The notes under the pieces were generated by a model that was given only the letters and a program-made list of their open reading frames with translations, had not been told where the DNA came from and did not search any database. From the NCBI GenBank assembly GCA_964431965.1, contig CAYSLU010000013.1, positions 899 to 64,898 of the forward strand: a stretch of 64,000 nucleotides of DNA, read 5' to 3'. Both the position numbers and the translations under genes were made by a program. Within the stretch, counting starts at the first letter, position 1. The number at the start of each line of letters is the position of its first letter. Below are positions 1 through 64,000 of this stretch, one piece after another. Source of the stretch: an uncultured Verrucomicrobiota bacterium (GTDB lineage: Bacteria; Verrucomicrobiota; Kiritimatiellia; CAIKKV01; CAYSLU01).

Positions 1-709
1 CCAGCGCCATGTTGGACGGCAGGGTCCACGGCGTGGTCGTCCAGGCCAGGAGGTAGGCGTTCGGCTCGCCGTCCACGCGGAAGCGGATGGTGATGGCGGG
101 GTCGTTCACGTCCTCGTACCCCTGGCCGGTCTCGAAGTTCGAGAGCGGCGTCGCGCAGCGCGGGCAGTACCATACGATCCGGTGGCCCTCGTAGATGAGG
201 CCCTTGTCCCAGAGCGTCTTGAACACCCACCAGATGGACTCCATGTAGGCGGGGTCCATGGTCTTGTAGTCGCGGTCGAAGTCGACCCAGCGGCCCATTC
301 GGGTGACGACCTCCTGCCACTCGCGGGTGTACCGGAGCACGATGCTGCGGCAGTGCTCGTTGAACACGTCCACGCCCATCTTCTCGATGTCGCGCTTGCC
401 GCTGATCTTGAGCGTCTGCTCCATCTCGTACTCGACGGGCAGGCCATGGCAGTCCCAGCCGAAGCGGCGGTCGACGTAGTGGCCGCGCATGGTGTGGTAG
501 CGCGGGACGATGTCCTTGATGGTGCCGGCGAGCAGGTGCCCGTAGTGGGGGAGCCCGGTGGCGAACGGAGGGCCGTCGTAGAAGACGTACTCCGGAGAGC
601 CGCGGCGGTTCTCGAGCGATCGCTTGAATGTCCCGTGCTCCTTCCAGAACGCCAGCACGTCCTGCTCCAGCGCGGGGAAATCCATCTTCTTCGACACGGG
701 CGCGAACAT
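1..709 (-). CDS. ileS: isoleucyl-tRNA synthetase, N-terminal part; the gene continues beyond the window start
   Basis: My own reverse-complement translation from the ATG at 709-707 gives [28 protein letters not shown]...[18 protein letters not shown]...[12 protein letters not shown]...[14 protein letters not shown]. The class-I HIGH motif (PHYGH) and the GWDCHGLP block match IleS. The supplied ORF track does not list this frame, probably because there is no in-window stop. Confidence 0.85.
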
Positions 710-887
710 AGGCACATCTCGCTTTCTGACCTCCGCCCTTTCTCTGTCGGGCGAAGCGGGCACACATTAGCCCAGCGGCTCGGGGCGGATCAAACCATTA
801 GGTGGTTGACGCCGCGCGGCGGCTTCGTGTTCTATGGCGCCTGTCCGGTTCGGCAGGAAGCGGCCGGCGAGAGAAGGGGATCGACGC

Positions 888-1985
888 ATGAGCACGCGGT
901 TGGCTTATCTGGACGGCGACTGGGATCAGGCGCGCGATGTGTTCACGTCATGGTGGCGGCACCAGAAGCCGTCGCGGCCGCTCATCTCCGTCCAAGGCCC
1001 TCGCGAGAGGCCGATTCCGGGGCCGAAGGCGCCGCCGGCGCCGGCCGATGCGAAGGCCATGTGGCTCGACTCCGAGGGCAACCTGGCCCGGTTCGAGCAG
1101 CACCTTCGGAAGAACTGGCATGGCGGGGCCTGCTTCCCCTACATCACCGCCGGGCTGGGCCCGGGCAACATCAACCTCTACCTCGGCTCCAAGCCGGGCT
1201 TTGCGCCGGACACCGTCTGGTACAATCCGTGCTTCGACGATCCCGCCAAGGCCGATCTGAAGTTCGACCCCGACAACGAGTACTGGCAGTGGACCCTCCG
1301 CACCACGCGGCTCTACCAGCAGGCCGCGCGCGGCAAGTTCGTCTGCGGCATCCCCGACCTGATCGAGGGGCTGGACATCCTGGCCGGCGTGCTGGGCACC
1401 CAGGAACTGCTGGCGTACCTGCTGGACTGCCCGCAGGAAATCCACCGCTTGCTTCGGCAGATGGACGATCTCTACTGGAAGTACTTCGACCCGCTGTACG
1501 ATATCGTCAAGGACGAGAGGGACGGCAACGCGTTCATCGCCTTCCAGATCTGGGGGCCGGGGCGAACGCTCAAGACCCAGTGTGACTTCGCGGCGATGAT
1601 TTCGCCGGACATGTTTGCCGAGTTCGTGTGCCCGTACTTGGAGCGACAGTGCGCGCGGGCGGACTTCTCGGTGTTCCATCTCGACGGCCCCAGCTGCATC
1701 TGCCACCTCCCGTTGTTGCTGAAGGTGCCGAGCTTGAAGGCGATCCAGTGGACGCCCGGTGCGGGGTCCCTGAGCTCCAACTCAGCCAGTCCCGTCTGGT
1801 GGAAGACGATCTGGGAGAAGGTCTACGCCTCGGGCAAGTCGGCGCTGGTGCTGGGTAACCCGCCCGAGCTAGTCGAGCCCTTCCTCAAGGAGTTCGGCTG
1901 GACCGGAACCTTCCTGAGCACGGGCTGCGACACCGAGGGCGCCGGACAGCGGATGCTGGCCGACTCGATGAACTGGGGCTCGTAG
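888..1985 (+). CDS. hypothetical protein, possibly a URO-D/MtaA-like TIM-barrel enzyme
   Basis: A 383-aa ORF with non-repetitive composition. The preferred start is the in-frame ATG at 888 (MSTRLAYLDGDW...), preceded by the SD-like AGAAGGGGA. It is divergent from ileS. The family assignment is a weak impression only. Confidence 0.5.
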   Translation: MSTRLAYLDGDWDQARDVFTSWWRHQKPSRPLISVQGPRERPIPGPKAPPAPADAKAMWLDSEGNLARFEQHLRKNWHGGACFPYITAGLGPGNINLYLGSKPGFAPDTVWYNPCFDDPAKADLKFDPDNEYWQWTLRTTRLYQQAARGKFVCGIPDLIEGLDILAGVLGTQELLAYLLDCPQEIHRLLRQMDDLYWKYFDPLYDIVKDERDGNAFIAFQIWGPGRTLKTQCDFAAMISPDMFAEFVCPYLERQCARADFSVFHLDGPSCICHLPLLLKVPSLKAIQWTPGAGSLSSNSASPVWWKTIWEKVYASGKSALVLGNPPELVEPFLKEFGWTGTFLSTGCDTEGAGQRMLADSMNWGS

Positions 1986-1998
1986 CCTGGGCGCCTGC

Positions 1999-2622
1999 TC
2001 AGGCCGCGCCCGGCAGCGCCGGCTTCAGCGCATCGAACACCATTCCGGCGTACTGGCGGTTGCCTTCGGCGGTCAGGTGGATGCCGTCGCCCGTCAGGAA
2101 CCGGGTCAGGTCCACTCGCCACTCCGTCATCAGGCGGGGCAGATCGATGGCGCACACCTTCAGCTCATCAGCCAGTTCGCGGATGGCGGCTTCGTAGGGC
2201 TCGTAGCTCTCCTCGTACGGCTGCCCGTTGCCCTGGACCAGCACGTCGTGCTGGATGTGGTTCACGATCAGCACGACTGTGCCGCCGCGCGTCGTCACGA
2301 TGCGATAGATCTCCCTCATCTTGACCTTGAACTCCGGGACCGTCACCTTGGGCACCATCGTCTGGGCGGGAACCACCGCGTCGTTGAACCCGAACTCCAC
2401 CAGCACGATGGCCGGGAGCCATGGGACGACGTCGCTGAACATCCGGTCCAGCCCCTGTGCCGCCGTCTGGCCGCCGATGCCCCGGTTGAATACCTTGAAC
2501 GCACCCGGCGAAGCGCGGTCGAGCGTCTGCTGCAGGACGCCCGTCCACCGGTCGCAGTCGGGCTGGTCGAACGCCTGGGTGATCGAGTCGCCGAGGCAGA
2601 TGATGCGGGTGGCGTCGGGCAT
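1999..2622 (-). CDS. SGNH/GDSL-family hydrolase (lipase/acylesterase-like)
   Basis: The N-terminal block CLGDSIT is the GDSL motif with the catalytic Ser. The C-terminal DGIHLT is the Asp-x-x-His catalytic motif. Length is 207 aa. Confidence 0.8.
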   Translation of the reverse strand: MPDATRIICLGDSITQAFDQPDCDRWTGVLQQTLDRASPGAFKVFNRGIGGQTAAQGLDRMFSDVVPWLPAIVLVEFGFNDAVVPAQTMVPKVTVPEFKVKMREIYRIVTTRGGTVVLIVNHIQHDVLVQGNGQPYEESYEPYEAAIRELADELKVCAIDLPRLMTEWRVDLTRFLTGDGIHLTAEGNRQYAGMVFDALKPALPGAA

Positions 2623-2635
2623 GTTCGGTCCTTCC

Positions 2636-3523
2636 TCATTCCGTCTGGCGCGCGGAATCGTCCCGCGCGCGGATCGTCAGAATCGCGGGAACAGGGCGTA
2701 TCTTCACGGAGCCCAGCGAGCGGTCGGAGGGGCTGTTCACGACTGACAGCCGCCCGTCAGATCCCCGGAGGGTCATGATGCTGCTGCCGCCGCCGTCCAG
2801 ATTGGCCGCGCTCCAGCATCCGATCCCGCGCATGAGGTCGGCCAGCTCACGGCGTGACATGCCCTCGCTGAGCCCCTTCTGGCGCCCATCGACCACCACG
2901 AGCCAGAGCGTGCGGCCGGACTCATCGAGTCCGATCGCCGTGCGCGGGGCCAGGTTCGCGTCCGGGCCGGGAAGCGAGGCGCCGCCACGGACGATCTGGT
3001 CCCAGCCGGCCAGTCCTTCCCGCGGCACCTGGTTGGTTGGGACGGGGCCGATCGTCAGCCGGCCACGCGCGTCGATCCACACGGGGAAGGACGACCGGTC
3101 GGACGGGCTTTGCACGAAGCCGTTTGTAGCGGCCAGGCCGATGATGTCCACGGGCTGCCCCGCGTACCAGTCGCGGTTCCTCTTGCCGTCTGCGTCCGGA
3201 AGAGCGTCCCAGGGGTTCGTGTTGATGAAGGCGAAAACCGGTCCGTCTCCGGCCAGGGCGAACGGATCGGTCAGCGTGGCCTCGGCGGGACCGCCGCCGT
3301 CCGGGTCGCGTCCGAGCGCCACGGCGAGCGTGAACCCGCGGTCCTCCGTGTCGATCCGGAGGATGCTGGCGCGGTTGGGGCGCGGAACCGTGAGCTCGCG
3401 CCGCTCCAGCTGCACGCCCGGAGGGGGCGGGCCGGGGCAGTCCGGCGCCGCGGCGCATCCGGTCCCGGCGAGGGCGATGGCGGCCGCCACGCACAGGGGC
3501 CATGTCGGGGCGCTCGGCATCAC
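2636..3523 (-). CDS. secreted phosphodiester glycosidase-family protein (NAGPA/DUF2233-like)
   Basis: It has an N-terminal signal peptide with a Cys-containing lipobox-like region. The LDGGGSS motif is typical of the phosphodiester glycosidase family. Confidence 0.55.
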   Translation of the reverse strand: MMPSAPTWPLCVAAAIALAGTGCAAAPDCPGPPPPGVQLERRELTVPRPNRASILRIDTEDRGFTLAVALGRDPDGGGPAEATLTDPFALAGDGPVFAFINTNPWDALPDADGKRNRDWYAGQPVDIIGLAATNGFVQSPSDRSSFPVWIDARGRLTIGPVPTNQVPREGLAGWDQIVRGGASLPGPDANLAPRTAIGLDESGRTLWLVVVDGRQKGLSEGMSRRELADLMRGIGCWSAANLDGGGSSIMTLRGSDGRLSVVNSPSDRSLGSVKIRPVPAILTIRARDDSARQTE

Positions 3524-3528
3524 GCGGG

Positions 3529-4308
3529 CTACTCCGGCTTCTGCGCGAAGAAGACCTTGCGGTGGTTCGTCGCGAGCGGGTGAGGGGAGAGAACAGGCGG
3601 GAACAGGACGAACCGGCGGACCACATCGGGCGCGAAGTTCGACTCGTCCACGGTGGTCACGCGGAAACCGGCCGCCTGGAGCTGGGCCGGGAAGTCGGAC
3701 CCGAAGATGCGCAGGTGATCATCCTGGCCGAACGCGGCTATGCGGCCTTCGGGAGTCACGATGGACGCATCTTCGTAGGTGCGCTCCTCGTTGTCGCGCT
3801 GCGGGACGGTCAGGACGGCCCATCCGCCCGGTGCGAGCACGCGGCGGATCTCCGCCAGCGCGCGGCCGACGTCCGGCACGTGCTCCAGGACGTCGCAGGC
3901 GATTAGCGCGTCGAAGGATCCGTCGGCGATGCCCTCCAGGCGGCACAGGTCCAGCTGCAGGTCGCACGTCGGGTCGAAGGGGTCGCAGGTCACGTACCGG
4001 GCCGCGTGGCCAGCGAGCGGGGCGCGCAGGATCTTCTCGGGGGCGATGTGCAGGATGCGCTTGCCGCCGAAGAGCGCGTCGCGGCGCAGGGCCGGCAGGG
4101 CATCGATCGCCTGGACGAACAGGCGGTGCCGGATGTGCGAGACGCATCGCGGGCACAGGGTGAAGGGGTGCCAGGCATCGCCGAAGAAGCAGCGCCCGCG
4201 CCAGCCGCAGACGTTGCACGCCACGCGCACGGGCCAGCGGCACGCGAGGATCCGTGCCTCCCGCGCGATTTGCCGCCCGAGCCGCTGCAGCCGCCACACG
4301 CCGCGCAT
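3529..4308 (-). CDS. class I SAM-dependent methyltransferase with an N-terminal Cys4 zinc-ribbon
   Basis: CNVCGWRG...CPRCV is a Cys4 ribbon. It is followed by a methyltransferase fold (ILHIAPE...ALIACDVLEHVPD...LAPGGWAVL). Confidence 0.7.
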   Translation of the reverse strand: MRGVWRLQRLGRQIAREARILACRWPVRVACNVCGWRGRCFFGDAWHPFTLCPRCVSHIRHRLFVQAIDALPALRRDALFGGKRILHIAPEKILRAPLAGHAARYVTCDPFDPTCDLQLDLCRLEGIADGSFDALIACDVLEHVPDVGRALAEIRRVLAPGGWAVLTVPQRDNEERTYEDASIVTPEGRIAAFGQDDHLRIFGSDFPAQLQAAGFRVTTVDESNFAPDVVRRFVLFPPVLSPHPLATNHRKVFFAQKPE

Positions 4309-4519
4309 GGTGATGCCTCCGTTGAATCCCGGGCCGTCCGTCGATGGCCCGGAGAATACGGGGCGAGACTATAGCCTGCGTGCCCCGCGATGATCCAGCC
4401 TGCTGTTGCGAGCTCCGTTGCCTCTAGCCGCAAGAAGGCGCGCGGGGGCGGACGGGGATCGAAGGGGAGCGGGGGGCGTGGTAGCATCTGGGCGTGCGTG
4501 ACTGGGGAGGGCATGAGCC

Positions 4520-6007
4520 GTGATGCTGCCGGACAAGGTGAAGCAGAAGCTGCGGGCGCTGCCCGATCAGCCGGGCTGCTACATCATGCGCGATGCCCGC
4601 GGGTCGATCATCTACGTGGGCAAGGCCGCGTCCCTGCGCAAGCGCGTGCAGTCCTACTTCCGCGACGCGACGGCGCGGCGCGGCGATCCCAAGGTCCGCA
4701 GCCTGGTGCACAGCGTCGCGGACCTCGACCTCATCGTGACGCGCACCGAGGCGGAGGCGATCCTGACCGAGGGGCAGCTGATCAAGGACTATCGGCCCCG
4801 GTACAACGTCAGCTTCCGCGACGACAAGCGCTTCCTCCTGCTTCGTGTGAATCCCGCGGATCCGCTCCCGGAGTTCAAGGCCGTCCGATTCTCGCGGGAC
4901 GACGGCGCCCGCTACTTCGGGCCATACGCGTCATCGGCCGCCGCGCGGGCGGCGCTGGACTTTGTGGAGAAGCGCTTTGGCATCCGGAAGTGTCCCCCGA
5001 GGGTTCCCACCGAGGAGGATCATCGCCACTGCATAAACGACATCGTCCGGTTCTGCTCGGCCCCGTGCATCGGGAAGGTGACGGCGGCGGAGTATCACGC
5101 GCGAGTCGCCGAGGCCGGGGCATTCCTGGAGGGCGAGCGCCCCGAGCTGCTGAAGGAGTTGCGTGAGGCCATGACAGCGGCGGCGGCGGCACGTGAGTTC
5201 GAGCGGGCGGCGGCGCTGCGGGACACGCTCCTGCTGCTGCAGGCGGTCGTCCGTCAGCGGAACCGGCTGGGCCTGACGCCGGAGCTGGCCGCGTCCGAAG
5301 GCCTGGCTGGCGTGGCGGAGCTGCAGCGCGTCCTCGAGGCGGATTCCCCCCCCCGCGTGATCGAGGCGTTCGACATATCCAACATATCGGGCACGCACTC
5401 CGTTGCGAGCATGGTCTGTGCGGTTGACGGGATCCCGCAGCGGAACCGCTACCGGCGGTTCCGCATCCGGACGGTCGAGCAGTCCGATGATCCGGCGATG
5501 ATGGCGGAGGTGATCCGCCGCCGGTATCAGCGCGTGCTGGCGGAGGGGGCCGCGCTGCCGGATCTGGTGCTGGTCGATGGCGGCATCACGCAGCTCCAGG
5601 CCGCGCGGCGGGAGCTTGAGCGGCTCGGCCTGCGCCAGCTGGCGGCGGCGGGGCTGGCGAAGCGGTTCGAGGAGCTCTACCGGCCGGGGCGGAGCGAGCC
5701 GCTGCTGCTGCCCCGCGATTCCCGCGCGCTGCGGGTGCTGCAGCGGCTGCGCGACGAGGCCCACCGGTTCGCCCTGACGTACCATCGCCAGCTGCGGGCG
5801 CGCCGGCTGCGCGATTCCGCGCTCGACGACGTGCCCGGCCTGGGCGAGAAGCGCAAGCGGGCCCTCCTGGAGCGGTTCGGGTCGCTGCGCCGCCTGATGC
5901 GCGCGTCTGCCGATGAGATCGCGGGGGTGGCGGGGATCGGACCGGGGCTGTCGCGTTCGGTCCTCGAGCACCTGGGTGTCGTGGCTCCGGCCGATGGGGA
6001 GCCCTGA
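4520..6007 (+). CDS. uvrC: excinuclease ABC subunit C
   Basis: It has a GIY-YIG N-terminus (GCYIMRDARGSIIYVGKA), a UVR motif (EFERAAALRDTL), an RNase H-like endonuclease block (RVIEAFDISN) and a C-terminal (HhH)2 (VPGLGEKRKRALLERFGS...IAGVAGIG). At 495 aa it is compact. Confidence 0.85.
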   Translation: MMLPDKVKQKLRALPDQPGCYIMRDARGSIIYVGKAASLRKRVQSYFRDATARRGDPKVRSLVHSVADLDLIVTRTEAEAILTEGQLIKDYRPRYNVSFRDDKRFLLLRVNPADPLPEFKAVRFSRDDGARYFGPYASSAAARAALDFVEKRFGIRKCPPRVPTEEDHRHCINDIVRFCSAPCIGKVTAAEYHARVAEAGAFLEGERPELLKELREAMTAAAAAREFERAAALRDTLLLLQAVVRQRNRLGLTPELAASEGLAGVAELQRVLEADSPPRVIEAFDISNISGTHSVASMVCAVDGIPQRNRYRRFRIRTVEQSDDPAMMAEVIRRRYQRVLAEGAALPDLVLVDGGITQLQAARRELERLGLRQLAAAGLAKRFEELYRPGRSEPLLLPRDSRALRVLQRLRDEAHRFALTYHRQLRARRLRDSALDDVPGLGEKRKRALLERFGSLRRLMRASADEIAGVAGIGPGLSRSVLEHLGVVAPADGEP

Positions 6008-6028
6008 CGCCGCCGGGGGGGAGGGGCA

Positions 6029-7435
6029 TCAGGTCAGCGCGACCCGGTCTCCGTACGCGGGAACAGACGTCTCAAGCTGCCGGCGCTCCCGGACGTACGA
6101 GGCGAATGACTGCGCGGCGTCCGGCTCGCCGTGTGTAACGAACACGCGGCGAACCGGAGCTTGGAATCCGGACAGCCAGCGCAGCAGCTCGTCGCGATCC
6201 GCGTGGGCGGAGAAGCCGGTCAGCTGCTCCACGTGCGCCTGGACCCGGTAGACCTGGCCGAGGATCCGTACGTCCTTCACCCCGTCGGTGATGATGCGCC
6301 CCAGCGTGCCGACCGCCTGGTAGCCGACGAACACGACGGCGCTTTCGCGCCGCGTAATGTTCGACACGAGGTGGTGCTTGATTCGGCCGCCCGTGCACAT
6401 GCCCGACCCGGCGATGAGCACGGCGCTGCCCTTGACGCGGTTGATCGCCTTCGACTGATCGACGGACTCCACCATCACGAGGCCCGGGAATTCGAAGGGC
6501 GAGCGCCGGCCCTGGACCAGCCGGGTCATCTCCTCGTCGAACAGGTACGTGTGTCGCATGAACACGCGCGTGACGCTGACGGCCATGGGGCTGTCGATGA
6601 AGACCAGGACGTGCGGGATCGAGTTGGCGAGCAGCATCAGGTTCAGGTGGTACAGAATGTCCTGGGTCCGCTCAACGGCGAAGCTCGGGATCACGATGTT
6701 GCCGCCGGCGCGGCAGGTCCGGTCGATGATGGATCCGAGCTTTTCGGCGGACTGGTCGATCCGGTCGTGGAGGCGGTTGCCGTAGGTGGACTCGACGAGG
6801 ATGTAGTCCGCGCGCTCGAGGAGCGTGGGATCCCGGAGGATCGGGCTGTTCCAGCGGCCCAGGTCGCCGGAGAAGACGATCCGCCGCTCGGACGGGCCGG
6901 CGCCAAACCGGGCCTCGACCATCGCCGATCCGAGAATGTGCCCGGCGTCGTGGAGGGTGACGGACAGGTCGTCCGACAGCGCGTGGGCGACTCCGCAGCG
7001 GACGGTTTCGAAGCGCGTGGCCGCCAGCTCCGCGTCGTGGGGGGTGTAGAGCGGGCCCGGCGGCGGGTCCTTCTTCCTGCCCTCCTTCTCGTGGCGCCGG
7101 GCCTTGAAGGCCGCGTCCTCATCCTGTATCCGCGCCGTGTCGAGCATCTGGATCTTGGCGATCTCGGCCGTGGCGGGGGTGCAGACGACCGGCCCTCCGA
7201 ATCCCTCCCGGACGAGGCGCGGCAGCAGGCCGCAGTGGTCGAGGTGGGCGTGGGTGAGCACGACCGCATCGATCGACGACGGGGGGACCGGGAAGGGATC
7301 CCAGTTTCTGGACTGCAGCTGCCGTTCCTGATACAGGCCGCAGTCCACGAGCACGCGCAGCCCGCCCGCCTCGAGGAGGTAGCGGGAGCCGGTAACGCCG
7401 CCGGCGGCGCCGAGGAACCGAAGGCTGGCGGTCAT
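6029..7435 (-). CDS. MBL-fold beta-CASP metallo-hydrolase, a putative RNA-processing ribonuclease
   Basis: The in-frame ATG at 7435 (MTASLRFLGAAGG...) fits better than the 933-aa track ORF, whose first 465 aa are Arg-rich noise overlapping the upstream gene. The MBL motif THAHLDHCG is followed by beta-CASP/RMMBL blocks. The start overlaps the upstream gene's stop as ATGA. Confidence 0.75.
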   Translation of the reverse strand: MTASLRFLGAAGGVTGSRYLLEAGGLRVLVDCGLYQERQLQSRNWDPFPVPPSSIDAVVLTHAHLDHCGLLPRLVREGFGGPVVCTPATAEIAKIQMLDTARIQDEDAAFKARRHEKEGRKKDPPPGPLYTPHDAELAATRFETVRCGVAHALSDDLSVTLHDAGHILGSAMVEARFGAGPSERRIVFSGDLGRWNSPILRDPTLLERADYILVESTYGNRLHDRIDQSAEKLGSIIDRTCRAGGNIVIPSFAVERTQDILYHLNLMLLANSIPHVLVFIDSPMAVSVTRVFMRHTYLFDEEMTRLVQGRRSPFEFPGLVMVESVDQSKAINRVKGSAVLIAGSGMCTGGRIKHHLVSNITRRESAVVFVGYQAVGTLGRIITDGVKDVRILGQVYRVQAHVEQLTGFSAHADRDELLRWLSGFQAPVRRVFVTHGEPDAAQSFASYVRERRQLETSVPAYGDRVALT

Positions 7436-10400
7436 CCCCATATGACGAGCTCCGCTTCCTGCTTGCAGGCCAGGTTCCGGTTGCAGGGCATGACCCGGAT
7501 TCCGTAGGCGTGCGGCCCGTTCTCCTGAACCACGTAGTCGGCGGTCAGGGTCAGCGTGCCCTTCGTGTCCGGCACCGGCCGCAGCGGGACCGACTGGGGG
7601 TAGCCGATGAAATCGCGCCCATCCGTGCGCCCGATGATCAGCTCGGCGAGCACCTCGTCCGGCTCGAGCTGGCCGGGATCGACGCGCACGACGACGGAGA
7701 ACGGCTTCCCGACGACGATGGAGTCGCCGCGCGTTCCCTTCAAGCGCACGTCGAGGATGCGCAGCGAGGAGAACCGCATCGGAATGCGGCGCTTCCAGTC
7801 GGACGTTTCGCGGGCGAGCTTGAACCGGTCGGCGGCGACCAGCGCAGCGCGCTCCGCGGTGGGGATGTAGAGCTCGGAGAGGTACTCCTTGAGCATCCGC
7901 TCCGAGCTGAAGCGGGGGGCGAGCGTCTCGACCGCCCGCTTGCTCATGGCGACCCACTCTTGCGGGATGCCGGATGCGTCCCGGTTGAAATAGAGCCGGA
8001 CGATCGTGTCCTCGATGAGCGAGTAGAGCGACTTGCTGTCCGTCTCGAGCGAATCCTCGTCGTCCGGCGCCGGCGTCGTCGCCACCGGCCCGATCGTCCA
8101 CCCGTTCGTGCCGTCGTAGCCCTCGCACCACCAGCCGTCGGAGATGCTGAGGTTGAGCACCCCGTTGACGGCGGCCTTCTGGCCGCTGGTGCCGCTGGCC
8201 TCGAGCGGGCGGCGCGGCGTGTTCAGCCACACGTCGACGCCGCGCACCATGGCCCGCGCGGCGCGCAGGTCGTAGTCCTCGATGAAGAAGATGCGGCCCT
8301 TGAAGCGGGGCTCGTTGCACACGTCCACGACCTTCTTCAGGAGCTCGATTCCCATCCGGTCCTCCGGGTGGGCCTTTCCCGCGAAGAGGATCTGCACGGG
8401 CATGTCGTCGTCGCTCACGATGCGCTCGAGCCGCTCGAGGTCGGACAGGATCAGGTCCGCCCGCTTGTAGGGCGCGAACCGCCGCGCGAACCCGATCCAG
8501 AGCGCCGACGGGTTGATGAGGGACAGCAGCTCCTCCCGGTAGCTGCAGGACGCGCTGTACTTCGCCCAGCACCGCGTGATGTTCTCGCGGAGGAAGACCG
8601 CGAGCTTCTGCTTGAGCTCGACGCGCGTCTGCCAGAAGGCGGCGCTCGGGATGTCGCGGACGCGCTTCCATCGGTCGGTGCTGCTGATCCGGCGGGGCCA
8701 GTCGAGGCCGAGATAGGTGTTCAGCAGATCGGCCATCCGCGGGTCGATGAAGGACGGGGCGTGGATGCCGTTCGTGACGTGGGTGATCGGCACGTCGGAG
8801 TAGTGGAAGCCCTTCCACGCATCCTGCCACATGCGGCGCGAGACGAACTCGTGCATCCGGCTCACGGCGTTCCGCGCGTGGGAGAGCTTGAGGCCCATCA
8901 TGGTCATGTAGAACGGCTTGTCTTCGCCGGCCTCCCGGCGCCCGAGCTCCCAGAACTGGGACCAGCTGATGCCGACGCGCTGGACGTAGCTCGCGAAGTA
9001 GTACTCGATGATGTCCTTCGCGAAGCGCTCGTGCCCGGCCTCGACCGGGGTGTGCGTGGTGAAGGCGACGCGGGCGCGGACGGCCTCCTTGGCCTCGTCG
9101 AAGCTCAGTCCTTCATCGGCCATCATCTCGCGGATCAGCTCGAGGATGAGGAAGGCGGAGTGCCCCTCGTTCATGTGGTAGACGGAGGGGCGTATGCCGA
9201 GCTTGCGGAGCATGCGGACGCCGCCCATGCCCAGCAGGATCTCCTGCTCGATGCGCGTGCGGCGGTCGGCGCAGTAGAGCCGGGACGTGATGTGGCGGTC
9301 CTGCGGGGTGTTGCGGACGGTGTCGGTGTCCAGCAGGTAGAGCGGGACCCGGCCGACCTGGACTTCCCATATGCTGGCGTGCAGGGTGCGGCCCGGCAGG
9401 TCCAGCGTGATCTGAACGTCGTTCCCGCGGTCGTCGCGGACGACCTGGACCGGCATGTTCGAGAAGTCGCTGTCGGGGTACTCGGCGATCTGCCAGCCGG
9501 CGCGGTCGATGCGCTGGCGGAAGTAGCCCTGCCGGTAGAGCAGTCCGGCGCCGATCAGCGGGAGGTTAAGATCGCTGGACGATTTGAGGTGGTCGCCCGA
9601 CAGGACGCCGAGCCCGCCGGAGTAGACGGGCAGGCACTCGTGAATGCCGTACTCGGTGGAAAAATAGGCGACCGGCGAGGACCACTTGATGCGGCCGCGG
9701 GGCTCGGCTGCCGCGCTCTGCGACTTGTCGTGCATGTACTCGTCAAACTGCTGCAGGATCTGGGCGTAGAGGGCGGTGTACCCCTCGTCCCGCGCCATTT
9801 CCTGGAGCCGGGCCGGCGAGACGGATTCGAGCATCCGGACGGGATTGTTCTCCATCGAATCCCAGAGGTGCGGGTCGAGGTGGGAGAAGAGCGAGAGCGC
9901 GCGCGGGTTCCAGGCCCACCACAGGTTGTACGCCAGCTCGCGGAGCCGGATGAGGTTCTGGGGCAGGTTCACCTCGGCTGTCACGATGCGGAAGTGGGGC
10001 TGGGACGAGCCGGTGCCGACGAAGGCGTGCTTGAGCTCTTCCTTCGGCCCGGCGATTCCCTGCGAGCGGCGGCGGGCCGCCTGCTCGAGCGCGACGTCGT
10101 AGGCGCGGCGGTAGTGCCCGTAGAAGTCCTTCCACTGGGCGTGCTCGGCCACCCGGCGGGCGGACGCCCGCCGCTGGGCGAGCTCCGCGTCGGACCAGCC
10201 GATCACCCCGCGCAGGATTTGATGCAGCTCGCCGGCGATGGTCGGCATGTCCTTCTTCTGCCGGTCCAGCAGGATCACGCCGCCGTTCTGGCCGTCGGTG
10301 GTTTCGCGCGCCCAGAGCCCGAAGCCGGCCTGATCGGTCGTGACGGTCGGCACGGCGAACGCGGCGCTTTCGAGGGGGGTGTAGCCCCACGGCTCGTAGT

Positions 10401-11682
10401 AGGAGGGGAAGACGCCGATGTCCGCGCCGGAGATCGCCGTGTAGTAATCCATGTTGAGGGCGCCGTCGTACCCGTTCAGGAAGGCGGGCACGAAGATGAC
10501 GCCGACCCGGCTGTCCGGGGCGTTGCGCAGGCCGAGCTCGCGGCATGAGTTCGTGATGGGGTCACCGGCCTCGTGGTCGAGGCGGTGGGTGGCGAGCCGG
10601 TGCATGCCGCCGGGGTGGGCGGGGTCGACGATGCTGCTGGGGATCACTTCCTTGTGGCCGGCCATGACGAGGCAGAATGCCAGCACGGGGCGATCGGGGG
10701 TCGTGTCAGCCTCCAGGCGCTGAAGCGCCTGCAGGAAGACGTCGATTCCCTTGTTGTGGAACTCATACCGGCCGGAGATGACCATGATGGTCGTGTGCGG
10801 CGGGAAGGTCTTGTCGAGGAAGCGGGCCGCGAAGTCCAGCAGGCGCTGGCGGGCGGCGAGCGCCGGCGCGCGGTCCACGCTCAGGTCCGGGATCGACCCG
10901 AGGTCGAGGCCGTTGGGAACGATGACGTCCGGGGTTCGGCCCAGAAAGCTCCGGGCCTCGGTTGCCGTGATCGCGCTGACGGTCGTGAAGCAGTCCGACT
11001 CGCGCGCCGTGGCGCACTCCATCGAGCACTTGGCCACGACGTTGAAGGCGGTGGCTTCCTTCTGCGGGGAGATGTGCTCGATGTCGCCGTAGATGTCGAC
11101 GCCCGATCCAGCCAGGGCGCGGCCGAGCATGGTGGCGTGGGTCGTGAACACCGTGGCGATCTCGGGCGTGGACTTCTTCACCTGAAGGAGCGCGGCGCCG
11201 CACATCCACTCGTGCACGTGCGCGATGGCCTCCCCGCCGTGGGGTGCGACGACCACGTTGTAGATCGTCTCGATCACCTCGCCGCAGGCGTGGCCGAACA
11301 TGACCGGTTCGATGTAGTCCCACTGGCCCGCGATGGAGTCGATCCCGTAGTCCTCCCACAGCTGGTAGAGGAGCTGCTCCTTGTTGTACTTCCGCCCGAA
11401 GTCGATCAGGATGGCCTTCGGGTTGCCGGGGATGCGCCACCGGCCGAAGCGGCACGGAATCTCCTTGATCGCCGTGGCCTCGCGCACGCGCTGCCAGCAC
11501 TCCTCGTCGGTCTCCTCGAACTCCGCGTTGGTCTTGAGGTCGGGGCCGAGCACGTAGTAGTTCTCGCCGAAGGTATCGGCGGCCGTGCGGGCCTTGCTCT
11601 GCAGGACCGTGTAGATCCCGCCGACCTTGTTGCAGACTTCCCAGCTCACCTCGAAGAGGTATCGGTTCGGTTTCGGCTCCAT
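7432..11682 (-). CDS. bifunctional fusion of an N-terminal GT3 eukaryote-type glycogen synthase and a C-terminal GT35 alpha-glucan phosphorylase
   Basis: The N-terminus [19 protein letters not shown] is the GT3 glycogen synthase signature. After about 560 aa come the alpha-glucan phosphorylase N-domain ([11 protein letters not shown]...[13 protein letters not shown]) and the PLP-lysine block [25 protein letters not shown]. Total length is 1416 aa. Confidence 0.8.
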   Translation of the reverse strand: [1416 protein letters not shown]

Positions 11683-11685
11683 GGC

Positions 11686-12879
11686 TCAGGCTCCCTTCGG
11701 CTGCTCGACCCGGTTGGCGAAGTCGGCCAGCACGTTCATGTATGTGATGTAGGCATCGTACGGCGAGGCGTACGGGTTGAAGTACTTGTGCACGTCTCCG
11801 TCCGCGAACCACTTGGTGCACATGTAGTAGAAGTGGTCCGACGTCTGCAGCAGGCGCCACGTCCGGAGGAGCTCGGGGTCGCGGCGGCGCTTGACGGCGC
11901 GCTCCATCTTGTAGAGCGCGGCCGCGGCGTCGTTCTGCATGTTGTTGCCGAGCCAGGCCGTGAGGTCGCGCTCGACGTCCGCCCAGGAAACGAAATGCGG
12001 AACGTCGATCTGGGCGACGGGCGCGTAGGAGGAGGCCACTTCCGCGGGTGTCTGGAACCGGAAGTCGGGGTGCTTGAGCACCTCGCGGGGGATGACGCGG
12101 AGGAAGTCGAAGATGCCGGTCTCGCTCCACTGGTGCTCGCCGAAGGTCTCGTAGTCCATGAAGAGATTGATGGTCTCGCCGGCGGCGTTGATCTGGTGGA
12201 TCCAGGCGGCGAACTTCTCGGCCGTGAGGGGGTACTCGGACCACTCGCGGTTGGAGAAGCGGAAGGCGATGTCGTCCGACAGCCGGTAGTTCTTGAGCAG
12301 GCACTTGATGCGCGTGCAGCCGGCGGGCTGGTAGACGTAGTTCGGGCTGCGCCACCCCAGGATGTGGTCGGCGCCCTCGGCCAAGATGGCCTGGTAGCCC
12401 ATGGCTTCGACCGCGCGGGCCACGTCGTTGTTGTAGATCAGCTCCGTGTTGCGGAACGTGCGGGCCGTGTGCCCGAAGAGCGCCTTCACCCGCTGCCGGT
12501 GCTGCAGGACCTGCTGCTTGAACTCGGCGGGCGAGTGCAGGAACGCCAGCGAGTGGTAGTAGGTCTCGTTGAGGAATTCGACGCAGCCGGTGTCGGCGAG
12601 GCGCCGGAAGCTGTCCAGAACGGCCGGGTTGTACTTCTCGAACTGGTCGAGGGCGACGCCGCTGATGGAGAAGGAGAACCGGAACTCGCCCCGGAACTCG
12701 CGGGCGAGCTCGAGCAGGAGCGCGTTGGCGGGGAGGTAGCACTTCGTGGCCACCTTGTTCAGGATGTCGCGGTTCTTCTCCTCGTCCTCGTAGGCGTGCG
12801 AGCGGCCGATGTCGAAGAAGCTGTAGCGCCGCAGCCGGAACGGCTGGTGCACCTGGAAGTAAAAGCACAGTGACGGCAT
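11686..12879 (-). CDS. glycoside hydrolase family 57 protein (alpha-amylase / glucan branching-like)
   Basis: The N-terminal MPSLCFYFQVHQPFRLRRY block is characteristic of GH57. Length is 397 aa. It sits 3 nt downstream of the GT4 gene. Confidence 0.85.
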   Translation of the reverse strand: MPSLCFYFQVHQPFRLRRYSFFDIGRSHAYEDEEKNRDILNKVATKCYLPANALLLELAREFRGEFRFSFSISGVALDQFEKYNPAVLDSFRRLADTGCVEFLNETYYHSLAFLHSPAEFKQQVLQHRQRVKALFGHTARTFRNTELIYNNDVARAVEAMGYQAILAEGADHILGWRSPNYVYQPAGCTRIKCLLKNYRLSDDIAFRFSNREWSEYPLTAEKFAAWIHQINAAGETINLFMDYETFGEHQWSETGIFDFLRVIPREVLKHPDFRFQTPAEVASSYAPVAQIDVPHFVSWADVERDLTAWLGNNMQNDAAAALYKMERAVKRRRDPELLRTWRLLQTSDHFYYMCTKWFADGDVHKYFNPYASPYDAYITYMNVLADFANRVEQPKGA

Positions 12880-12924
12880 GATCGCCTCCGTTGTCCGGCC
12901 CCTTCGGGCGTTCCCCCTCGCGCC

Positions 12925-14214
12925 TCAGCGCGTGATTCGCTCGTAGATCGACAGGACCGCGTCCGCCGCGGCCGCCCATCGGATGGACCGCAGCTCCTGG
13001 CGGCCGTTCCGCACCACCTCCCGCGCCAGAACGGGATACCGAAGGAGGGCGGCGATCTTCCCCGCCATCTCATCGATGTCCCAGAAGTCGACCTGCAGCG
13101 CGTGCTTGAGCACCTCGGCCACTCCGGCCTGGCGGGACACGATCACCGGAACGTCGTAGAGCATGGCCTCGAGCGGCGCGATTCCGAACGGCTCGGACAC
13201 GCTCGGCATGACATAGACGTCGCTCATCGCGTACATCCGCTCGACATCGTCCGCCCCCAGGAAGCCGGTGAAGTGGAACGCGCTCCCGATCCGCAGCTGG
13301 GCGACGCGGTCCACCATCCGCGGCAGCATGTCGCCGCTGCCCGCCATCACAAACGTGACGTCGGGGAGGCTGTGGAGGACGCGCGCGGCGGCCTCGACGA
13401 AGTAGTCCGGGCCCTTCTGGAACGTGACGCGGCCGAGGAAGAGCACGATGCGGCGCCCGTGCTCCTTCCGGACATGGTACACGGCGCCGGCCCGGCGGCG
13501 GGAGACGGCGTTGTGCACGACGGAGACCTTCTCGGGCGCGATTCCGTACCGGCTCAGGATGAGGCCGCGCGTGTAGTGGCTGACGGCGACGACGTGGTCC
13601 GCCGTCTCCATGGCCAGCTTCTCGATGGCGTAGACGTCGCGGTTGATGTTTTCCCCGCTGCGGTCGAACTCCAGGGCGTGCGCGTGGTACACGAGGGGCT
13701 TGCCGGAGAGCTTCCGCGCGCGGATGCCAGCCAGCGCGGTCATCCAGTCGTGCGCGTGGATGACATCAAAGCGCTCCCGCAGGGAGAGGGCGCCGGCCAC
13801 CTCGCTGTAGCGGATGACCTCCGACAGGAGGTTCGGCCCGTAGTCGCCGCCCATGTCGATCACGCTCTCGTGATGCCGGGGCTCCGGTCCGGACTCGCGC
13901 TCCCACTCGCGCCGGCGGAGCAGGGCCCGGTACTCGGGCTCGTTCAGGTAGGGCCGCAGCAGGGAGTCGACGCAGCGGACCTCCTCTTCGAGGAGGAATC
14001 GCTCGAGGCGCCGACGGCCATGGGCCACGCGCAGCGGGACGTGGGCGGCCGAGATCAGGTGCACGTGCGAGTCGGCCGGGCCGCGGGCGCGGGGGATGAC
14101 GAACAGGATCTCGGCGCCCCGTTGCCGCATGGCCATGGTCAGCCCGTGGCAGGCCGTTCCCAGACCGCCGCTGATGTGCGGCGGGAACTCCCAGCCAAAC
14201 ATGAGGACGCGCAT
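12925..14214 (-). CDS. GT4-family glycosyltransferase
   Basis: The N-terminus (VLMFGWEFPPHISGGLGTAC) and the C-terminal EPFGIAPLEAM block fit the GT-B GT4 fold. Length is 429 aa. Confidence 0.8.
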   Translation of the reverse strand: MRVLMFGWEFPPHISGGLGTACHGLTMAMRQRGAEILFVIPRARGPADSHVHLISAAHVPLRVAHGRRRLERFLLEEEVRCVDSLLRPYLNEPEYRALLRRREWERESGPEPRHHESVIDMGGDYGPNLLSEVIRYSEVAGALSLRERFDVIHAHDWMTALAGIRARKLSGKPLVYHAHALEFDRSGENINRDVYAIEKLAMETADHVVAVSHYTRGLILSRYGIAPEKVSVVHNAVSRRRAGAVYHVRKEHGRRIVLFLGRVTFQKGPDYFVEAAARVLHSLPDVTFVMAGSGDMLPRMVDRVAQLRIGSAFHFTGFLGADDVERMYAMSDVYVMPSVSEPFGIAPLEAMLYDVPVIVSRQAGVAEVLKHALQVDFWDIDEMAGKIAALLRYPVLAREVVRNGRQELRSIRWAAAADAVLSIYERITR

Positions 14215-14217
14215 GCT

Positions 14218-16215
14218 TCAGCCTCCCTTCCGCCGCGAAGGGCTGTCCAGCACCTTCAGCAGGCGCAGGATCTCGGCGACGCTCCACGCCTGCGCGATGC
14301 AGCCGTTCGGCCGGTGCGGAGGGTCGCCGTCGAACACCTCCGAGATGCTGCCCAGCCCGGCGTCCGAGAGGTGGTTGTCCAGGAGGGGGGCGATCGACCG
14401 GCGCAGGAAGGCGACGGCCTCCGACCGGTTGCGCGACACCCGCAGCATCGCGTCGCCGAAGTGGCCGAGCAGCCAGGGCCACGCCGTGCCCTGATGATAG
14501 GATCGGTCGCGCTCCTCGGGGCTCCCGGCGTAGCGCCCGCGGTAGCGGGGATCGGTCGGCGAGAGGGTGCGCAGCCCGAAGGGGGTCAGCAGGTCGTCGC
14601 GGACGCGGCGGACCACCGCCGTGGCCTGGTCGGGCTCCAGCGGCGAATGCGGCAGCGACACGGCGAACACCTGGTTCGGGCGTACCGACGCGTCGAGGCG
14701 CGCGCCGTCATGCACGTCTCCGAGGCAGCCGCCGGCGGCGTACCAGAACATCGCCCGGAAGGCGGCGGCGATCTGCTCCGGCGGGGCCGGCGGGGCAAAG
14801 CCCGAGTCGCCGAACGTGCGGGCGAGCGCGACGGCTTCGCAGACGGCGTTGTACCAGAGGGCGTTGACTTCGACCGGGAACCCGTGCCGGGGGGTGACGG
14901 GGCGGCCGTTCAGGCGCGCGTCCATCCACGTCAGCTGGGTGTCGGCGTCGCCGGCGCGCAGCAGCCCGCTCGGCGCCATGCCGATCCCGAAGTCCGTTCC
15001 GCGGGCGAACGCCGCGAGGATGCGCTTCATCGCCGGCCACAGCCCGTCGCGGACCACGGCGTCCGAGCCGCCATACCGTCGCAGTTGCTGGACGGCCCAG
15101 AAGAGCCATAGCGAGGCGTCGACCGAGTTGTAGGCGGCGCGGCCGTCGGATCCGATGCAGTTCGGGATGAGCCCCTTGTGCTCGCGTGCGGCCATGGCCA
15201 GCAGGATGGCCGCTCCCTCGTCTGCCCGGCCGCGACAGAAGGTCAGGCCCGGCAGCGATATGAGCGTGTCGCGGCCCCACGAGCCGAACCAGGGATAGCC
15301 GGCGACCACGGCCGGCTCGCCGCCCGGCCAGCGGACCAGAAAATCATCGGCCTGGTGGGCCAGCCGGACGGCGGGCGATTCCCCGCTTCTGGCGGCACGC
15401 GCGGTGGCGCGGGCGGCGGGCGGGGGGGTGGCGCGCCGGGAAGCCTCCCGCTTCCAGAGGTCCAGCGGCGAGGCGGACGGATCGGACGTGGAGGCGCGCA
15501 GCACGAGCACGCGCCCGGTTCGCAGCGGGAACTCGAACACGCCGGGCTGGAAGAGGTCTTCCCGGCCCGGGTAGCCGCGCTGCTCGTCGGTCACGTACTC
15601 GAACTGCCGGTACCAGAGCGGAGACGGCGAGAAGCCGGGCCGGATGTTCGTCGTGAGGCACAGGGGCGGCATGCCATTGTACGGCTGGATCTTGAACCCA
15701 TTCTCGATGGGGAACGTCCGGACCTGGAGAAAGATGTTTTCGCTCGTCAGCGCATCGGCGGCCCGGAAGGCGAGCAGGGGGCGGATCTGGATCGAGAACG
15801 GCGCGTCGGCGCGCTCGACGAAGTACCGGACGAGAACGGTGTTTTCGCCGTGAACCATCATCACGCTCTTGTGGATTCGGATGCCGCCGACGCGGTAGAC
15901 GGCGTGCGGCCCGTGATCCAGGCGGAACTCCTCCAGGTGGCGGTGGCCGTGCGGGTGGAACACGCCGGGGAACTTGTGGCAGGAGAGGGGGAACTCGCGC
16001 CCCTGGGCCACCAGGGTCTCGTCGATGCCGGAGAGCAGCACGAAGCGGCCGGGCGGCGTGTCCAGGCTGGCGACCAGGTACCCGTGGTATCGGCGGGTGT
16101 GGCACGAGACGACGGTGCTGGACGCGTAGCCGCCCAGGCCGTTCGTATCCAGCCATTCGAGCTCCAGGGCTTCCCGAAGGTTCTGGCTGTGCTCGTGCGT
16201 GAATCTGATTTCCAT
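14218..16215 (-). CDS. amylo-alpha-1,6-glucosidase / glycogen debranching enzyme family protein
   Basis: Its N-terminal domain resembles the bacterial/archaeal GDE N-domain, and the C-terminal region resembles an (alpha/alpha)6 GDE_C catalytic domain. Length is 665 aa. It is the first gene of the minus-strand glucan operon. Confidence 0.75.
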   Translation of the reverse strand: MEIRFTHEHSQNLREALELEWLDTNGLGGYASSTVVSCHTRRYHGYLVASLDTPPGRFVLLSGIDETLVAQGREFPLSCHKFPGVFHPHGHRHLEEFRLDHGPHAVYRVGGIRIHKSVMMVHGENTVLVRYFVERADAPFSIQIRPLLAFRAADALTSENIFLQVRTFPIENGFKIQPYNGMPPLCLTTNIRPGFSPSPLWYRQFEYVTDEQRGYPGREDLFQPGVFEFPLRTGRVLVLRASTSDPSASPLDLWKREASRRATPPPAARATARAARSGESPAVRLAHQADDFLVRWPGGEPAVVAGYPWFGSWGRDTLISLPGLTFCRGRADEGAAILLAMAAREHKGLIPNCIGSDGRAAYNSVDASLWLFWAVQQLRRYGGSDAVVRDGLWPAMKRILAAFARGTDFGIGMAPSGLLRAGDADTQLTWMDARLNGRPVTPRHGFPVEVNALWYNAVCEAVALARTFGDSGFAPPAPPEQIAAAFRAMFWYAAGGCLGDVHDGARLDASVRPNQVFAVSLPHSPLEPDQATAVVRRVRDDLLTPFGLRTLSPTDPRYRGRYAGSPEERDRSYHQGTAWPWLLGHFGDAMLRVSRNRSEAVAFLRRSIAPLLDNHLSDAGLGSISEVFDGDPPHRPNGCIAQAWSVAEILRLLKVLDSPSRRKGG

Positions 16216-16288
16216 CGTCTCGCCACTCCGCTTTACGCTCGAACGCTGTGAGCGGCGACATGGTACATGCGTTTTCCCGGGGGTTCAC

Positions 16289-16312
16289 GCAAAAAGCGAC
16301 AGCAAAAAGCGA
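16289..16312. promoter_or_regulatory. direct repeat GCAAAAAGCGA x2 in the promoter region of the glucan operon, a candidate operator
   Basis: GCAAAAAGCGA occurs at 16289-16299 and 16302-16312. It is one of the few A-rich stretches in the window and lies 75-100 nt upstream of the GDE start at 16215 on the minus strand. Confidence 0.3.
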
Positions 16313-16405
16313 ACCGCCGCGTGATGGGCCGGTGACGCGAGGGGGACGGAGCCCGAACCGGCCGGGCACGGCCGGCTCCAAGGAACCCGCTTCGCTTCGT
16401 CCCGT

Positions 16406-16430
16406 GGAGACGGCGGTCTCCGCCGTTCCG
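16406..16430 (-). terminator. GC-rich hairpin downstream of the two-component operon, a possible U-tract-less terminator
   Basis: GGAGACGGCGGTCTCCGCCGTTCC is a near-perfect palindrome about 45 nt past the stop of the 16474-17256 gene. No T-tract follows it. Confidence 0.25.
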
Positions 16431-16473
16431 ACCCTCCCGTCACGGACGCCTTACACCGCCGCGGGCGGCCGGC

Positions 16474-17256
16474 TCAGACCGGAGCCGGCGTCTCGCCCCG
16501 GCGGATCGCGTCGATCGTCTTGACCAGCCGCACGGGCAGGTTGCTCGGCACGAAGGCGGCCAAGTTGATCGGCCGCGAGGCGGCATCGCGCATCCCGCTC
16601 TCGTCGTAGACGATCACGGGCACGCCTTTGACGCTGGGCAGGGTGGACAGGATGGCGGCCGCGGCCGTGCCTTTCATGCGGGGGAGCAGCTGCTTGATCA
16701 CGATGACGGCCGGCGGCTCCATCACCGCCCGCTCGATGACCGCGTAGCCGTCCGCCACGGCGGTTACGGCATAGCCGGCCATGCCGATCACTTTGACCAT
16801 GTTTTCGCGCACCTCGGGATCGTCCTCGGCGAGGAGGACCTTCCATCCGGCTTCGCTGTCCGCCCCGCCGCCCGCGCTGGCGCGCCGCGCGGAGATGATC
16901 CGCCGCACCTCGCGGGTGAGCGTCTCGGGGTCCGACGTCTTGGGAAGGAACCCCGTCACCTCCACCTGCTGGAAGAACTTGTCCAGCTCGGCGCGCGCCG
17001 TGAAGATCAGGACGGGGTACATCAGGCTGCCCTGCGGAGTGGTCACCTTTCGGAGAAACGCCATGCCGCCCTCGCCGGGCATGCTGATGTCCAGGATGAT
17101 CAGGTCCGGCCGCGCGTCGTTCAGCCGTTCGAGCGCCTGCTCGCTGCTGGCGGCGCGGATCACCGCGTAGCCTTCCGACTCGAGCCGGTCCCCCACGGTC
17201 AACAGGATGGCCGGATCGTCGTCAACCAGCAGAATCGTATCTTTGTGTCCGCTCAT
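16474..17256 (-). CDS. response regulator with two receiver domains; the second looks like a pseudo-receiver
   Basis: Domain 1 has LLVDDD, ILDISMPG and FLPK. In domain 2 the ILD position reads VIVIKQLLP, so the phospho-acceptor Asp appears to be replaced by Lys. Confidence 0.8.
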   Translation of the reverse strand: MSGHKDTILLVDDDPAILLTVGDRLESEGYAVIRAASSEQALERLNDARPDLIILDISMPGEGGMAFLRKVTTPQGSLMYPVLIFTARAELDKFFQQVEVTGFLPKTSDPETLTREVRRIISARRASAGGGADSEAGWKVLLAEDDPEVRENMVKVIGMAGYAVTAVADGYAVIERAVMEPPAVIVIKQLLPRMKGTAAAAILSTLPSVKGVPVIVYDESGMRDAASRPINLAAFVPSNLPVRLVKTIDAIRRGETPAPV

Positions 17257-19955
17257 GGTTTCTCCTCCTGCGTTGTCTGGGGTGTCGTCTTGCCGTGCTG
17301 AAACGCTGTTCGTCCGATGATGGTTTCCTCGACCGCGTCAATGACCCGGTCGCGATGCCGCGGATGGGCGACGACGCGGATGGCCAGGTCTAGGAAGACC
17401 CGCATGTGGGCGTCGGTCGGCGAGTCGGATGCCACGGCCACGATCGGCACCTCGCGGAGCGCGTCACTGCACTTCAGGCGGATGGCCTCATCGAAGCCGC
17501 TGTCCGCGTTGATGACGATGCAGCTCGGCCGCTGGGCTCCGGCTGTCGGCGGCGTCTCCTCGGGGTGCTCGCTCGCGACGAGGCGGTAGCCGAACCCGGC
17601 CAACTGGCGCTCCACGGGCTCGCGCGCGTCTCCGAGCGGCCCGGCGATCAGGATGAGCGGCGGCTCGGTGGGCGGCAGGCGGACGAGGACCTGCGTGCCG
17701 CCGGCTCGCCCGGGCGCGGGGCTCGTCACCGACAGGTCGCCGCCGTGCAGTCCGATGATTTCCTTCGATATGGCCAGCCCGAGGCCAGACCCCTGGGTGT
17801 GGGTGCCGGCCCGGAAGTAGCGCTCGCCGATCTTCGGCAGCGCATCGTGGGGAATGCCGACCCCGGTGTCGGTAACCGTCAGCAGCGGTGCGCCGGACGG
17901 ATCGCGCGACACGGCGACGGACACGGACCCGCCGGCTGGAGTGAACTTGATGGCATTTCCAATGATGTTGTAGATGACACGCTCGAGGCGGGCCGGGTCG
18001 CATTCCACGAAGCCCGCCCTGTTGTCGACGGCCAGCTCGACCGTCACCAGCTTCTCCTCCGCCTGAACGCGCAGGCTCTCGGCGCCGCGCGCGACGATCC
18101 GGGAGAAGGGGAGCCGGATCCGGGCCATCTGCTGGGCGATGGAGTCGGCCTGCCTCATGTCGAGGATCGCGTTGACCGTGTGCAGCATCCGCTGCGACTC
18201 GCCTTCCAGCATTTTGAGGTACCGGTAGGCGTTCTCCGGAAGCGGCCCCGCCACGCCCTTGAGCAGGTTCCGGGTGGCGTAGATGAAGCTCGCGAGCGGG
18301 GTCCGGAGCTCGTGCGACACGTTCGAGACGAACTCCGACCGGATCCGGTCGTGGTCCTGAAGCCGCTCGATCGCGCGGCGCAGATCGACCTCCATGTGCT
18401 TGCGGTCGGTGATGTCGCTCCACATGGCGTGGATCAGGTTCTTGCCCCGGATGGTGATGAGCCGACTGCTGACCAAGACGTCGCGCAGCTCCCCGTTCTG
18501 GCGCCGGAACCGGGTTTCGTAAACGTCACGCCCCTCGCGGGCCGCCTTCTCGATGTGGCGGAGCAGGCCGCTCGCCTCGGTGCCCGCGTCGAAGTCGGTG
18601 ATGCGCAGCCGGGCATACTCCTCGCGGGTGTAGCCGAGCGACTCGTGCGCGGGGTCGTTGAACTCGGCGATCTCCTCGGTCTGGGCGTCGAAGATCACGA
18701 TCGAGTCCGCGGCTTGGTCGAAGATCGTGTGGTACCGCTCCATCGCTTCGCGGAATGCGGCCTCCACCCGCCGGCGCTCGGTGATGTCCTCGGCCATGGT
18801 CAGCTGCCAGATCGGCCGTGCGTCGGCATCCCGGATCATGGACGTGGTGGTGGCGGACCACACGATGTCGCCGGAGCGGGTCACATAGCGCTTCTCGAGC
18901 TTGTAGAAGGGGATCTCGCTCGCCGCCAGCTGATCGGTGTAGACGGTCTCGGCGTGCAGGTCCGGAGGGAAGGTCAGGTCCTGGCTCCTCATCCCGACCA
19001 GCTCCGACTCGGCGAAGCCGAGCATGGCGCACATGCTGCTGTTGACCCTCAGGAAGCGGCCGTCGGGCCCGCTCATCCCCATCCCGATCGGGCTTTCCTC
19101 GAACACCTTGCGGAACCGCTCCTCGCTGTCCCGGAGCGCCTCCTCCCCCCGCCGGTACTCCGTCATGTCCGTGATCATGGCCAGCGAGCCGATGTACCGG
19201 CCCTGCTTGTCGGTCAGGGGGTTCGACGAGACCAGCGTCCAGACGGGCCCGCCGTCCCGCCGCCGGAAGAGGAAGTCGTGGTGCTCGGATATTCCCTGGC
19301 GACGGCGCTCCAGGTAGGCCACGGCCTCCCGCTGGCCGTCCTCGTCCATGAAGTCGAACATGGATGCGCCCAGCATGTCCTGCACGTCCACGCCCAGCAT
19401 GTCGGCCATCTTGGCATTGACGAACGTGGTCATGCCCGAGGCGTCGATGGCCCATATCCCTTCCTGCGCGGTCTCGATGATCTGCCGGTGCCACTCTTCG
19501 CGCTCGTGCAGCAGGTCCTCGATCCGGCGCCGCTCGCGGCGATCCTCGGCCTCGCGCAGCTCCCGCTCGATGGCGGGCGTCAGCCGCGACAGGTTGTCCT
19601 TCATGACGTAGTCCTGCGCGCCGGCCTTCATGGCGCGGACGGCGGCTTCCTCGCCGATGGCGCCGGACACAACGATGAAGGGCGTGCTGAGGCGCGCGCG
19701 GCGGCAGATGTCCAGCGCCGCGAGCGCGTCGAAGGCCGGCATGCTGTGGTCGGACAGGATCACGTCCCACTGGCCCCAGCCGATGGCGTCCTGCATCGCG
19801 AGCGCCGAATCCACGCGGTGGGCCGTCACCTCGTAACCGCCGCGGCGGAGCTCCCTCTGGATGAGCAGCGCGTCATCCTCGGAGTCCTCGATCATGAGGG
19901 CGCGCAGGGGCTTCAGGGGGGCGGCTTCCGGGGCGGTGGGATCCGGGGATGTCAC
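17253..19955 (-). CDS. hybrid sensor histidine kinase (REC-PAS-PAS-PAS-HisKA-HATPase with a degenerate C-terminal receiver-like region)
   Basis: The receiver has MIEDSEDD...ILSDHSMP. It carries three PAS-like segments, an H-box (VSHELRTPL) and a G-box (GSGLGLAISKEI). I place the start at GTG 19955-19953, preceded by a perfect AGGAGG 8 nt upstream, which makes a GTGA overlap with the upstream RR stop. An alternative ATG lies at 19895. Confidence 0.8.
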   Translation of the reverse strand: MTSPDPTAPEAAPLKPLRALMIEDSEDDALLIQRELRRGGYEVTAHRVDSALAMQDAIGWGQWDVILSDHSMPAFDALAALDICRRARLSTPFIVVSGAIGEEAAVRAMKAGAQDYVMKDNLSRLTPAIERELREAEDRRERRRIEDLLHEREEWHRQIIETAQEGIWAIDASGMTTFVNAKMADMLGVDVQDMLGASMFDFMDEDGQREAVAYLERRRQGISEHHDFLFRRRDGGPVWTLVSSNPLTDKQGRYIGSLAMITDMTEYRRGEEALRDSEERFRKVFEESPIGMGMSGPDGRFLRVNSSMCAMLGFAESELVGMRSQDLTFPPDLHAETVYTDQLAASEIPFYKLEKRYVTRSGDIVWSATTTSMIRDADARPIWQLTMAEDITERRRVEAAFREAMERYHTIFDQAADSIVIFDAQTEEIAEFNDPAHESLGYTREEYARLRITDFDAGTEASGLLRHIEKAAREGRDVYETRFRRQNGELRDVLVSSRLITIRGKNLIHAMWSDITDRKHMEVDLRRAIERLQDHDRIRSEFVSNVSHELRTPLASFIYATRNLLKGVAGPLPENAYRYLKMLEGESQRMLHTVNAILDMRQADSIAQQMARIRLPFSRIVARGAESLRVQAEEKLVTVELAVDNRAGFVECDPARLERVIYNIIGNAIKFTPAGGSVSVAVSRDPSGAPLLTVTDTGVGIPHDALPKIGERYFRAGTHTQGSGLGLAISKEIIGLHGGDLSVTSPAPGRAGGTQVLVRLPPTEPPLILIAGPLGDAREPVERQLAGFGYRLVASEHPEETPPTAGAQRPSCIVINADSGFDEAIRLKCSDALREVPIVAVASDSPTDAHMRVFLDLAIRVVAHPRHRDRVIDAVEETIIGRTAFQHGKTTPQTTQEEKP

Positions 19956-20428
19956 AGCGCAACCTCCTGGGCAGGCGCCGCCCCTTGGGGGACAGGCGGC
20001 TGTTCGTTGAGCGTGAGCCAGTACAGCCGGAGGGCGGTCACCACACTCATGAACTCCGTGAAATCGATCGGCTTGCGCACGTAGCTGTTGCACCCGAGCC
20101 GGTAGCTTCGGAGCAGGTCGGTCTCCGTCTGGGACGAGGTGAGGATGACCACCGGCAGCAGCTGGGTGCGCGGGTCCGACCGGAGGCGCCGCAGCACCTC
20201 CAGGCCGTCGATCCGGGGGAGTTTCAGGTCAAGGAGGACCAGCCCGGGCAGATCGTTCGGGTTCCGCCCGGCGTACCCGCCGGTCCCGAAGAGGTAGTCC
20301 AGCGCCTCGGCGCCATCCCGCACCACCGCGACGGGGGGGGCGAGCTTGTGCTGACGGAACGCCCTCAGCGTGAGGTCCGCGTCGTCCGCGTTGTCTTCCA
20401 CCAGAAGGATTGAGGATTGAGTCGCCAT
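19952..20428 (-). CDS. single-domain CheY-like response regulator
   Basis: It starts MATQSSILLVEDNADDADL and has VLLDLKLP (phospho-Asp) and SYVRKP (conserved Lys). An SD-like GGGAGGAG sits 5 nt upstream of the ATG at 20428. The 281-aa track ORF has an N-terminal noise extension. Confidence 0.85.
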   Translation of the reverse strand: MATQSSILLVEDNADDADLTLRAFRQHKLAPPVAVVRDGAEALDYLFGTGGYAGRNPNDLPGLVLLDLKLPRIDGLEVLRRLRSDPRTQLLPVVILTSSQTETDLLRSYRLGCNSYVRKPIDFTEFMSVVTALRLYWLTLNEQPPVPQGAAPAQEVAL

Positions 20429-20480
20429 ACGCTCCTCCCGGGTCATCGGGGGACAAACCCCACGAATCGACGACGCGCGG

Positions 20481-22589
20481 TCATGCGGCCTCCTGCGCCG
20501 GAGCGGGAGGCCCCGGCAGCGTGAAGTAGAACGTCGCGCCCTCGCCGGACTGGCCTTCGGCCCAGACCCGTCCCCCGAGCCGGTGGATCGCCCGCTGCAC
20601 GGTCGCCAGCCCGATGCCGGTCCCGGCGAACTCGCCGGGCGCGTGCAGTCGCTGGAACGCCCCGAACAGCTTGTCCGCATAGCGCATGTCAAAGCCGACG
20701 CCATTGTCCCGCACGAAGAACGCGCGGCCGTCGCCGTCGCCCGTCCGTCCGACTTCAATGCGCGCATCCGCCCGCCTGGCCGTGAACTTCCATGCATTGC
20801 CGATCAGGTTGGAAAGCGCGATCCTCAGCAGGCGCGCGTCAGCGATGGCACGGAGCCCGGCCTCCGGGACGAACGTCACCTGCCGATCCGGTGCCTCCGC
20901 CCGCACATCCTCGAAGGCGTCCGCGGCGATGGCGCCGACGTCAACCAGCTGCCACGCCACGTCGCTGCGCGTGACGCGGGAGAGCGAGAGCAGGGCGTCG
21001 ATCAGCTGGCCCATGTGCTGGGCCGCCGCCCGCACTCGGGCCAGATCGGCGGCTCCCGCCGGGATCAGCCGGTCGCCGCAGTCCTCCTCGAGCGCCTGTC
21101 CGAAGCCGTCGATCGCGCGGAGCGGCGCCCGCAGGTCGTGCGACACGGAGTAGGCGAAGGACTCGAGCTCCCGGTTGATGCTGTCGAGCTCGGCCGTGCG
21201 CGCCTGGACGCGGCGCTCGAGGTCCGCGTTGAGATTCCGCAGCCCGGCCTCGGCGGCTCGCTTGTCGGTGATGTCGATCCCGGTCCCGATGACGTACTGC
21301 ACGGCCCCGTCGGGGCCGACGATGCAGGTGTTGGACCAGTCGATCCACCGGCGCTCGCCGCTCCGTCGGAGCCAGTGGTTCTCGTGCCGGCTCGGGAAGT
21401 CGCCCGCCCGGAGCCGCTGGAAGATCCGCCGCACCTCGCCGACCTCTTCGGGCGCGAGGAACAGATCCCAGAAGGGCCGGCCGACGACCTCCGCGAACGT
21501 GTAGCCCGTGGTCTGCTCGCATGCGCGGTTGAACCGGGCTATCCGGCCTTCGGGGTCGAGAACCACGACCAGGGCGCCGACGGTCTCGGTCAGCGCCGCC
21601 AGGAAATCCCGCTCGTCCCGGAGCTCGCACTCGCTCTGGAACCGCGCGCCGATCTCCCGGACCAGGTCGTCGTTGGCCTGCCGGAGCTGAGCGGTCCGCG
21701 CCTGCACCTGCTGCTCCAGCTCGGCGTTGAGCCGGCTGACCTCTTGGGCGCTCTCCTCCAGCCGCTGCTCGCTGCAGTGGATGGAGCGGGCGCTGGTCCA
21801 GATGAGGGCGGCGAGCAAGGCGGTGACGGCGGTGGTCATTAGCGTTAGCCCGAACTCAGTGCCGTAGAGGCTGGCGCGCTCGCCTGCGATGCGGAGCCAG
21901 CCGAGCGCGACGGGGATCAGGACCGCCGCGGGGATAAGGCGGCGCAGCATGGAGCCCGACAGGCTGCGGCTGGCGAGCACGCGCACGAGGGTGGCGTCCG
22001 GGGTCATGGCCATCGAGCCGACCGCCAGCGCCAGAACCATCGCGATCCCCGGCGTGGGGATGGCCAGGTGCGCGGCGATGCCGTCGTCGGAGCGGTTCCC
22101 ATACAGGTGCTGGATGGCGGCGATGAAGGCGATGCCGGCGGCCGCGAGCGCGGGGAGGGCGATCAGGCGGGGGCGGATGCGGGCGGAGCCCAGCAGCAGG
22201 GCCCCCGCCGCGAGTGCGATCGCGGCATGGGTGGCGGCCGCCGGAGCGCCATGCTCGGCGGTGGCGGCTCCAACGCGCGCAGCCAGTGCGCACTGAGCGG
22301 AGCCGAAGGCGCCCAGCACGAAAGCGGCTCCGGCGAGACAGGCGGCAGCCGCGTCGCCGGTTGCACTCTGCCCGTTCGCGCGGCCCCGTGCCTGCACGGC
22401 GAGCGCGATGCCGCACAGGCAGAACTCGAGCGTCACCGCTCCGCACGGGATGGGGGAGCGCCCGGCGGCGGCCCACGCCAGGGCGCCGGCCGATACCGCG
22501 ATGCCCGCCGTTCCGGCCAGGAGCCCGGCGTGCCGCCCGGCCGAGAGCAGCGCGGCGTCCAGGATCGCCATGGGGTTCGGGAGTCTCAT
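20481..22589 (-). CDS. membrane-anchored PAS sensor histidine kinase
   Basis: The in-frame ATG at 22589 (MRLPNPMAILD...) forms an ATGA overlap with the upstream gene's stop. About 280 aa of multi-helix hydrophobic sensor region are followed by a coiled coil, a PAS domain, an H-box (VSHDLRAPL) and an HATPase (GTGIGLATV). The first 378 aa of the 1080-aa track ORF are noise. Confidence 0.8.
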   Translation of the reverse strand: MRLPNPMAILDAALLSAGRHAGLLAGTAGIAVSAGALAWAAAGRSPIPCGAVTLEFCLCGIALAVQARGRANGQSATGDAAAACLAGAAFVLGAFGSAQCALAARVGAATAEHGAPAAATHAAIALAAGALLLGSARIRPRLIALPALAAAGIAFIAAIQHLYGNRSDDGIAAHLAIPTPGIAMVLALAVGSMAMTPDATLVRVLASRSLSGSMLRRLIPAAVLIPVALGWLRIAGERASLYGTEFGLTLMTTAVTALLAALIWTSARSIHCSEQRLEESAQEVSRLNAELEQQVQARTAQLRQANDDLVREIGARFQSECELRDERDFLAALTETVGALVVVLDPEGRIARFNRACEQTTGYTFAEVVGRPFWDLFLAPEEVGEVRRIFQRLRAGDFPSRHENHWLRRSGERRWIDWSNTCIVGPDGAVQYVIGTGIDITDKRAAEAGLRNLNADLERRVQARTAELDSINRELESFAYSVSHDLRAPLRAIDGFGQALEEDCGDRLIPAGAADLARVRAAAQHMGQLIDALLSLSRVTRSDVAWQLVDVGAIAADAFEDVRAEAPDRQVTFVPEAGLRAIADARLLRIALSNLIGNAWKFTARRADARIEVGRTGDGDGRAFFVRDNGVGFDMRYADKLFGAFQRLHAPGEFAGTGIGLATVQRAIHRLGGRVWAEGQSGEGATFYFTLPGPPAPAQEAA

Positions 22590-23701
22590 GCCTCCGCCCC
22601 TCCCGATGGCTGGGTGCCGGGCGCGCCGGCGGGGGAGGGGAACTGGAACTCGAACGACAGGCCGGCGCGCCGCCCGATCGTCATCGTTCCGTGGAGCTGC
22701 TCGCTCAGGGTTCGGACGAGGTTGAGCCCGAACGAGTGGTCCCGCTCGGAGTCCAGCCCCGGCGGCAGTCCGCAGCCGTTGTCCGCCACGCCGAGGTGAA
22801 GCACCCCGTCGCGCGAGTGGAGCGAGAGGCGAATCTCGCGGGACGCCCGCCGAGGCTTGCCGTCGCCCGGCTCCGGCGGGAAGGCGTACTTCATCGCGTT
22901 CGACACGAGCTCGGTGATGATCAGGCCGCAGGGGATGGCCGTGTTGATGTCGAGCTCGACGTCCTCGCACTCGTATCGGAGCGCGATTCCCCGCGCGAGG
23001 GCGCCGTGCGAGCGGACGAGCTCGTCCCCGAGGCTGCGGATGTAGGCGGCGAACGAGATGCGCGTGAAGTCCTGGGACTCGTACAACTTTTCGTGCAACA
23101 GAGCCATGGATCGGACGCGGTTGCGCAGGTCCATGAACCGGTCCAGGTCGCGGCGGTTCTTGACGAATCGGGCCTCCATGTTGACGAGGCTGCAGATGAT
23201 CTGCAGGTTGTTCTTCACGCGGTGGTGAATCTCGGTGATCAGGATCTCCTTCTCCCGAAGGGATGCCTTGAGCCGCTCCTCGGCCGACCGCCGCTCCTGC
23301 CGCACCCTCGCTTCGCGCAGCTCGCGCTCGACCACCGAGAGCAGCCGCGCGGTGTGCCCCTTCATCAGGAAGTCGTGGGCGCCCGACTTCATGTCCGCCA
23401 CGGCGCGCTCTTCGCCGATGACGCCGGAGACGATCACGAACGGGATGTCGAGTTGGCGGGCGGTGATGATCGCCAGGGCCTCGGTTGACGAGAAGCTCGG
23501 CAGGCTGTGGTCGGCGAAGACGAAGTCCCACCCGCCGGCGTCCAGGGCGGCGGTGAGGGCGGCCGCCGTCTCGACCCGGAGGTGATCGACGGCATAGCCG
23601 CCCCGCTGGAGCTCGCGCAGCAGGAGGAACGCGTCGTCCTCGCTGTCCTCGACGATCAGCACGCGTAACGGCTTCGCTTCGGCGTGAACATCGGCATCCA
23701 T
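22586..23701 (-). CDS. receiver-domain histidine kinase of HisKA_2/HWE type (REC + HWE kinase)
   Basis: The N-terminal REC (LIVEDSEDD...FADHSLP...MKSGAHDFLMK) is a close paralog of the REC in the 17253-19955 kinase. HHRVKNNLQIICSLV is the HisKA_2 H-box. An HATPase_c_2 domain is at the C-terminus. Confidence 0.8.
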   Translation of the reverse strand: MDADVHAEAKPLRVLIVEDSEDDAFLLLRELQRGGYAVDHLRVETAAALTAALDAGGWDFVFADHSLPSFSSTEALAIITARQLDIPFVIVSGVIGEERAVADMKSGAHDFLMKGHTARLLSVVERELREARVRQERRSAEERLKASLREKEILITEIHHRVKNNLQIICSLVNMEARFVKNRRDLDRFMDLRNRVRSMALLHEKLYESQDFTRISFAAYIRSLGDELVRSHGALARGIALRYECEDVELDINTAIPCGLIITELVSNAMKYAFPPEPGDGKPRRASREIRLSLHSRDGVLHLGVADNGCGLPPGLDSERDHSFGLNLVRTLSEQLHGTMTIGRRAGLSFEFQFPSPAGAPGTQPSGGAEA

Positions 23702-23765
23702 CGTCCACCTCCGCGCCCGGCATCCCTCCCGTCCGGCACGCCCCCTCCCCATCGGTCCCGCCTCC

Positions 23766-24218
23766 TCAGGCGCTTCGGTCCGGGGGTGGCGGGATCTCGT
23801 TGAGCACGAGCCAGTAGAGCCCGAGCTGCTTCACGGCGTCCATGAACTGGCCAAAGTCCACCGGCTTGACCACGTAGCTGTTGCAGCCCAGCCGATAGCT
23901 CTCGGCCAGATCCCGCTCCTCCTTGGATGTCGTCAGCATGACGATCGGAAGGAGCCGGGTCCGGGGATCGGACCGGAGCCGGGACAGGACTTCCAGGCCG
24001 CTGATCCGCGGGAGCTTCAGGTCGAGCAGAACGACCGCCGGCAGGTCGTACGGGTCGCGCCCGGCGTGCGCGCCCTCGGCGAAGAGGTAGTCGAGCGCTT
24101 CCTCGCCGTCCCGGCAGACCACCAGGTCGTTGGCGATGCTGTTCTTCTTGAATGCCCGCCGCGTGAGCTCCACATCGTCCGGCGTGTCTTCGACGAGCAG
24201 GATATGCGAACGCTTCAT
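23766..24218 (-). CDS. single-domain CheY-like response regulator, paralog of 19952-20428
   Basis: It starts MKRSHILLVEDTPDD and has VLLDLKLP and SYVVKPVDF. It is about 60% identical by eye to the 19952-20428 protein. Confidence 0.85.
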   Translation of the reverse strand: MKRSHILLVEDTPDDVELTRRAFKKNSIANDLVVCRDGEEALDYLFAEGAHAGRDPYDLPAVVLLDLKLPRISGLEVLSRLRSDPRTRLLPIVMLTTSKEERDLAESYRLGCNSYVVKPVDFGQFMDAVKQLGLYWLVLNEIPPPPDRSA

Positions 24219-24449
24219 CCGGTCTCCCCCGCTGAGTCGCCGCGCAATCGATCCGACGACATTACCCGCCAGCTGCCGTGATTCTGATAACGAGAGGGGT
24301 GAGTTGGCAACAACTATTTACACCGCTCTGGCTCGCGCCCGCTGCGCGTCAGAAACGCCCCGGAAAGACGTTGGCCGGCGGGCCGCCGGGACCTATGCTA
24401 CGGGCTTTCGGCCGCTGTCGAGCAGGCGGCTGACGACGCGGGAGGATCC

Positions 24450-25409
24450 ATGAAGCTATCGGTCTATGAGCCGCTCGCGCACTATGCGGACATACGCGGG
24501 CTGTGGGAACGGGCGCTGGGCGGAACCTATCCGGTGAGCGAGCGCGTCCTGTGGCCGCGCGTGGCCGCCCGGGTCACGCAGGAGCCGGGCGATGGGGTGG
24601 TGGCCGAAGCCGGCGGGCGGGTGGTCGGATTCGCTCTGGCGGAGATCGATCGGGCGCCTCTTCGCCCGACGGATACCGGCTCCGTGCAGGTCCTGATGGT
24701 GGACCCGGAGCACCGGCGCCAGGGGATCGCCGCGGCCCTGCTCGAGCGTCTCCATGCGAGGCTCGCCGGCGCAGGGTGCCGCCAGGCCATGGTGGGCACC
24801 GGGCTGCACCGATTCTGGAGCGGCGTGCCCGTGGACCTCGCGGACGCCGGCCGGTTCTTTGAGCGTCACGGCTATAGCGTGAGCTATGAAGCGATCGACA
24901 TGTACGGCGCGTGGTCCGGGTTTCGAATGGAGGACCGGTGTCGCGCCCGGCTGTGTGAGCACCGGGTCGAGGTGGGTGCGGTCACGGACGCCGACGTCGG
25001 CTCGTTCTACGACTTCCTGTCGCGTGAGCAGCCGGGGTGGCGGGCGTCCATGCTGGCCATGGTCCATGCCGGAGACATGGACCACCTGGTCTTCCTGCGC
25101 GTCGGAGCGGAAGTCGTCGGCGCGATACAGACCTTCTCGCCCCGCAGCCGGTTCCGCGCGGCCAACCTGGTCTGGGAGCGGCTGTACGGCGAGCAGATGG
25201 GCGGGTTCGGCGCCGTGTTGATCGCCAACGCGTGGCGGGGGAAGGGGCTGGGCACATGCCTCTGCCAGGCCGCGGCGGAGCATATTGCCGCGCGCGGCGC
25301 GACCGGGTGCTTCATCGACTGGACGTCACACGCCCGGGCACCCCTGTACCGGAAGGTGGGCACGGAGGTGTGCCGCACCAACCGCATGTATCTCAGGGCG
25401 CTGGTCTGA
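24450..25409 (+). CDS. GNAT-family N-acetyltransferase, apparently with two GNAT-like halves
   Basis: VDPEHRRQGIAAALL and ANAWRGKGLGTCL are Q/RxxGxG/A acetyl-CoA binding motifs. Length is 319 aa. Confidence 0.65.
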   Translation: MKLSVYEPLAHYADIRGLWERALGGTYPVSERVLWPRVAARVTQEPGDGVVAEAGGRVVGFALAEIDRAPLRPTDTGSVQVLMVDPEHRRQGIAAALLERLHARLAGAGCRQAMVGTGLHRFWSGVPVDLADAGRFFERHGYSVSYEAIDMYGAWSGFRMEDRCRARLCEHRVEVGAVTDADVGSFYDFLSREQPGWRASMLAMVHAGDMDHLVFLRVGAEVVGAIQTFSPRSRFRAANLVWERLYGEQMGGFGAVLIANAWRGKGLGTCLCQAAAEHIAARGATGCFIDWTSHARAPLYRKVGTEVCRTNRMYLRALV

Positions 25410-26817
25410 CCGCACGCCGCGCGATCGTCCGCCACGCCTCCTCCGCGTCCGGCAGGAGCGAGAACAGGACGAAGAGGCCGGCCGGCACGAGGTGCGAGAA
25501 GAGCCGGTCGATGGTCGTCCGGACGTGCCACGCCAGGTCGTGCGGAGTCAGCAGCAGGACGAGCAGGTAGGCGAGCGCGGTCGCGGCGAGCGCGGCCGCC
25601 GGAGCGGCCAGCGCGCGGGACGGACGCAGGGCGCGAAGGGCGAGCATGACGACGATCGACGCCGCGAGCGCGATTTCCCACGGCCGGAGCAGGAGGGCGC
25701 GCAGGCCGTCCAGCAGGATCCGGTAGCGGAGCGGATCGGCCAGGCGGCCGAGCGTGGCTGACGGATCGGCGCACCATGCCGCCATGAGGTCGTTCGCCGG
25801 GGCGCCGGCGGCCTTGGCTGAAAGCGCGGGCATCAGCGCGGGTAGTGAGCCCAGCACAAAGCACGCAAGCGCCCGGAACTCGGCCTTGCGGCGGGGGCCG
25901 ACGAGCACGCGCCTGCCGAGGATGGCCAGCAGAACACCGAGCGGAATCAGCCCCTCGTTCTTGGCCGATGCGGCGAAGCCGGCGAAGAACCCGGCGAGGG
26001 CGGCCAGCGCGTTTCCGCGGGTTCCGCCGGTGTCCCGCATGTGCAGGAACACGACGGCGCCCAGCAGCCCGTAGGCAACGAAGTTGTCGGCGTACTGCCA
26101 GGACGCGAAGATCCACGTCCACGAGGCCGTCGCGAGGAACATGCCGGCCAGCATGCCGTTCCAGCGGCCGGCGCGGCGAGCGATCCCCGCCGCCAGGAGC
26201 AGCGCGGCGGCGAGCAGGACGGCGACCTGGATCGCGATGGGGATGAGCGGGGTCTCCATGCCGCCGACCGTCCATCCGCGCGCGACGCTGAGCGGGAGCA
26301 GGGGCGGGTACTCCGAATGGGACACCAGCGGAGAGAAGATGTCGGCCCAGTGTGCCCCGCCGTCCCGAACCAGCATCCGGGCCCGCATGTTCCAGATGGC
26401 CCAGGCATCCCACTGGCCGTGCGGGCTGAGCAGTGCGACAAGGAACGCGGAGACGCAGCCGACGGCCAGCGTGAACGCGAAGAGAGCGACGAGCGTGCGC
26501 TGGGGGGCAGGCGGGGCGTCGGAGCGGTCGGGACTGCCGGACCCGTCCGACCGGCCAGACGGGCGGCGCCGCCAGGCGAGGGCGGCGGCCAGGGCGAGCA
26601 CGGCCGCGCACTCCGCGGCCAGCGTCAGCGGTCGGCTGGGGCCGCACGTGGCGACCCACGCGAGGAACGCGGTGGAGGTCAGGCCCAGGCCGATGCCGAA
26701 GCCGGCGGCCAGTTGCATCGCGCGGCGCCAGGGAGCGCGCGAGTCCGGAACGCCCAGAAGCGCGAGGATGCACCAGCCGATGAGCAGCGGGAGTACGATG
26801 ACCGGAAGGGCGTACAC
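25393..26817 (-). CDS. polytopic membrane protein, putative GT39/ArnT-like glycosyltransferase
   Basis: The start is a GTG at 26817 with GGAAGGAG upstream. The protein has more than 10 predicted TM helices. The 588-aa ORF at 25007-26773 in another frame is Arg/Pro noise. Confidence 0.6.
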   Translation of the reverse strand: MYALPVIVLPLLIGWCILALLGVPDSRAPWRRAMQLAAGFGIGLGLTSTAFLAWVATCGPSRPLTLAAECAAVLALAAALAWRRRPSGRSDGSGSPDRSDAPPAPQRTLVALFAFTLAVGCVSAFLVALLSPHGQWDAWAIWNMRARMLVRDGGAHWADIFSPLVSHSEYPPLLPLSVARGWTVGGMETPLIPIAIQVAVLLAAALLLAAGIARRAGRWNGMLAGMFLATASWTWIFASWQYADNFVAYGLLGAVVFLHMRDTGGTRGNALAALAGFFAGFAASAKNEGLIPLGVLLAILGRRVLVGPRRKAEFRALACFVLGSLPALMPALSAKAAGAPANDLMAAWCADPSATLGRLADPLRYRILLDGLRALLLRPWEIALAASIVVMLALRALRPSRALAAPAAALAATALAYLLVLLLTPHDLAWHVRTTIDRLFSHLVPAGLFVLFSLLPDAEEAWRTIARRAVRPAP

Positions 26818-26818
26818 C

Positions 26819-27346
26819 TCAGGGCGTCTCCTTCCGGTAGAGGCGGAGGAACAGGCCGCCGGATATCGAGTCGCTCCAGACGATCCGGTAGCCGGACACG
26901 GCGCCTTCCGCGATAGCCGGGGCGGCATTGGTCGAGACCTCGAGCACCGCGGCGCGCGGCGTCGGGTGCGTCCGGTCCATCGCGAGGCCGACGATCTCGA
27001 AGCGATGCGCGGCGCCCGCCAGGCGCGCCGGGAGTCGCGGGTTGAGATCGAACAGCAGCGGGGCCGCATCATACTGGAGGCTGAATGCCACCAGCTCCGC
27101 ATCCGGCGACGGCAGGTCCGTGATGTATCCGACGGGAGCCGGGCCCGCGGCCGCCCGGGCCGCGGCCGCCTTTGCGGTGGACTCGGACGCGAAGGCGTCG
27201 GGATCGGAGCGTGCGAAGCCGAGGCCGGGGTAGCGAGCCGCCACGTGCGGCCAGGCGCCGCACGTCGTGCGGATGCCGGTTGCGACGGAGCCGCCGGCTA
27301 CGCCGAGGGCGAAGAGCAGCATGAGGATGGCGGCCGGCTTCTTCAT
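26819..27346 (-). CDS. small secreted hypothetical protein
   Basis: It has a signal peptide (MKKPAAILMLLFALGVAGG). Its stop lies 1 nt before the downstream membrane-protein start. Confidence 0.5.
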   Translation of the reverse strand: MKKPAAILMLLFALGVAGGSVATGIRTTCGAWPHVAARYPGLGFARSDPDAFASESTAKAAAARAAAGPAPVGYITDLPSPDAELVAFSLQYDAAPLLFDLNPRLPARLAGAAHRFEIVGLAMDRTHPTPRAAVLEVSTNAAPAIAEGAVSGYRIVWSDSISGGLFLRLYRKETP

Positions 27347-27494
27347 GGCTGAAAGCGGAACCGTGAAGTGCGCCTTGTACTCCCCGGGTGCGCCGATGGC
27401 AAGCGCGGGGCGGCTTCGTCTGCCCGGACGTTGTGCGGCCGGCGGCGAGTGATATAGTAGCGCGCTTCGGACCTTGGAGATCGAGGAGGATCAC

Positions 27495-28724
27495 ATGACA
27501 TCTGGCACCATTCGGTTCGGCGTCGTCGGCATTCACGGCTATTCGCGTGCACACATCGGCTCGATTCAGGGCGTGGCCAGGAGTGGCGGGCCGGCCAGGC
27601 TGTCGGCGGCTGTCGGCTTTGCGCGTGAGCTGGACGAGCCGTACGCCGCAGGCCTTGAGGCGGCGGGCGTGAAGCTCGTGCCGGACCTGGATGCCCTGCT
27701 GGGGTTGAACGGGGAGATCGACATCGTCACGCTGCCGGTCGGGATTGCGCTTCACGTGCCGATGGCGACGAAAGCGCTGCAGGCCGGGTTCCCGGTGTAT
27801 CTCGAGAAGCCCGTGACGGGCACCATCCAGGACTTCGACCGGCTGGCGGAGATTGCGCGTGCCGCGCGGGGCCCTCTGTTCATCGGGTTCCAGGACATCT
27901 TCCAGCCGTCGCTGCGCGAGCTGAAGCGGCGCATCCTGGGCGGCGACCTCGGGAAGCTGCGCCGCGTGGTCCTGATGGCGGCGTGGCCGCGGGACATGCA
28001 GTACTACGGCCGCAACGGATGGGCGGGCCAGCTCGTGAACAAAGGAGTCATCGTGCTCGACTCCCCCCTGAACAACGCGTGCGCCCACTACCTGAACATC
28101 GCGCTGTTCCTGGCGGGCGCGCAGGCGGATGAGGCCGCACGCCCCCTGCGCGTGGAGGCGGAACTGTACCGGGCGAATCCGATCGAGTCGGCCGACACCA
28201 TGGCCGTGCGCGTGAAGACGGGCGAGTCCGTGGACGTCGTGTTCGCCGTCTCGCATGCCTGCGAGACGCACCGCGGCCCCATCTTCCGTCTCGAGTTCGA
28301 CGGCGGGGCGACGGTCACGATGGACCGGACGGCGGGCGTGTCGGATCCCTGGCGGCTGCGCTGGCCCGGCGGGCGCGAGGAGGCGATCGCGATCAACTGG
28401 GTGGATTCGCTCGGGCAGACGGCCCGGATTCTGCTCGGAGAGCGGGATCTGCCGGCCTGCACGCTGGCCATGTCGCGGGCTCACACGCTGGTTGTGAACG
28501 GGTGTCACCTGGCGACTCCGATCGTCACCATCGCGGAGTCGCGGCGGGCGTCGAAGACGCGCCTCGAGAACGGGGCGCTGCTCAACTACGTGCCGGGGAT
28601 GAACGCGGCGCTGGATGAGTCCTTTGAGAAGGGGTGCCTGCTGTCCGAGACCGGGCTGGCTCCATGGGCGGCGCGCGGCGGCTGTGCCGACGTGAGCGCG
28701 CTCCGCCGCTTCGCGCTTCCGTGA
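27495..28724 (+). CDS. Gfo/Idh/MocA-family NAD(P)-dependent oxidoreductase
   Basis: The Rossmann N-terminus reads IRFGVVGIHGYSRAH, and an EKP motif (YLEKPV) is present. GAGGAGGA precedes the ATG at 27495. The track ORF starts 21 nt earlier. Confidence 0.8.
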   Translation: MTSGTIRFGVVGIHGYSRAHIGSIQGVARSGGPARLSAAVGFARELDEPYAAGLEAAGVKLVPDLDALLGLNGEIDIVTLPVGIALHVPMATKALQAGFPVYLEKPVTGTIQDFDRLAEIARAARGPLFIGFQDIFQPSLRELKRRILGGDLGKLRRVVLMAAWPRDMQYYGRNGWAGQLVNKGVIVLDSPLNNACAHYLNIALFLAGAQADEAARPLRVEAELYRANPIESADTMAVRVKTGESVDVVFAVSHACETHRGPIFRLEFDGGATVTMDRTAGVSDPWRLRWPGGREEAIAINWVDSLGQTARILLGERDLPACTLAMSRAHTLVVNGCHLATPIVTIAESRRASKTRLENGALLNYVPGMNAALDESFEKGCLLSETGLAPWAARGGCADVSALRRFALP

Positions 28725-28739
28725 TTCGGGCGGGGCCGC

Positions 28740-30140
28740 TCAGGCGTTCGCCCGGAGCTCGCGGAGCAGCCGAACGGCCGCCTCGCCCATGCGCTTCCCG
28801 GCATCGGGTGCCAGCCGGCTCTGCAGGGCCAGGCACGACTCGTAGCCACCACGGGCGATTCCGTCCTCCTCCGGGATGTAGCCTTGCCAGCCGTTGGCCA
28901 GCTCGACCAACTGGGTGGCGGGAAAGGGCGAGGCGGCCCGGACGGCGTGTCCCAGCGTGCTGAAGTACTCGCAGGGGAATCCGACGATCGCCAGATCGCC
29001 GCAGGCGAGCGCTTGGATCTCGACGTCCTCAACCAGTTCGCGCGCCCCGACGCGGCGCTGGTGCTCCCACGTCCCGACGATGTCGCGAGCCAGCCAGTCG
29101 TCGACCGCCTCGGAATTGTGATGGAAATGGTACGCGTAGCCGTACAGGTCCCGCGCCAGGCGTCCGCTCGACGGCTCGCCCCGGGCGCGCGACTCCAGAT
29201 GTCGACGGGCGGTTTCGACCTGCGTGCCGGTCACACGCCGCTGGGCTATGCGGAGGATCTCGCGCCGGACGAGGAGGGGCGAAGCCCGGATGGCGGTCGC
29301 ATCGCGAAGGGCCACGATCGTTCGGTCGGCGATGCCTTCGCCCATCCGCCGGGCATACTCGGCTCCACCCTCGCCGGTGCGGCCTGGGATGCCGCTGTTC
29401 TGAGACAGATCGCCCGCCGGCCCGTTCGCGAAGACGAACGTGCCGCCCAGCTGCTGCTCCAGCCGGTCCCTCAGAGGCCCGGGGTAGTCGGCGCTGAAGC
29501 GCGTGTCGCTGTACATCGCGGTGGGGTGACAGCCGAAGTTGACGATGCCACCCATGGGCCGGCTGTCGGCGGCGACGGCGAGCAGCGCCCAGACGTCGCG
29601 CTCGTCCGGGCCCTCCATGCGGACGAAGCCGGGGGCGTCGCGCCGTCCGTGGGTGCCGACCTGCTCGCGCCCGTCCGCATCCCGGTAGATCGGTCGGCGG
29701 TTGAAGGACCAGCCCGGCGCGTCGCCGTGCGCGAAGCGGAGCGTGGCCGGGGCCAGCGCGACCGCCGTGCGCCGGGCGAGGTCGCCGAGCAAGGGGAGGA
29801 TGCGATCGACCCCGGCATACGCGTCATCGACGGGCAGCCACGGGTTCGTGGCCGGCGCGCAGTGCGTGTGCGTGGTGGCGACCATCACGTGCGCGGGCGG
29901 CAGCCCGGCCGCGGTCGCGATGGCGGCCCGGAACTCGGCGGCCACGGGCGGGAAGATCACGTTCAGGTCGAGCACGCACACGGCCAGCCGGGCGGACCCG
30001 TCGTCGAACAGCGCCAGCCGCGCGGTGAGCGGCCACTTGACGCCGGTGGACGTCAGGATGTTGATGCCGAACCGTCCGAACCGAGGACCGATTTCAGGGG
30101 TGATGTCGATCGCGCCGAATGCCGCCTGTAGTGTGCTCAT
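28740..30140 (-). CDS. hypothetical hydrolase, possibly neutral/alkaline ceramidase-like
   Basis: The N-terminal AAFGAIDITPEIG and the THTHCAP His cluster are reminiscent of bacterial neutral ceramidases. Length is 466 aa. The function call is low confidence. Confidence 0.5.
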   Translation of the reverse strand: MSTLQAAFGAIDITPEIGPRFGRFGINILTSTGVKWPLTARLALFDDGSARLAVCVLDLNVIFPPVAAEFRAAIATAAGLPPAHVMVATTHTHCAPATNPWLPVDDAYAGVDRILPLLGDLARRTAVALAPATLRFAHGDAPGWSFNRRPIYRDADGREQVGTHGRRDAPGFVRMEGPDERDVWALLAVAADSRPMGGIVNFGCHPTAMYSDTRFSADYPGPLRDRLEQQLGGTFVFANGPAGDLSQNSGIPGRTGEGGAEYARRMGEGIADRTIVALRDATAIRASPLLVRREILRIAQRRVTGTQVETARRHLESRARGEPSSGRLARDLYGYAYHFHHNSEAVDDWLARDIVGTWEHQRRVGARELVEDVEIQALACGDLAIVGFPCEYFSTLGHAVRAASPFPATQLVELANGWQGYIPEEDGIARGGYESCLALQSRLAPDAGKRMGEAAVRLLRELRANA

Positions 30141-30182
30141 GTCGCTCCTCGCCCCGCTGTTTCGCCGGGCTGCCCTTCCGCT

Positions 30183-30869
30183 CTACTCCACAATCGTCCG
30201 CAGCCTCTCGACGCGATGCTTTCGCAGGAACTCCTTCAGAAACTGAACCGCGACGGGGGTGTCCTGGATCTCGTAGTACTCCTCCCCGGTCTCCAGCTGC
30301 CTCCACATCTTGGCCGTCAAGGACTGGGCGAAGTCGACGTTCTCCGGGTCGAGTCCCTTCGCGATCTCGACCTCGTCGATCGGCTTCCCGTCCCGGAACC
30401 CGTTCTCGCGCCGCAGCCAGAGATTCTGCACGGCAATCTCTGCGGGGAAGTCGCGCGCGGCGATCTCGGCTAGCACGCCGTGGTCCTGCCGAAAGTATCG
30501 GAACCGGATCCGCGATTCATCCGACTCGCGGTCGAAGACGACGAGGTGGAGCAGGTTGCTGTGTGCCCGGAGGCAGATCGGCACTCCGGGGCCAACCCAG
30601 AGGACCTGCCGTCCCTGCCAGGGGATGGAGAGGTACGTGGTGTCGTGCTGAAAGAACTCCGCTTTCGGCGTGCTGAGGAGGTGGACCGCTCCGAACGACT
30701 TGTACTTCAAGCCCCAGCGCTCGGCGTGCTCCCGGTAGTCGATGAACCTGCCCGGCTCAACTTCCGCCCTTCCCCTGATGTCGACCGCCTCGCGCACGAG
30801 CCGGTTCTCCACGCCGCGGCAGACGGACGGCAGCAGCAGGAGAAAGAGCAACGGGAGTCTCGGGCTCAT
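30183..30869 (-). CDS. secreted hypothetical protein
   Basis: The signal peptide is MSPRLPLLFLLLLPSVCRG. Length is 228 aa. No motif was recognised. Confidence 0.55.
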   Translation of the reverse strand: MSPRLPLLFLLLLPSVCRGVENRLVREAVDIRGRAEVEPGRFIDYREHAERWGLKYKSFGAVHLLSTPKAEFFQHDTTYLSIPWQGRQVLWVGPGVPICLRAHSNLLHLVVFDRESDESRIRFRYFRQDHGVLAEIAARDFPAEIAVQNLWLRRENGFRDGKPIDEVEIAKGLDPENVDFAQSLTAKMWRQLETGEEYYEIQDTPVAVQFLKEFLRKHRVERLRTIVE

Positions 30870-31034
30870 ATCACTTCCTTCCTTCCGAATGCACCGGCCG
30901 GATTCCCGGGCTTGGGGTCGCCGGACAGCGAGAGCACAGGCGACGGCATTCCGATGTGTCTGCGGACACTAGATCGGCGGTTGGAGGAGATCAACGGGAA
31001 AGTCCGATCTGGAGCGGCTCGGAAGCCATCTGAG

Positions 31035-31946
31035 CTACCCGACCGCCACAAGGACCAGGCCGGCGAACATGATGAGCACGCCGACAAGTTTGGGGCCGTG
31101 CGGCGGTTCGCGCAGAACGAGGATGCCGAAGGTCGCGCCCAGCGGGATGCTGAGCTGGCGGAACGCCACGACGTAGCTGATGTTGCTCACGTGTGCCATG
31201 GAGACCAGGACGAGCGCGTAGGCGGCATAGATCACGGCGCCGGCCGCGGCGGCGTGCGGGAGGTGTGCGCGGACGGTTTCCTTGAGGTTCAGGCGGCCTT
31301 CGCGGCGGGGAAGGATGAATAGCAGGAGCCAGAGCGACGTGATCGCGCCGTCCAGGCACAGGTAGAGGAGCGTGATCGCCGGCACTCCCCAGCCGTCGGC
31401 TGCGGCGCCCCGCAGTCGGCGCAGTGCTTCATCGTCCACGAGCGAGTAGCCGGCCGTCCCGAACGCCGCTATCAGCGCGAGCGCGCACGTGGCATTCAGA
31501 TAATGCCGGACGTGGATCTGCGAGAATCTCTGCATGGGGAGCAGGAAGCATCCCGTCACGACGAGCACGATGCCGGTGACGCAGCCCATGCCGACCTGGG
31601 TCCGGCGGCCGAGCGCGAAGGTCACGAGGGCCACGAGCAACACGGGCACTGAGCGCGCCAGCGGGTAGGCCACGGACATATCCCCCGCGCGGTACGCGCC
31701 GGCGAGCGCGGCATAGTAGACGGCCATGAAGAAGCCGGTCGCCAGCAGCAGCGGTCCGACATCGGCGAGCGCGCGGATGGCCGCGCCGTCGAGGCCGCGG
31801 ATGAGCACCGGCAGGAGCAGCAGGGAGCCGGTTGTGTTCGCCAGAAGGAAGAACGACGCCGACGGGTGCCGGCTCTTCGTAAAGAGGTTCCACCCCGCGT
31901 GCATCACGGAGGAGAGGAGGATCAGGATGATGGCGGCGAGCGTCAT
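31035..31946 (-). CDS. DMT-superfamily (EamA-like) transporter
   Basis: It has ten predicted TM helices arranged as two duplicated EamA-like halves. Length is 303 aa. Confidence 0.8.
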   Translation of the reverse strand: MTLAAIILILLSSVMHAGWNLFTKSRHPSASFFLLANTTGSLLLLPVLIRGLDGAAIRALADVGPLLLATGFFMAVYYAALAGAYRAGDMSVAYPLARSVPVLLVALVTFALGRRTQVGMGCVTGIVLVVTGCFLLPMQRFSQIHVRHYLNATCALALIAAFGTAGYSLVDDEALRRLRGAAADGWGVPAITLLYLCLDGAITSLWLLLFILPRREGRLNLKETVRAHLPHAAAAGAVIYAAYALVLVSMAHVSNISYVVAFRQLSIPLGATFGILVLREPPHGPKLVGVLIMFAGLVLVAVG

Positions 31947-32060
31947 GACCGGCGGATGCTACGCTGGGACCCGCCGGGGATCAACGCGCGGATTGGCGTA
32001 GCAGCGGGGCATGCTGTGAGCTCGCTCTACGTGGCCGGCGAGCTCGCCCGGGTTCCGACA

Positions 32061-32696
32061 GGTAGGGCGGTCTCGCCGAGACCGCCGCGTGTAGGCGGAC
32101 TGCGCGATACGAGACAGCTCGACGGATTGGGCCGAAGGGCGACACGCCAGCCCGGCCCATCTGGGCGGTTGCCGGGGGACGGCACATACAGGAGTATGGT
32201 GCCGCCCCCGGCGCCCGCCCATCTGGACCAGTCTGACGTATCGCCCTTCGGGCCTCTCGCAGACTCGGGGCGACCCAATCCGCCTCGCGGGTCGCCCCGT
32301 TCCGTCGCGGACTCGGAACGGTGGGTCAGGGTGACCTTCGACACTCTGCTGTTCCTGGTCTGCCGGGTAGGGCGGTCTCGCCGAGACCGCCGCGTGTAGG
32401 CGGACTGCGCGATACGAGACAGCTCGACGGATTGGGCCGAAGGGCGACACGCCAGCCCGGCCCATCTGGGCGGTTCCCGGGGGACGGCACATACAGGAGT
32501 ATGGTGCCGCCCCCGGCGCCCGCCCATCTGGACCAGTCTGACGTATCGCCCTTCGGGCCCCTCGCAGACTCGGGGCGACCCAATCCACCTCGCGGGTCGC
32601 CCGTTCCGTAGCGGACTCGGAACGGTGGGTCAGGGTGACCTTCGACATTCCGCTGTTCTTGGTCTGCCGGGTAGGGCGGGCTCGCCGAGACCGCCA
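32061..32696. repeat. tandem direct repeat with a ~305-bp unit, 2 full copies plus a ~27-bp start of a third, each unit beginning with the hairpin GGCGGTCTCGCCGAGACCGCC
   Basis: Unit 1 is 32061-32365, unit 2 is 32366-32669 and the partial unit 3 is 32670-32696. The two full units differ at about 8 positions plus one 1-nt indel. A 304/305 unit is not a multiple of 3. Several internal inverted repeats are present. There is no credible ORF in the region. Confidence 0.9.
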
Positions 32697-32769
32697 TACC
32701 GTTCACGGTATCGGCTCTGCGGGCGCGAAAGAACGATCGGGCGAAACGGATGCCGTCCGCAGTCACCTC

Positions 32770-33591
32770 TCACGGCGCCGGCGTGAAGGTCCGGATGGCC
32801 TCTTGTGCCTGCTCGACGTCGTCCGAGTTCAGGATGTCGGCGCCCATGGCGAGGCGCTCGTGATAGAGGCCAAGCCCCTCCTGGCGGGCGCGGCGGTCCA
32901 CCTCCAGGAATGTGCCGTAGGTGGTGAGGATGCCTTCGTCGTGCAGGCGCTCGAACACCTCGGGAGGGGTCTCGTCGTGGATCCACGCGACGAGCCGCTC
33001 GTGCGGGATGCCGGACGAGAGCAGGTCGCGCATGTGCGCTTCGTTGGTGGCGCGCCCGTACACCATGACATCGGGGTCCAGTTGGTGGGCCCGCACGGTG
33101 TCCACGATGGCGTAGGTCAGGACGACGCAGCACGTGTGCTGGCGCCGTTCGCGGACATGGCGGAGCACGCGCCCCCAGGCGTCGCCTTCCTCCTTGATGT
33201 CCAGGAACACCACGGTCGTGCCTGCTGCCCAGTCCATCACCGCGTCGAGCGTCTCGACGGTCTGGTCAAGCACCCGGTGTTCCTCGTCCTTGAGGCGCAG
33301 GCTCCGCAGTTCGGCGAGGGTGCGCTCCGAGAGGTCGCCCGTGCCGGTGGTGCAGCGATCGAGGGTGCGGTCGTGGTTCAGGACCAGCGAGCCGTCCCGG
33401 GTGGTGCGCACGTCCACCTCGGTCCAGCAGCCGGACGCTTCCCATGCCCGGCGATAGGCCGCGAGCGTGTTCTCCGCGAAGCCGATGGGCGGCGCCCCGC
33501 GGTGGGCGAGGATGGCGGCTTCGCGGCCCGGGAGCCAGCGCATGTACTCGTAGAGATCGCTCGGCCGCTTGAACTGGATCGGACTGGGCAT
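32770..33591 (-). CDS. glycerophosphodiester phosphodiesterase family protein (GDPD/UgpQ-like)
   Basis: The in-frame ATG is at 33591 (MPSPIQFK...). ILAHRGAPPIGFAENTLAAY and TEVDVRTTRDGSLVLNHD are the GDPD catalytic His/Arg and Glu/Asp blocks. The upstream 588 aa of the 861-aa track ORF are noise. Confidence 0.8.
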   Translation of the reverse strand: MPSPIQFKRPSDLYEYMRWLPGREAAILAHRGAPPIGFAENTLAAYRRAWEASGCWTEVDVRTTRDGSLVLNHDRTLDRCTTGTGDLSERTLAELRSLRLKDEEHRVLDQTVETLDAVMDWAAGTTVVFLDIKEEGDAWGRVLRHVRERRQHTCCVVLTYAIVDTVRAHQLDPDVMVYGRATNEAHMRDLLSSGIPHERLVAWIHDETPPEVFERLHDEGILTTYGTFLEVDRRARQEGLGLYHERLAMGADILNSDDVEQAQEAIRTFTPAP

Positions 33592-33620
33592 GTGCGTGCT
33601 CTCCCGGCTTCGTGATTGCC

Positions 33621-35552
33621 TCAACGGGCCGCGCCGTCTGTCAGCCGGTACACCCAGAGGTCCACCTCCGGGAACTGAAGTGCCGGCGCGGCCATGCGGA
33701 GAAAGCCGGGCGAGTCGGAGGGTGCGGGCAGCACCAGGTATCGCACGCCCAGCGCGCGCCACACGTCGGATGTCGGGCTGATCGTGACCGCATAGGCGTC
33801 GAACGCCGTGAGCGCGAACCGGGCTTGCGCGGTTTCGCCCGTGGCGAGCGCCATGTGGCCGTAGCGATTGTAGACGGCGGCGCCGTCGCCGCTCGGATCC
33901 AGGACGCGCATCAGCTCCGGGTCCGGCACCACGCGCGTTCCATTGAGGACCGTGGCGCCCGCCGCCTTCAGGTAGTTGGCGAACAGGTAGTTGCCGTAGA
34001 CGGCCCAGCGGGCGCCGGGCTCGGCGGCGGCCAGGCGGCTCGCCTCCCGGTGCAGGCGGGTCTGGGCGATGGGGGCGAGGCCGCGGGCCAGCGGGTTGAC
34101 GAGGGCGTGGGCGATAAGCGTGGGCGCCACGACGCAGGCGGCCAGGACCGCGATCCGGCCCGACCAGATGGCGTAGCCCGCGCCGCCGGCGGCGAGCGTC
34201 ACGAGTGCGATCCGGCCGCCGGACAGGAGTTCGGGGGCCGACGGCCGGAGGGCGATGCCGACGGCCAGGGCCATCGCGGCCAGCGCGACGCCGGCGGCGA
34301 TGGCCGGCGCATGGGCCCGGCGGCCGGTGCGCCCGGCGGCGCAGACCGTACACCACAGCACGCTGGCCACGCCGAGGCCGAGCATGGCCCGGGCGGAGGG
34401 GACCAGCGCCAGGCCGGTGATCCGGGCGAGCGGGGCGGGCCAGCCGAACACGATCCACGCGAACAGGGCGATGGTGTAGAGCGCGAGGGCCATCTCGATG
34501 GGGCGGACTGGCCGCCGGCGCACAGCGTCCCAGGCCAGTGCGGCGAGGGGGAGGGGAAAGAGGAGGACAAAGCGGCTGGCCTCGCAGACATTCGGATAGG
34601 GACGGGGATGGGCCCCTTCGGACATCCAGACATCGAACAGCCCGCCGAACGCCTGTGCGAGCGTGCTGTCGCCGCCGGCCGCTACGCGGGCGCCGGGGTA
34701 GACGGTGGCGTGGACGAGGGCCAGCGGCTCGGATGCCTGCAGGAAGTAGGACGCCGAAAGCGCCAGCCCGGCGGCGACCGCGGCGGCGGCCGGCAGCCAG
34801 GTCCACCGGCGGGTGCCGCGGGGAATCCGGGCGGCCACGAGGACGACGCACAGCCAGGCCAGCGGGATCTGGAACGGAGGGTAGCAGCTCATCGTGAAGT
34901 TGAGCGCCGCCGCCGCTGCGAGCGCGGCGGCCGCGACGGATCGGGCGGGGCGGCCGGCCGTCAGGGACCCGATGAGGCCGGCGGTCATCAGGGCCCAGGA
35001 GCCGAGCATCTCGGGCAGAGCCGAGGGGGAGGAGAACCACCACTGGACAAACGCCGACCCTGAGATCCAGGCGGCGCCGACGGCTGCGGCGCCGGGGCGG
35101 CCGGTCAGGACGAGCAGCAGGGCGAAGCAGCCGCCGGCGAGGAGGATGGCCTTCATCAGCCAGTAGAACGCGAAGGCCCGCTCCGCGTCCAAGGCAAAGA
35201 ATCCCCAGAACTGCGGGCGGAAGACGGCGCTCCAGTGACGGATCGGCACGTTCATCAGCATCGTGGTCCGGCCGGGGCCCCAGGCGGGATTGACGAGCGG
35301 ACAGGAGGGGCTCCGGTTCAGCTGGCTGAGGATGGCCGGCGTCACGACCGACCACTCGTCGATGCGGATGAATCGCGGCGTGCCAGCGACGACTCCGTCG
35401 TCCGGCGTCCGGCCCGGGAAGCCGGAGTTCCAGATACCGATCGAGGACCCGTGAAGCCGCGCCAGCGTGCCGGCCGCGAGGAGGGCCAGCGCGACGAATC
35501 CGGCGGCGGCAAGCGTCCGGTGGATCGGCGCGGCGGAGTGGACGGTCGACAC
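33621..35552 (-). CDS. large polytopic membrane protein of unknown function
   Basis: The GTG at 35552 has GGGAGG 7 nt upstream. The protein has at least 12 predicted TM helices and is 644 aa long. It is tightly linked to the aldolase upstream and the GDPD downstream. Confidence 0.6.
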   Translation of the reverse strand: MSTVHSAAPIHRTLAAAGFVALALLAAGTLARLHGSSIGIWNSGFPGRTPDDGVVAGTPRFIRIDEWSVVTPAILSQLNRSPSCPLVNPAWGPGRTTMLMNVPIRHWSAVFRPQFWGFFALDAERAFAFYWLMKAILLAGGCFALLLVLTGRPGAAAVGAAWISGSAFVQWWFSSPSALPEMLGSWALMTAGLIGSLTAGRPARSVAAAALAAAAALNFTMSCYPPFQIPLAWLCVVLVAARIPRGTRRWTWLPAAAAVAAGLALSASYFLQASEPLALVHATVYPGARVAAGGDSTLAQAFGGLFDVWMSEGAHPRPYPNVCEASRFVLLFPLPLAALAWDAVRRRPVRPIEMALALYTIALFAWIVFGWPAPLARITGLALVPSARAMLGLGVASVLWCTVCAAGRTGRRAHAPAIAAGVALAAMALAVGIALRPSAPELLSGGRIALVTLAAGGAGYAIWSGRIAVLAACVVAPTLIAHALVNPLARGLAPIAQTRLHREASRLAAAEPGARWAVYGNYLFANYLKAAGATVLNGTRVVPDPELMRVLDPSGDGAAVYNRYGHMALATGETAQARFALTAFDAYAVTISPTSDVWRALGVRYLVLPAPSDSPGFLRMAAPALQFPEVDLWVYRLTDGAAR

Positions 35553-35569
35553 GGCTGACCTCCCGCTAT

Positions 35570-36223
35570 TCAGACCGCCTTGCCGGTGTTCTCGGCCCGC
35601 AGGGACATGAGGTGGGCGGCGTCTGACTTGGAGAGCGGCTGAAGCCGGTCGCCCGTGTCGAGGATGATCCGGCACGCGAGTTCAAAGAAGGCGGCGCGCT
35701 GGAGGGCCTCCTCGTAGTCCTGTCCCACCGTGACCTGCCCGTGGTTTCGCATGACGACGAGGTTGTGGTGGATCACGGAGGCGATCACCGCCTCGGAGAG
35801 GGTGGCCGAGCCGGGGAGGTAGAAGGGCACCGTCCCGACGGGGCCGACATAGTAGGGGATCTCGGGGATGACAAAGTAGTTCGGCGGATCGCCGGCGCGG
35901 CAGGCCAAGGCCGTGGCGCAGGGCGAGTGGAAGTGGAGCACGACGTTCACTTCCGGCCGCTTGCGCATCGCGCCGGAGTGGAAGCCGGCTTCCATGGATG
36001 GGCGGACCGCGCCGAGGGGGGTGGCGTCGGCGATCCGGCAGACGGCGACCTGCTCCGGCGTGATGGTGCCGAGCCAGCTCTGCGTGGCCGAGACGAGCAT
36101 GCGGTCGCCATCGATCCGGAGCGACATGTTGCCGCTGCTGCAGCGGGTGAGCCCGTACTGGTCCACGCGGTGGCACGCCGCCACGAATGCATCGATCACG
36201 CCCGGCGAAACGGCATCGCTCAT
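35570..36223 (-). CDS. class II aldolase/adducin-family protein
   Basis: It has metal-binding His clusters (VVLHFHSP and VIHHNLVVMRNHGQVTVG). AGGGAGGG lies 6 nt upstream of the ATG at 36223 (MSDAVSPG). Confidence 0.8.
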   Translation of the reverse strand: MSDAVSPGVIDAFVAACHRVDQYGLTRCSSGNMSLRIDGDRMLVSATQSWLGTITPEQVAVCRIADATPLGAVRPSMEAGFHSGAMRKRPEVNVVLHFHSPCATALACRAGDPPNYFVIPEIPYYVGPVGTVPFYLPGSATLSEAVIASVIHHNLVVMRNHGQVTVGQDYEEALQRAAFFELACRIILDTGDRLQPLSKSDAAHLMSLRAENTGKAV

Positions 36224-36242
36224 GACAGTCCCTCCCTTTTCT

Positions 36243-37457
36243 TCATGGGGTCTCCGGTCTGCGGGACGGGGCATCGACCAGCTGGTCCAGCGGCGTGCCG
36301 TCGGCGGGCACGGCCTGGCGCCAGAAGTCCGCGCTGGCTTTCATTCGCGCGAGTATGTCATCCGGAGCGTCCGCCGTTCCGCTGAACGCCTCGATGGTCA
36401 GGAAGATATCCGCGCAGCGGGGCGGCATCAGCGGATCGGGCGGCCGCTCGTACGATGCCTTCAGGGCGCGCAGCACCCGGTGCGGGTCAATGATCCCGGC
36501 GGCGTTGTGCTCGGCGGTGAACGGCTTGTGGGCGGAGGATGTGCCATCTGTCTGCTGCAGGTGCACGATGGGCGAGTAGCAGCCCAGCCGGTCGAGCCAC
36601 TGATACGGATCACCGTCCTCGTGCGAGGCGAACAGGTGCGGATGCTCCGCGGCATCGGCCAGCACGTCGGCGACCGCGCGGTCCTGCCCGGCTGCGCCCG
36701 CGCCGGCCGCGGCGCGCAGCGCCGCCCGGGCGCGCTCGGATCCAGCCCATGGCATCCGGGCCGGCGGCGAGCCCGGCGCGCCGGCTCGCAGCCAGGCCGT
36801 CAGCGCCTCTCCGGTCGGCCGCAGGAATCGGCGCTGTCCGTACTGGTGCCCGACGTCGATGGTGACGTAGAGGGGGCAGCCGCGGCGGCGCAGGACGCCG
36901 GCGAGCATCGCGTGCGTGCCCGCGAGGGTCCATGGCGGCTGATGGGGCGAGTACATCTGCTCCACCCCCACGGTGGTGGCGCCCGCTTCGGCGCCATAGG
37001 CGGCGGCCTGCGCGAGCCGGTCGTACAGGTCCTGCTCCGCTTCCTCGAAGCGGGCCCGATCGTTCAGAACCGACTGCGGGAAGGCGTGGGCGAAGAAGCC
37101 CAGGCCCGCGTGGAGCCGACCGGCGGCCTCTGCCATGGGCTTGATCCACTGCGTCAGCAGGTGATCGCGCACCCGCCGGTCAGTGTGGGCCAGGCCGAGC
37201 GTCGCATAGGTTCCGTGCCCGGAGTAGAGGCTGACTACACGAGCGCCGGTCCGGGCCTGGGCCTCCTGGACGGCGGCGATCCAGTCGTGGCGATAGGCGG
37301 CCGGCGCGTACAGGGGATCGCACTCATTGTCCGCGCTGGCCTCGATGCAGGACAGGCCCAGTTCGTCGCGCACGATCCGGAACCACTCGTCGGGGGTCGT
37401 CCAGCGCTTTGAGGCAAAGCAGTTGTCGACGGACAGATGGATGCGCGGGTAGTTCAC
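36243..37457 (-). CDS. sugar phosphate isomerase/epimerase (xylose-isomerase-like TIM barrel)
   Basis: Composition and length (404 aa) fit the AP-endonuclease-2/xylose-isomerase-like TIM barrel family. It is the first gene of a minus-strand four-gene cluster. Confidence 0.65.
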   Translation of the reverse strand: MNYPRIHLSVDNCFASKRWTTPDEWFRIVRDELGLSCIEASADNECDPLYAPAAYRHDWIAAVQEAQARTGARVVSLYSGHGTYATLGLAHTDRRVRDHLLTQWIKPMAEAAGRLHAGLGFFAHAFPQSVLNDRARFEEAEQDLYDRLAQAAAYGAEAGATTVGVEQMYSPHQPPWTLAGTHAMLAGVLRRRGCPLYVTIDVGHQYGQRRFLRPTGEALTAWLRAGAPGSPPARMPWAGSERARAALRAAAGAGAAGQDRAVADVLADAAEHPHLFASHEDGDPYQWLDRLGCYSPIVHLQQTDGTSSAHKPFTAEHNAAGIIDPHRVLRALKASYERPPDPLMPPRCADIFLTIEAFSGTADAPDDILARMKASADFWRQAVPADGTPLDQLVDAPSRRPETP

Positions 37458-37680
37458 GCGGCATCGTCCGTCGTCGAGCTTCTTTCGCGTGAGCGATCAG
37501 TCAGCATGGCATCCGTGCACAGGCCGGTGGTTGAGACATCGGGCTAAAGTAGACTGCACGAACGGGTTTGGCAAGGACTGGAGAACTGGGGTCGTGCACG
37601 TCTCTCTGGACATTCGGCCGCACGGCTGGCTAGAGTGCGAGCGTGCAGCCGGAACGGAAACTGCGAAGACGGAGGATATC

Positions 37681-39765
37681 ATGAGCACATGGTGGAGGGT
37701 GGTGGCCATTGCGATGGCGGCGCTGATGGGCGTGGCTCCGTCAGCCGGGGCGGCCGGCGGCTTGCCGGGCGACGCCGAGGCGGCCACGCACGGCGACGAG
37801 GCGGCCACTCTTCAAGTGGTCAAGGAGACCGTCGAGAGCCAGCCGGACTTCGTGTTCCGGCAGTACAATCTGGCCGTGCTCTCGCACTATTCGTATCTGA
37901 TCGGCAGCGGCGGCGAGGCGATTGTGGTCGACCCGGCGCGGGATATCAGCCGGTACCTCAAGGACGCCGCGGAGCTGAAGCTGAAGATCAAGTACGTCTA
38001 CCTCACGCACTCGCACGCCGACTTCGTCGCCGGCCACATGGAGCTGCGCAAGGCCACCGGCGCGGAGGTGGTGATGAATGAGGACGCGGGCGCGCTCTTC
38101 CCGCACCGGCGCGTGCGCGAGGGCGACGAGATCCGGGTCGGCTCGGTGCGCGGGATCGTGATGGCGACGCCGGGCCACACGCCCGACGGCACGTGCCTGT
38201 GCGTGTTCCGGCCCGCGGATGCGCCGGCGCCGGCGTTCGTCTGCACGGGGGATACGCTGTTCATCGGCAGCGTCGGACGCCCCGACCTGATGGGCGAGGG
38301 CATGAGCGCGGCCACGCTGGCGCGCCAGGCGTTCCGGTCGTGGACCGACAAGCTGGCGAAGCTGCCCGATGCGACGCGGATCTTCCCGGCGCACGGCGCG
38401 GGGTCGCTGTGCGGCGCGCACCTGAGCGACAAGCCCGTGTCGACGATCGGCGAGCAGCGGCGGGAGAACCCGTACCTGCAGCACGCCGGCGTCAACTCGT
38501 TCGTGATGGCCATGATCGACGGCCTGCCGGCCGCGCCCCAGTACTTCGCCCACAACGCGAAGATGAATCACGACGGTCCTCCGCTCGTGGACTGGTCGGA
38601 GAGCCTGCCTCGCCCGCTCAAGCCGACGGTGGTCTCGGAACTGCCCGACATGGGCGCTTGGATTATCGACCTCCGGGACTCGGTGGCCTTCGCCGCCGGC
38701 CATCCGAAGGATGCGATCAACATCGGCATTCGCGGGCGCTTCGAGACGTGGACCGGCATGATGATCCCGTGGGGCGAGCCGATCGTGCTGGCCGGGTCCG
38801 ACGATGAGGTCAAGGAGGCGAGGTTCCGGCTGCACCGGATCGGGTACGACCGGCTGGCGGGCTACCTCGAGGGCGGAGTGGACGCGTGGAAGAAGGAGAA
38901 GCTGCGGATGCCGACGCTGACTCTGCTCCAGCCGGCGGATCTGTACGCACGCATGCGGGCCGGGACAGCCCCGGTGATCGTGGACGTACGCCTGCCGACC
39001 GAGTGGATGGGCCTGCGGATCGGCGATGTGCTGAACATTCCCGTCAACCGGCTGTTCATCGACGGCCGTCGGCTGGACTCCTCGATGCCTGTTCTGACGG
39101 TGTGCAACTCGGCTTATCGGTCGAGCATGGGGGCCTCGGTGCTGCAGAAGATGGGCTTCACGAACCTGTTCAACCTGGCAGGCGGCAGCGAGGCCTGGAT
39201 CGCCGCCGGGCTTCCGACTCTGAGCGCTCCGGCTGCTGGCGGGCCTGCGGCCCCGGCGGGCGCGGCCGCTTCCGGGAGCCGCGTCAATCTGCCGGAAGGA
39301 GTTGGCGCCCCGGATCTGGCGCAGCGGCTGATGGATCTGCCGGGAACGGTCGAGATCGTGGACATCCGGCCGGCTTGGCAGTTCGCCGAGTTCAGCATCC
39401 CGGGGTCCGCCAATGTGTCCGTCGAGCAACTGCTGCTGTCGCCGGTATCGCCCGCACCGGCTGACGCGCGACCGCTGGTCATCGTATCGCGCGACGGCTA
39501 TGTGGCCGCCGCCGCGGGCGGCGTGCTGAGCCAGAGAAGCGGGCGCTCGATCCGGTACCTGGTGGGAGGGGCTCAGCAGTACTACGATCAGGTGATGCGC
39601 CCCGCCGGCATCATGAGCGAGAAGTCGCCCCTGCCGGCCGTCTCCCCGCCGCCGGCGGCCCCGAAGCCCGGCGCCCCTGCTGCGGCGCCCCCGCCCGCGG
39701 CGCCCCCGTCGCCACCGGCTGCATCACCGCCGGTGGCTGCACCGAAGAAAAGCGCGGGCTGCTGA
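37681..39765 (+). CDS. secreted CstB-like persulfide dioxygenase (ETHE1-type MBL domain) fused to rhodanese domains, with a Pro/Ala-rich C-terminal tail
   Basis: The ATG at 37681 has GGAGG 6 nt upstream. A signal peptide is present (MSTWWRVVAIAMAALMGVAPSAGAAGG). The MBL motifs are YLTHSHADFVAGH and GDTLFIGSVGRPDL. Three rhodanese-like modules follow, and only the middle one has an active-site Cys (TVCNSAYRS). The C-terminus is PPAAPKPGAPAAAPPPAAPPSPPAASPPVAAPKKSAGC. Confidence 0.75.
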   Translation: MSTWWRVVAIAMAALMGVAPSAGAAGGLPGDAEAATHGDEAATLQVVKETVESQPDFVFRQYNLAVLSHYSYLIGSGGEAIVVDPARDISRYLKDAAELKLKIKYVYLTHSHADFVAGHMELRKATGAEVVMNEDAGALFPHRRVREGDEIRVGSVRGIVMATPGHTPDGTCLCVFRPADAPAPAFVCTGDTLFIGSVGRPDLMGEGMSAATLARQAFRSWTDKLAKLPDATRIFPAHGAGSLCGAHLSDKPVSTIGEQRRENPYLQHAGVNSFVMAMIDGLPAAPQYFAHNAKMNHDGPPLVDWSESLPRPLKPTVVSELPDMGAWIIDLRDSVAFAAGHPKDAINIGIRGRFETWTGMMIPWGEPIVLAGSDDEVKEARFRLHRIGYDRLAGYLEGGVDAWKKEKLRMPTLTLLQPADLYARMRAGTAPVIVDVRLPTEWMGLRIGDVLNIPVNRLFIDGRRLDSSMPVLTVCNSAYRSSMGASVLQKMGFTNLFNLAGGSEAWIAAGLPTLSAPAAGGPAAPAGAAASGSRVNLPEGVGAPDLAQRLMDLPGTVEIVDIRPAWQFAEFSIPGSANVSVEQLLLSPVSPAPADARPLVIVSRDGYVAAAAGGVLSQRSGRSIRYLVGGAQQYYDQVMRPAGIMSEKSPLPAVSPPPAAPKPGAPAAAPPPAAPPSPPAASPPVAAPKKSAGC

Positions 39766-39778
39766 GGAGGGAAATCTC

Positions 39779-40306
39779 ATGGCTTCCGATAATCGACATG
39801 TGCCGTACTGGTCGCCCTACGCGGCCGGTTTTGGCTTGGGCGTGACGCTGTTGCTGTCGTTCTGGCTGCTGGGCGCCGGGCTGGGGGCGTCGGGCGGCCT
39901 GGCGCGGATGGCCGCATGGGCTCAGCACCTGGTCGCTCCGGCGCGCGTGGAGGCATCGGCCTATTTCGGGCCGTGGTTCGCGGCAGGCGCGCCGCACGTG
40001 CTGGCCTATTACCTGGTATTCATGGCCGTCGGCGTGTTCGTCGGGGGGCTCCTCTCGGCGATCGGGTCGGGGCGCGTCCGCCCGATGGTGGAGCGCGGGC
40101 CGCGCGTGACGCCGGGCGTCCGCCTGGCGCTGGCGCTGGCGGGCGGGGTGATCGTGGGGTTCGCCAGCCGGCTGGCTCGGGGCTGCACCTCGGGGCAGGC
40201 CCTTACGGGAACCGCGATGCTCCTGACGGGAAGCGTGATCTTCCTGGTCTGCATCTTTATCGGCGCCTACCTGACGGCATTCTTTGTGCGGAGGGAATGG
40301 CTGTGA
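39779..40306 (+). CDS. YeeE/YedE-family (Sulf_transp, TsuA-like) sulfur-compound transporter, first half
   Basis: The protein is 175 aa with four TM helices and the conserved LARGCTSGQ cysteine motif. Its last 10 nt overlap the start of the next gene. Confidence 0.8.
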   Translation: MASDNRHVPYWSPYAAGFGLGVTLLLSFWLLGAGLGASGGLARMAAWAQHLVAPARVEASAYFGPWFAAGAPHVLAYYLVFMAVGVFVGGLLSAIGSGRVRPMVERGPRVTPGVRLALALAGGVIVGFASRLARGCTSGQALTGTAMLLTGSVIFLVCIFIGAYLTAFFVRREWL

Positions 40307-42339
40307 GCGGAACCCTTTACTCCCTCGACATGCTGAACACGCCGGTCGGATTCGCCATGGCCGGCCTGATCGGAATCCTGTTCGGCCTGTTCCTCGAGCA
40401 GGCCGGCTTCGGCAGCAGCCGGCGCCTCACGGGCATTTTCTACTTCCGGGACATGGCCGTGCTGAAGGTGATGTTCACGGCGGTGGTGACGGCCATGGTG
40501 GGCTACCCGTATCTGTCGGCGTTCGGCTGGGTGAAGCCGGGACAGCTCTATCTGCTGGACACGTACTGGGGCGCCCAGATCGTGGGCGGGCTCATCTTTG
40601 GCGTCGGCTTTGTGATGGGCGGCTGGTGCCCGGGCACCGCCTTTGTGGGGCTGGCCAGCGCCAAGTGGGATGCCTTGGTGTTCCTGGCTGGCGCCGTGGG
40701 CGGCTCCGTCCTGTTCAGCGAGGTGTATCCGGCGGTCGAGCGGCTGTACAACGGCCAGTGCGCCGGGCCGCTCTTCCTGGCCGACTCGCTTGGCGTCTCG
40801 ACGCCGGCTGTCGTGTTGGGCATGTGCATCGCGGCCGTGCTGGCGTTTGCGGGCGCGACATGGCTGGAGAGCCGGTTCGGCGAGCGTCCCCGGCCCGAGG
40901 CGGGGGAGCGGCTGCGGAACCGGCTGGCTGCGCTGGCGCTGATGGCGCTGGCGGCCGGCACGTTCGCGCTTCCGGCGCCCAGAGCGGCCGGCGGGGGAGA
41001 GGCGACGGCTACCGCGGCGCCGGCCCGCGGGGCGGCAGATGCCGGCCTTCTGGCTGCGGTGGACCGGGGCGAGGATCACGTGGAGCCGCTGGATCTGGCC
41101 GCGCGCATGATGGCCGGGGAGCCCGGCCTGACCGTGGTGGACATCCGGTCGCCTGAAGCGTTCTCCTCGTTTCACCTGCGCGGGGCGGTGAGCATCCCTC
41201 TCGACCGGCTGATGGCCGAGGCGGCGGGGCGGGTGCCGAGGACGGGCACGGTCGTCCTCTACTCAAACGGCACGACGCACGCGGCGCAGGCCTGGATGGC
41301 CCTGCGCCAGGCGGGGTGGACGAACGTGCTCGTGCTGACCGACGGGATTCTCGCGTTCTGGCGCGAGTGCCTGACGCCGCCCTCGCTCGCCGACGTCACC
41401 GACGAGCGGTCGGCGCGCGCGCAGTCCGCGGCATTCGCTGCTCGACGGGCGTGGTTTCTCGCCCCTGCAGCGCCGGCCAAGCCGGCGCCCCAGCCGCCGC
41501 CTCCTCCCGCGCTGGCAGAGCCCGGCCTCGCAGCCCGCGTGGTGTCCACGGACTGGCTGGCCTCCGAGCTCGACGATCCGCGGATCCGCATCGTCGACGC
41601 GCGGGCCAAGAGCACGGCGTATACGACGGCGCACCTTCCCGGCGCCGTGTACCTGGGATACGACGGGGTGCGCGGGACCGTGGAAGGCAGCCCCACGATG
41701 GTGCTTCCGGCCGCCGAGCTGGCCGGAGTCTTCGGTCGGCTGGGGATCGCCACGGGCCACACCGTGATCGTGTACAGCGACACGATTCGCGACGCGACGC
41801 TGGTCGGCATGGCGCTCGCGCGGGTGGGGCATCGCTCGTTCGCGATTCTTCACGGCGGGTACGACAAGTGGGTGGCCGAGAAGCGGCCGGTGACGTCGGC
41901 CATCCCGGTGGTTGCGGCGGCGCGCTACGAGCCGACTCCGGGAGCGGATGCCTTCACGGCTTCGACGGAGGACGTCGCGGCCGCGATGCGGGACGGCCGA
42001 ACGGCGATTCTCGATGTGCGTCCGGCGGAGTTCTTCACCGGGAAGAAGACCGACGAGGCGCGAGCGGGGCACATTCCCGGCGCCGTGAACCGCGAGTTCA
42101 AGATGGACCTGCTTCCGGAGAAGGAGCTGTGGCTGTCGGCGGATCTGATCCGCGCCGCCTACGAGAAGCTGGGCATCCGCGAGGATACGCCCGTGATCGT
42201 GCACTGCCGGACCGGGCACCAGGCGAGCCAGACGTATTTCACCCTGAAGCACCTGCTGGGACTGAAGGACGTCCGCTGGTACGACGGCTCCTGGGCCGTG
42301 TGGGCCGCGCGCCCCGACCTGCCGGTCGCGGGCCCCTGA
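40297..42339 (+). CDS. YeeE/YedE second half fused to three rhodanese domains (a single domain plus a tandem thiosulfate-sulfurtransferase-like pair)
   Basis: The ATG is at 40297 (MAVSGTLY...). The membrane half carries the GGWCPG cysteine motif. Rhodanese 1 has no Cys. Rhodaneses 2 and 3 form a TST-like tandem with the catalytic loop VHCRTGHQAS. The 807-aa track ORF starts earlier in noise. Confidence 0.75.
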   Translation: MAVSGTLYSLDMLNTPVGFAMAGLIGILFGLFLEQAGFGSSRRLTGIFYFRDMAVLKVMFTAVVTAMVGYPYLSAFGWVKPGQLYLLDTYWGAQIVGGLIFGVGFVMGGWCPGTAFVGLASAKWDALVFLAGAVGGSVLFSEVYPAVERLYNGQCAGPLFLADSLGVSTPAVVLGMCIAAVLAFAGATWLESRFGERPRPEAGERLRNRLAALALMALAAGTFALPAPRAAGGGEATATAAPARGAADAGLLAAVDRGEDHVEPLDLAARMMAGEPGLTVVDIRSPEAFSSFHLRGAVSIPLDRLMAEAAGRVPRTGTVVLYSNGTTHAAQAWMALRQAGWTNVLVLTDGILAFWRECLTPPSLADVTDERSARAQSAAFAARRAWFLAPAAPAKPAPQPPPPPALAEPGLAARVVSTDWLASELDDPRIRIVDARAKSTAYTTAHLPGAVYLGYDGVRGTVEGSPTMVLPAAELAGVFGRLGIATGHTVIVYSDTIRDATLVGMALARVGHRSFAILHGGYDKWVAEKRPVTSAIPVVAAARYEPTPGADAFTASTEDVAAAMRDGRTAILDVRPAEFFTGKKTDEARAGHIPGAVNREFKMDLLPEKELWLSADLIRAAYEKLGIREDTPVIVHCRTGHQASQTYFTLKHLLGLKDVRWYDGSWAVWAARPDLPVAGP

Positions 42340-42352
42340 GGGGGGAGATGGC

Positions 42353-43579
42353 ATGCAGCCCGATGACGTTGCTGGACCGCCGCTCCCGGAGCGCCACCCC
42401 GCCGTGCGGGAGAAGGCGCGGATCGTGCGGGTCGAGGTGTCGCCCGCGACGCTGATCCAGATCATCCTCGTCGTGGCCGGCGTGTGGCTGCTGATCCGGC
42501 TTTGGCCGGTCTTCCTCGTTCTGGTCGTCGCGCTCCTCATCGTCGGAACGATGAGTCCGGCGGTCCGGTGGATGGAGGCGCGCCGCGTCAGCCGCGGCCT
42601 GGGGATAGCCGTCGTTTTCAGCATCCTCCTCCTCGTTGCGATTCTCGCCCTGACGCTGACGGTTCCCTCGCTGGTGGTGCAGGTCTCCGAGCTGGTCGAG
42701 AAGGAGCCCGCGTTCCGCGCGCACCTGGCGGACCATCTCGCGCGCTCCAACCTGACCGCGCCGCTGGCGGGCTGGCTGCAGACGGTCACGTACGACGATC
42801 CCCTGAGTGCCGTCAGCGCGTCGGCGTTCGCCTTCCTGCGTCGCATCTTCGAGATCGCCGCATACGGCGCGAGCGCGATCTTCCTCGCGCTGTACGTCAT
42901 GATCGACCGCGACCGGCTTCGCGGCGGGCTGTTCGCGGCCGTTCCGCGGTCGCATCACATCCGCCTCGCGCGTGTCATGATGAACCTGGAGACGATCGTC
43001 GGCGCGTACATCCGGGGGCAGATGATGACCTGCCTGCTCATGTCGGTCTTCGCGTTCATCCTGCTGGTGGCCTGCGGCGTCCCGAACGCGCTGGCGCTGG
43101 CCGTTCTGGCGGGGCTTGTGGATGTCCTGCCGTACGTGGGCGCCCTCCTGGCGATGGGGCCGATGGTCCTTGCGGCGCTGGCGCGCGGCCCGGCCGTCGC
43201 GGCGATCGTCCTGCTGGTCATGTTCGCATACCAGGAGTTCGAGAGCCGCGTGCTGGTTCCCCGAATCTATGGGCGGACGATGAGGCTTCCGTCGTCGGTC
43301 GTGCTCTTCGCGCTTCTGACGGGCGGGATGATGATGGGGGTGCTCGGCGCGCTCCTGGCGCTCCCCGTGGCGGCGACCGTCATGATGCTCATCGAGGAGC
43401 TTCGCGTCGAGTTGCCGGGCCAGCAGGAGCAGGTTGCGGACGTGGAGCAGCGGGTCGGCGACGCGCGCGCGGAGGAAGAGTACGAGCGCCGGACAGAGGG
43501 CGTGCCGGCCGAGCAGGCCGCCGCCATTGCCGTCGAAATGTCAGACGACCGGCGCAAGGAGCATGAAGAGGACCCATGA
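42353..43579 (+). CDS. AI-2E family (PerM/UPF0118) transporter
   Basis: It has eight predicted TM helices in the typical AI-2E topology and an acidic C-terminal tail. Length is 408 aa. Confidence 0.8.
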   Translation: MQPDDVAGPPLPERHPAVREKARIVRVEVSPATLIQIILVVAGVWLLIRLWPVFLVLVVALLIVGTMSPAVRWMEARRVSRGLGIAVVFSILLLVAILALTLTVPSLVVQVSELVEKEPAFRAHLADHLARSNLTAPLAGWLQTVTYDDPLSAVSASAFAFLRRIFEIAAYGASAIFLALYVMIDRDRLRGGLFAAVPRSHHIRLARVMMNLETIVGAYIRGQMMTCLLMSVFAFILLVACGVPNALALAVLAGLVDVLPYVGALLAMGPMVLAALARGPAVAAIVLLVMFAYQEFESRVLVPRIYGRTMRLPSSVVLFALLTGGMMMGVLGALLALPVAATVMMLIEELRVELPGQQEQVADVEQRVGDARAEEEYERRTEGVPAEQAAAIAVEMSDDRRKEHEEDP

Positions 43580-43778
43580 CCGGAAGGCCCGAATCCTGGC
43601 GGTTGCGATCCGCCCCGGTCTGCCCGTCATCCTCTGCTCGGGGTTCAGCGAGCGGACCCAGCACCTGTCGGCGCGCGACGGCGTGGCGCGGGTGCTGGAC
43701 AAGCCCGTGAGCGCGAAGGAGCGGGCGCAGGCGCTCCGAGAGACGCTCGACGGTGCCGTCGCCGCCGCGAGCGCGTGA
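43563..43778 (+). pseudogene. orphan C-terminal fragment of a receiver (REC) domain
   Basis: The ORF tail RILAVAIRPGLPVILCSGFSERTQHLSARDGVARVLDKPVS matches only the beta4-alpha4-beta5 part of a receiver (T/S, then K in ...KPV). No N-terminal acidic pocket is encoded upstream. Confidence 0.3.
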
Positions 43779-43935
43779 CCCGCTACAGCTTCCCGAGCGC
43801 CCCGCCCTGTCCACCGCGCGGCCATCCGTGGGCGGGCTCCACATCGGCTGTCGCCGTCTTGGCGATGGAGAGACGGTTTGCGCTTCGTCCGCCGCGCCCA
43901 ACAGCCGGTCTCAACCATCACGGCTCACGCGACGG

Positions 43936-43965
43936 TTGACTCAGCTTCCTGGCACGTCGTAGGCT
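43936..43965 (+). promoter_or_regulatory. candidate promoter for the GT2 gene
   Basis: TTGACT, an 18-nt spacer and TAGGCT lie about 90 nt upstream of the ATG at 44054. The same stretch, CTGGCACGTCGTAGGCT, also partly matches a sigma-54 -24/-12 element (TGGCACG-N4-TTGCW). Confidence 0.3.
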
Positions 43966-44053
43966 CCCGGACAGCTGGCAGGATGCGTTGCATGCTGTGG
44001 AGTCTGACTCGTGCGCGAGAGAGCTTCCTTCACCGAAGCGCAATGGATGGACC

Positions 44054-45025
44054 ATGACTGATACTCCGCTGATTTCAATCATCATTCCGGCGCGCAATGA
44101 GGAAGGCAGTATTCCGCGCTTGGCGGACGAGGTGCACGCGGCTTTGGATGGGTTGCCGTACCGCTTTGAGTTCATCGTGGTCGACAACCACAGCACCGAC
44201 CGGACGGGCGCGCTGGTGAAGGACCTCTGCCGGCGCGATCCACGCTGGAAGTACCTGCGGTTCAGCCGCGACTTTACGGTTGAGATGTCCATCACGGCCG
44301 GCTACCGCTACGCCTCGGGTGACGCCATGGTTGTCCTGTACTCCGACCTTCAGGATCCTCCGGCCGCCATTCCCAGCCTGATTGCCAAGTGGCGCGAGGG
44401 CCATGACGTCGTGTACGGCGTGCGCACCCGGCGCCCGGGCGACCCCGCATGGCGCAATCTGGCGGTGAAGATCGCCTATCGGCTGATCACGTGGTTTTCG
44501 GACGTGAAGATCCCGACGGACGCCGGCGATTTCCGGCTCATCACGCGGCAGGTCCGCGACGCCCTCGAGCAGTGCGGCGAGAACAACCGGTACATGCGCG
44601 GCCTGATCGCCTGGCTGGGATTCCGTCAGGCGGGAGTTCCCTATGAACGCCGGCCCCGCCAGGAGGGCGTCAGCAAAGCGCCCTTCCGGGCCCTGCTGAT
44701 GTTCGCGTTCAACGCCATCACCAGCTTCTCGTTGAAGCCGCTTCGGCTCTTCATGTTCATGGGTGTCATCCTGGTCGCGCTGTCGGCTGTGGCCGCCGTG
44801 GTCTACACCGTGCTCTTCTTCTTCGCTTCGCCCCCGCCCGGCATAACGACGCTGATCATTCTCACGTTTCTCGGCATTGGCCTCAACAGCCTGGGCATCG
44901 GCGTGCTGGGCGAGTACATCGGGCGGACCTACGCGGAGGTCAAGCGGCGTCCCCTCTACATTGTCGAAGAGGCTGTGAATCTGCCGACGCAAAGCGGGTA
45001 CGACAGAACCGGGACTCGCGGGTGA
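44054..45025 (+). CDS. GT2-family polyprenol-phosphate glycosyltransferase (GtrB/ArnC/DPM1-like)
   Basis: ISIIIPARNEE...FIVVDNHSTD is the GT2 DXD region. Two C-terminal TM helices are typical of GtrB-like enzymes. Confidence 0.85.
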   Translation: MTDTPLISIIIPARNEEGSIPRLADEVHAALDGLPYRFEFIVVDNHSTDRTGALVKDLCRRDPRWKYLRFSRDFTVEMSITAGYRYASGDAMVVLYSDLQDPPAAIPSLIAKWREGHDVVYGVRTRRPGDPAWRNLAVKIAYRLITWFSDVKIPTDAGDFRLITRQVRDALEQCGENNRYMRGLIAWLGFRQAGVPYERRPRQEGVSKAPFRALLMFAFNAITSFSLKPLRLFMFMGVILVALSAVAAVVYTVLFFFASPPPGITTLIILTFLGIGLNSLGIGVLGEYIGRTYAEVKRRPLYIVEEAVNLPTQSGYDRTGTRG

Positions 45026-45316
45026 CGGCTCACACATTGACGCTCTTGCTGATCATGTTTCTGGTTGTGTACGCTGTGACCGTCTGCTCCCGCGCCAGAT
45101 CCGCCGACTCGGCGCAAGCAGGATGCCTGCGCCGGAGCGCAAAGGTGCAGCCTTCAAGAGTGCGACCAAGGACTATCACGATGGCGACACGCTGGCTCGA
45201 TGAGATGGCCGGGTTGCGCCTGAGCTCCAGGCTTTGGCGATAGCTTGAGCCTGATGGCGAGTGGTACGCTCCCCTTGCTGTTGGGGCGGACGTGATGGAT
45301 TGCTTTGAGCTGAGGC

Positions 45317-46507
45317 ATGAAGGCCGGTGGATCTGAGACACCAATCATGAAAATCGCACGCATCGCACCGTTGAGTTACACGCCGGGGAAACTGGGCTAT
45401 TTCTCGTTCGTCCGGGGCGGGGTGGGGGCGGATTACCATCAGGGGCCGCAGTTTCACGTGCGGGCGAGTGGGGAGCTGCTGGTCTACTGGGGCGCCTATG
45501 ACTTCGACGAGTGCTCCAATGATTCGGTCTCGCTCTACTCGGTCTCGCGCGATCGCGGTCTGACGTGGTCGGATCCGAACCTTTTCATGGCCGATTACCC
45601 GGGCGGGCCGCAGCGGGTGATGCTATTGCGGCTGCGCGATACGAGCCGGACGCTGATGGTCGTCACGCAGACCAAGATGGACGAGATCACGGTCGATCCG
45701 GCGCGTCGCGTCGCCACGGCCGGAAGCAACTATTTCCGGAGCCGCACCCGGTTCCATCTGCGCCGGTCGGCTGACGGCGGACGGGGGTTCGATCGCGGCG
45801 AGGAGCTGTCCCACCGGCTGATCATGGGGGGGCAGGAGCTGCCCGGCGTCGGCTGCTACGGGGCGGCCGAGGAGCTCGTGCAACTGCAGAGCGGACGCAT
45901 CGTGGCGGCGTTCATGTACCTGGATCCGGATCGGTCGGACGCGCGGGCGCAGACCGTTGCGGCCCAGCATTACACGGTCGCATGCCTGCTGTCCGACGAC
46001 GAGGGGCGCACCTGGAGGCGGGGCGGCGAGATCACCGTCGATACTCCGCGCGGAGTCATGGAGCCGCAAATCGTGGAGACGGCCCCGGACCGCCTGTTCT
46101 GCCTGTTTCGCACCAAGGGCGGCTATCTGTACCAGACGTCATCGGCCGATGGGGGGCAGACCTGGAGCGCCTCGACACCGTCGGCGCTGCCGGCGCCGGA
46201 GTCGATCGCGCGCATGATCCGGCTGCTGAGCGGCAACCTGCTGGTGGTGTGGAACAACGTCTCGTCGGTCACCCAGCACCCCCGCCATCCGCTGGTGGCG
46301 GCCGTTTCCTCCGACGGCGGCGCAACGTGGTCGGCTCCCAGGAGTCTGGCCGACGAGACCGGCGCCAACCAGCTGAGCAACCACGGCGTGGTGCAACTGG
46401 ACGACGGCCGCATTCTGGTCGGGATCTCGCACTACCACGCGATCCGTCCGATGGCCAGCGATCTGGACATGGCGATCTTTGACGAGGAATGGCTGTTGCG
46501 CGGCTGA
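45317..46507 (+). CDS. BNR/Asp-box repeat protein, sialidase (GH33)-like
   Basis: Four Asp-box motifs are present (SVSRDRGLTWS, SDDEGRTWR, SADGGQTWS, SSDGGATWS). The start may instead be the ATG at 45347 (MKIARIA...). Confidence 0.7.
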   Translation: MKAGGSETPIMKIARIAPLSYTPGKLGYFSFVRGGVGADYHQGPQFHVRASGELLVYWGAYDFDECSNDSVSLYSVSRDRGLTWSDPNLFMADYPGGPQRVMLLRLRDTSRTLMVVTQTKMDEITVDPARRVATAGSNYFRSRTRFHLRRSADGGRGFDRGEELSHRLIMGGQELPGVGCYGAAEELVQLQSGRIVAAFMYLDPDRSDARAQTVAAQHYTVACLLSDDEGRTWRRGGEITVDTPRGVMEPQIVETAPDRLFCLFRTKGGYLYQTSSADGGQTWSASTPSALPAPESIARMIRLLSGNLLVVWNNVSSVTQHPRHPLVAAVSSDGGATWSAPRSLADETGANQLSNHGVVQLDDGRILVGISHYHAIRPMASDLDMAIFDEEWLLRG

Positions 46508-46800
46508 AGGCTTCGACGGCGTGGGTGTTTCGGTAGTGCCTCCCGGTGGGGCACAAGCATCCCGGCTGGCGTCCGTGAGAGGACACGAGCCTGGAGGCTC
46601 GTGCCACGGGAGGTGGCGCACGGTCCCGATGGGCAGCCCCGCGGAGGGGCGCCGGCCTCGTCGCCCGATCCGGTGAGAGCGCCCGGGCGGCGAAGGGGAA
46701 TCCGGGTAGGCGCCGCCTGCCGGGCGGCGGCCCGGGCGCGCGATAGCGTGGTTGTGATGAGGCGCTGAGAAACAGAAGCCAGACTCAGGTGGAGTGAGTA

Positions 46801-47709
46801 ATGAACGATTATCTGTTGTCCGTCCTGCTGGGGGTCGTTGAGGGCCTGACGGAGTTCCTGCCGGTCAGTTCCACCGCTCACCTGCGCATTACGCAAGCGC
46901 TCCTCGACGTTGATCTGAGCAGCGGCTACTGGAAGATGTATACCATCGTCATCCAGTTGGGCGCGGTCCTCTGTCTCCCCCTGTACTTCCGGAGCCGCAT
47001 CGTGCAATGGATGAAGGCCTTCCCGCGCGGAACGCAGGGACGCCACGCCATCTGGAGCCACCCCTTCGCTCTGACGGCGTATGCCTTTGCATGCACGATG
47101 GTGCTCTCTCTGCTGTCCGTCAAACTCATCGGCAAGCACCTGGAGAGCATCGTCCTGATGGCTCAGTCCCTGATCGTGGGCGGCATCGTCATGGGAGTCG
47201 TGGACGCGATCTTCGGCCGGCCGCGGGCCGGGGCGCCGAAATCCGAGGGCGGTGCGAGCGCTGGATCGCGAACGCAGTCGGTCGATGAGATGACCGTTCC
47301 ACAGGCGATCTGGATCGGCTGCTGCCAGGCGTTGTCGGCGGTCTTTCCCGGGACGTCGCGGTCCATGGCGACGATCGCGGCCGGACAGATTGCCGGCATG
47401 TCGCGGCCGGCCGCGCTGGAGTTTTCGTTCCTGCTGTCGATTCCGACCATGGTGGCGGCGACGGGCTACGACCTGATCGAGTCCATGCGCCACATGGACG
47501 GCGGCAGCACGATGGGCGTGGGGCCCAGCAACGTCCACGAGTGGATCGTTCTGGCGATCGGGTTCGTGACATCGTTTATCGTGGCGTACGCGGTGGTGGT
47601 CTGGTTCATGAACTGGGTGCGCCAGCGCGGATTCCTGCCGTTCGCCATCTACCGGGTTGTGATCGGCCTGTCCGTCTGGTGGTGGGCGGCTCATCGGTCG
47701 ATCGGGTGA
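46801..47709 (+). CDS. uppP: undecaprenyl-diphosphate phosphatase
   Basis: GVVEGLTEFLPVSSTAH and the later PGTSRSMATI block are the two conserved BacA/UppP motifs. Length is 302 aa with eight TM helices. Confidence 0.9.
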   Translation: MNDYLLSVLLGVVEGLTEFLPVSSTAHLRITQALLDVDLSSGYWKMYTIVIQLGAVLCLPLYFRSRIVQWMKAFPRGTQGRHAIWSHPFALTAYAFACTMVLSLLSVKLIGKHLESIVLMAQSLIVGGIVMGVVDAIFGRPRAGAPKSEGGASAGSRTQSVDEMTVPQAIWIGCCQALSAVFPGTSRSMATIAAGQIAGMSRPAALEFSFLLSIPTMVAATGYDLIESMRHMDGGSTMGVGPSNVHEWIVLAIGFVTSFIVAYAVVVWFMNWVRQRGFLPFAIYRVVIGLSVWWWAAHRSIG

Positions 47710-47836
47710 ATGGGCCACGATGCCCCCGCTGTTTTCGCTCCCCGCATTGAACCTCCTGCGATCTCCGCGCGTTTGTACGGCTAGTCCACCCGGGCGGGTG
47801 GGCCCGTGGCGCGAACGCATTTCCGAGGAGCGGCTC

Positions 47837-50005
47837 ATGAGATCAGCGGGACATGCAGGGCGGCGGATGGCGGCGGGTATCCTGGCGGGCGCGGCAGCGA
47901 TCGGCGGGGCGCGGGACGGGCTGGGGGCCGGCGGTACGAACGCCCCGGCAGGTACCCATGCGGCGACACGCGCGACGGAGGCCGGGCATCTGGTGATCGT
48001 CACGGCCAGCCGCTTCGAGCGCCAGTGGCAGGAGCTGCCGGTCAGCGCGAACAGCATCCCCGGCGAGACCATCCGGATCGACCGGGCGGCGCGGACGGTG
48101 CCTGAGGCGCTGAAGGGAGTCCCCGGCGTCATGGTCCAGAAGACGGCCCAGGGCCAGGGCTCTCCCTACCTGCGCGGATTCACCGGCTTCCGCACCCTCT
48201 TCCTCATCGACGGCGTCCGGCTCAACAACTCGGTCTTCCGGGACGGCCCGAACCAGTACTGGAGCACGGTCGATCCGCTTAGCCTCAAGGGGATCGAACT
48301 CGTCAAGGGCCCGGCGTCGGTTCTCTACGGCAGTGACGCCATCGGCGGGGCCGCGAACGCGCTGACCGCCAGCCCGGAGTTCGGCGATGGATTCCTGTGC
48401 CGGCGCCGGCTTTACTATCGCGGGGCCACGGCCGATCGCTCGACGGTTGCGCGTGCGGAAGCCAGCGCGGCGTCCGGGCAGAAAGCGGGCGCGGTGGCCG
48501 GGATATCGTGGAAGGACTTTGGCAACGTTCGCGCGGGCGGAACGGTCGGCGAGCAGCCCAAGACCGGCTACAGCGAGCTGGATTGGGACGCGAAGGTCGC
48601 CTACCGCCCCGACCGGCGGTCGATGCTGACCGTGGCGCATCAGTCCGCCGATCAGGACGACGTCTGGCGCGCGCACTCGACGGCGTACGGGACCTGGTGG
48701 CGGGGCGCGAAGCCGGGCTCGGACCAGCAGCGCATCCTCGACCAGACGCGCCACCTGACGTATGCGCAGTATGACGTCGGCGACCTCGGCTCGTTTGCAG
48801 ATCGCATGAAAGTGGGCGTCTCGCACCAGGTACAGGACGAGGACCAGTACCGGGTGCGAAAGGACGGGGCCGCCGACAGCCAGGCGTTCTCCGTGAACAC
48901 CGTCGGCTCGTTCATTCAGTTCGAGAGCCCGAGCAGCCTCGGCAACTGGGTGTACGGCGCCGAGTACTACCACGACGGCGTCGACTCGGTTGGGCTCAAG
49001 TACGCGGCCGACGGGTCCGTGAAGAGCCGGGCCGTGCAGGGGCCCGTGGCGGACGACGCCACCTACGACACGCTCGGCGCCTTCGTGGAGGACACGGTGC
49101 CGCTGGGCGGCCGCGTCAGCTTCGTGCCCGGCCTCCGCTACACCTACGCAGCAGCCGACACCGAGCAGGCGGCGGATCCACTGACCGGGAAGGCCATGCC
49201 CGTGGACGGCGACTGGGACACCGTGGTCGGCAGCGCCCGCCTGCTCGTCGCGCTTGACGAGCAGCAGCTCTGGCACGCCTTCGCGGGGGCGTCCCAGGGC
49301 TACCGCGCGCCCAATCTCTCCGATCTGACGCGCTTTGACATCGCCCGCTCGGGCGAGCTCGAGACGCCGGCGCCCGACCTGGACCCGGAGCGGTATGTGA
49401 CGTACGAGACGGGCCTCAAGGGACTGGCCGGCCGGTGGCAGGCGCAGGCGGCCTACTACTACACCGACATCCGGGACATGATCGTGCGGGTCCCGACCGG
49501 CCGCACGGTGGACGGCGCGACCGAGGTGACCAAGAAGAACTCCGGGAACGGCTATGTTCATGGAGTGGAAGCAGAGGGGCGGTACCGGATCGTCGAGGAT
49601 TTGGCCGTGTTCGGCTCCGCCTCGTGGGCGCGGGGCGACGTGGACACCTACGCCACCTCCTCGCCGGACCTGTCCCGGGAGCCGATCGACCGCCTGATGC
49701 CCCCCGCGGGGACGCTGGGGCTGCGGTGGGATCTGGTTCGCGGCTTCTGGCTGCAGGGGGAGTGCACGGCGGCGGTCAAGCAGACCCGACTGTCGCCGGG
49801 CGACGTCGCCGACACGCAGCGCATCCCGTCCGGCGGCACGCCGGGCTACACGGTGTGCGAGGTGCGCGCCGGCTGGGACGTCTCCAAGGATCTCCGCCTG
49901 GCGGTCGCATGCGAGAACGTGGCGGACGTCGACTACCGGATCCACGGATCCGGCGTCAACGAGACCGGCCGCAACTTCGTCCTCAGCGCCGAATACGCGT
50001 TCTGA
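47837..50005 (+). CDS. TonB-dependent outer-membrane receptor
   Basis: It has a plug domain (GVMVQKTAQGQGSPYLRGF...LIDGVRLN), a long beta-barrel and a C-terminal aromatic residue (EYAF). GAGGAG precedes the ATG at 47837. Confidence 0.85.
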   Translation: MRSAGHAGRRMAAGILAGAAAIGGARDGLGAGGTNAPAGTHAATRATEAGHLVIVTASRFERQWQELPVSANSIPGETIRIDRAARTVPEALKGVPGVMVQKTAQGQGSPYLRGFTGFRTLFLIDGVRLNNSVFRDGPNQYWSTVDPLSLKGIELVKGPASVLYGSDAIGGAANALTASPEFGDGFLCRRRLYYRGATADRSTVARAEASAASGQKAGAVAGISWKDFGNVRAGGTVGEQPKTGYSELDWDAKVAYRPDRRSMLTVAHQSADQDDVWRAHSTAYGTWWRGAKPGSDQQRILDQTRHLTYAQYDVGDLGSFADRMKVGVSHQVQDEDQYRVRKDGAADSQAFSVNTVGSFIQFESPSSLGNWVYGAEYYHDGVDSVGLKYAADGSVKSRAVQGPVADDATYDTLGAFVEDTVPLGGRVSFVPGLRYTYAAADTEQAADPLTGKAMPVDGDWDTVVGSARLLVALDEQQLWHAFAGASQGYRAPNLSDLTRFDIARSGELETPAPDLDPERYVTYETGLKGLAGRWQAQAAYYYTDIRDMIVRVPTGRTVDGATEVTKKNSGNGYVHGVEAEGRYRIVEDLAVFGSASWARGDVDTYATSSPDLSREPIDRLMPPAGTLGLRWDLVRGFWLQGECTAAVKQTRLSPGDVADTQRIPSGGTPGYTVCEVRAGWDVSKDLRLAVACENVADVDYRIHGSGVNETGRNFVLSAEYAF

Positions 50006-50050
50006 TGCGGGCCCCGCGCGACGCGGCGGCCGCCCCGGGCCGGCGCGCAC

Positions 50051-50067
50051 GGGATGGCCGCCATCCC
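50051..50067 (+). terminator. perfect 17-nt palindrome GGGATGGCCGCCATCCC after the TonB receptor gene, a possible terminator hairpin
   Basis: It lies 46 nt past the stop at 50005 and is followed by TTG only. Confidence 0.25.
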
Positions 50068-50205
50068 TTGCCGCCGGGGCCCGCTTTCCCGGTTGCGTCC
50101 GGTAGTCGGCCGGACTAGCCTGCATCCAATCCGGGACCGGGTGCAGCCGCGCGGATCGGCCGAGCGCGTCTTTCGGGTCTCTGACCGGGGGCATCGGAAG
50201 GGCCT

Positions 50206-51438
50206 ATGAAACCGACATCGGGCGGGGCGGATCACCGGCATGCGTCTCCCGAGCGGCGGCGCAGCATGCTCGGGCTGGTCGGCATGATCGTGCTCGTCGG
50301 CATGGGCGAGCACATGGCCGAGCGCTTCTTGCCGCTGTATCTGCAGCAGCTGGCGCAGGCATCGACCGCCGTTCTGGCGATCGGGCTCCTAGCGGGGATG
50401 GACGACCTGCTGTCCGCGCTCTACTCCTTCCCGGGCGGCTACTTGAGCGACCGGCTGGGCACGAAGCGCGCGCTCCTGTTCTTCAATGCCCTGTCGATGG
50501 CCGGCTACCTGTGCGTCATCCTGATCCGGTCCTGGTGGGCGGTCCTGATTGGCGCGGCCCTCTTCATCTCGTGGTCGGCCATCTCGCTTCCGGCCACGAT
50601 GGACCTGCTCGCCCGGATCGTGCCGAAGAACCGGCGCACCATGGGCGTATCGATGCTGGCGCTGGTCCGGCGCGTGCCGAAGATGCTGGGGCCCGTCGTC
50701 GGCGGAGCGTGCATCGCGGCCTGGGGCGTCGAGCAGGGCGTGCGCGCGGCGTTCATCCTGGCGCTGGGCCTCGCACTGGCGGCTTCCGTGCTGCAGCAGG
50801 TGATGATCGCCGAGGATCCGAAGGGCGACCGGACGGCCGAGGCGAATCCGCTGCGGCTGTGGCGCGAGATGCCGGCCGGCCTGAGGAACCTGCTGTGGTC
50901 GGACATCCTGATCCGCTTCTGCGAGCGCATCCCGGATGCGTTCGTGGTCATCTGGGCTACGCGGTACATCGCGAGCCCCGTGTCGGAGCTGGCCTTCGGC
51001 TGGCTGTCCGCCCTCGAGAACGTCACGGCCGTCCTGGTGTATGTGCCCGTGGCGTACATGGCGGACCGCTTCGGAAAGAAGCCGTTCGTGCTGATCACCT
51101 TCGCGTTCTTCACCTGCTTCCCCCTGGCGCTGCTGCAGGCGCACTCGCTGGCCCCCCTGGCGGCGGCGTTCGTGCTGCGCGGGCTCAAGGAGTTCGGCGA
51201 GCCGACGCGCAAGGCGCTGATCATGGATCTGGCGCCGGAGGGGCGCAAGGCGGCGATGTTCGGTCTCTACTACCTCATCCGCGACGTGCTCGTCGCGTTC
51301 GCGGCCTTCGGCGGCGCCCTGCTGTGGCGCGTGTCGCCGGAGCTGAACCTGAAGGTCGCGTTCGGTTTCGGCGTGCTGGGCACGCTCTGGTTCGCGTGGC
51401 GCGGGCGCGACTGCACGGCCGGGCGGCCGGCGGCATGA
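50206..51438 (+). CDS. MFS transporter
   Basis: It has twelve predicted TM helices and an MFS-like loop motif GYLSDRLGTKR between TM2 and TM3. Confidence 0.8.
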   Translation: MKPTSGGADHRHASPERRRSMLGLVGMIVLVGMGEHMAERFLPLYLQQLAQASTAVLAIGLLAGMDDLLSALYSFPGGYLSDRLGTKRALLFFNALSMAGYLCVILIRSWWAVLIGAALFISWSAISLPATMDLLARIVPKNRRTMGVSMLALVRRVPKMLGPVVGGACIAAWGVEQGVRAAFILALGLALAASVLQQVMIAEDPKGDRTAEANPLRLWREMPAGLRNLLWSDILIRFCERIPDAFVVIWATRYIASPVSELAFGWLSALENVTAVLVYVPVAYMADRFGKKPFVLITFAFFTCFPLALLQAHSLAPLAAAFVLRGLKEFGEPTRKALIMDLAPEGRKAAMFGLYYLIRDVLVAFAAFGGALLWRVSPELNLKVAFGFGVLGTLWFAWRGRDCTAGRPAA

Positions 51439-51470
51439 CGTCGGCGTCTTGTCCTTTGAGGAGTGGTGGG

Positions 51471-51491
51471 GATACGAGACAGCTCGACGGA
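51471..51491 (+). promoter_or_regulatory. third copy of the 21-nt motif GATACGAGACAGCTCGACGGA, about 100 nt upstream of the NYN gene
   Basis: The same 21-mer occurs at 32106-32126 and 32411-32431 inside the tandem repeat units. Confidence 0.5.
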
Positions 51492-51587
51492 CAACGATCG
51501 GCGTCGTGCCAAAAGGATGTCGACGCCTCGGCGCACGGCTTGTAGAGTGACGGCAAATCGGCGCCGTGCCGGTGTTGGAGATCCACG

Positions 51588-52412
51588 ATGAGCCATCAGT
51601 CCGAGACGAGAAACATGGCGGTGTTCTGCGACTTCGAGAATATCGCGCTGGGCGTGCGGGACGCCAACTACGCCAAGTTCGACATCGACAAGGTGCTCGA
51701 GCGCCTGCTCCTCAAGGGCAACATCGTGGTGAAGAAGGCCTACTGCGACTGGAGCCGCTACAAGGAGTTCCGGCCCTCGATGCACGAGGCGTCGTTCGAG
51801 CTCATCGAGATCCCGCACCTGCGGCAGTCGGGCAAGAACTCCGCGGACATCCGGATGGTCGTGGACGCGCTCGACCTGTGCTACACGAAGGGGCACGTGG
51901 ACACCTTCGTGATCGTCAGCGGCGACTCGGACTTTTCGCCGCTGGTGAGCAAGCTGCGCGAGAACGACAAGACGGTGATCGGCGTGGGGGTGCGGAATTC
52001 GACGTCCGACCTGCTCATCGCGAACTGCGATGAGTTCATCCACTACGACGACCTGGTGCGCGCGCAGCCGGCCCGCGCGCCGGCCCCCCGGTCCGCCTCC
52101 GGGCGGAGCCGCTCCGCGGCGGCGGGCGAGGCCGAGAAGCCGGCCGCGCCATCGGCGGACTCGAAGGACGACGCGCTGAACCTGATCCTCGAAACCTACG
52201 ACGCGCTGGTCGAGGAGCGCGGGGAGGGGGAGAAGATCTGGGGCTCGATGATCAAGCAGACCCTGAAGCGCCGCAGGCCGGGCTTCAGCGAGTCCGCGTA
52301 TGGGTTCCGGACGTTCGGACTGCTCCTCGAGGAGGTTGAGGCGCGCGGGCTGGTGAAGCTCGAGCGCGACGAGAAGTCCGGCGGCTTCATCGTTCGACGC
52401 GTGCGGCCGTGA
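51588..52412 (+). CDS. NYN-domain (PIN-like nuclease) protein with a C-terminal OST-HTH/LOTUS domain
   Basis: MAVFCDFENI...VIVSGDSDFSPLV is the NYN/LabA signature. The C-terminal ~80 aa (LILETYDAL...IWGSMIKQTLKRRRPGFSESAYGFRTFGLLLEEVEARGLV) fit OST-HTH. Confidence 0.8.
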   Translation: MSHQSETRNMAVFCDFENIALGVRDANYAKFDIDKVLERLLLKGNIVVKKAYCDWSRYKEFRPSMHEASFELIEIPHLRQSGKNSADIRMVVDALDLCYTKGHVDTFVIVSGDSDFSPLVSKLRENDKTVIGVGVRNSTSDLLIANCDEFIHYDDLVRAQPARAPAPRSASGRSRSAAAGEAEKPAAPSADSKDDALNLILETYDALVEERGEGEKIWGSMIKQTLKRRRPGFSESAYGFRTFGLLLEEVEARGLVKLERDEKSGGFIVRRVRP

Positions 52413-53104
52413 CGGACAGCGGGAGTGGCGCCATGGACCTGACGCTCAATCCGGTTGAAGCCCGAGTGCTGGCGTGCCTGGTGGAGAAGTCGATCACGAC
52501 GCCGGAGTACTACCCGCTCACGCTGGGCGCGCTGACCGCCGCCTGCAACCAGAAGTCGAACCGCGATCCCGTGATGCAGGTCGGGGAGTCGGATGTTGTC
52601 CGCGCGCTGGACGGGTTGCGCGACCGCAAGCTGGCCTGGTCGGTGGCGCTGGCCGGAAGCCGGGTCCCGAAGTACCGGCACAGCCTGACGGACGTGATCC
52701 TGCTGACGCCGCCGCAGGTGGCCGTCCTGTGCGAACTCATGTTGCGCGGCGCGCAGACGGCGGCCGAGCTGCGACTTCGCGCGGGTCGGATGGCGGCGTT
52801 CGCGGACGTGGCGGCCGCGCAGGCGACGCTGCAGGAGCTGGCGAGCCGCGAGGCGGGCGCGCTGGCGGCTCGGATGCCCCGCCAGCCGGGCCAGCGGGAG
52901 GAGCGTTACCTGCACCTCCTGTGTGGCGGCGTACCGGCGGAGTCCGCGGCCGGCGCGGCGCTGCCGGCGCCGGAGCCGGCGCGGGTGGCGGTCATGGCCG
53001 AGAACGAGCGCCTGGGCGCGTTGGAGAGCCGCGTGGCCGCGCTGCAGGACGAGCTGGAGCAGCTGAAGGCCCGGTTCGGCGATTTCATCAAGCAGTTCCA
53101 GTGA
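52409..53104 (+). CDS. YceH/DUF480-family protein
   Basis: LNPVEARVLACLVEKSITTPEYYPLTLGAL is the YceH signature. It overlaps the NYN gene stop by 4 nt. Confidence 0.8.
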   Translation: MTDSGSGAMDLTLNPVEARVLACLVEKSITTPEYYPLTLGALTAACNQKSNRDPVMQVGESDVVRALDGLRDRKLAWSVALAGSRVPKYRHSLTDVILLTPPQVAVLCELMLRGAQTAAELRLRAGRMAAFADVAAAQATLQELASREAGALAARMPRQPGQREERYLHLLCGGVPAESAAGAALPAPEPARVAVMAENERLGALESRVAALQDELEQLKARFGDFIKQFQ

Positions 53105-53129
53105 GCGATGCTTCCGCGCGAGGGGACAC

Positions 53130-53924
53130 ATGACCGCACCCGGACTTCGCGAGCTGGCGATCGGGCCCGAGGAATCTCCCTGGGCGCCGGCAGGACTGCA
53201 GCGCATCGACTACACGAGCGGGCTGGACGGCCGGAGGGACTGGGCCTTGGCCTGGCCGGGCCGGGATCCCGCGCGGTGGGTGGTTCACCTTCATGGGCAC
53301 GGGTCGACGGGCGACCAGCTGCACACGCGCCCGGACATCAACCGCCTCTGGCTTCCGAAGTACCGCGCGGCCGGGCTCGGCGTGCTGTCGCCCAATCTGC
53401 GGGGGAATGCCTGGATGGCGCCAGCCGCGGCCCACGACCTGCACGCGCTACTGGAGGCCGTGCGCCGCGAGTTCGGGGCGCGACGGTTCCTGCTCTTCAG
53501 CGGGTCGATGGGCGGGACCGGAAACCTGGCCTACGCGGTGTTGCACCCCGATGACGCGCAGGCCGTGGGGGCGCTGTGCCCGGCCGTGGACGTTGCCTCT
53601 TACTACGCCTGGTGCCGCGAGCGGAACACGGGCGTGATCCGCGAGATCGCGGACGCCATCTGCGAGTCCTACGGCGGCGACCCAGTCGCGCGCCCGGACG
53701 TCTACGCGGCGCACTCGGCGCTGCGACGGTGCGACCGGCTGACCATGCCCGTGGTCGTGGTACACGGCTCAGCCGACGCCGTGATCCCGGTGGAGCCCGC
53801 GCGCGAGCTGGCCCGCCGGATGTCGGGCCGCGCGACGTTCCGGTACGAGGAGCAGCCGGGCGGCCACCACGACTCGCCCCTGGAAGCCGCCTGGGCGATC
53901 GACTGGGCCATCGCCCAGCTGTGA
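53130..53924 (+). CDS. alpha/beta-hydrolase (esterase/S9 peptidase-like)
   Basis: The nucleophile elbow is FSGSMGG, and a C-terminal HGSADAVIP...GGHH acid/His arrangement is present. Length is 264 aa. Confidence 0.75.
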   Translation: MTAPGLRELAIGPEESPWAPAGLQRIDYTSGLDGRRDWALAWPGRDPARWVVHLHGHGSTGDQLHTRPDINRLWLPKYRAAGLGVLSPNLRGNAWMAPAAAHDLHALLEAVRREFGARRFLLFSGSMGGTGNLAYAVLHPDDAQAVGALCPAVDVASYYAWCRERNTGVIREIADAICESYGGDPVARPDVYAAHSALRRCDRLTMPVVVVHGSADAVIPVEPARELARRMSGRATFRYEEQPGGHHDSPLEAAWAIDWAIAQL

Positions 53925-54113
53925 GCGGCCGGCGCGGGATTGGTCATCCGGATGACGTCTTCCGGCAGGAGGCGCCCGCCGGAGTTGGACGCCGTCACCC
54001 CTCGCGACGGCGCATCCCTGCTGCTTCCGTGGCGCAGGGCATCGCGTCCGGTCGAATCGGATTTCAAAAAGGCCGACTCTTCGGGTAAGCTTTTAGCTCA
54101 CGTGGAGGGACTG

Positions 54114-55070
54114 ATGCCGCCGTTGTCCGCCTACATCCGATGGCAGCCGCCGATGGTGCGGGTTCTGCAGGCGAGCATCCCGCTCGCGGCGGGGGCCGTG
54201 TACTTTTTCGGCTGGCGGGTTCTGATGCTGCTCGTCGTGGTGAACGCCGTCGCGTACGTGTCGGAGTACCTGTTCACACGCCAGTGGAAGGAGCCGGTCA
54301 CCTCAGCCGTCTTCGTCACGGCCACGCTGTTCACGTTCTCGCTGCCGCCGACCATTCCGGTCTGGATGGCCGTTGTGGGGATCGTGTTTGCGGTGGTGTT
54401 CGGCAAGATGGTGTTCGGGGGATTCGGGCGGAACGTGTTCAACCCGGCGCTGACGGGGCGGGCGTTCCTGTACATCAGCTTCGGGCTGCAGATGACCGCG
54501 ATGTGGTCCGAGCCCGTCGGCGGGACGATCGGCGGGTTCGGCGCGTGGGCGTCGGACGCGATCACAAGCGCCACGCCCGGCATGCGCCTCAAGCAGGGCG
54601 AGCTGTTCGACCTGTGGCCGCTCTTCGTCGGGACGGCCTCCGGCACGATCGGGGGGAGCAGCGCGCTGCTGGCGCTGCTGGGCGGGATCTACCTGCTGTG
54701 GACGAAGACGGCCAACTACCGGATCGTCGCGTCGTGCTTCGCGGGCTTCCTTCTGCCGCAGGCGGCGCTGTGGCTGGCGAAGGTTCCGGCCGCGGCCGAT
54801 CCGCTGCATGCCGTGCTGGCCGGCAGCTTCGTCGTCGGCGCGTTCTTCTATGCCACCGACCCGGTGTCGGCCTCGCAGACCAAGCCGGGCCAGTGGATGT
54901 ACGGGGCCTTCATCGGGCTGATGTCGTGCCTGATCACGATCTACTCGGTGTGGCCGGCAGGGACGATGTTCGCGGTCCTGCTCGCGAACATGTTCGCGCC
55001 GATCACGGACTACACGATCCGGCTGCGGCAGGCGAAGGCGAAGGCGGGGACCGCGGCCAAGCCGGCTTGA
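54114..55070 (+). CDS. nqrB: NqrB/RnfD-family membrane subunit with an FMN-threonine motif
   Basis: GGAGGG lies 5 nt upstream of the ATG at 54114. FGGFGRNVFNPA and DAITSATPG (FMN attachment) are the family signatures. At 318 aa it is short for NqrB. Confidence 0.75.
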   Translation: MPPLSAYIRWQPPMVRVLQASIPLAAGAVYFFGWRVLMLLVVVNAVAYVSEYLFTRQWKEPVTSAVFVTATLFTFSLPPTIPVWMAVVGIVFAVVFGKMVFGGFGRNVFNPALTGRAFLYISFGLQMTAMWSEPVGGTIGGFGAWASDAITSATPGMRLKQGELFDLWPLFVGTASGTIGGSSALLALLGGIYLLWTKTANYRIVASCFAGFLLPQAALWLAKVPAAADPLHAVLAGSFVVGAFFYATDPVSASQTKPGQWMYGAFIGLMSCLITIYSVWPAGTMFAVLLANMFAPITDYTIRLRQAKAKAGTAAKPA

Positions 55071-55090
55071 GCGGCGGCGGGCGGGGTGAC

Positions 55091-55708
55091 ATGGCGGATC
55101 GATCCATAGCGCGGGAGCGGGCCTACACCCTGGGGTTCATGACGCTGGTGACGCTGGTCATCACCGGCCTGATCGCCGGGCTGCAGCTGCTGACGGCCGA
55201 GCAGGTCGAGCGGAATGAGAAGCTGTTCCTGAAGCGGGCCGTGATGGCGGCGGCCGGGGTTCAGCCTCCCGCCGATGCGGCGGGGATCGAGCGGTGGTAC
55301 GAGGCGCACGCGCGCCCGCTGGACGCGGCGAATCCCCGGGAGCCGGCGTTCGCGGTGGTGGACGAGGCGACGGGCGCGACGCAGGGGTATGTGTTCGTGC
55401 GCAGCGGCGCGGGGCTGTGGGGGACAATCCGGGCCGCGGCCGGCCTGGACGCCGCGCTCGAGCGGTTCACGGGCGTGACCTTCACCGAGCAGCAGGAGAC
55501 GCCGGGGCTCGGGGCGCGCATCGACGAGGCGTGGTACAAGGAGCAGTTCCGGGGTCGGCAGGCTCCGCTCACGCTGCGGCCCGAGGGCACCCGCTCCCGG
55601 GCGGCGGGCGAGGTGGACGCGATTACGGGCGCGACGATCACGAGCCGGGCGGTACAGGGCATTCTGAATCGGACCCGGGCCGGGGCGGCGGCCGCGCTCG
55701 GCCGCTGA
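55091..55708 (+). CDS. nqrC: NqrC/RnfG-family FMN-binding subunit
   Basis: It has a single N-terminal TM helix and the DAITGATITS FMN-attachment motif. Confidence 0.8.
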   Translation: MADRSIARERAYTLGFMTLVTLVITGLIAGLQLLTAEQVERNEKLFLKRAVMAAAGVQPPADAAGIERWYEAHARPLDAANPREPAFAVVDEATGATQGYVFVRSGAGLWGTIRAAAGLDAALERFTGVTFTEQQETPGLGARIDEAWYKEQFRGRQAPLTLRPEGTRSRAAGEVDAITGATITSRAVQGILNRTRAGAAAALGR

Positions 55709-55729
55709 GGCCGGCGCGGGGAGGGCGAC

Positions 55730-56362
55730 ATGGCACAATCCAAGGTGCGGCGGGTATTCCTCGACAACATGGGGGCGAACAACCCGGTCTTTGTTCAGAT
55801 CCTGGGGATCTGCTCGACGCTGGCCGTGACGAACGTGGTCCTGAACACGATCGTCATGTGCGTGGGGCTCATCTACACGACGGCGCTGTCGAATCTGACG
55901 GTGTCCGCGCTGCGGCGCTGGATCCCGTCGCGCATCCGCATGATGGTCGAGGTGCTGATCATCGCCGCGTACGTGATCGTCGTGGACCTCGTGCTTCGCG
56001 CCTTCTACCCGGACATCTCGCGCCAGCTCGGGCCGTACGTGGGGCTGATCATCACCAACTGCATCGTGATGGGGCGAACCGAGGCGTTTGCGCTGAGCAA
56101 TCCGCCCTTCCTGTCCTTTGTGGACGGGCTGTCGGCGGGGCTTGGCTATTCGTACATCCTGCTGCTGATCTCGGTGCTGCGGGAGCTGCTGGGCTCCGGG
56201 ACGATCCTGGGGTTCCGCGTGATGGCGGCGGGGTGGGTGAACTGGTCGATCATGGTCATGGCGCCGGGCGCGTTCTTTATGCTGGCAGTGCTGATCTGGA
56301 TCATCCGCGTGTACTGGCTGAAACCGAAGGCGGCCGCCGGCGGGCAGCCGGCCGGCGCGTGA
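55730..56362 (+). CDS. nqrD: NqrD/RnfE-family membrane subunit
   Basis: NNPVFVQILGICSTLAVT is a typical NqrD/RnfE N-terminus. The protein is 210 aa with six TM helices. Confidence 0.85.
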   Translation: MAQSKVRRVFLDNMGANNPVFVQILGICSTLAVTNVVLNTIVMCVGLIYTTALSNLTVSALRRWIPSRIRMMVEVLIIAAYVIVVDLVLRAFYPDISRQLGPYVGLIITNCIVMGRTEAFALSNPPFLSFVDGLSAGLGYSYILLLISVLRELLGSGTILGFRVMAAGWVNWSIMVMAPGAFFMLAVLIWIIRVYWLKPKAAAGGQPAGA

Positions 56363-56372
56363 GAGGGCGGCG

Positions 56373-56972
56373 ATGAGCGAGTTTGCAGGGTGTCTGACCA
56401 TCTTTTTCGCGGCGATCTTCACGGGCAACATCCTGCTCACGAACTACCTGGGGATGTGCTCGTTCCTCGCTGTGTCGCGGGAGGTGAAGACCTCCGTGGG
56501 GCTGGGGGCCGCCGTGGTGCTGGTGATGACCGCGACGAACGTCCTGAACTGGCTCGTCTACACCTACGTGCTGGTCCCGCTGCATCTGGACTACCTGCGG
56601 TTCATCGTGTTCATCGTGGTGATCGCCGGGTTCGTGCAGGTGGTGGAGATGATCATCGAGCGCGTGTCGGACGCCTTGTACGCCGCGCTGGGGATCTTCC
56701 TGCCGCTCATCACGGTCAACTGCGCCGTGCTGGGCGCGGCGCTGTTCATGATCATCCGCGAGTACACGCTGGCCGAGTCGTTCGCCTACGGGCTGGGCGG
56801 CGGGATCGGGTGGGCGGTGGCGATCATCGCGATGGCGGGCATCCGGCAGAAGCTGGCCGCCGCCCGGATTCCGAAGGGCCTGGAGGGGGCGGGCATTGCC
56901 CTCATCATCGCGGGCATCATGTCGCTGGCCTTCGTCGGCTTCAACGGCATGCTGAGTGGGGGTGGCCAGTGA
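56373..56972 (+). CDS. nqrE: NqrE/RnfA-family membrane subunit
   Basis: NILLTNYLGMCSFLAVS is a typical NqrE/RnfA N-terminus. Length is 199 aa. Confidence 0.85.
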   Translation: MSEFAGCLTIFFAAIFTGNILLTNYLGMCSFLAVSREVKTSVGLGAAVVLVMTATNVLNWLVYTYVLVPLHLDYLRFIVFIVVIAGFVQVVEMIIERVSDALYAALGIFLPLITVNCAVLGAALFMIIREYTLAESFAYGLGGGIGWAVAIIAMAGIRQKLAAARIPKGLEGAGIALIIAGIMSLAFVGFNGMLSGGGQ

Positions 56973-56991
56973 GCCGCGGGGGGGCGTGCGC

Positions 56992-58092
56992 ATGCTGACG
57001 GCCCTGTTGATCGCGGTGGGCGCGATGTGCGCCATCACGGCGGGGCTGACCGTCGCGATCCTGATCGCCGAGGCGACCGTCGGCAACTACGGCGAGATCC
57101 GCCTGACGGTCAACGGCAAGCGGGACCTGACCGTGACGGGCGGCCGGCCCCTGCTCGGGGCGCTCCGGGATCACGGGATCTTCATCCCCTCGGCCTGCGG
57201 CGGGCGCGGCTCGTGCGGGCTGTGCAAGCTGAGCATCCCGGACGGAGGCGAGCCGGTCGCGACGGAGCTGCCGTGGCTGAGCAAGGACGAGGTGGCCCGG
57301 AAGGTCCGCCTATGCTGTCAGGTCAAGGTGAAGCGCCCGCTGCGCATTGAGATTCCCGAGGAGCTGCTCAGCGTCCGCCAGTACCGCACCGTCGTCACCG
57401 AGATCCGCGACCTCACGCACGACATCAAGGAAGTCCGGCTCCGCCTGGAGGACCCCCCGGAGATGGAGTTCGTCCCCGGCCAGTTCGTCCAGTTCGAGGT
57501 GCCGCCCTATGACCTGACTGACGAGCCGGTCTATCGCGCCTACTCCATCTCGTCGGACGCCCGGAACCGCGGCGAGATCGAGCTTCAGGTCCGGTATGTG
57601 CCGAACGGGATCTGCACGACCTACGTGCACCAGCACCTGAGGGTGGGCATGCCGGCGGTCATCAACGGCCCGTACGGCGACTTCCGCCTGCAGGACACGC
57701 AGCGCGAGATCGTCTTCGTGGCCGGCGGGTCGGGCATGGCGCCGATCCGGAGCATGCTGCTGCACATGGCGGCCACGCGCAACCCGCGGAAGGCCCGCTA
57801 CTACTACGGGGTCCGCTCGCGCCGCGACCTGTATCTGGTGGACGAGATGCGGGAGCTGGAGCGGACGATCCCGGACTTCCGGTTCATCCCCACGCTGAGC
57901 CGCAGCCAGCCGGAGGACCAGTGGAACGGCGAGAAGGGGCGGGTCACGGTCATCGTGGATCGCGAGGTGCCCGCCGGCGCGGATGCGGAGGCCTACCTGT
58001 GCGGCAGCCCCCTGATGATCGATGCCTGCGTGGAGATCCTGAAGGCCAAGGGGCTGCCCGGAAGCCGGATCTTCTTCGACAAGTTCGCGTGA
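56992..58092 (+). CDS. nqrF: NqrF-type subunit: TM anchor, 2Fe-2S ferredoxin and an FAD/NADH-binding FNR-like domain
   Basis: MLTALLIAVGAMCAI is the TM anchor. The ferredoxin cysteines are CGGRGSCGLCK...CCQ. RAYSISS is the FAD motif, and VAGGSGMAP is the NAD motif. The track ORF starts at 56956, overlapping nqrE. Confidence 0.85.
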   Translation: MLTALLIAVGAMCAITAGLTVAILIAEATVGNYGEIRLTVNGKRDLTVTGGRPLLGALRDHGIFIPSACGGRGSCGLCKLSIPDGGEPVATELPWLSKDEVARKVRLCCQVKVKRPLRIEIPEELLSVRQYRTVVTEIRDLTHDIKEVRLRLEDPPEMEFVPGQFVQFEVPPYDLTDEPVYRAYSISSDARNRGEIELQVRYVPNGICTTYVHQHLRVGMPAVINGPYGDFRLQDTQREIVFVAGGSGMAPIRSMLLHMAATRNPRKARYYYGVRSRRDLYLVDEMRELERTIPDFRFIPTLSRSQPEDQWNGEKGRVTVIVDREVPAGADAEAYLCGSPLMIDACVEILKAKGLPGSRIFFDKFA

Positions 58093-58114
58093 TGGAAAGG
58101 GCGGAGGTGGACCC

Positions 58115-58594
58115 GTGAAGCAGAGCCCGGTCTATGATCGCATCGAGGCCGCCATGCGGCCTGGCGCCATCACGCGCGACGGTTTCCTGGGGGCTGACAC
58201 CCGGCGGCTGTCCGAGATCCTGGATGCCGATGCGGGGGATGTGAAGCGCCTCGGGTTCTCGCACCAGGCGCTGGCCGCGCGGATGCGCGCTCTGCGCGAC
58301 GCGGCCGCCGCCGGGCTGGGCGAGCCGATCGAGGTGGGCGAGCACCTCGAGGTGCGGGTCGATGCCGCCCGCGGGCGCCTCCCGTGTCCGTTCGGCGACT
58401 GCGGGCTCCACGAGAAGACCTTCGTCGTAGCGCGGAACCGGCGCACCGGACGCGAGCTCACGTATTCCGACTTGAACATCCACCTCATCGAGCGCCACGG
58501 GTTCTACGAGGGGCTGGGCGCGGCGTTCCGGGTGGCGCCGGCCGACATCGTGGCCGTGCTGGAGCCCGAGCCGGATCCGCGGGAGGGAGCATGA
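58115..58594 (+). CDS. hypothetical protein (GTG start)
   Basis: The protein is 159 aa, and GGAGGTGG precedes the GTG at 58115. A CPFGDCGLHEK Cys pair is present. No family was recognised. Confidence 0.5.
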   Translation: MKQSPVYDRIEAAMRPGAITRDGFLGADTRRLSEILDADAGDVKRLGFSHQALAARMRALRDAAAAGLGEPIEVGEHLEVRVDAARGRLPCPFGDCGLHEKTFVVARNRRTGRELTYSDLNIHLIERHGFYEGLGAAFRVAPADIVAVLEPEPDPREGA

Positions 58595-59247
58595 GCGCGC
58601 CGCGCGCATCGGCGGGCGGATCGCGGTTTGACCGGATGGCGGCCGAGTGGGATTCGAACCCGGGGCGCGTGCGCGTCGCGGGAGCGGTGGCGGACGCCAT
58701 TCGCCGGCGGATTCCGCTCTCGGCCGGCATGCGCGTCCTCGACTACGGAAGCGGCACCGGCCTGCTGGCCTTGGCCCTGCTGCCGCAGGTCGGACCCGTG
58801 ACCGCGGTGGATCGGTCCGAGGGCATGCTGAAGGTGCTGGCCGGTAAGGTTCGCCTGGGCGGGATCGGGAACGTGGACGTCTGCTTCGGGGATGCCGAGG
58901 CCGGGCCTCTGGCCGAGCGAGGGTTCGACGCGGTCGTGAGCTCCATGACGCTCCATCACGTGCGGGATGCGCGGCGGGTCCTGCGTCGGCTGGCGGCGGT
59001 ACTCAAGCCCGGCGGGTGGCTCGCGGTGGCGGATCTGGACGCCGAGGACGGAACGTTTCACGACGATCCGGAGGGAATCCATCACTTCGGATTCGAGCGC
59101 CGGATCGTGCGGGAGTACCTGCGCGCCGCCGGCCTGGTACGCGTGACCGCCGTCACCGTGCACCGCATCGAGAAGCCCGGCTGCGACGGCCATCCCCGTG
59201 TCTACCCGGTGTTCCTCGCGGCCGGCCGCAAGCCGTCCCGGTTGTAG
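58591..59247 (+). CDS. class I SAM-dependent methyltransferase
   Basis: The ATG at 58591 overlaps the upstream stop (ATGA), and GGGAGGGAG lies upstream. VLDYGSGTG is motif I, and AVLKPGGWLAVADL is the post-II block. Confidence 0.75.
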   Translation: MSAPRASAGGSRFDRMAAEWDSNPGRVRVAGAVADAIRRRIPLSAGMRVLDYGSGTGLLALALLPQVGPVTAVDRSEGMLKVLAGKVRLGGIGNVDVCFGDAEAGPLAERGFDAVVSSMTLHHVRDARRVLRRLAAVLKPGGWLAVADLDAEDGTFHDDPEGIHHFGFERRIVREYLRAAGLVRVTAVTVHRIEKPGCDGHPRVYPVFLAAGRKPSRL

Positions 59248-59271
59248 GAGCGACGTCCGGAGTCCGGATCG

Positions 59272-59619
59272 TCAGCCGAACGTTCCGCCGTTGTGTCCCC
59301 AGTTCGCGGCGGCGATTTCGATGAAGTTGATGTAGACGCGGTCGGGCGGGACGCCGAGCACTTCCTTGAGGGTTCGGCAGATCCGCTCGGCGAGCTTCTG
59401 GTTGGCGTCCGCAGTGAGACCGCCGATCGAGCGCACATCGACGAATGCCCCCGGTCCGGCCTTGCCGCCCAGCAGCACGCAGCCGGTCTCGACCGTCACC
59501 ATGGTGTAGCGCTCAGGCTTGCCGGTGACCTCCGTGATGGCTCGATACACGTCGCCGCAGAGGGAGTCGCGGCGTTCGGGATCGACAGTGGCTGACGTCA
59601 GGATCTTTACGAGCGGCAT
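59272..59619 (-). CDS. MIF / phenylpyruvate tautomerase-family protein
   Basis: The in-frame ATG at 59619 gives MPLVKILTS..., with the catalytic Pro1 after Met removal. The ~115 aa size is typical of the family. The remainder of the 182-aa track ORF is noise. Confidence 0.75.
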   Translation of the reverse strand: MPLVKILTSATVDPERRDSLCGDVYRAITEVTGKPERYTMVTVETGCVLLGGKAGPGAFVDVRSIGGLTADANQKLAERICRTLKEVLGVPPDRVYINFIEIAAANWGHNGGTFG

Positions 59620-59829
59620 GGCGGCACCTCCTGCAAGTCGGTCTTCAGCCCGCCGGACGGGGCGGCGCACGTCCCCCAGCGTCCGGCCGGCAAGTCCAGA
59701 GTATACCCGAATCGACACCCGCACCAAGTTTGCAATGCGCGCAAACGGGACGAGGCGGCGGCTCTCTCGGAGGGCACGCATGGCGCGCCGGCGAACGTGG
59801 CTCGTGCGCGGCCGCTGCAAGCCCCGCCC

Positions 59830-61596
59830 TCACGGTCCGGCGATGGGGTAGGGCGGGTGGACGCCGAAGGCCCGGGCCACCGCGTCCAGTTCGTCGCGGA
59901 TGCGATCGTCGCGGGTCCGGATGTACTGGCCGTAGAGGTAGTAGACCTTCTGCCAGGCCCAGCGCTCGCGCAGGTCCTCGCCGGCCTCCGGCGCGGCGGC
60001 CAGATCCACGTCGAACAGCATGTCGCCGGCGCGGTCGCCCGCCCGGCCCGCGGCGTGGAACACGAGCCGCTTCTGTCCGCGCGGGATGCGTCCGTAGAGC
60101 ACCAGCGGGCGGTCCAGGTAGAGGTTGGCGGGGAGCGCCGGGTAAACCTCGCAGGGCACCGAGCGGGGGAAGCCGAACCGGAGGTCCGTGAGCACCGGCC
60201 GGGCCACCTCTGCCGCCCGGCCGGCGATCGCCTCCGGAAGCTCCCATCGGCCGCGCGTGATGACCTCGGAGTCGCCGCGGTTGAGGCGGCTGAGCAGGTC
60301 CAGCAGGTATCCGTTGGCCGTGCGGGCCGTGCCCAGCGTGAAGATCGAGATGGCGCCGTCGCTCTCCCGGCTGAACTCGCCGATGATCCGCGGGCTGCTC
60401 GTCAGGCCCACGGTCGGGACGCCGTCGCTCACGACCACGGCGATCAGCGGGCGCCCCGGGGTACGAGGCATCCGCAGAAGCTCGCCGAGCGAGCGGTAGA
60501 TGTCCGTGTTGCCGGAGGACTTCAGGCCGGAGATGAACTGCGCCGCGGCCGCGATGGCGCCGGCGCTGTTGGTGGCCCAGCCGGGGAAGCATGGCTCGAC
60601 GGTCTCCCGGAAGCCGAGCACGTTGAACCGGTCGCCGGGCTGCACCGACGCGAGCGCGCGGGCCAGCCCGTCGCGGCAGAAGTGCAGGCGCTGCTCGGTC
60701 ATGCTGGCCGAGCAGTCCTGCACGAAGACGATATCCTTTGGGATCGCGGGGATGCCGTCCGACTCCCGGGAGATTCCGATCTCGACGTACACGTGCGCGA
60801 GGTCGCGGATCGTGCTGTAGGTGCGCACGTCGACGCGCAGCAGGCGCTCGAGCGGCCGCGCGCCGGTGACCGACTCGGCGGTCTCGCGAAGCGCCTCGGG
60901 CGGCTGGCGCTCGATGTTGTCCGCGGGGCGCGGGGGGCGGCCCGGCCGGCCGACGCGCGGCCCGGGCGCGGACACGGCGTCGAGCGTGCCGGACGGGGAG
61001 CCCGGGCGGGCAAAGTCGTCGCGGGCACCCGGCGGCAGCGGGAGCGCCGACCCGCGGTCCGCGGGCGGCACGAAGTCGGCGGCCCGGGACGTGCGGGTAA
61101 TGTCCGCGACGAAGGTCCGCGGGAGGGCCGAGGCGGCGTCGGGGATCGACGGGTGGCTCATCCTCAGGATGTCGAGGTGCGGGTCCATGTCGGCGCGGGG
61201 GCCGGGCTGAACCGGCGCCGCCTTCGCCGTGGTCTCGCCCGCCCGCGCTTCGGCCGGGAGGATGCGGGGCTCGAAGAGCGACTCGGCGGGCGCGGCCCGG
61301 GCGGCGCCCGCCTCGCCGGGCAGGCCGGGCTGGGTGTCGGGCGCCTCGGGTCGCAGCCGCTCGGGGCGGCTGAAGTCCAGGCTTTCAGCGCCTCGCTCGA
61401 TCCGCTCGACACGGGTGGCCGGGGACTGGCGCTGCCGGATCGCCTGCGCCACGGTGCCGAACGAGAGACTGGGGAAGCGGTAAATGAGAAAGGCGTGGAT
61501 GATCAGCGACCCGACGATCGCGATGGCGGCGTAAGAATCACGCCGCCGCCTCAGTCGCCGCTCGATCCAGGACAGCTCGGTGTTCACGGGTTCCAC
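59830..61596 (-). CDS. membrane-anchored vWA-domain protein (BatA/BatB-like)
   Basis: It has an N-terminal TM helix (AAIAIVGSLIIHAFLIY). The vWA MIDAS motif is VFVQDCSASM...SGNTDI. Length is 588 aa. Confidence 0.75.
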   Translation of the reverse strand: MEPVNTELSWIERRLRRRRDSYAAIAIVGSLIIHAFLIYRFPSLSFGTVAQAIRQRQSPATRVERIERGAESLDFSRPERLRPEAPDTQPGLPGEAGAARAAPAESLFEPRILPAEARAGETTAKAAPVQPGPRADMDPHLDILRMSHPSIPDAASALPRTFVADITRTSRAADFVPPADRGSALPLPPGARDDFARPGSPSGTLDAVSAPGPRVGRPGRPPRPADNIERQPPEALRETAESVTGARPLERLLRVDVRTYSTIRDLAHVYVEIGISRESDGIPAIPKDIVFVQDCSASMTEQRLHFCRDGLARALASVQPGDRFNVLGFRETVEPCFPGWATNSAGAIAAAAQFISGLKSSGNTDIYRSLGELLRMPRTPGRPLIAVVVSDGVPTVGLTSSPRIIGEFSRESDGAISIFTLGTARTANGYLLDLLSRLNRGDSEVITRGRWELPEAIAGRAAEVARPVLTDLRFGFPRSVPCEVYPALPANLYLDRPLVLYGRIPRGQKRLVFHAAGRAGDRAGDMLFDVDLAAAPEAGEDLRERWAWQKVYYLYGQYIRTRDDRIRDELDAVARAFGVHPPYPIAGP

Positions 61597-63953
61597 CGGC
61601 TTTCCGGGTAGCGGCGCTTGAGCTCCGCGAGCGCCTTGTCGTGATCGGCCGCCCGGCCCAGCCGGTCGAATGCGTCAGCCGCTGCCCGGAGGCATTCGGG
61701 CACGAGCTCCGGGTCGTCGAAGAGCAGCGCCACGGCCAGGAAATAGCGGGCCGCGGCTTCCGCGTCGCCTCGGGCCCGCGCGGAGCGGCCGAGCGCGGCA
61801 TACGCCTGCACGCGGATGCCGAGGGTGCGATCGTCCGACGCGAGCTGGGCGGCCTGCTCGAGGTAGCGGACCGCGGCGGCGTGGTTGGTGCGCGCGATGG
61901 CGATTTCGCCGAGCCGGAGCGCGGCCTCGGCGCCATAGGGGGTGGTGGCCTTGGCGGAGAGGGCACGGGTGAACGCCTGCTCGGCGTCGGCCGGGCGGCC
62001 CTGGCCCAGGTAGGCGCGTCCGGCGAGCGACCAGCCGATCTGCTGCCAGGACGGGTTGTTGGTGGCGGCGGCGACGAGGCGGGCCGGAGCGACGGCCCGG
62101 TCGAACTCGCGGCGCTGGATCCGGTACTCGGCGAGCCACTCCATGAGCTCCGGCCTCAGCTCGGGCCGGGCTGGCGAGTCCACCAGCTCCTGGAGCAAGC
62201 CGGCGGCCTCGTCGGGCTGGCCCAGCTTCTGCAGGGCGCTGGCCAGCCGCAGGCGGATCTTCTGCGTGAGCTCGGGGGGCGGCTGGGCGGCGAGGGCGGC
62301 GCGGAGGGCCGGCTCGGCGTCCGCCGGGCGCCCGGTCTCGAGGAGCAGCGTGCCGATCCAATGGTTGGCATCGGCGGCGTGGCCGGTGGCCGGGTAGCGG
62401 GCCAGCAGGTCGCGCAGCGTGGCGATTGCGTCCGCATCGCGCCGCATGAAGGCCTCGGTCATCCCCTTCTGATAGAGGGATTCCTCGGTGTAGGGGCCCC
62501 GCGGGAAGCGCTGGGCCACGAGCCCCCAGTTGCGCACGGCCGACTCGTGGCGCTGCGCGCGCGCCAGGCAGGCGGCCGCGGCGAACAGCGCCTGCGCCGC
62601 GAGGTCGGTTGAGTTGGTCCCGGCCGCGGCCTCGTACAGCGCGGCGGCCTGGCCGGGGTCGCCGCGCTCCTGAAGCAGGCGGGCCAGGCGGAACCGGGCG
62701 TCGGGCGCGAGGGGGTCGGAGGGGAACTGATCCGCGAACAGCCGGTAGAACTGGGTCGCGTCGTCCGGCTGCTTGACGGCGGCGTACGACTCGGCCAGCA
62801 GCCAGTAGACATCGCGCTGGAGCACGCCGGGCCCGGAGACCAGCGGACGGGCGGAGCGGGCGGCGTCCGCGAAGCGTCCGAGCCGGAACAGCGCGGCCGC
62901 CTGCTCGTAGGCGGCGTAGGGGGCCAGCCGGTGCTGCGGGTACTCGTCGAGCAGCGCGGCATACGCGCGGACGGCGGCTTCGTCGTCCATGAGCTGGCGC
63001 CGGGCGTTCGCCTGCAGGTACAGCCAGTCGGGCCGGTCGGCGCCGGCGGAGGCGTTGGTTACGGCGGTCGAGCATCGGCGCAGGCAGTCCGCGTACAGCC
63101 CCGCGTAGAAGTCGGCCCATGCGGCCTGGAGTCGGGCCTCAGGCACGCGGCGGTCGCCCGGGTGGCGCGTGAAGAGCTGGCCGTACGCCTGAGCGCTGAG
63201 GGCGAACTCCTTGCGCCGGAAGCGGAGCTCTCCCAGCTGGAAGAGCGCCTCGGCCGCGACGCGGTTGGTGCCGGGCGCGGTGGCGGCGGCGGCGTAGAGC
63301 TCGGCCGCCCGCGCGCTGGCGGGATCGCTCTGCGCGAGTATCCCGGCCAGGGCCAGTTGGGCGGCCGGCTGGTATTCCGCCGCGGCGGGATCGCGGACGA
63401 CGGCCTCGAACATCGCGGCGGCTTCGTCGCGGTCGCCCCGGCGCAGCGCGCCATCCCCGAGCGCGCAGCGCGCGGCCGCCGCGAGGTCGGGCGGCGGCCC
63501 GTCCTTGAGGAGCGCCCGGAGGGTGGCGACGGACTCGGCTGCGCGATCGCCGTCGCGCTGGAGCTCCGCCAGGCGGAAGGCCGCGCGGAAGCGGAACGGG
63601 CTCTTCGGATGCTCGCCGACCACGCGGGCGTAGGCCCGCTCGGCCGCGGTGGGGCTGCCGGTGAGCCGCTGGCTCTCGGCGATCCGGAAGAGCACCGAAT
63701 CGGCCTTCGGGGTGTCGGGGAAGTCGCGCAGGAAGGCCTCGTACTCGCGGATCGCCATGTCGTACATCGCCCGGGAGTAGAGCGCGTCGGCGAACTGCAG
63801 CCGGTCGTCGGCCTGCAGCCCGGCCGCGGGCGGGGCGAGCGCCAGCGCGCAGAGGGCGATCGCGGCCAGGCGCCGGGCGGCGCTCGCGGAGAGCCGGATG
63901 TGGCGGGCGGTTGACACGGATGCCTCCCGGGCGCTCGGGCGGAGTCTGCTCAT
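61584..63953 (-). CDS. secreted tetratricopeptide-repeat protein
   Basis: It has a signal peptide and more than 15 TPR-like Ala/Leu/Tyr-rich repeats. It overlaps the vWA start by 13 nt. Confidence 0.75.
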   Translation of the reverse strand: MSRLRPSAREASVSTARHIRLSASAARRLAAIALCALALAPPAAGLQADDRLQFADALYSRAMYDMAIREYEAFLRDFPDTPKADSVLFRIAESQRLTGSPTAAERAYARVVGEHPKSPFRFRAAFRLAELQRDGDRAAESVATLRALLKDGPPPDLAAAARCALGDGALRRGDRDEAAAMFEAVVRDPAAAEYQPAAQLALAGILAQSDPASARAAELYAAAATAPGTNRVAAEALFQLGELRFRRKEFALSAQAYGQLFTRHPGDRRVPEARLQAAWADFYAGLYADCLRRCSTAVTNASAGADRPDWLYLQANARRQLMDDEAAVRAYAALLDEYPQHRLAPYAAYEQAAALFRLGRFADAARSARPLVSGPGVLQRDVYWLLAESYAAVKQPDDATQFYRLFADQFPSDPLAPDARFRLARLLQERGDPGQAAALYEAAAGTNSTDLAAQALFAAAACLARAQRHESAVRNWGLVAQRFPRGPYTEESLYQKGMTEAFMRRDADAIATLRDLLARYPATGHAADANHWIGTLLLETGRPADAEPALRAALAAQPPPELTQKIRLRLASALQKLGQPDEAAGLLQELVDSPARPELRPELMEWLAEYRIQRREFDRAVAPARLVAAATNNPSWQQIGWSLAGRAYLGQGRPADAEQAFTRALSAKATTPYGAEAALRLGEIAIARTNHAAAVRYLEQAAQLASDDRTLGIRVQAYAALGRSARARGDAEAAARYFLAVALLFDDPELVPECLRAAADAFDRLGRAADHDKALAELKRRYPESRWNP

Positions 63954-63975
63954 GGCGCCGTCGGCCGCTCCGCGG

Positions 63976-64000
63976 TCAGCGCGGCGAACGAGATGTTCCA
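63976..64000 (-). CDS. 3' end of an unidentified upstream minus-strand gene (partial)
   Basis: The reverse complement reads ...WNISFAAL followed by a stop at 63976-63978. It is too short to classify. Confidence 0.2.

Follow-up and report, generated by a model that had tools for sequence, protein, structure and literature searches.

The glycogen phosphorylase of Segatella copri (ScGP; clade 2; PDB 9L6I; Shobu et al., PNAS 2026, PMC12912991) assembles into pentamers through its alpha-helical DUF3417 domain, and these wrap around glycogen particles; the enzyme also runs in the synthetic direction, and its R583 belongs to a distal AMP site. Eukaryotic GT3 glycogen synthases, represented by human GYS1 and Gsy2p (PDB 8CVX, 7Q0B, 3NAZ), require a glycogenin primer according to sections of a 2024 Chem Rev review (PMC11046441). 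Proteins combining the two activities are catalogued as KEGG K16153, 'glycogen phosphorylase/synthase' (EC 2.4.1.1 2.4.1.11; KO name in PMC8307300), and JGI names such homologues 'phosphorylase/glycogen(starch) synthase'. F. succinogenes S85 has its annotated synthases and its phosphorylase at separate loci (PMC6204037). Our literature search found no biochemical study or assayed enzyme of the fused GT3-GT35 architecture, and the parts of the review that cover bacterial GT3 enzymes make no mention of a fusion.

The window analysed here, a 64,000-nt stretch of DNA from an uncultured Verrucomicrobiota bacterium, carries on its minus strand exactly one ORF in the interval of interest, which starts with ATG, lies ~9 nt downstream of a Shine-Dalgarno-like motif (AAGGGAG), and is translated into 1416 aa without an internal stop (Table 1). 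In this single intact ORF, a glycogen synthase of eukaryotic type is genuinely fused to a glycogen phosphorylase. Pfam profiles on the full-length protein (Glycogen_syn PF05693, E 2e-100; DUF3417; Phosphorylase PF00343), NCBIfam and PDB alignments agree on the domain boundaries of ~560 and 850 aa given in the original prediction, and both motifs that it had named are present, the 16-residue glycogen synthase signature at residues 11-26 and EASGTSGQK at 1161-1169. Solely because opposing activities are seldom found fused, we also weighed whether one half might be a catalytically dead scaffold or the ORF an assembly or frameshift artefact, for which no evidence was found. An unrecognized stop or frameshift near residue ~560, the finding that the prediction itself had said would overturn it, is excluded because 70 orthologous ORFs from independent assemblies (1396-1433 aa) are unbroken and align almost without gaps; GC3 is also uniform at the junction (0.95-0.98 over codons 441-600, compared with 0.95 for the entire fusion ORF). 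Relatives occur in at least 595 species genomes, the best 80 all being full length, and the invariance of active-site residues in both halves across all 70 fusions rules out a dead domain. We therefore regard this explanation as highly improbable.

Table 1. Features of the fusion gene and its co-directional neighbours (positions in the window).
Feature	Coordinates	Strand	Evidence or remark
GDE_N-GDE_C debranching enzyme (GH133-type amylo-alpha-1,6-glucosidase), 665 aa, first gene of the cassette	14218..16215	-	Pfam, NCBIfam, synteny
GT4 glycosyltransferase, 429 aa, related to GlgM/GlgA	12925..14214	-	Profile matches, synteny
Short GH57 protein, 397 aa, stop 3 nt before fusion ATG	11686..12879	-	PF03065, E 9e-77
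Whole fusion ORF (GT3 glycogen synthase - linker - GT35 clade-2 alpha-glucan phosphorylase)	7432..11682	-	ORF list, translation, Pfam, NCBIfam, homologues
GT3 module, residues 1-540	10063..11682	-	PF05693; GYS1 alignment; AF2 and Foldseek
E-X7-E motif (E430...E438, within an 11-residue stretch), equivalent to human GYS1 E510/E518	10369..10395	-	Invariant in 70/70 fusions
Inter-module linker, residues 541-558 (18 aa)	10009..10062	-	Variable sequence, constrained length
GT35 clade-2 phosphorylase module, residues 559-1416	7435..10008	-	ScGP (9L6I) alignment; TIGR02094
DUF3417/alpha-helical domain, residues 573-684	9631..9966	-	PF11897, E 4.6e-35
K1169 codon, pyridoxal-phosphate lysine in EASGTSGQK	8176..8178	-	Equivalent to ScGP K609; invariant in 70/70; codon checked
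C-terminal beta-sheet domain GlgP_C, residues ~1296-1416	7435..7797	-	ScGP alignment to 850; PF28476 in protein and homologues
Metallo-beta-lactamase/beta-CASP/RMMBL hydrolase, 468 aa	6029..7435	-	ATG overlaps fusion stop (ATGA)

The synthase half matched PF05693 with 337.7 bits (cutoff 27) in two stretches covering both Rossmann lobes, and phmmer aligned residues 6-325 and 363-535 with human GYS1 residues 26-351 and 443-616 (E 4e-87). In the AF2 model the module adopts a predicted GT-B fold (pLDDT 80-94), and Foldseek comparison of this model with GYS1/Gsy2 gave TM-scores of 0.76-0.82, normalised to the target. Family and fold are thus held in common with GYS1 and Gsy2p (TM ~0.8), as are the KVGG, GRYEFxNKG and E-X7-E motifs. 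R305 and K311, the nucleotide-phosphate-binding Arg/Lys of GRYEFxNKG, were kept throughout the 70-fusion residue survey, which spans at least six phyla, together with E430, E438, H182, R188 and N257. The donor is most likely UDP-glucose. The regulatory elements of the eukaryotic enzymes are missing. The tetramerisation insert between the Rossmann lobes (human 352-442) has no counterpart in the GYS1 alignment, its place being taken by residues 326-362 (~37 aa; pLDDT low at 343-360), and the N- and C-terminal phospho-tails are absent from the GT3 half. The G6P/phospho-sensing arginine cluster is likewise not kept: human R579, R580, R582 and R588 are replaced by D498, A499, L501 and S507, which leaves R505 and R510 (human R586 and R591) as the only cluster arginines in the window protein, and the R586 equivalent is the sole cluster position commonly kept among the fusions (50 of 70).

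The phosphorylase half scored 810.1 bits against TIGR02094 'alpha-glucan family phosphorylase' (cutoff 191.7; residues 671-1273); the Thermococcales maltodextrin phosphorylase equivalog NF041129 is related, but its 792 bits fall below the cutoff of 1500 and this identity was rejected. The C-terminal 858 aa align with ScGP residues 9-850 of 852 (E 3e-198, ~42% identity) in the order N-terminal loop, alpha-helical DUF3417 domain, phosphorylase domain and C-terminal beta-sheet domain. The pyridoxal-phosphate lysine was correctly predicted, and ScGP H316, R507, R508 and K513 correspond to H877, R1067, R1068 and K1073; Y512 and E278 of ScGP are kept as well. All 70 fusions share H877, E839, R1067, R1068, Y1072, K1073 and K1169, and R1143, the equivalent of distal-AMP-site R583, is R or K in 65 of them. 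Both catalytic modules are complete and probably both active.

With no tetramerisation insert in the GT3 half, oligomerisation may be governed by the GT35 half. Coupled with the full-length match to ScGP, the ability of that enzyme to wrap glycogen and to work in the synthetic direction, and the glycogenin requirement of eukaryotic GT3 enzymes, this would be compatible with a phosphorylase half that replaces glycogenin, serving as a pentameric-ring glycogen anchor and/or making malto-oligosaccharide primers from G1P. The GT4 enzyme encoded in the same operon is, however, an equally good priming candidate, and the fully kept phosphorolysis residues fit an ordinary degradative role; we consider a priming or anchoring function doubtful. 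A more elaborate proposal, in which an ScGP-like pentameric ring sits on glycogen with five tethered GT3 heads, priming and turnover are glycogenin-independent, and AMP at the distal site sets the direction, is likewise unlikely. If true, it would amount to a self-contained glycogen machine whose AMP-set direction avoids futile cycling.

Within the protein, conservation is lowest in the segment that joins the two modules (mean identity 17%, gap fraction 0.05 for residues 541-558 in the 70-fusion alignment). The linker is predicted to be disordered, with an AF2 pLDDT of ~27 for residues 543-570 and a pTM of 0.50, and no confident inter-module packing was seen in the model, a monomer of residues 1-1200 whose truncated phosphorylase half was folded only in patches. 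From A535 to P562, two conserved anchor positions, the spacing is nevertheless tightly held across phyla at 23-29 residues (mode 26; 70 sequences), and P562, just after the linker, is invariant in 70/70. Such a constrained length could reflect a defined geometry of the two modules within an oligomer, and it is one of the observations that would favour an intramolecular reciprocal switch, in which the halves touch and one half, when active, occludes or inactivates its partner in an either/or manner; the invariant proline is another, and a third is that synthesis and breakdown share one polymer and would run as a futile cycle if left unchecked. The lack of confident packing and the poor conservation of the linker speak against this arrangement, as does the occurrence of the two enzymes as split genes in the same operon elsewhere. 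Because a split version exists and many close GT3 relatives stand alone, each half can work uncoupled. Reciprocal regulation within a single protein, which the original prediction had taken the fusion to imply, finds no support, given a linker predicted to be disordered and the missing eukaryotic arginine cluster and tetramerisation insert, and we judge a switch of this kind quite unlikely.

The fusion does not head its operon, as had been claimed, being the fourth of five co-directional genes, although the GH57 adjacency that was part of the same claim is correct. The debranching enzyme gene (PF06202, E 6e-109; TIGR01561, 397 bits, cutoff 364) is followed by the GT4, GH57 and fusion genes, and this co-directional order recurs in most of 80 loci, so that the cassette is conserved across phyla. 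The GH57 protein is a conserved partner in most loci, with homologues 65-81% identical across phyla. It had no PDB sequence match at E 1e-3, and its model (pLDDT 86) matched 4-alpha-glucanotransferase, branching enzymes, amylopullulanase and AmyC alike in Foldseek (TM 0.65-0.70, 13-16% identity). Because several GH57 activities fit the model equally, this neighbour, at 397 aa compared with the ~520 aa and C-terminal helical domain by which GH57 branching enzymes are recognised, cannot be named a branching enzyme. The beta-CASP hydrolase gene is lineage-specific and lies outside the conserved cassette: it directly follows the fusion only in the window and in its nearest relative (L085), in contrast to other K16153-type loci, and the one further occurrence (L045) is 2.7 kb away. 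An upstream PAS kinase/response regulator, considered as a conserved regulator, was not kept at other loci (a PAS kinase within the Syntrophus cluster showed just 24% generic similarity). No UDP-glucose or ADP-glucose pyrophosphorylase, phosphoglucomutase or GlgB was present among the ORFs scanned in the window, which counts against the bifunctional reading. Neither Rfam nor tRNA scanning gave a match in the window.

The architecture is not peculiar to the window but shared by hundreds of bacterial species. Orthologues come from Syntrophales, Desulfovibrionaceae, Planctomycetota, Bacteroidales and other groups, and full-length examples in Bacteroidota/Bacteroidales MAGs confirm the statement in the original prediction that similar fusions exist in Bacteroidota. 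Fibrobacterota had been named there as well, a group for which the separate loci of F. succinogenes S85 offer no such example. At least 120 homologue clusters were 58-71% identical to the fusion at 97-100% coverage, several of them named 'glycogen phosphorylase/synthase'; the nearest database protein was 71% identical among the matches listed, and identity to any of the best 80 species-representative genomes was at most 63%. By its full-length similarity to proteins so named, the fusion is assigned to the already catalogued K16153 type. The two halves diverge in step, with GT3/GT35 identities of ~60%/60% to Syntrophales, 50%/46% to Desulfovibrionaceae and 39%/37% to Bacteroidales, and the G+C content is 64-76% in the window versus 40-62% across the first 12 related loci examined. 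In a rough GT3 tree the fused forms cluster (9 state changes versus ~39 in shuffles). One metagenome contig (L081; JGI 3300029922) carries GT4, GH57, a stand-alone 556-aa GT3 gene and, after a 152-nt gap, a separate DUF3417 phosphorylase gene; gene order and families are those of the window, where the two genes form one ORF, and the GT3 and phosphorylase proteins are 42% and 38% identical to the window halves. A split version with matching gene order points to fusion of neighbouring genes, and the fused protein would have arisen from two adjacent genes of a conserved cassette, GH133 debrancher - GT4 - short GH57 - GT3 - GT35.

Taken together, the reading that we favour, with a rough probability of 0.7, is that of a K16153-type bifunctional synthase/phosphorylase born from neighbouring genes, in which the fusion serves co-expression and tethering under metabolite and AMP control and is unlikely to create an intramolecular allosteric switch. 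Most likely, fusion secures equimolar co-expression of synthase and phosphorylase, and the tether probably places elongation and phosphorolysis on one glycogen particle. Some form of control must exist because both halves active together would constitute an energy-wasting cycle. Control would probably be exerted through the levels of UDP-Glc, Pi and G1P and through AMP, which would act on the phosphorylase half as it does on ScGP, and not through the G6P/phosphorylation system of eukaryotic synthases. How this waste is avoided when the enzymes that elongate and shorten glycogen share one chain is a real biochemical question, the answer to which would describe glycogen handling in many anaerobes (among them Syntrophales, Desulfovibrio/Bilophila, gut Bacteroidales and Planctomycetota) that rely on a gene set of eukaryote/archaeal type in place of GlgC-GlgA-GlgB-GlgP-GlgX. 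The analysis corrects the operon picture, connects the fusion with the S. copri phosphorylase structure published in 2026 and gives evidence that eukaryotic regulatory elements are absent, and with the split form identified a direct comparison of fused and split enzymes becomes possible.

Compared with the systems described above, the fusion shares its catalytic residues and operon partners with K16153- and JGI-named proteins of Syntrophales, Desulfovibrionaceae, Planctomycetota and Bacteroidales, which are likewise single GT3-linker-GT35 chains (1396-1452 aa). ScGP is a stand-alone protein of 852 aa, whereas in the fusion the N-terminal loop of the phosphorylase continues from the GT3 synthase; ScGP forms a pentamer and an AMP-induced decamer and is inhibited by AMP, properties with which the fusion is compared here at the level of sequence. 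Other known fusions, TreS-Mak/Pep2 and the Neisseria GlgB-MalQ, as described in sections of the same review (PMC11046441), also join glucan enzymes of one pathway that are separate in other organisms. Those proteins, however, link consecutive steps in the same direction, whereas the fusion in the window joins opposing reactions on one polymer.

The GT3-GT35 fusion is encoded as one open reading frame that begins with ATG and is translated without an internal stop, and the coordinates, length and content given in the original prediction were all upheld by the ORF listing, the translation and the Pfam and NCBIfam matches. The 16-residue glycogen synthase signature was located at residues 11-26 and the phosphorylase motif EASGTSGQK at residues 1161-1169. 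Pfam recognized Glycogen_syn (PF05693, E 2e-100), DUF3417 (residues 573-684) and Phosphorylase (PF00343), and the NCBIfam model TIGR02094 ('alpha-glucan family phosphorylase') scored 810 bits (cutoff 191.7). GC3 was 0.95 over the whole gene and 0.95-0.98 over codons 441-600, which include the junction, and the ATG lies 3 nt past the GH57 stop codon and ~9 nt downstream of an AAGGGAG motif; together with the motifs and domain matches, these features show that the fusion had been observed correctly.

Features of the window, with the modules of the fusion given in residues
Feature	Position	Strand	Remarks
uvrC	4520..6007	+	glycogen cluster converges on it
Metallo-beta-lactamase/beta-CASP/RMMBL hydrolase	6029..7435	-	468 aa, RNase-J-like
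Fusion	7432..11682	-	1416 aa
GT3 synthase module	residues 1-540		aligns with human GYS1 26-351 and 443-616, E 4e-87
Linker	residues 541-558		least conserved stretch, 17% mean identity
GT35 module	residues 559-1416		aligns with ScGP 9-850, E 3e-198
GH57 protein	11686..12879	-	397 aa
GT4 glycosyltransferase	12925..14214	-	429 aa
GDE_N-GDE_C amylo-alpha-1,6-glucosidase (GDE)	14218..16215	-	665 aa
Terminator-like hairpin	16320..16299		between two-component run and GDE gene
Response regulators	16474..17256, 19952..20797, 23766..24218	-	
PAS hybrid kinases	17253..20093, ~20481..22500	-	
REC-HisKA_2 kinase	22586..23752	-	
DUF7657 (E 1e-92) and DUF7654 protein	33621..35675	-	684 aa; both domains recently defined
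Two adjoining large proteins, three rhodanese domains each	37489..42339	+	758 aa with metallo-beta-lactamase domain; 807 aa with sulphur-transport (Sulf_transp) membrane domain
TonB-dependent receptor	47720..50005		
Na+-translocating NADH:quinone oxidoreductase genes	53940..58092	+	NqrB-like, two Rnf-Nqr membrane subunits, NqrF-like Fer2/FAD/NAD protein

The architecture is not rare. Among the matches listed in a search of 5.8 billion proteins, 120 clusters of 1383-1452 aa were 58-71% identical to the fusion at 97-100% query coverage, several of them bearing the JGI names 'phosphorylase/glycogen(starch) synthase' or 'glycogen phosphorylase/synthase' and the NCBI name 'alpha-glucan family phosphorylase'. 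With each GTDB species represented by a single genome, at least 595 relatives were recovered. Nearly all of the best 80 of these begin at about residue 1-10 of the query and extend to 1415/1416, a few ending early at contig ends. Identities within the best 80 were 59-63% in Syntrophales, 47-51% in Desulfovibrionaceae and Bilophila, 40-43% in Planctomycetota and 36-39% in Bacteroidales, and the set also includes MAGs of Spirochaetaceae, Raymondbacteria, Synergistaceae and Deferribacteraceae. An artefactual origin was rejected given this abundance and the 70 uninterrupted ORFs (1396-1433 aa, window and best-80 loci) that align almost without gaps. The Bacteroidales relatives confirm the originally stated occurrence of such fusions in Bacteroidota; that stated for Fibrobacterota found no confirmation, the synthases and phosphorylase of F. 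succinogenes S85 being annotated separately (PMC6204037).

No near relative of the source organism seems to have been sequenced; none of the best 80 species-representative loci exceeds 63% identity for the fusion. The G+C content of the window is 64-76%, and that of the first 12 of the 80 related loci checked is 40-62%. The Nqr genes and the TonB-dependent receptor indicate a Gram-negative, respiring host. Scans of the 64-kb window for tRNA genes and Rfam families returned nothing.

Gene order on the minus strand places the fusion fourth of five genes (GDE, GT4, GH57, fusion, beta-CASP) and not at the head of the operon as originally proposed. The GH57 gene adjoins the fusion, and no GlgB, GlgC, GalU or PGM gene was found among the ORFs scanned in the window. 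The co-directional order GDE, GT4, GH57, fusion recurs in most of the best 80 related loci, including those of Syntrophales, Desulfovibrionaceae, Bilophila, Spirochaetaceae, Raymondbacteria and Bacteroidales; in Planctomycetota GT4 is often missing, or shortened in many loci. A lineage-specific element, the beta-CASP gene stands behind the fusion in the same arrangement in L085, the nearest relative (71% identity), and elsewhere among the 80 loci occurs only in L045, 2.7 kb away. Its ATG overlaps the stop codon of the fusion (ATGA), which suggests translational coupling to the glycogen operon. Directly upstream of the cassette, an uninterrupted run of two-component genes occupies the same strand (16474..24218), and this PAS kinase/response regulator run is not conserved in the other best-80 loci. 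On Syntrophus sp. contigs (L086/L087, 5473..14257), a 642-aa PAS histidine kinase lies between GDE and the fusion, in the usual place of GT4 and GH57; its similarity to the PAS kinase preceding the window operon is no more than 24%.

The short GH57 protein is more strongly conserved across phyla than the fusion, at 65-81% identity among Syntrophales, Kiritimatiellia, Planctomycetota, Raymondbacteria and Elusimicrobia, and its homologues are named 'alpha-amylase' or 'GH57 protein'. A search of solved structures found no sequence relative. Its model is confident (pLDDT 86, pTM 0.89) and resembles about equally T. litoralis 4-alpha-glucanotransferase, GH57 branching enzymes, A. aeolicus amylopullulanase and AmyC (TM 0.65-0.70, 13-16% identity), so a branching-enzyme label for this gene is unproven. 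The closest solved structures to the GT4 protein are mycobacterial maltose-1-phosphate synthase GlgM (E 6e-25) and P. abyssi GlgA, and GT4 could be the primer-forming enzyme of the cassette. A cluster of GH133, GT4 and GH57-amylase genes is also described in the archaeon Picrophilus torridus, where the role of GT4 is described as unclear (PMC11046441).

The fusion is best read, from the comparison of gene arrangements and GT3 sequences, as a union of two neighbouring genes of the cassette. A search with the GT3 half through 1.84 billion representatives (50% identity) gave 467 clusters at E<=1e-30; of the best 150, a GT35 part is present in 50, which fill 33 of the top 40 ranks, and absent from the other 100 (median length 582 aa). 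A rough tree built by neighbour joining from 133 GT3 domains required 9 fused/stand-alone changes versus ~39 after shuffling (minimum 31), so that fused forms group together, alongside some fissions or independent events. The gene order of the window also occurs in split form on a metagenome contig (L081, JGI 3300029922): behind GT4 and GH57 come a stand-alone GT3 of 556 aa and, across a 152-nt spacer, a DUF3417 phosphorylase that is encoded separately and is 38% identical to the C-terminal half of the fusion. Two more stand-alone GT3 genes lie behind GT4-GH57 or GDE.

Neither half looks like a pseudo-enzyme by its residues, every position probed being invariant in 70/70 fusions. In the synthase these are the KVGG glycines, H182, R188, N257, R305 and K311 (GRYEFxNKG), and E430 and E438 of the E-X7-E motif, which align with human GYS1 E510/E518; in the phosphorylase, H877, E839, R1067, R1068, Y1072, K1073 and the PLP lysine K1169 align with H316, E278, R507, R508, Y512, K513 and K609 of the stand-alone Segatella copri glycogen phosphorylase (ScGP, 852 aa, PDB 9L6I; PMC12912991). 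The residue preceding the PLP lysine varies (M 39, Q 16, E 13), and GQK is thus one among several normal variants. UDP-glucose is the probable donor of the GT3 half, in view of what is established for GT3 enzymes and of a report that Bacteroidetes lack GlgC (PMC10395257).

The best-supported picture is of two autonomous modules, both predicted to be active, on a disordered but length-constrained tether: the spacing between conserved A535 and invariant P562 is 23-29 residues (mode 26, 70 fusions). Such a tether would give 1:1 expression and bring both activities to the same glycogen particle, with direction set by substrate and effector levels. A less likely alternative, close to the reciprocal regulation originally proposed, would be an oligomer-dependent switch between the halves. 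The AF2 model is confident for the GT3 half (pLDDT 80-94; TM 0.76-0.82 to GYS1/Gsy2, normalized to target), and with pLDDT ~27 at residues 543-570 and pTM 0.50 it offers no support for a fixed synthase-phosphorylase interface, a weak negative because the model is monomeric, covers residues 1-1200 and carries no PAE. A further alternative, also less likely, is that a phosphorylase ring serves priming or anchoring; five ScGP subunits assemble around glycogen, and the enzyme can work in the synthetic direction too (PMC12912991).

Judged against GYS1, the eukaryotic glycogen-synthase controls are absent from the fusion's sequence. Human R579, R580, R582 and R588 correspond to D498, A499, L501 and S507, and only R586 (R505; arginine in 50/70 fusions) and R591 (R510; 9/70) are retained in the window; G6P activation of GYS1 needs R582 and R586 (PMC9287172). 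The tetramerisation insert (human 352-442) has shrunk to ~37 poorly predicted residues and, unlike GYS1, the GT3 half has no N- or C-terminal phospho-tails. The GT35 module is assigned by sequence to clade 2, whose layout comprises an N-terminal loop, an alpha-helical domain, the phosphorylase domain and a further beta-sheet domain at the C-terminus (PMC12912991). R583 of the distal AMP site in ScGP, mutation of which abolishes both the formation of decamers in response to AMP and the inhibition of glycogenolysis by AMP (PMC12912991), corresponds to R1143 (R in 57/70, K in 8/70), and an action of AMP on the phosphorylase half like that described for ScGP is plausible. With 792 bits where the Thermococcales maltodextrin-phosphorylase equivalog demands 1500, the fusion does not belong to that equivalog; it did not classify as a eukaryote-style regulated glycogen synthase either, and classified as GT3, clade-2 GT35 (TIGR02094) and a K16153-type fusion. 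Our literature search found no paper characterising a GT3-GT35 fusion; KEGG gives the architecture its own orthologue, K16153, 'glycogen phosphorylase/synthase [EC 2.4.1.1 2.4.1.11]' (PMC8307300), which also appears in a glucan-synthesis KO list (PMC11093988). By its sequence, the window protein is a fairly divergent addition to a known, widely distributed enzyme family.

Follow-up and report, generated by a model that had tools for sequence, protein, structure and literature searches.

A six-gene two-component operon with two RR/Rec-kinase pairs that may form a kinase-controls-kinase cascade

The six minus-strand genes (G1 to G6) at positions 16474-24218 of the 64-kb stretch of DNA analyzed here (the window) would constitute, with a probability that we place at roughly 55%, a two-tier two-component cascade in which one kinase controls another. 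Gene order and homology suggest that it is built from two sets of linked genes, both of which are seen again in unrelated bacteria. In the first, a sensor histidine kinase whose core is phytochrome-like is followed by a single-domain Rcp/BRR-type response regulator (RR) and a Rec-controlled histidine kinase (Rec-HK). In the second, a PAS-HisKA-HATPase-REC kinase precedes a protein made up of a receiver (REC) and a pseudo-receiver. G5 would join the two, with the N-terminal receiver of the first linkage and the kinase body of the second. The arrangement is new, while the two-tier kinase cascade as such has already been described (Leptospira Lvr and Rhizobium BphP1-AgR-ExsG-ExsF).

Operon layout and surroundings

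A preliminary description of this DNA had reported six minus-strand genes with overlapping or near-overlapping junctions, and both its coordinates and its junctions hold. The encoded proteins are 150, 371, 702, 158, 900, and 260 aa long (G1 to G6), as they are in independent gene calls on public contigs. ATGA overlaps join G2/G3 and G5/G6, a GTGA overlap joins G4/G5 (the GTG is the G5 start codon), and gaps of 64 and 52 nt separate G1 from G2 and G3 from G4; G4 starts at 20428 (MATQSS...). All six reading frames are intact and a GGAGG-type ribosome-binding site is present 5′ of each start. G2/G3, G4/G5, and G5/G6 are translationally coupled, and the locus is one co-directional signaling operon. 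The host is a high-GC uncultured bacterium. The operon promoter is presumed to lie in the upstream intergenic region (24219..24449, minus strand), between the operon and a divergent GNAT acetyltransferase gene (24450-25409, plus strand; Pfam), and no gene on the operon's strand is found directly upstream of G1. This region carries a weak sigma-70-like match (24310->24281, TTGCCA-18-CAGAAT; one found vs 0.6 expected).

The domains claimed earlier are all present by Pfam. The three kinases appear intact, with H-box histidines H160 (G2), H484 (G3), and H548 (G5) and with N and G boxes, and there are four canonical receivers; "branched multi-kinase phosphorelay" was thus the right class. Pfam detects no DNA-binding or other output domain in any of the six proteins, as had been noted. 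The same search finds no CheA, CheW, or MCP domain in them, and the "chemotaxis-like" output that had been considered is thus unsupported. The preliminary description had also proposed a scan of the neighborhood for an output regulator. With the REC domains of the operon and the G2 and G3 kinase cores as phmmer queries against all ORFs of at least 60 aa, we detected no other receiver or kinase gene in the 64-kb window outside the operon.

Single-domain regulators and Rec-controlled kinases

G1 (23766..24218, minus strand; acceptor D66) and G4 (19952..20428, minus strand; acceptor D67) are Rcp/BRR (phytochrome-type) single-domain RRs, for which Pfam reports Response_reg alone. The solved structures nearest G1 are 5ic5 and 5brj (E 1e-44), which we take to be Ramlibacter and Agrobacterium proteins, respectively, followed by RcpA, RcpB, Rcp1, and the Deinococcus BphP regulator. 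G1 has 7,999 relatives at E<=1e-20, with 64-81% identity among the matches listed. G1 and G4 are 65% identical (96/148), well over the 30% below which their paralogy was to be regarded as superficial. However, 118 of the 119 non-self G1 homologs among the matches listed are nearer to G1 (67-81%) than G4 is, and G4 is about as close to these foreign proteins (median 64%, maximum 68%) as to G1. Moreover, in the relative L131, which has kept the operon (G5 87% identical), the ortholog of G4 is 81% identical to G4 and 70% identical to G1; G1 is therefore closer to this ortholog than to its own neighbor. Several helix 1 positions differ between G1 and G4, which could indicate insulated partners and would be evidence against shared wiring.

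G2 (22586..23701, minus strand) consists of a receiver (D64), a helical linker, a HisKA_2/HWE DHp domain (H160), and HATPase_c (Pfam). Among PDB entries, LvrB (8vc9) matches residues 13-200 and EL346 (4r3a) the kinase core. G5 (17253..19955, minus strand) has a receiver (D69), three PAS domains, HisKA (H548), and HATPase_c by Pfam, and a degenerate C-terminal receiver that was found by other means. The N-terminal receivers of the two kinases share 50% identity (59/118), or 53% over 132 residues without composition adjustment, again well over 30%, and they contain the motifs listed earlier with one variant (PFVIVSG in G2 vs PFIVVSG in G5). Rec-kinases of unrelated loci, however, have N-terminal receivers that are 51-58% identical to those of G2 and G5, and the cores of G2 and G5 belong to different Pfam families (HisKA_2 in G2, HisKA in G5). 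Since foreign proteins are as near as the operon partners are to each other, the likeness of G1 to G4 and of G2 to G5 comes from their belonging to two families that are widespread and highly conserved and that travel together.

Only one close homolog of G5 was found (P0246, 87%); the next best reach <=41% identity over partial length, or higher values across <=22% of the query only. In the loci L134 and L135, the kinase encoded directly before the G6 homolog shares 40% identity with residues 387-892 of G5; this identity extends over 384-514 residues and includes the C-terminal receiver. Alignment with the canonical C-terminal REC of these kinases (28% identity; pairwise E 5e-12 and 6e-10) places the G5 pseudo-receiver at residues ~766-885 (17301..17660, minus strand). 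Here G-P stands for the acidic pair, N816 for the acceptor Asp, and His for the conserved Lys. The segment gives no Pfam match even at E<=10, its AF2 model is of low confidence (pLDDT 51), and hhalign relates it to the G6-family pseudo-receiver at E 4e-4 (probability 35%). The same degenerate tail is present in L131.

Sensor kinase G3 and the recurrent cassette

G3 (20481..22589, minus strand) is a membrane sensor kinase with ~8 hydrophobic segments (residues 1-265), PAS, HisKA (H484), and HATPase_c; the hydrophobic region matched no Pfam family. The top-ranked solved structure for its core is an unnamed histidine kinase (8f71), and bacteriophytochrome kinase modules rank second and third. In L129, L130, L133, and L131, the sensor kinases encoded upstream of Rcp-type RRs share 56-64% identity with the G3 core; the G3 and G5 cores share just 27-28%. 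G3 is hence a native component of the cassette rather than the inserted kinase of the preliminary description. In all five foreign loci examined around G1 homologs of 69-74% identity, the order is sensor kinase, Rcp/BRR-type RR, and REC-(PAS/GAF)-HK. Across these loci the modules are conserved (sensor core 56-64%, RR 65-75%, Rec-HK receiver 51-58% identity), while the input domains vary (CHASE3, HAMP, dCache, GAF, DUF4118).

The 52-nt G3-G4 spacer (20429..20480, minus strand) is the place where L131 has two extra genes (2.5 kb), encoding an NMT1-like binding protein (SBP) and a HAMP-HisKA kinase. By blastn, L131 1-2746 corresponds to 23227-20479 and L131 5276-8616 to 20446-17105, and L131 2747-5275 has no orthologous counterpart in the window. 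The unrelated locus L129 has the order SBP, HAMP kinase, RR, Rec-HK, the same as in L131 before and through G4-G5, and the two SBPs are 31% identical. A second dedicated sensor before G4, composed of a periplasmic binding protein and a HAMP kinase, has been either lost here or gained in the relative.

Terminal protein G6

G6 (16474..17256, minus strand) is translationally coupled to G5 and has two Response_reg stretches by Pfam. Its description as a terminal double-receiver protein stands for the first domain, a receiver in which D12, D13, D56, T86, and K106 are invariant among the 38 sequences of the family alignment (37-51% identity). The second domain (residues ~138-253; 16498..16845, minus strand), identified from this alignment and an AF2 model, is instead a conserved pseudo-receiver: K188 occupies the acceptor position, where most of the 38 members have Lys, neither the signature T nor the signature K is present, and the model lacks helix 4. 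The model (pLDDT 89.8) has two REC-like folds and its best fold match is the REC/adaptor-REC stem of PleD (E 3e-14). The pseudo-receiver alone, used as query, yields 404 cluster representatives at E<=1e-10; about one-third of the best 150 of these are 245-285-aa proteins with the match in the second half. Only five gene contexts per family were covered. G6 homologs directly follow a G5-like kinase in L134 (4-nt overlap) and L135; in the other three of the five contexts they are orphans or lie behind a REC-SpoIIE phosphatase, which counts against a pairing with the kinase.

The proposed cascade and alternative readings

The one evident point of entry is G3, since every other kinase in the window carries a receiver. 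In the cascade, a membrane or PAS-borne signal would be sensed by G3 and lead to autophosphorylation on H484, followed by branched transfer to D66 of G1, D67 of G4, and the receivers of G2 (D64) and G5 (D69). The phosphorylated receivers would switch the G2 and G5 cores up or down; there are precedents for both, LvrB being activated and ExsG inhibited. G1 and G4 might shape the response as competing phosphate acceptors or dimerizing modulators. G5~P (H548) would then phosphorylate D56 of G6, and the G6 pseudo-receiver may relay the signal via protein-protein contacts or oligomerization, as in the PleD D1/D2 stem. Both the protein on which G2 acts and the final output would lie beyond the operon and beyond the window. 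Gene order and homology suggest each of these phosphotransfer steps, and by analogy with ExsG and LvrB this mechanism is likely.

The first cassette of the operon is permuted, with no kinase upstream of G1-G2 and G3 after them, and this counts against the cascade. A possible, though doubtful, alternative is that two insulated pathways are merely co-transcribed. G3 would serve only G1 and G2 as a permuted cassette, and G4-G5-G6 would be a second cassette whose own sensor is missing here and which receives its input from a kinase encoded at another genomic locus, from acetyl phosphate, or from the G5 PAS domains alone. That G3 is not the native donor of G4-G5-G6 is suggested by L131, where this part has its own SBP and HAMP kinase directly before the G4 ortholog, an order also seen in L129. 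The ATGA coupling of G2/G3 as opposed to the 52 nt between G3 and G4, the helix 1 differences, and the three PAS domains within G5 itself fit insulation as well, and for LvrB, activation by acetyl phosphate has been suggested as an alternative route (PMC5863495). However, the cores of G3 and the L131 HAMP kinase are ~63% identical and their DHp helices nearly alike, so that cross-phosphorylation is plausible. Moreover, the strongest constraint in the operon falls on G4 and G5 (dN/dS 0.15 and 0.12 vs L131) though the HAMP kinase is absent, and the window scan detected no other kinase that could feed them.

Two further readings concern the origin and the state of the locus. The preliminary description had envisaged a tandem duplication of RR + REC-HK within the locus, a split into HisKA_2 and PAS-HisKA branches, and later insertion of a kinase. 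Two adjacent pairs with 65% and 50-53% identity between matching parts are in keeping with this history, but the foreign homologs that are as near or nearer than the operon partners, the equidistance of G4, the closer match of G1 to the L131 ortholog of G4, the different core families, and the native status of G3 make it improbable. Even less credible is a decaying remnant that lost the SBP and HAMP kinase and whose G4-G6 part is non-functional. The sensor pair of L131 is indeed absent here, and one receiver-like domain each of G5 and G6 lacks the acceptor Asp. Nevertheless, the indel is readable in either direction, frames, ribosome-binding sites, and coupled starts are intact, and dN/dS vs L131 is 0.12-0.27 across G2-G5. 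The pseudo-receivers are also conserved, that of G6 in its family and that of G5 in L131, and are not themselves recent lesions.

Relation to known systems

The cascade has close parallels in phytochrome systems. In Rhizobium NT-26, two proteins receive the phosphoryl group from BphP1, namely the Rcp-like AgR and the REC-HWE kinase ExsG (on its receiver), and ExsG then phosphorylates ExsF (Wojnowska et al. 2013, PMC3899027). In Ramlibacter tataouinensis, the gene order is BphP1-BRR-"atypical hybrid HK", and mutating the kinase gives the phenotype of the phytochrome mutants (PMC6848086). These Rhizobium/Agrobacterium and Ramlibacter clusters share with the operon the cassette of sensor kinase, Rcp-type RR, and REC-kinase. 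G2 has the ExsG architecture (REC plus HWE/HisKA_2 core), G1 and G4 are nearest to solved phytochrome RRs, the G3 core is phytochrome-kinase-like, and a receiver protein without output domain ends the cluster (ExsF there, G6 here). Branched transfer from sensor to RR and Rec-HK has been demonstrated by experiment for BphP1, AgR, and ExsG and is proposed for the operon. The operon also differs in having a polytopic membrane + PAS kinase and no phytochrome photosensory module, two RR/Rec-HK pairs instead of one, a permuted first cassette, a Rec-HK (G5) that combines a HisKA core of the classical type with three PAS domains and a degenerate receiver at its C-terminus, and a REC + pseudo-receiver terminal protein.

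In Leptospira, LvrA phosphorylates the Rec-HK LvrB, which is activated by receiver phosphorylation and phosphorylates LvrC (PMC5863495, PMC13269768). As proposed for the operon, an upstream kinase acts on the N-terminal receiver of a downstream kinase of the same operon (LvrB is the prototype "Rec-controlled histidine kinase"), and one sensor addresses two Rec-HK modules (in Lvr, one internal to LvrA, and LvrB). The Lvr operon likewise encodes no DNA-binding domain, and the actual output protein of the pathway, LvrC, is the product of a gene located elsewhere. Both the G2 and the G5 receiver match the NCBIfam LvrB model (E 7e-19 and 2e-43) and 8vc9, and the G3 core matches the LvrA model (E 5e-58). 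All scores are far under the cut-offs (LvrA 197 vs 1200; LvrB 68 and 149 vs 500), and G3, G2, and G5 are therefore not LvrA/LvrB orthologs. Unlike the operon, Lvr has no Rcp-type single-domain RR, its proteins are cytoplasmic, and LvrC is a REC-anti-sigma protein whereas G6 is REC-pseudo-REC.

The two-tiered general-stress pathway of Sphingomonas melonis (Kaczmarczyk et al. 2015, as cited in PMC5863495) is outlined there as KipF phosphorylating the sensor-less REC-kinase PakF, which signals onward. Its relation to the operon, which has no recognized PhyR, NepR, or EcfG gene, is one of architecture only, and the best NCBIfam match of the G2 core is PhyK, far under its cut-off (score 102 vs 750). 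PakF, like G2, combines REC and HisKA_2. The Myxococcus xanthus RedC-RedD-RedE-RedF "four-component" system reportedly comprises two kinases, a dual-receiver protein, and a single-domain RR without an output domain, and is said to signal via phosphate shuttling among its components. RedD reportedly uses both receivers, whereas the second domain of G6 lacks an acceptor, and the Red system is said to have no Rec-HKs, unlike the operon. In PleD, phosphorylation repacks the D1/D2 pair and drives dimerization. Its D1/D2 stem (PDB 1w25, 2v0n, 2wb4) resembles G6 in that a phosphorylatable receiver is followed by an adaptor pseudo-receiver, but G6 lacks an effector domain, be it GGDEF or another, and the sequence identity is ~21%. 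Whole-chain TM-scores between G6 and PleD are low (0.4), as the two domains are oriented differently relative to each other.

Operon layout and protein architecture

The operon consists of six minus-strand genes, G1 (23766-24218), G2 (22586-23701), G3 (20481-22589), G4 (19952-20428), G5 (17253-19955), and G6 (16474-17256), for which the coordinates given in a preliminary, sequence-only description (16474-24218 as a whole) proved exact. Their products of 150, 371, 702, 158, 900, and 260 aa, respectively, have the same lengths in independent gene calls on public contigs carrying the same or orthologous proteins. The overlapping junctions were likewise as described, with ATGA at G2/G3, GTGA at G4/G5 (the G5 start codon is GTG), and ATGA at G5/G6, and gaps of 64 nt and 52 nt separate G1 from G2 and G3 from G4. 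A GGAGG-type ribosome-binding site precedes all six starts, the G+C content of the window is ~70% throughout, and the 231-nt region 5′ of G1 is shared with a divergent gene encoding a two-domain GNAT acetyltransferase.

The domain architecture proposed earlier agrees with Pfam for all six proteins, with refinements concerning the second domain of G6 and the tail of G5. G1 and G4 are stand-alone receivers (Response_reg alone), and sequence reading indicates that their acceptor pocket is intact, comprising the E-D pair, the acceptor (D66 in G1 and D67 in G4), T/S, and K. In G2, a REC domain is followed by HisKA_2/HWE and HATPase_c domains; the HisKA_2, HWE_HK, and HATPase_c matches score 88.4, 30.6, and 43.7 bits (cut-offs 22.3, 22.8, and 26.4, respectively), placing G2 among the HWE/HisKA_2 histidine kinases, and the EL346 core structure also matches. 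G3 carries ~8 hydrophobic segments followed by PAS, HisKA, and HATPase_c domains, G5 is composed of REC, three PAS domains, HisKA, and HATPase_c, and two Response_reg stretches are found in G6. By the same reading, D64 and H160 in G2, H484 in G3, D69 and H548 in G5, and D56 in G6 are intact, as are the H, N, and G boxes. Hence, G2 and G5 both have an N-terminal receiver with its Asp followed by DHp (with the His) and CA domains, i.e., the architecture of the Rec-controlled HK/hybrid response regulator class, of which LvrB, ExsG, PakF, and PhcR are the reference members. The LvrB structure 8vc9 aligns with G2 residues 13-200 (receiver and DHp).

No Pfam family is recognized, even with E≤10, in the hydrophobic N-terminal region of G3 (residues 1-265; 21795-22589, minus strand). 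Its identity to the ortholog encoded on L131, a contig of a close relative that carries orthologs of the operon genes, is ~60-65% and reaches ~80% in the last segments. This region may represent a membrane sensor module not described before.

Pfam likewise gives no match at E≤10 for the C-terminal ~135 residues of G5. Two kinases encoded beside G6 homologs, at the loci L134 and L135, have canonical C-terminal receivers to which these residues align with 28% identity and pairwise E values of 5e-12 and 6e-10, and on the basis of this pairwise homology the tail is assigned as a degenerate receiver. In the tail, G-P substitutes for the acidic pair, N816 for the acceptor Asp, and His for the Lys. 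Profile comparison (hhalign) gave an E value of 4e-4 but a probability of 35%, and a two-sequence AF2 model reached a pLDDT of 51; both are too weak to strengthen the assignment.

As the preliminary description had noted, a DNA-binding output is absent: Pfam finds no output domain in any of the six proteins. Its suggestion of a chemotaxis-like output found no support, as CheA-type (Hpt/P2/CheW-like), CheW, and MCP domains are absent from the six proteins and no further kinase was detected in the window. A phmmer search of all window ORFs of at least 60 aa, with the operon receivers and the G2 and G3 kinase cores as queries, revealed no additional receiver or kinase genes in the 64 kb.

A recurrent sensor kinase-regulator-Rec-kinase cassette

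Among solved structures, the best relatives of G1 are 5ic5 and 5brj (E 1e-44), followed by 5te9, 3heb, 4zyl, RcpA, RcpB, 6xvu/8avv, Rcp1, and the Deinococcus BphP regulator, all of which rank ahead of other response regulator classes. For the G3 core, an unnamed histidine kinase (8f71) ranks first, bacteriophytochrome modules second and third, and HK853 thereafter. Pfam detects no PHY or GAF photosensory module in the six proteins that would place a phytochrome module beside the regulators, and G3, the kinase adjacent to G4, is phytochrome-like in its kinase core only.

Five neighborhoods of G1 homologs (69-74% identical to G1) on long foreign contigs were examined. In all five, a sensor kinase gene is followed immediately by the gene for a small response regulator of the Rcp/BRR type and then by a gene for a REC-(PAS/GAF)-kinase. 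The sensor inputs of these cassettes vary and include CHASE3, HAMP, dCache, GAF, or DUF4118, each together with PAS; none of the five contexts has a recognized phytochrome module. At one of them, L129, two kinases come after the regulator, a REC-HisKA_2 kinase with the architecture of G2 and a REC-PAS-HisKA kinase. In the operon, G3, G4, and G5 are adjacent on the same strand in the canonical cassette order, and G1, G2, and G3 comprise the same three parts in a permuted order, with G2 and G3 being translationally coupled.

G3 had been regarded as a membrane PAS kinase inserted between two duplicated modules. Its kinase core is, however, 56-64% identical to those of the foreign cassette sensor kinases and only 27-28% identical to the G5 core. 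Moreover, G3 and the cassette sensor kinases hardly differ in the DHp helix surrounding the phospho-histidine. Together, these findings identify G3 as the native cassette kinase rather than an insertion. A genome scan with G2 returned 80 loci related by the HisKA_2 core only (34-46%) and one, L051, related by the receiver only (57%). Because tblastn with G1, the G2 receiver, and G6 detected no synteny at these loci, they supply no close relative of the operon.

Paralogous receivers and their origin

The operon was initially taken to have arisen by duplication of a response regulator plus REC-kinase module. The paralogy as such is well founded, as G1 and G4 share 65% identity (96/148) and the receivers of G2 and G5 50-53%, both above 30%. 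The part of the claim that is not supported is duplication within the locus. A search of 5.8 billion proteins yielded 7,999 relatives of G1 at E≤1e-20, and identities were taken from the 119 non-self matches listed. Of these 119, 118 are closer to G1 (67-81% identity) than G4 is, and G4 is not among the best 120 of the 7,999 matches. Compared with the same foreign proteins, G4 shows a median identity of 64% and a maximum of 68%, which is comparable to its identity to G1 (65%). G1 is also 70% identical to the L131 ortholog of G4, i.e., more than to its own neighbor G4. The same pattern is seen for the receivers of G2 and G5, which are 51-58% identical to the N-terminal Rec-kinase receivers of three unrelated loci. 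Since the foreign homologs are equally or more similar, the sequence comparisons argue that G1/G4 and the G2/G5 receivers belong to two families that are ancient and highly conserved, and are not duplicates made here.

The G6 family and its linkage to G5

G6 belongs to an uncharacterized family of proteins of ~255 aa, in which the 119 listed homologs other than G6 itself share 38-53% identity with it over 83-100% of its length. The view of G6 as a terminal double receiver applies to its first domain. In an alignment of 38 members (37-51% identity), residues D12, D13, D56, T86, and K106 of this domain are invariant. In the second domain, the acceptor column instead carries a non-acidic residue, either Lys (K188 in G6) or a different one, and neither the Thr nor the Lys signature is present, so that this domain is a pseudo-receiver without an acceptor Asp. 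An AlphaFold model of G6 based on that alignment (pLDDT 89.8) predicts two REC-like folds, the second of which is without helix 4, and the structures that the model matches best are those of the PleD stem, formed by the D1 receiver and the D2 adaptor (E 3e-14). With the pseudo-receiver alone as query, 404 cluster representatives were recovered at E≤1e-10; approximately one third of the best 150 of these are proteins of 245-285 aa in which the match lies in the second half. A metagenome scan with G6 gave only generic matches to the first receiver, covering part of G6 at 28-46% identity.

Five genomic contexts of G6 homologs were examined (L123, L125, L127, L134, and L135). At L134 and L135, the homolog lies directly after the gene for a kinase with PAS-HisKA-HATPase-REC or REC-PAS-HisKA-HATPase-REC architecture. 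Both share 40% identity with G5 across 384-514 residues, a similarity that extends through the C-terminal receiver. This recurrent pairing of a G5-type with a G6-type gene supports G5 as the donor for G6. On these similarities, G5 itself is best described as a cassette-type N-terminal receiver combined with the L134/L135-type kinase.

At L127, the G6-family gene (10001-10798) follows a REC-PP2C (SpoIIE) gene (8835-10004) with a 4-nt overlap, and the receiver of the latter is 57% identical to that of G2. A receiver of the Rec-kinase type is here also joined to a phosphatase effector beside a G6-family adaptor. The homologs at L123 (10001-10768) and L125 (10001-10783) have no adjacent signaling gene. 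In all three MAG contigs, the G6-family gene is convergent to ftsW, with which the cluster mraW-ftsL-ftsI-murE-murF-mraY-murD-LysM-ftsW ends. One of these three proteins (P0127, 49% identical to G6) is also present in SRR21424288, which belongs to the same run series as the window, and a dcw-linked G6 paralog may occur in the same community or organism.

Comparison with the close relative

The only close homolog of G5 in the database is P0246 (87% identity), encoded on L131; the next best matches are ≤41% identical over partial length, or show higher identity over ≤22% of the query only. L131 carries, in the same order, orthologs of G2 (76%), G3 (74-77%), G4 (81%), and G5, followed by the beginning of a G6 ortholog, whose first 50 residues are 96% identical to those of G6. 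Between its G3 and G4 orthologs, at 2741-5279, are two extra genes, one for an NMT1-like periplasmic binding protein of 346 aa and the other for a HAMP-HisKA kinase of 495 aa, the core of which is 63% identical to the G3 core. At the corresponding place, the window has only the 52-nt spacer 20429-20480, with no orthologous counterpart of these genes. ATGACC is found at both indel junctions, and the 37-nt spacer has no clear remnant. The order binding protein, HAMP kinase, response regulator, and Rec-kinase recurs at the unrelated L129, and only because of this shared order is a deletion in the window favored over an insertion in L131. A chimeric G3 generated by recombination between the 3′ ends of the G3 and HAMP kinase genes was considered and rejected, as G3 is closer to its L131 ortholog than to the HAMP kinase along its whole length. 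The dN/dS values relative to L131 are 0.24 for G2 (3′ part), 0.27 for G3, 0.15 for G4, and 0.12 for G5, indicating purifying selection on all parts compared, including those that have no dedicated sensor here.

Proposed signal flow and relation to known cascades

On the basis of the observed architecture, conservation, and gene linkage, we infer each phosphotransfer step of the most likely signal flow. G3 would be the entry point and, in a branched manner, phosphorylate G1 and G4 as well as the receivers of G2 and G5. The phosphorylated receivers would gate the G2 and G5 kinase cores, either activating or inhibiting them, and G1 and G4 would act as competing acceptors or modulators. G5 would in turn phosphorylate G6 at D56, and G6 might act via its pseudo-receiver through protein-protein contacts. 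The G2 substrate and the final output lie outside the window.

With respect to receiver switching of G2 and G5 by an upstream kinase, what bears on it here is the adjacency of G3 and the conservation of the cassette, and the biochemistry of such switching comes from ExsG and LvrB. In the main alternative, the signal would run through insulated pathways, with G3 serving G1 and G2 only and G4-G5-G6 receiving their input from another source. Such an arrangement is supported by the HAMP kinase dedicated to this part in L131; we consider it less likely than the branched flow, though by no means remote.

To our knowledge, cascades in which one kinase controls another through a receiver-controlled kinase have been characterized biochemically in few organisms, chiefly for ExsG, PakF, and LvrB, and the mechanism of LvrB was reportedly resolved only in 2026. 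BphP1 of Rhizobium NT-26 phosphorylates, besides the Rcp-like AgR, the REC-HWE kinase ExsG at Asp62; phosphorylation of the receiver inhibits the ExsG autokinase activity, and ExsG~P phosphorylates ExsF (PMC3899027). The same gene triad with BphP1 is present in Ramlibacter, where the hybrid-kinase mutant has the phenotype of the phytochrome mutants (PMC6848086). In Leptospira, LvrA phosphorylates the Rec-kinase LvrB, which phosphorylates LvrC, encoded elsewhere, and in this case phosphorylation of the receiver activates LvrB via a signaling helix (PMC5863495, PMC13269768).

The branched flow from G3 would resemble the ExsG and Lvr cascades in its working, and the operon is an ortholog of neither. 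For the NCBIfam models of LvrA and LvrB (NF047465 and NF047466), G3 scores 197 relative to a cut-off of 1200, and G2 and G5 score 68 and 149 relative to 500; with scores this far below the cut-offs, the operon is not an ortholog of Lvr. The score for the PhyK NCBIfam model is also far below the cut-off. In contrast to the ExsG cascade, the operon is without a phytochrome module. Unlike both cascades, it joins a pair of Rec-kinases whose cores belong to different families with two Rcp-type regulators and one sensor, and it has the degenerate receiver on G5 and a terminal REC/pseudo-receiver protein of an uncharacterized family.

A broader reading, to which we assign a probability of roughly one in five, is that the core of the sensor kinase, the Rcp-type regulator, and the receiver of the Rec-kinase (51-75% identity across phyla) constitute a portable three-protein unit for signal processing, with interchangeable sensors and outputs. 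Two such units would here depend on one sensor and converge via G5 on an unrecognized adaptor family composed of REC and a Lys-type pseudo-receiver. The sites of G6-family genes elsewhere, at the end of a cell-division/cell-wall cluster and behind REC-PP2C, would then point to a non-transcriptional output acting on envelope growth or, here, on the adjacent glycogen genes.

The operon reveals no new principle, and such clusters are common in environmental bacteria. What merits the notice of specialists is the G6 family and the reuse of the phytochrome-associated triad with non-light sensors in the sampled foreign metagenomic loci. In addition, entire sensor modules can be present in one close relative and absent from another. 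Combining a single sensor with two Rec-kinases that differ in their core families, two candidate phosphate sinks, and a pseudo-receiver adaptor, the locus is a compact natural system in which the influence of branching, sinks, and degenerate receivers on signal flow could be studied.

Flanking genes

A glycogen cluster on the same strand starts 258 nt downstream of G6 and comprises genes for a debranching enzyme (14218-16215), GT4 (12925-14214), GH57 (11686-12879), and a glycogen synthase-phosphorylase fusion of 1416 aa (7432-11682). The gap between G6 and the debranching enzyme gene (16216-16473) contains GC-rich hairpins but only one weak terminator-like site. Its predicted folding is no stronger than that of shuffled sequence (z = -0.86), and no RNA element was detected in the window by Rfam or tRNA searches.

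In the 1416-aa ORF, residues 11-338 form a glycogen synthase domain of the eukaryotic type (PF05693), which is fused to a GT1 segment with DUF3417 and to an alpha-glucan phosphorylase (834-1183); one polypeptide would hold both glycogen-synthesizing and glycogen-degrading enzymes. It is overlapped by a 933-aa ORF (6029-8830, minus strand) with metallo-beta-lactamase, beta-CASP, and RMMBL domains, characteristic of an RNase J-like nuclease. Because only the C-terminal ~450 residues of this ORF carry domains, the RNase J-like gene probably corresponds to ~6029-7430. On the other side of the operon, the region 25393-30140 has three large minus-strand ORFs (25393-27102, 27069-28508, and 28740-30140) without a Pfam match, and for the same region the public calls on the locus L001 give products of 474, 175, and 466 aa together with a plus-strand GFO_IDH_MocA oxidoreductase.

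Follow-up and report, generated by a model that had tools for sequence, protein, structure and literature searches.

A head-to-tail cluster of three GTAG-type REPs probably accounts for a 305-nt tandem repeat between a GDPD and a DMT transporter gene in a PVC-group MAG

A tandem repeat that separates a DMT/EamA-family transporter gene from a glycerophosphodiester phosphodiesterase (GDPD) gene in the window (the whole 64-kb stretch of DNA analysed here) can best be understood as three head-to-tail GTAG REPs that form a cluster and bracket two copies of an inner segment, X. We favour, at a probability of about 0.6, the explanation that this cluster was amplified by recombination and now forms a structured intercistronic spacer. 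The array is a further case of REP clusters that are already known as a kind, its long palindromic spacer and its head-to-tail layout being unusual.

Results

The repeat comprises unit 1 (32061-32365, 305 nt) and unit 2 (32366-32669, 304 nt), which align end-to-end at 97.4% identity with seven mismatches and one 1-nt indel (BLAST E 1.8e-147), followed by the start of a third unit (32670-32695) with one mismatch against the unit start. A sequence-only reading of the same DNA had described two near-identical units of exactly these lengths, and this was confirmed; the third-unit start, which it put at about 27 bp, is present and measures 26 nt. It had also let the repeat fill a 0.8-kb gap between the two genes; the gap is indeed 823 nt long (31947-32769), but the repeat occupies 636 nt of it. 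The layout is REP-X-REP-X-REP, with X measuring 279 nt in unit 1 and 278 nt in unit 2. Homology between the repeated parts begins with the first base of GGTAG and ends with the last stem base of REP copy 3. The base 5' of GGTAG is A at copy 1 and G at copies 2 and 3, and the sequence 3' of the last stem base is GCGTG at copies 1 and 2 and ATACC at copy 3, the latter being a near mirror image of the GGTAG head. The phase of the 305-nt repeat is set by the REP edges and is not arbitrary. Tandem Repeats Finder (TRF) reported no array here, presumably owing to the low copy number of about 2.1, but a repeat search and BLAST did detect it. The features are collected in Table 1.

Table 1. Positions of the array, its component parts and the neighbouring genes in the window
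Feature	Position	Strand	Description
DMT/EamA-family transporter gene	31035-31946	-	303 aa; downstream of the repeat on the sense strand; homologues carry PF00892
Probable relic of ancestral short GDPD-DMT spacer	31947-32000	-	hairpin CCGGCGG..CCGCCGG (31949-31977) just upstream of the DMT ATG; aligns with the L010 spacer
Unique left flank of extra DNA	32001-32060		12-nt palindrome GGCGAGCTCGCC (32037-32048); without counterpart in the relative L010
REP copy 1	32061-32086	+	GGTAG head and palindrome with 10-bp stem and 1-nt centre; same 26-mer in many metagenome contigs
Inner segment X1	32087-32365		279 nt; small hairpin, 21-mer GATACGAGACAGCTCGACGGA (32106-32126), long hairpin, two short hairpins, tail
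Long imperfect hairpin, unit 1	32129-32254	-	61-nt arms, 4-nt loop; better fold on the - strand
Two short hairpins, unit 1	32266-32321		CGGGGCGACCC..GGGTCGCCCCG and CCGTTCCG..CGGAACGG; -25 and -13 kcal/mol
REP copy 2	32366-32391	+	identical to copy 1; junction of units 1 and 2
Inner segment X2	32392-32669		278 nt; seven mismatches and one 1-nt deletion relative to X1
Long imperfect hairpin, unit 2	32434-32559	-	-113.2 kcal/mol (- strand) vs -90.6 (+ strand)
REP copy 3	32670-32695	+	GGTAGGGCGGGCTCGCCGAGACCGCC, one stem mismatch; repeat homology stops at its final base
Unique right flank of extra DNA	32696-32769		from REP 3 to the GDPD stop; hairpin ATACCGT-TC-ACGGTAT (32696-32711); without counterpart in L010
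GDPD gene	32770-33591	-	273 aa; PF03009, E 7e-20; upstream of the repeat on the sense strand

The boundary hairpin consists of GGTAG followed by GGCGGTCTCG, a central C and CGAGACCGCC, and the three copies read GGTAG + GGCGG(T/G)CTCG-C-CGAGACCGCC. Its 21-nt palindrome, GGCGGTCTCGcCGAGACCGCC, lies at 32066 and 32371, where the strong hairpin said to open each unit was duly found, and again, with one mismatch, at 32675; each of the three REP stems is worth about -17 kcal/mol. Elsewhere in the 64-kb window the palindrome is absent even when three mismatches are allowed (0.03 chance matches expected), and the window holds no other GTAG-plus-palindrome besides the three array copies. The GTAG head stands on the + strand in all three REPs, which are therefore arranged head-to-tail.

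By definition, a REP of the GTAG superfamily has a 5' GT(A/G)G head directly before a GC-rich palindrome whose centre is tiny, and such REPs are known from the PVC superphylum, in Opitutus terrae and Rhodopirellula baltica (PMC2817692; PMC3733652). All three copies in the array have such a head and a short-centred GC-rich palindrome, and all are extragenic, lying in the 823-nt gap without coding signal. They also belong with dispersed variants of complementary stem, found in metagenome contigs. A scan of a metagenome collection with the bare palindrome GGCGGNCTCGNCGAGNCCGCC matched at least 120 contigs, and among the matches listed GTAG stood directly 5' of the stem, on the C-centre strand, in at least 57 instances outside the window that had enough flank. 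In these metagenome contigs the variable stem bases differ from instance to instance and yet are complementary (T-A, C-G, G-C), and the flanks are unrelated and diverse. Among the REP loci listed, 116 GTAG-headed hairpins were counted in 0.79 Mb, against 5-6 for five of nine control tetranucleotide heads, and 36 contigs carried at least two GTAG-headed hairpins. Sister stems (GGCGCG.., GGACGC.., GGACGG..) have the common apex CTCGCCGAG, and on the same contigs there are sister palindromes, GGCGCGCTCGCCGAGCGCGCC, GGACGCCTCGCCGAGGCGTCC and GGACGGCTCGCCGAGCCGTCC, which are GTAG-headed and fall outside the scan pattern. Two-sided changes were seen in six of the nine REP stem pairs, a count that is partly circular since the instances were chosen as palindromes. 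The GTAG head together with the dispersed, complementary-stem variants thus identifies the boundary hairpin, as judged from sequence, as a GTAG-tagged REP of a family widespread in metagenome contigs. No report of this precise sequence came up in searches of paper texts and supplements. No Y1-transposase domain or RAYT (REP-associated tyrosine transposase) was present among the window genes, and no convincing RAYT gene was found near the REPs in the metagenome loci with a crude HUH-motif filter.

Tandem reiteration of REPs along with their flanks has been described before (PMC3733652, section 5), and several metagenome contigs of the boundary-REP family show layouts of comparable kinds. One carries a REP and its flank as a 96-nt head-to-tail pair (L164), another four head-to-tail REP copies that recur about every 52 nt (L222), and a third a REP mosaic of more than 1 kb in which 170-182-nt units are repeated at 568-nt spacing (L130). 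In two others composite REP-bearing units are repeated 1-2 kb apart (L148 and L114). Inverted REP doublets of the same family exist as well, for example in L115, L184 and L196.

The repeat region is clearly non-coding. GC content by codon position is flat, at 0.67-0.71 in all six repeat frames compared with 0.69/0.46/0.89 in the flanking genes, no ORF within the repeat gave a Pfam match, and an artificial 605-aa concatenated six-frame translation of the unit, a search aimed also at spurious ORFs annotated over other copies, found no match among 5.8 billion proteins. When one unit was tiled through all reading frames, four stops were met on the + strand and one on the - strand. These in-frame stops and the flat codon-position GC rule out a protein repeat, which the sequence-only reading had rightly thought unlikely, although its statement that every frame is stop-free proved wrong. 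Nor is GC lower in the repeat than in the flanking genes, as had been claimed: it is 0.70 in the repeat, 0.68 in DMT, 0.69 in GDPD and 0.695 in the window. No tRNA or tmRNA was detected in the repeat region, and a reading of the repeat as either was rejected.

Beyond the array, the 64-kb window is ordinary chromosome, with genes for UvrC, glycogen metabolism, two-component systems, a TonB receptor and Nqr, and no transposase or integrase was found in it. The UvrC protein is 100% identical to one encoded on a 75.5-kb NCBI contig, and its nearest named relatives, at 62-71% identity, belong to Lentisphaerota, Kiritimatiellia and Verrucomicrobiota, which assigns the source to the PVC group. The closest relative found, on Logan contigs L010/L011, has a DMT that is 74% and a GDPD that is 82% identical, in the same gene order as the window (Aldolase_II-DUF7657-GDPD-DMT-466aa-GFO), with a spacer of only 34 nt from GDPD to DMT. 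In the window, the 45-55 nt upstream of the DMT start align with this 34-nt spacer, including the relative's GDPD stop context TTGATCC, and the GDPD coding alignment ends a few codons short of the GDPD stop in the window, the last codons being different. Since the spacer and GDPD alignments to the relative end there, about 0.78 kb (roughly 32001-32776) is extra at the GDPD 3' end. This DNA, array included, is absent from the one syntenic relative available, and alignment to that one relative makes a gain in the window lineage, rather than a loss in the relative, the probable polarity. More distant DMT homologues, from 80 GTDB genomes and none above 58% identity, did not keep the GDPD-DMT synteny and lacked the REP. 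Both flanking genes in the window lie on the - strand, and neither sigma-70-like promoter sites nor hairpin-plus-U-tract terminators were found in the gap, so that the array is probably transcribed as part of a GDPD-DMT mRNA.

Relatives of X were sought within the window and beyond it. Within the 64-kb window there was none, except for an exact copy of the 21-mer GATACGAGACAGCTCGACGGA at 51471-51491, which sits in another intergenic region; with the 21-mer discounted, the wider likeness of the unit to that region was no better than shuffles. The whole array gave no blastn match against plasmids and phages, the 21-mer gave no exact match in the genome and metagenome contig collections, a 23-mer from the apex of the long hairpin gave none in viral contigs, and X was not seen among the REP-bearing metagenome loci (at least 120, matches listed). 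A degenerate 20-mer from the hairpin arm had nine matches in viral contigs, which turned out to be due to chance, two of them lying inside Gly-X-Y (collagen-like) coding repeats. The DNA scans for X detect near-identical copies only, and the absence of X relatives is thus a weak negative.

A REP plus X, closed by a further REP, might also be regarded as a non-autonomous mobile element, mobilised in trans by a RAYT or an IS200/IS605-type single-strand transposase, with the diverged units representing tandem or successive insertions and not a local duplication. The edges of the units are exactly those of the REPs and the end hairpins are co-oriented, and IS200/IS605 ends likewise have hairpins of like orientation. 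The 0.78 kb is missing from the relative, the 2.6% divergence between units exceeds the expectation for a fresh duplication, the exact 21-nt X fragment in the intergenic region at 51471 could be a footprint, and boundary-family REPs occur within larger repeated units in other contigs. We nonetheless consider this reading rather unlikely: no second copy of X came to light in the window, in plasmids or phages, in the exact scans of genome, metagenome and viral collections, among the REP loci listed or among 5.8 billion proteins, the 64-kb window encodes no transposase, and inspection of the edges of the extra DNA disclosed neither terminal inverted repeats nor a convincing target duplication.

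The palindromes of X are a 7-bp hairpin, a 126-nt hairpin and the pairs CGGGGCGACCC..GGGTCGCCCCG and CCGTTCCG..CGGAACGG. The three further inverted repeats that had been noticed in each unit all exist, but one of them, CGGCACATAC-AGGA-GTATGGTGCCG, turned out to be only the apex of the 126-nt imperfect hairpin with its 61-nt arms. A complementarity of 9-12 nt, GGATTGGG/CCCAATCC, could lengthen the long stem. In unit 1 the long hairpin is predicted at -113.2 kcal/mol on the - strand (z -11.3) versus -96.0 on the + strand, with 54 pairs on the - strand, four of which are U.G. The greater stability on the - strand arises because four transition mismatches are U.G there and C.A on the + strand; this asymmetry is weakly consistent with selection at the RNA level, the two-sided probability of four out of four being only 0.125. 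The eight differences between the units fall in loops (three), in the 3' tail (three) and in stems (two), and both stem differences disrupt pairing, with no compensatory change.

These folds bear on whether X is a functional structured ncRNA, either an sRNA or a cis-acting leader of DMT, present in two copies on the - strand. Compared with shuffled controls the units form far more stable folds (z -9 to -15), the long hairpin gains 17-23 kcal/mol in stability on the - strand, which is the sense strand for both neighbours, and diverged tandem copies have persisted. However, any DNA palindrome folds well on either strand, the U.G asymmetry does not go beyond the probability given above, and the unit differences break two stem pairs without compensating for either. 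An Rfam search at E up to 10 returned no family at its gathering score and only sub-threshold GC-hairpin matches, the best being MIR1858, a plant miRNA precursor with a GC-rich hairpin model (42.4 bits against a gathering score of 137); a weak match to naRNA4, which is REP325-derived, reached 15 bits against 59.5. No homologue of X was found in the searches, no promoter-like site was found in the gap, and the relative on L010/L011 does without X. A dedicated RNA of this kind is accordingly judged improbable.

Exact look-ups of the flanking proteins retrieved nine Logan short-read contigs (k=31) from five sequencing runs, with an identical DMT protein in four and an identical GDPD protein in five. 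The nine contigs contain the flank-repeat junctions at 100% identity, and all of them end within the repeat, none spanning the array. Two left-hand contigs, from two runs, end at 32090 (= 32060+30), the last k-mer with the flank base 32060, and three right-hand contigs end at 32618 (= 32648-30), the last k-mer with the unit-2-specific base 32648. Unit-2-specific bases are present at 100% in the independent contigs L005-L009. The contig ends correspond to the de Bruijn branch points for the internal junction and for both unit variants, so that an artefact is unlikely. The repeat is real in the reads, and its two-copy number is as assembled. The flanking genes are 100% identical across the five runs and the units differ at eight positions (2.6%), which makes the very recent duplication proposed in the sequence-only reading doubtful.

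That the tandem array is an assembly artefact, in which a single unit with two strain variants was wrongly chained, is highly improbable. In favour of an artefact, the source contig is metagenome-derived, every short-read contig breaks inside the repeat with none spanning it, and the units differ as strain variants do. Against it, the ends at 32090 need a second predecessor of the GGTAG...GCGTG k-mer, either the junction between the units or a further copy of that junction, and no branch at 32061 is expected from a single-copy layout. Right-hand contigs with unit-2 bases at 100% identity stop at the predicted branch point 32618 (variant 32648), and the third REP is distinct from the first two both in its own sequence and in what follows it.

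Discussion

Under the REP-cluster reading, an ancestral REP-X-REP insert of about 480 nt with its flanks would have landed at the GDPD 3' end and would later have been duplicated by unequal crossing-over or replication slippage between its two direct 26-nt REPs, with REP 2 as the recombinant joint. REP 2 is the same as REP 1 where REP 3 differs, from which we infer either that the crossover fell in the first 11 nt or that the change in REP 3 came later. The GDPD-DMT RNA would then carry three REP stems and two near-perfect duplexes of about 54 bp. By analogy with REPs and BIMEs, ERIC and Correia elements, these stems would be expected to block 3'-5' exonucleases, protecting the upstream message from decay, and they are possible RNase III sites, at which the transcript might be attenuated or processed before DMT; expression of GDPD and DMT would thereby be uncoupled. 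We infer that any such effect on the RNA would arise as a by-product of selfish or recombination-driven DNA and not through a dedicated RNA gene.

Several points tell against the REP-cluster reading. Only three REP copies occur in the 64 kb, all of them at the array locus, and no RAYT or other transposase is encoded in the window. The REPs of BIMEs (bacterial interspersed mosaic elements) typically alternate, and head-to-tail arrangements are reported to be under-represented (PMC3733652). The reading leaves the origin of X and of the flanks unexplained, its polarity of insertion versus deletion is based on one relative, and the 2.6% divergence between units is older than the expected lifetime of an unselected, unstable tandem duplication. 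The partial circularity of the covariation count also applies here.

The main consequence is one of correct annotation: what had been put forward as a candidate novel ncRNA array should be filed with REP clusters. The "novel repetitive element" of the sequence-only reading is a repetitive element but not of a novel kind, its boundary hairpin being assignable to the GTAG REPs. The analysis also documents a GTAG REP family (GTAG-GGCGGnCTCGCCGAGnCCGCC and the sister stems with the CTCGCCGAG apex) that occurs widely in metagenome contigs and also in a PVC-group MAG, and it offers a clean example in which REP-bounded amplification appears to have pushed two once-adjacent genes, probably an operon, 0.8 kb apart. 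For specialists in REPs and RAYTs this is a mildly interesting case, largely explained. It is unlikely, in our estimate, that REP-X-REP is an undescribed kind of cargo element with a 279-nt payload, mobilised by a RAYT- or IS200-like enzyme, or that X is a lineage-specific structured RNA that regulates the downstream transporter through processing of its 126-nt duplex, by RNase III for instance; were X indeed mobile or an RNA, this would be relevant to the way in which REPs and RAYTs move DNA.

Comparison with known systems

Among the repeat systems considered, a CRISPR array was ruled out, since its would-be spacers, of 279 and 278 nt, share 97% identity, and X does not belong to any Rfam family at the scores given above (best 42.4 bits versus 137).

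The array resembles the palindrome-associated transposable elements (PATEs) derived from IS200/IS605 in its like-oriented end hairpins with a tetranucleotide at their foot, its short non-coding body and its lack of TIRs. PATEs have subterminal hairpins of like orientation and a tetranucleotide beside the hairpin foot, and are without TIRs. A transposase in the window, other copies and a defined target motif, in contrast, were not demonstrated for the array. RAYTs are themselves related to IS200 (PMC2817692; PMC3733652).

The 126-nt hairpin of X resembles the MITE-like palindromes of the ERIC/IRU, Correia and RPE type, which are intergenic and 100-160 nt long. Palindromes of these types are co-transcribed with neighbouring genes and are cleavable by RNase III; the families are defined by their many dispersed copies, and Correia elements have TIRs with TA duplications. 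In contrast to the ERIC/Correia type, no second locus of X was found and neither a TIR nor a target duplication was evident. As to TIR-type MITEs in general, the edges of the extra DNA have no TIR and only an ambiguous 5-nt ACGCC match, and the scans, which see near-identical copies only, found no further copy of X.

Enterobacterial BIMEs are, like the array, composite intergenic REP arrays with intervening motifs, and are sometimes tandemly amplified (PMC2817692). They differ in having alternating REPs with motifs of 10-40 nt, whereas the array has direct REPs and 279-nt spacers, and the regularly spaced alternation of BIMEs is lacking here, all array REPs being on the + strand. BIMEs within operons affect mRNA stability and termination, and the stems of REPs and BIMEs, ERIC and Correia elements act as barriers to 3'-5' exonucleases and are possible RNase III sites. 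REPINs are formed by inverted REPs as the arms of a long hairpin, and no GTAG-plus-palindrome lies in either arm of the 126-nt hairpin. The roles of REPs and BIMEs at the RNA level have been summarised (PMC3733652; PMC2817692).

Differences are also seen from the GTAG REPs, in that the reiterated flank here, at 279 nt, is of unusual length and forms a large palindrome of its own, the three REPs are all head-to-tail, which is rare according to the literature, and the stem is 10 bp long compared with 6-9 bp in most families. Nevertheless, the array has in common with the GTAG REPs (Nunvar et al. 2010, PMC2817692; Di Nocera et al. 2013, PMC3733652) the GT(A/G)G head, the perfect, GC-rich palindrome whose centre is very short, the extragenic position 3' of a coding region and between genes that run in the same direction, the complementary variants of the stem, and the occurrence of clusters in which a REP and its flanking DNA are repeated in tandem.

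The GDPD-DMT gene cluster in the window and in a syntenic relative

The final codons of the glycerophosphodiester phosphodiesterase (GDPD) gene differ between the window, where the protein ends in RTFTPAP, and the syntenic metagenome contig L010, where it ends in RTFRAEDAH. The original C-terminal codons of GDPD appear to have been replaced by the extra DNA, which would have supplied a new stop.

Next to the EamA-family transporter (DMT) gene, we noted an ORF of 228 aa, lying between DMT and a gene of 466 aa. Its codon GC was gene-like (0.66/0.39/0.89), and no Pfam match was found for it. The ORF is absent from L010, where the DMT and 466-aa genes are 71 nt apart, and it is a second lineage-specific addition to the gene cluster that holds the repeat array.

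The DMT start codon is preceded by a small hairpin, CCGGCGG-15 nt-CCGCCGG, which stops 3 nt short of it. L010 keeps a similar GGCGG..CCGCC stem, as well as the 22 nt that lie upstream of the DMT ATG, though the proteins are only 74% identical, and the hairpin may be an element of translational control or coupling.

The source lineage is poorly sampled. The nearest named relatives of its UvrC, at 62-71% identity, were from Lentisphaerota, Kiritimatiellia and Verrucomicrobiota, and no relative of the DMT gene closer than 58% was found in a genome collection of 185,579 species.

Short sequences recurring in the window

One 21-mer from the repeat unit, GATACGAGACAGCTCGACGGA, recurs without mismatch at a distant site (BLAST E 3e-5), where 149 nt of intergenic DNA separate an MFS transporter gene from a NYN-domain gene. 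No similarity beyond the 21-mer was detected around this copy, and an exact scan of the genome and metagenome collections returned 0 matches; the recurrence could reflect a footprint, a common binding site or coincidence. Separately, a GC-rich 46-nt motif (GCGTTCTGATGCGGGCCCCGCGCGACGCGGCGGCCGCC...) occurs at three sites with 70-74% identity; the motif could be terminator-like, or the match could be down to chance.

Locations of features (window coordinates unless a contig is named)
Feature	Location	Strand	Remark
UvrC	4520-6007
228-aa ORF	30183-30869	-
Hairpin before DMT	31949-31977
21-mer copies	32106-32126; 32411-32431; 51471-51491		exact
GDPD final codons	32770-32790; L010:4860-4889
46-nt motif	49997-50042		overlaps TonB-receptor gene end
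46-nt motif	55659-55704		within 55070-55730 gap
46-nt motif	58275-58320
MFS transporter gene	50206-51438	+
NYN-domain gene	51588-52412	+
GTAG REP loci	L130:1580-2680; L164:1182-1358; L222:30-230
GTAG REP loci	L148:3364-3830, 5369-5836; L114:573-666, 1648-1741		two sites per contig

The GTAG REP family in metagenome contigs

The GTAG-headed palindromes (REPs) with the apex CTCGCCGAG are widely carried by metagenome contigs of 57-66% GC, often inside larger repeated units or head-to-tail arrays; the sequence gave no match in the searchable literature. Inverted REP doublets also occur, for example GGTAG-GGCGGTCTCGCCGAGACCGCC-GC-GGACGCCTCGGCGAGGCGTCC-CTACC in contigs L115, L184, L193, L196 and L201. 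In contig L114, two REP copies bracket what looked, from translations alone, like a PIN-type toxin-antitoxin pair.
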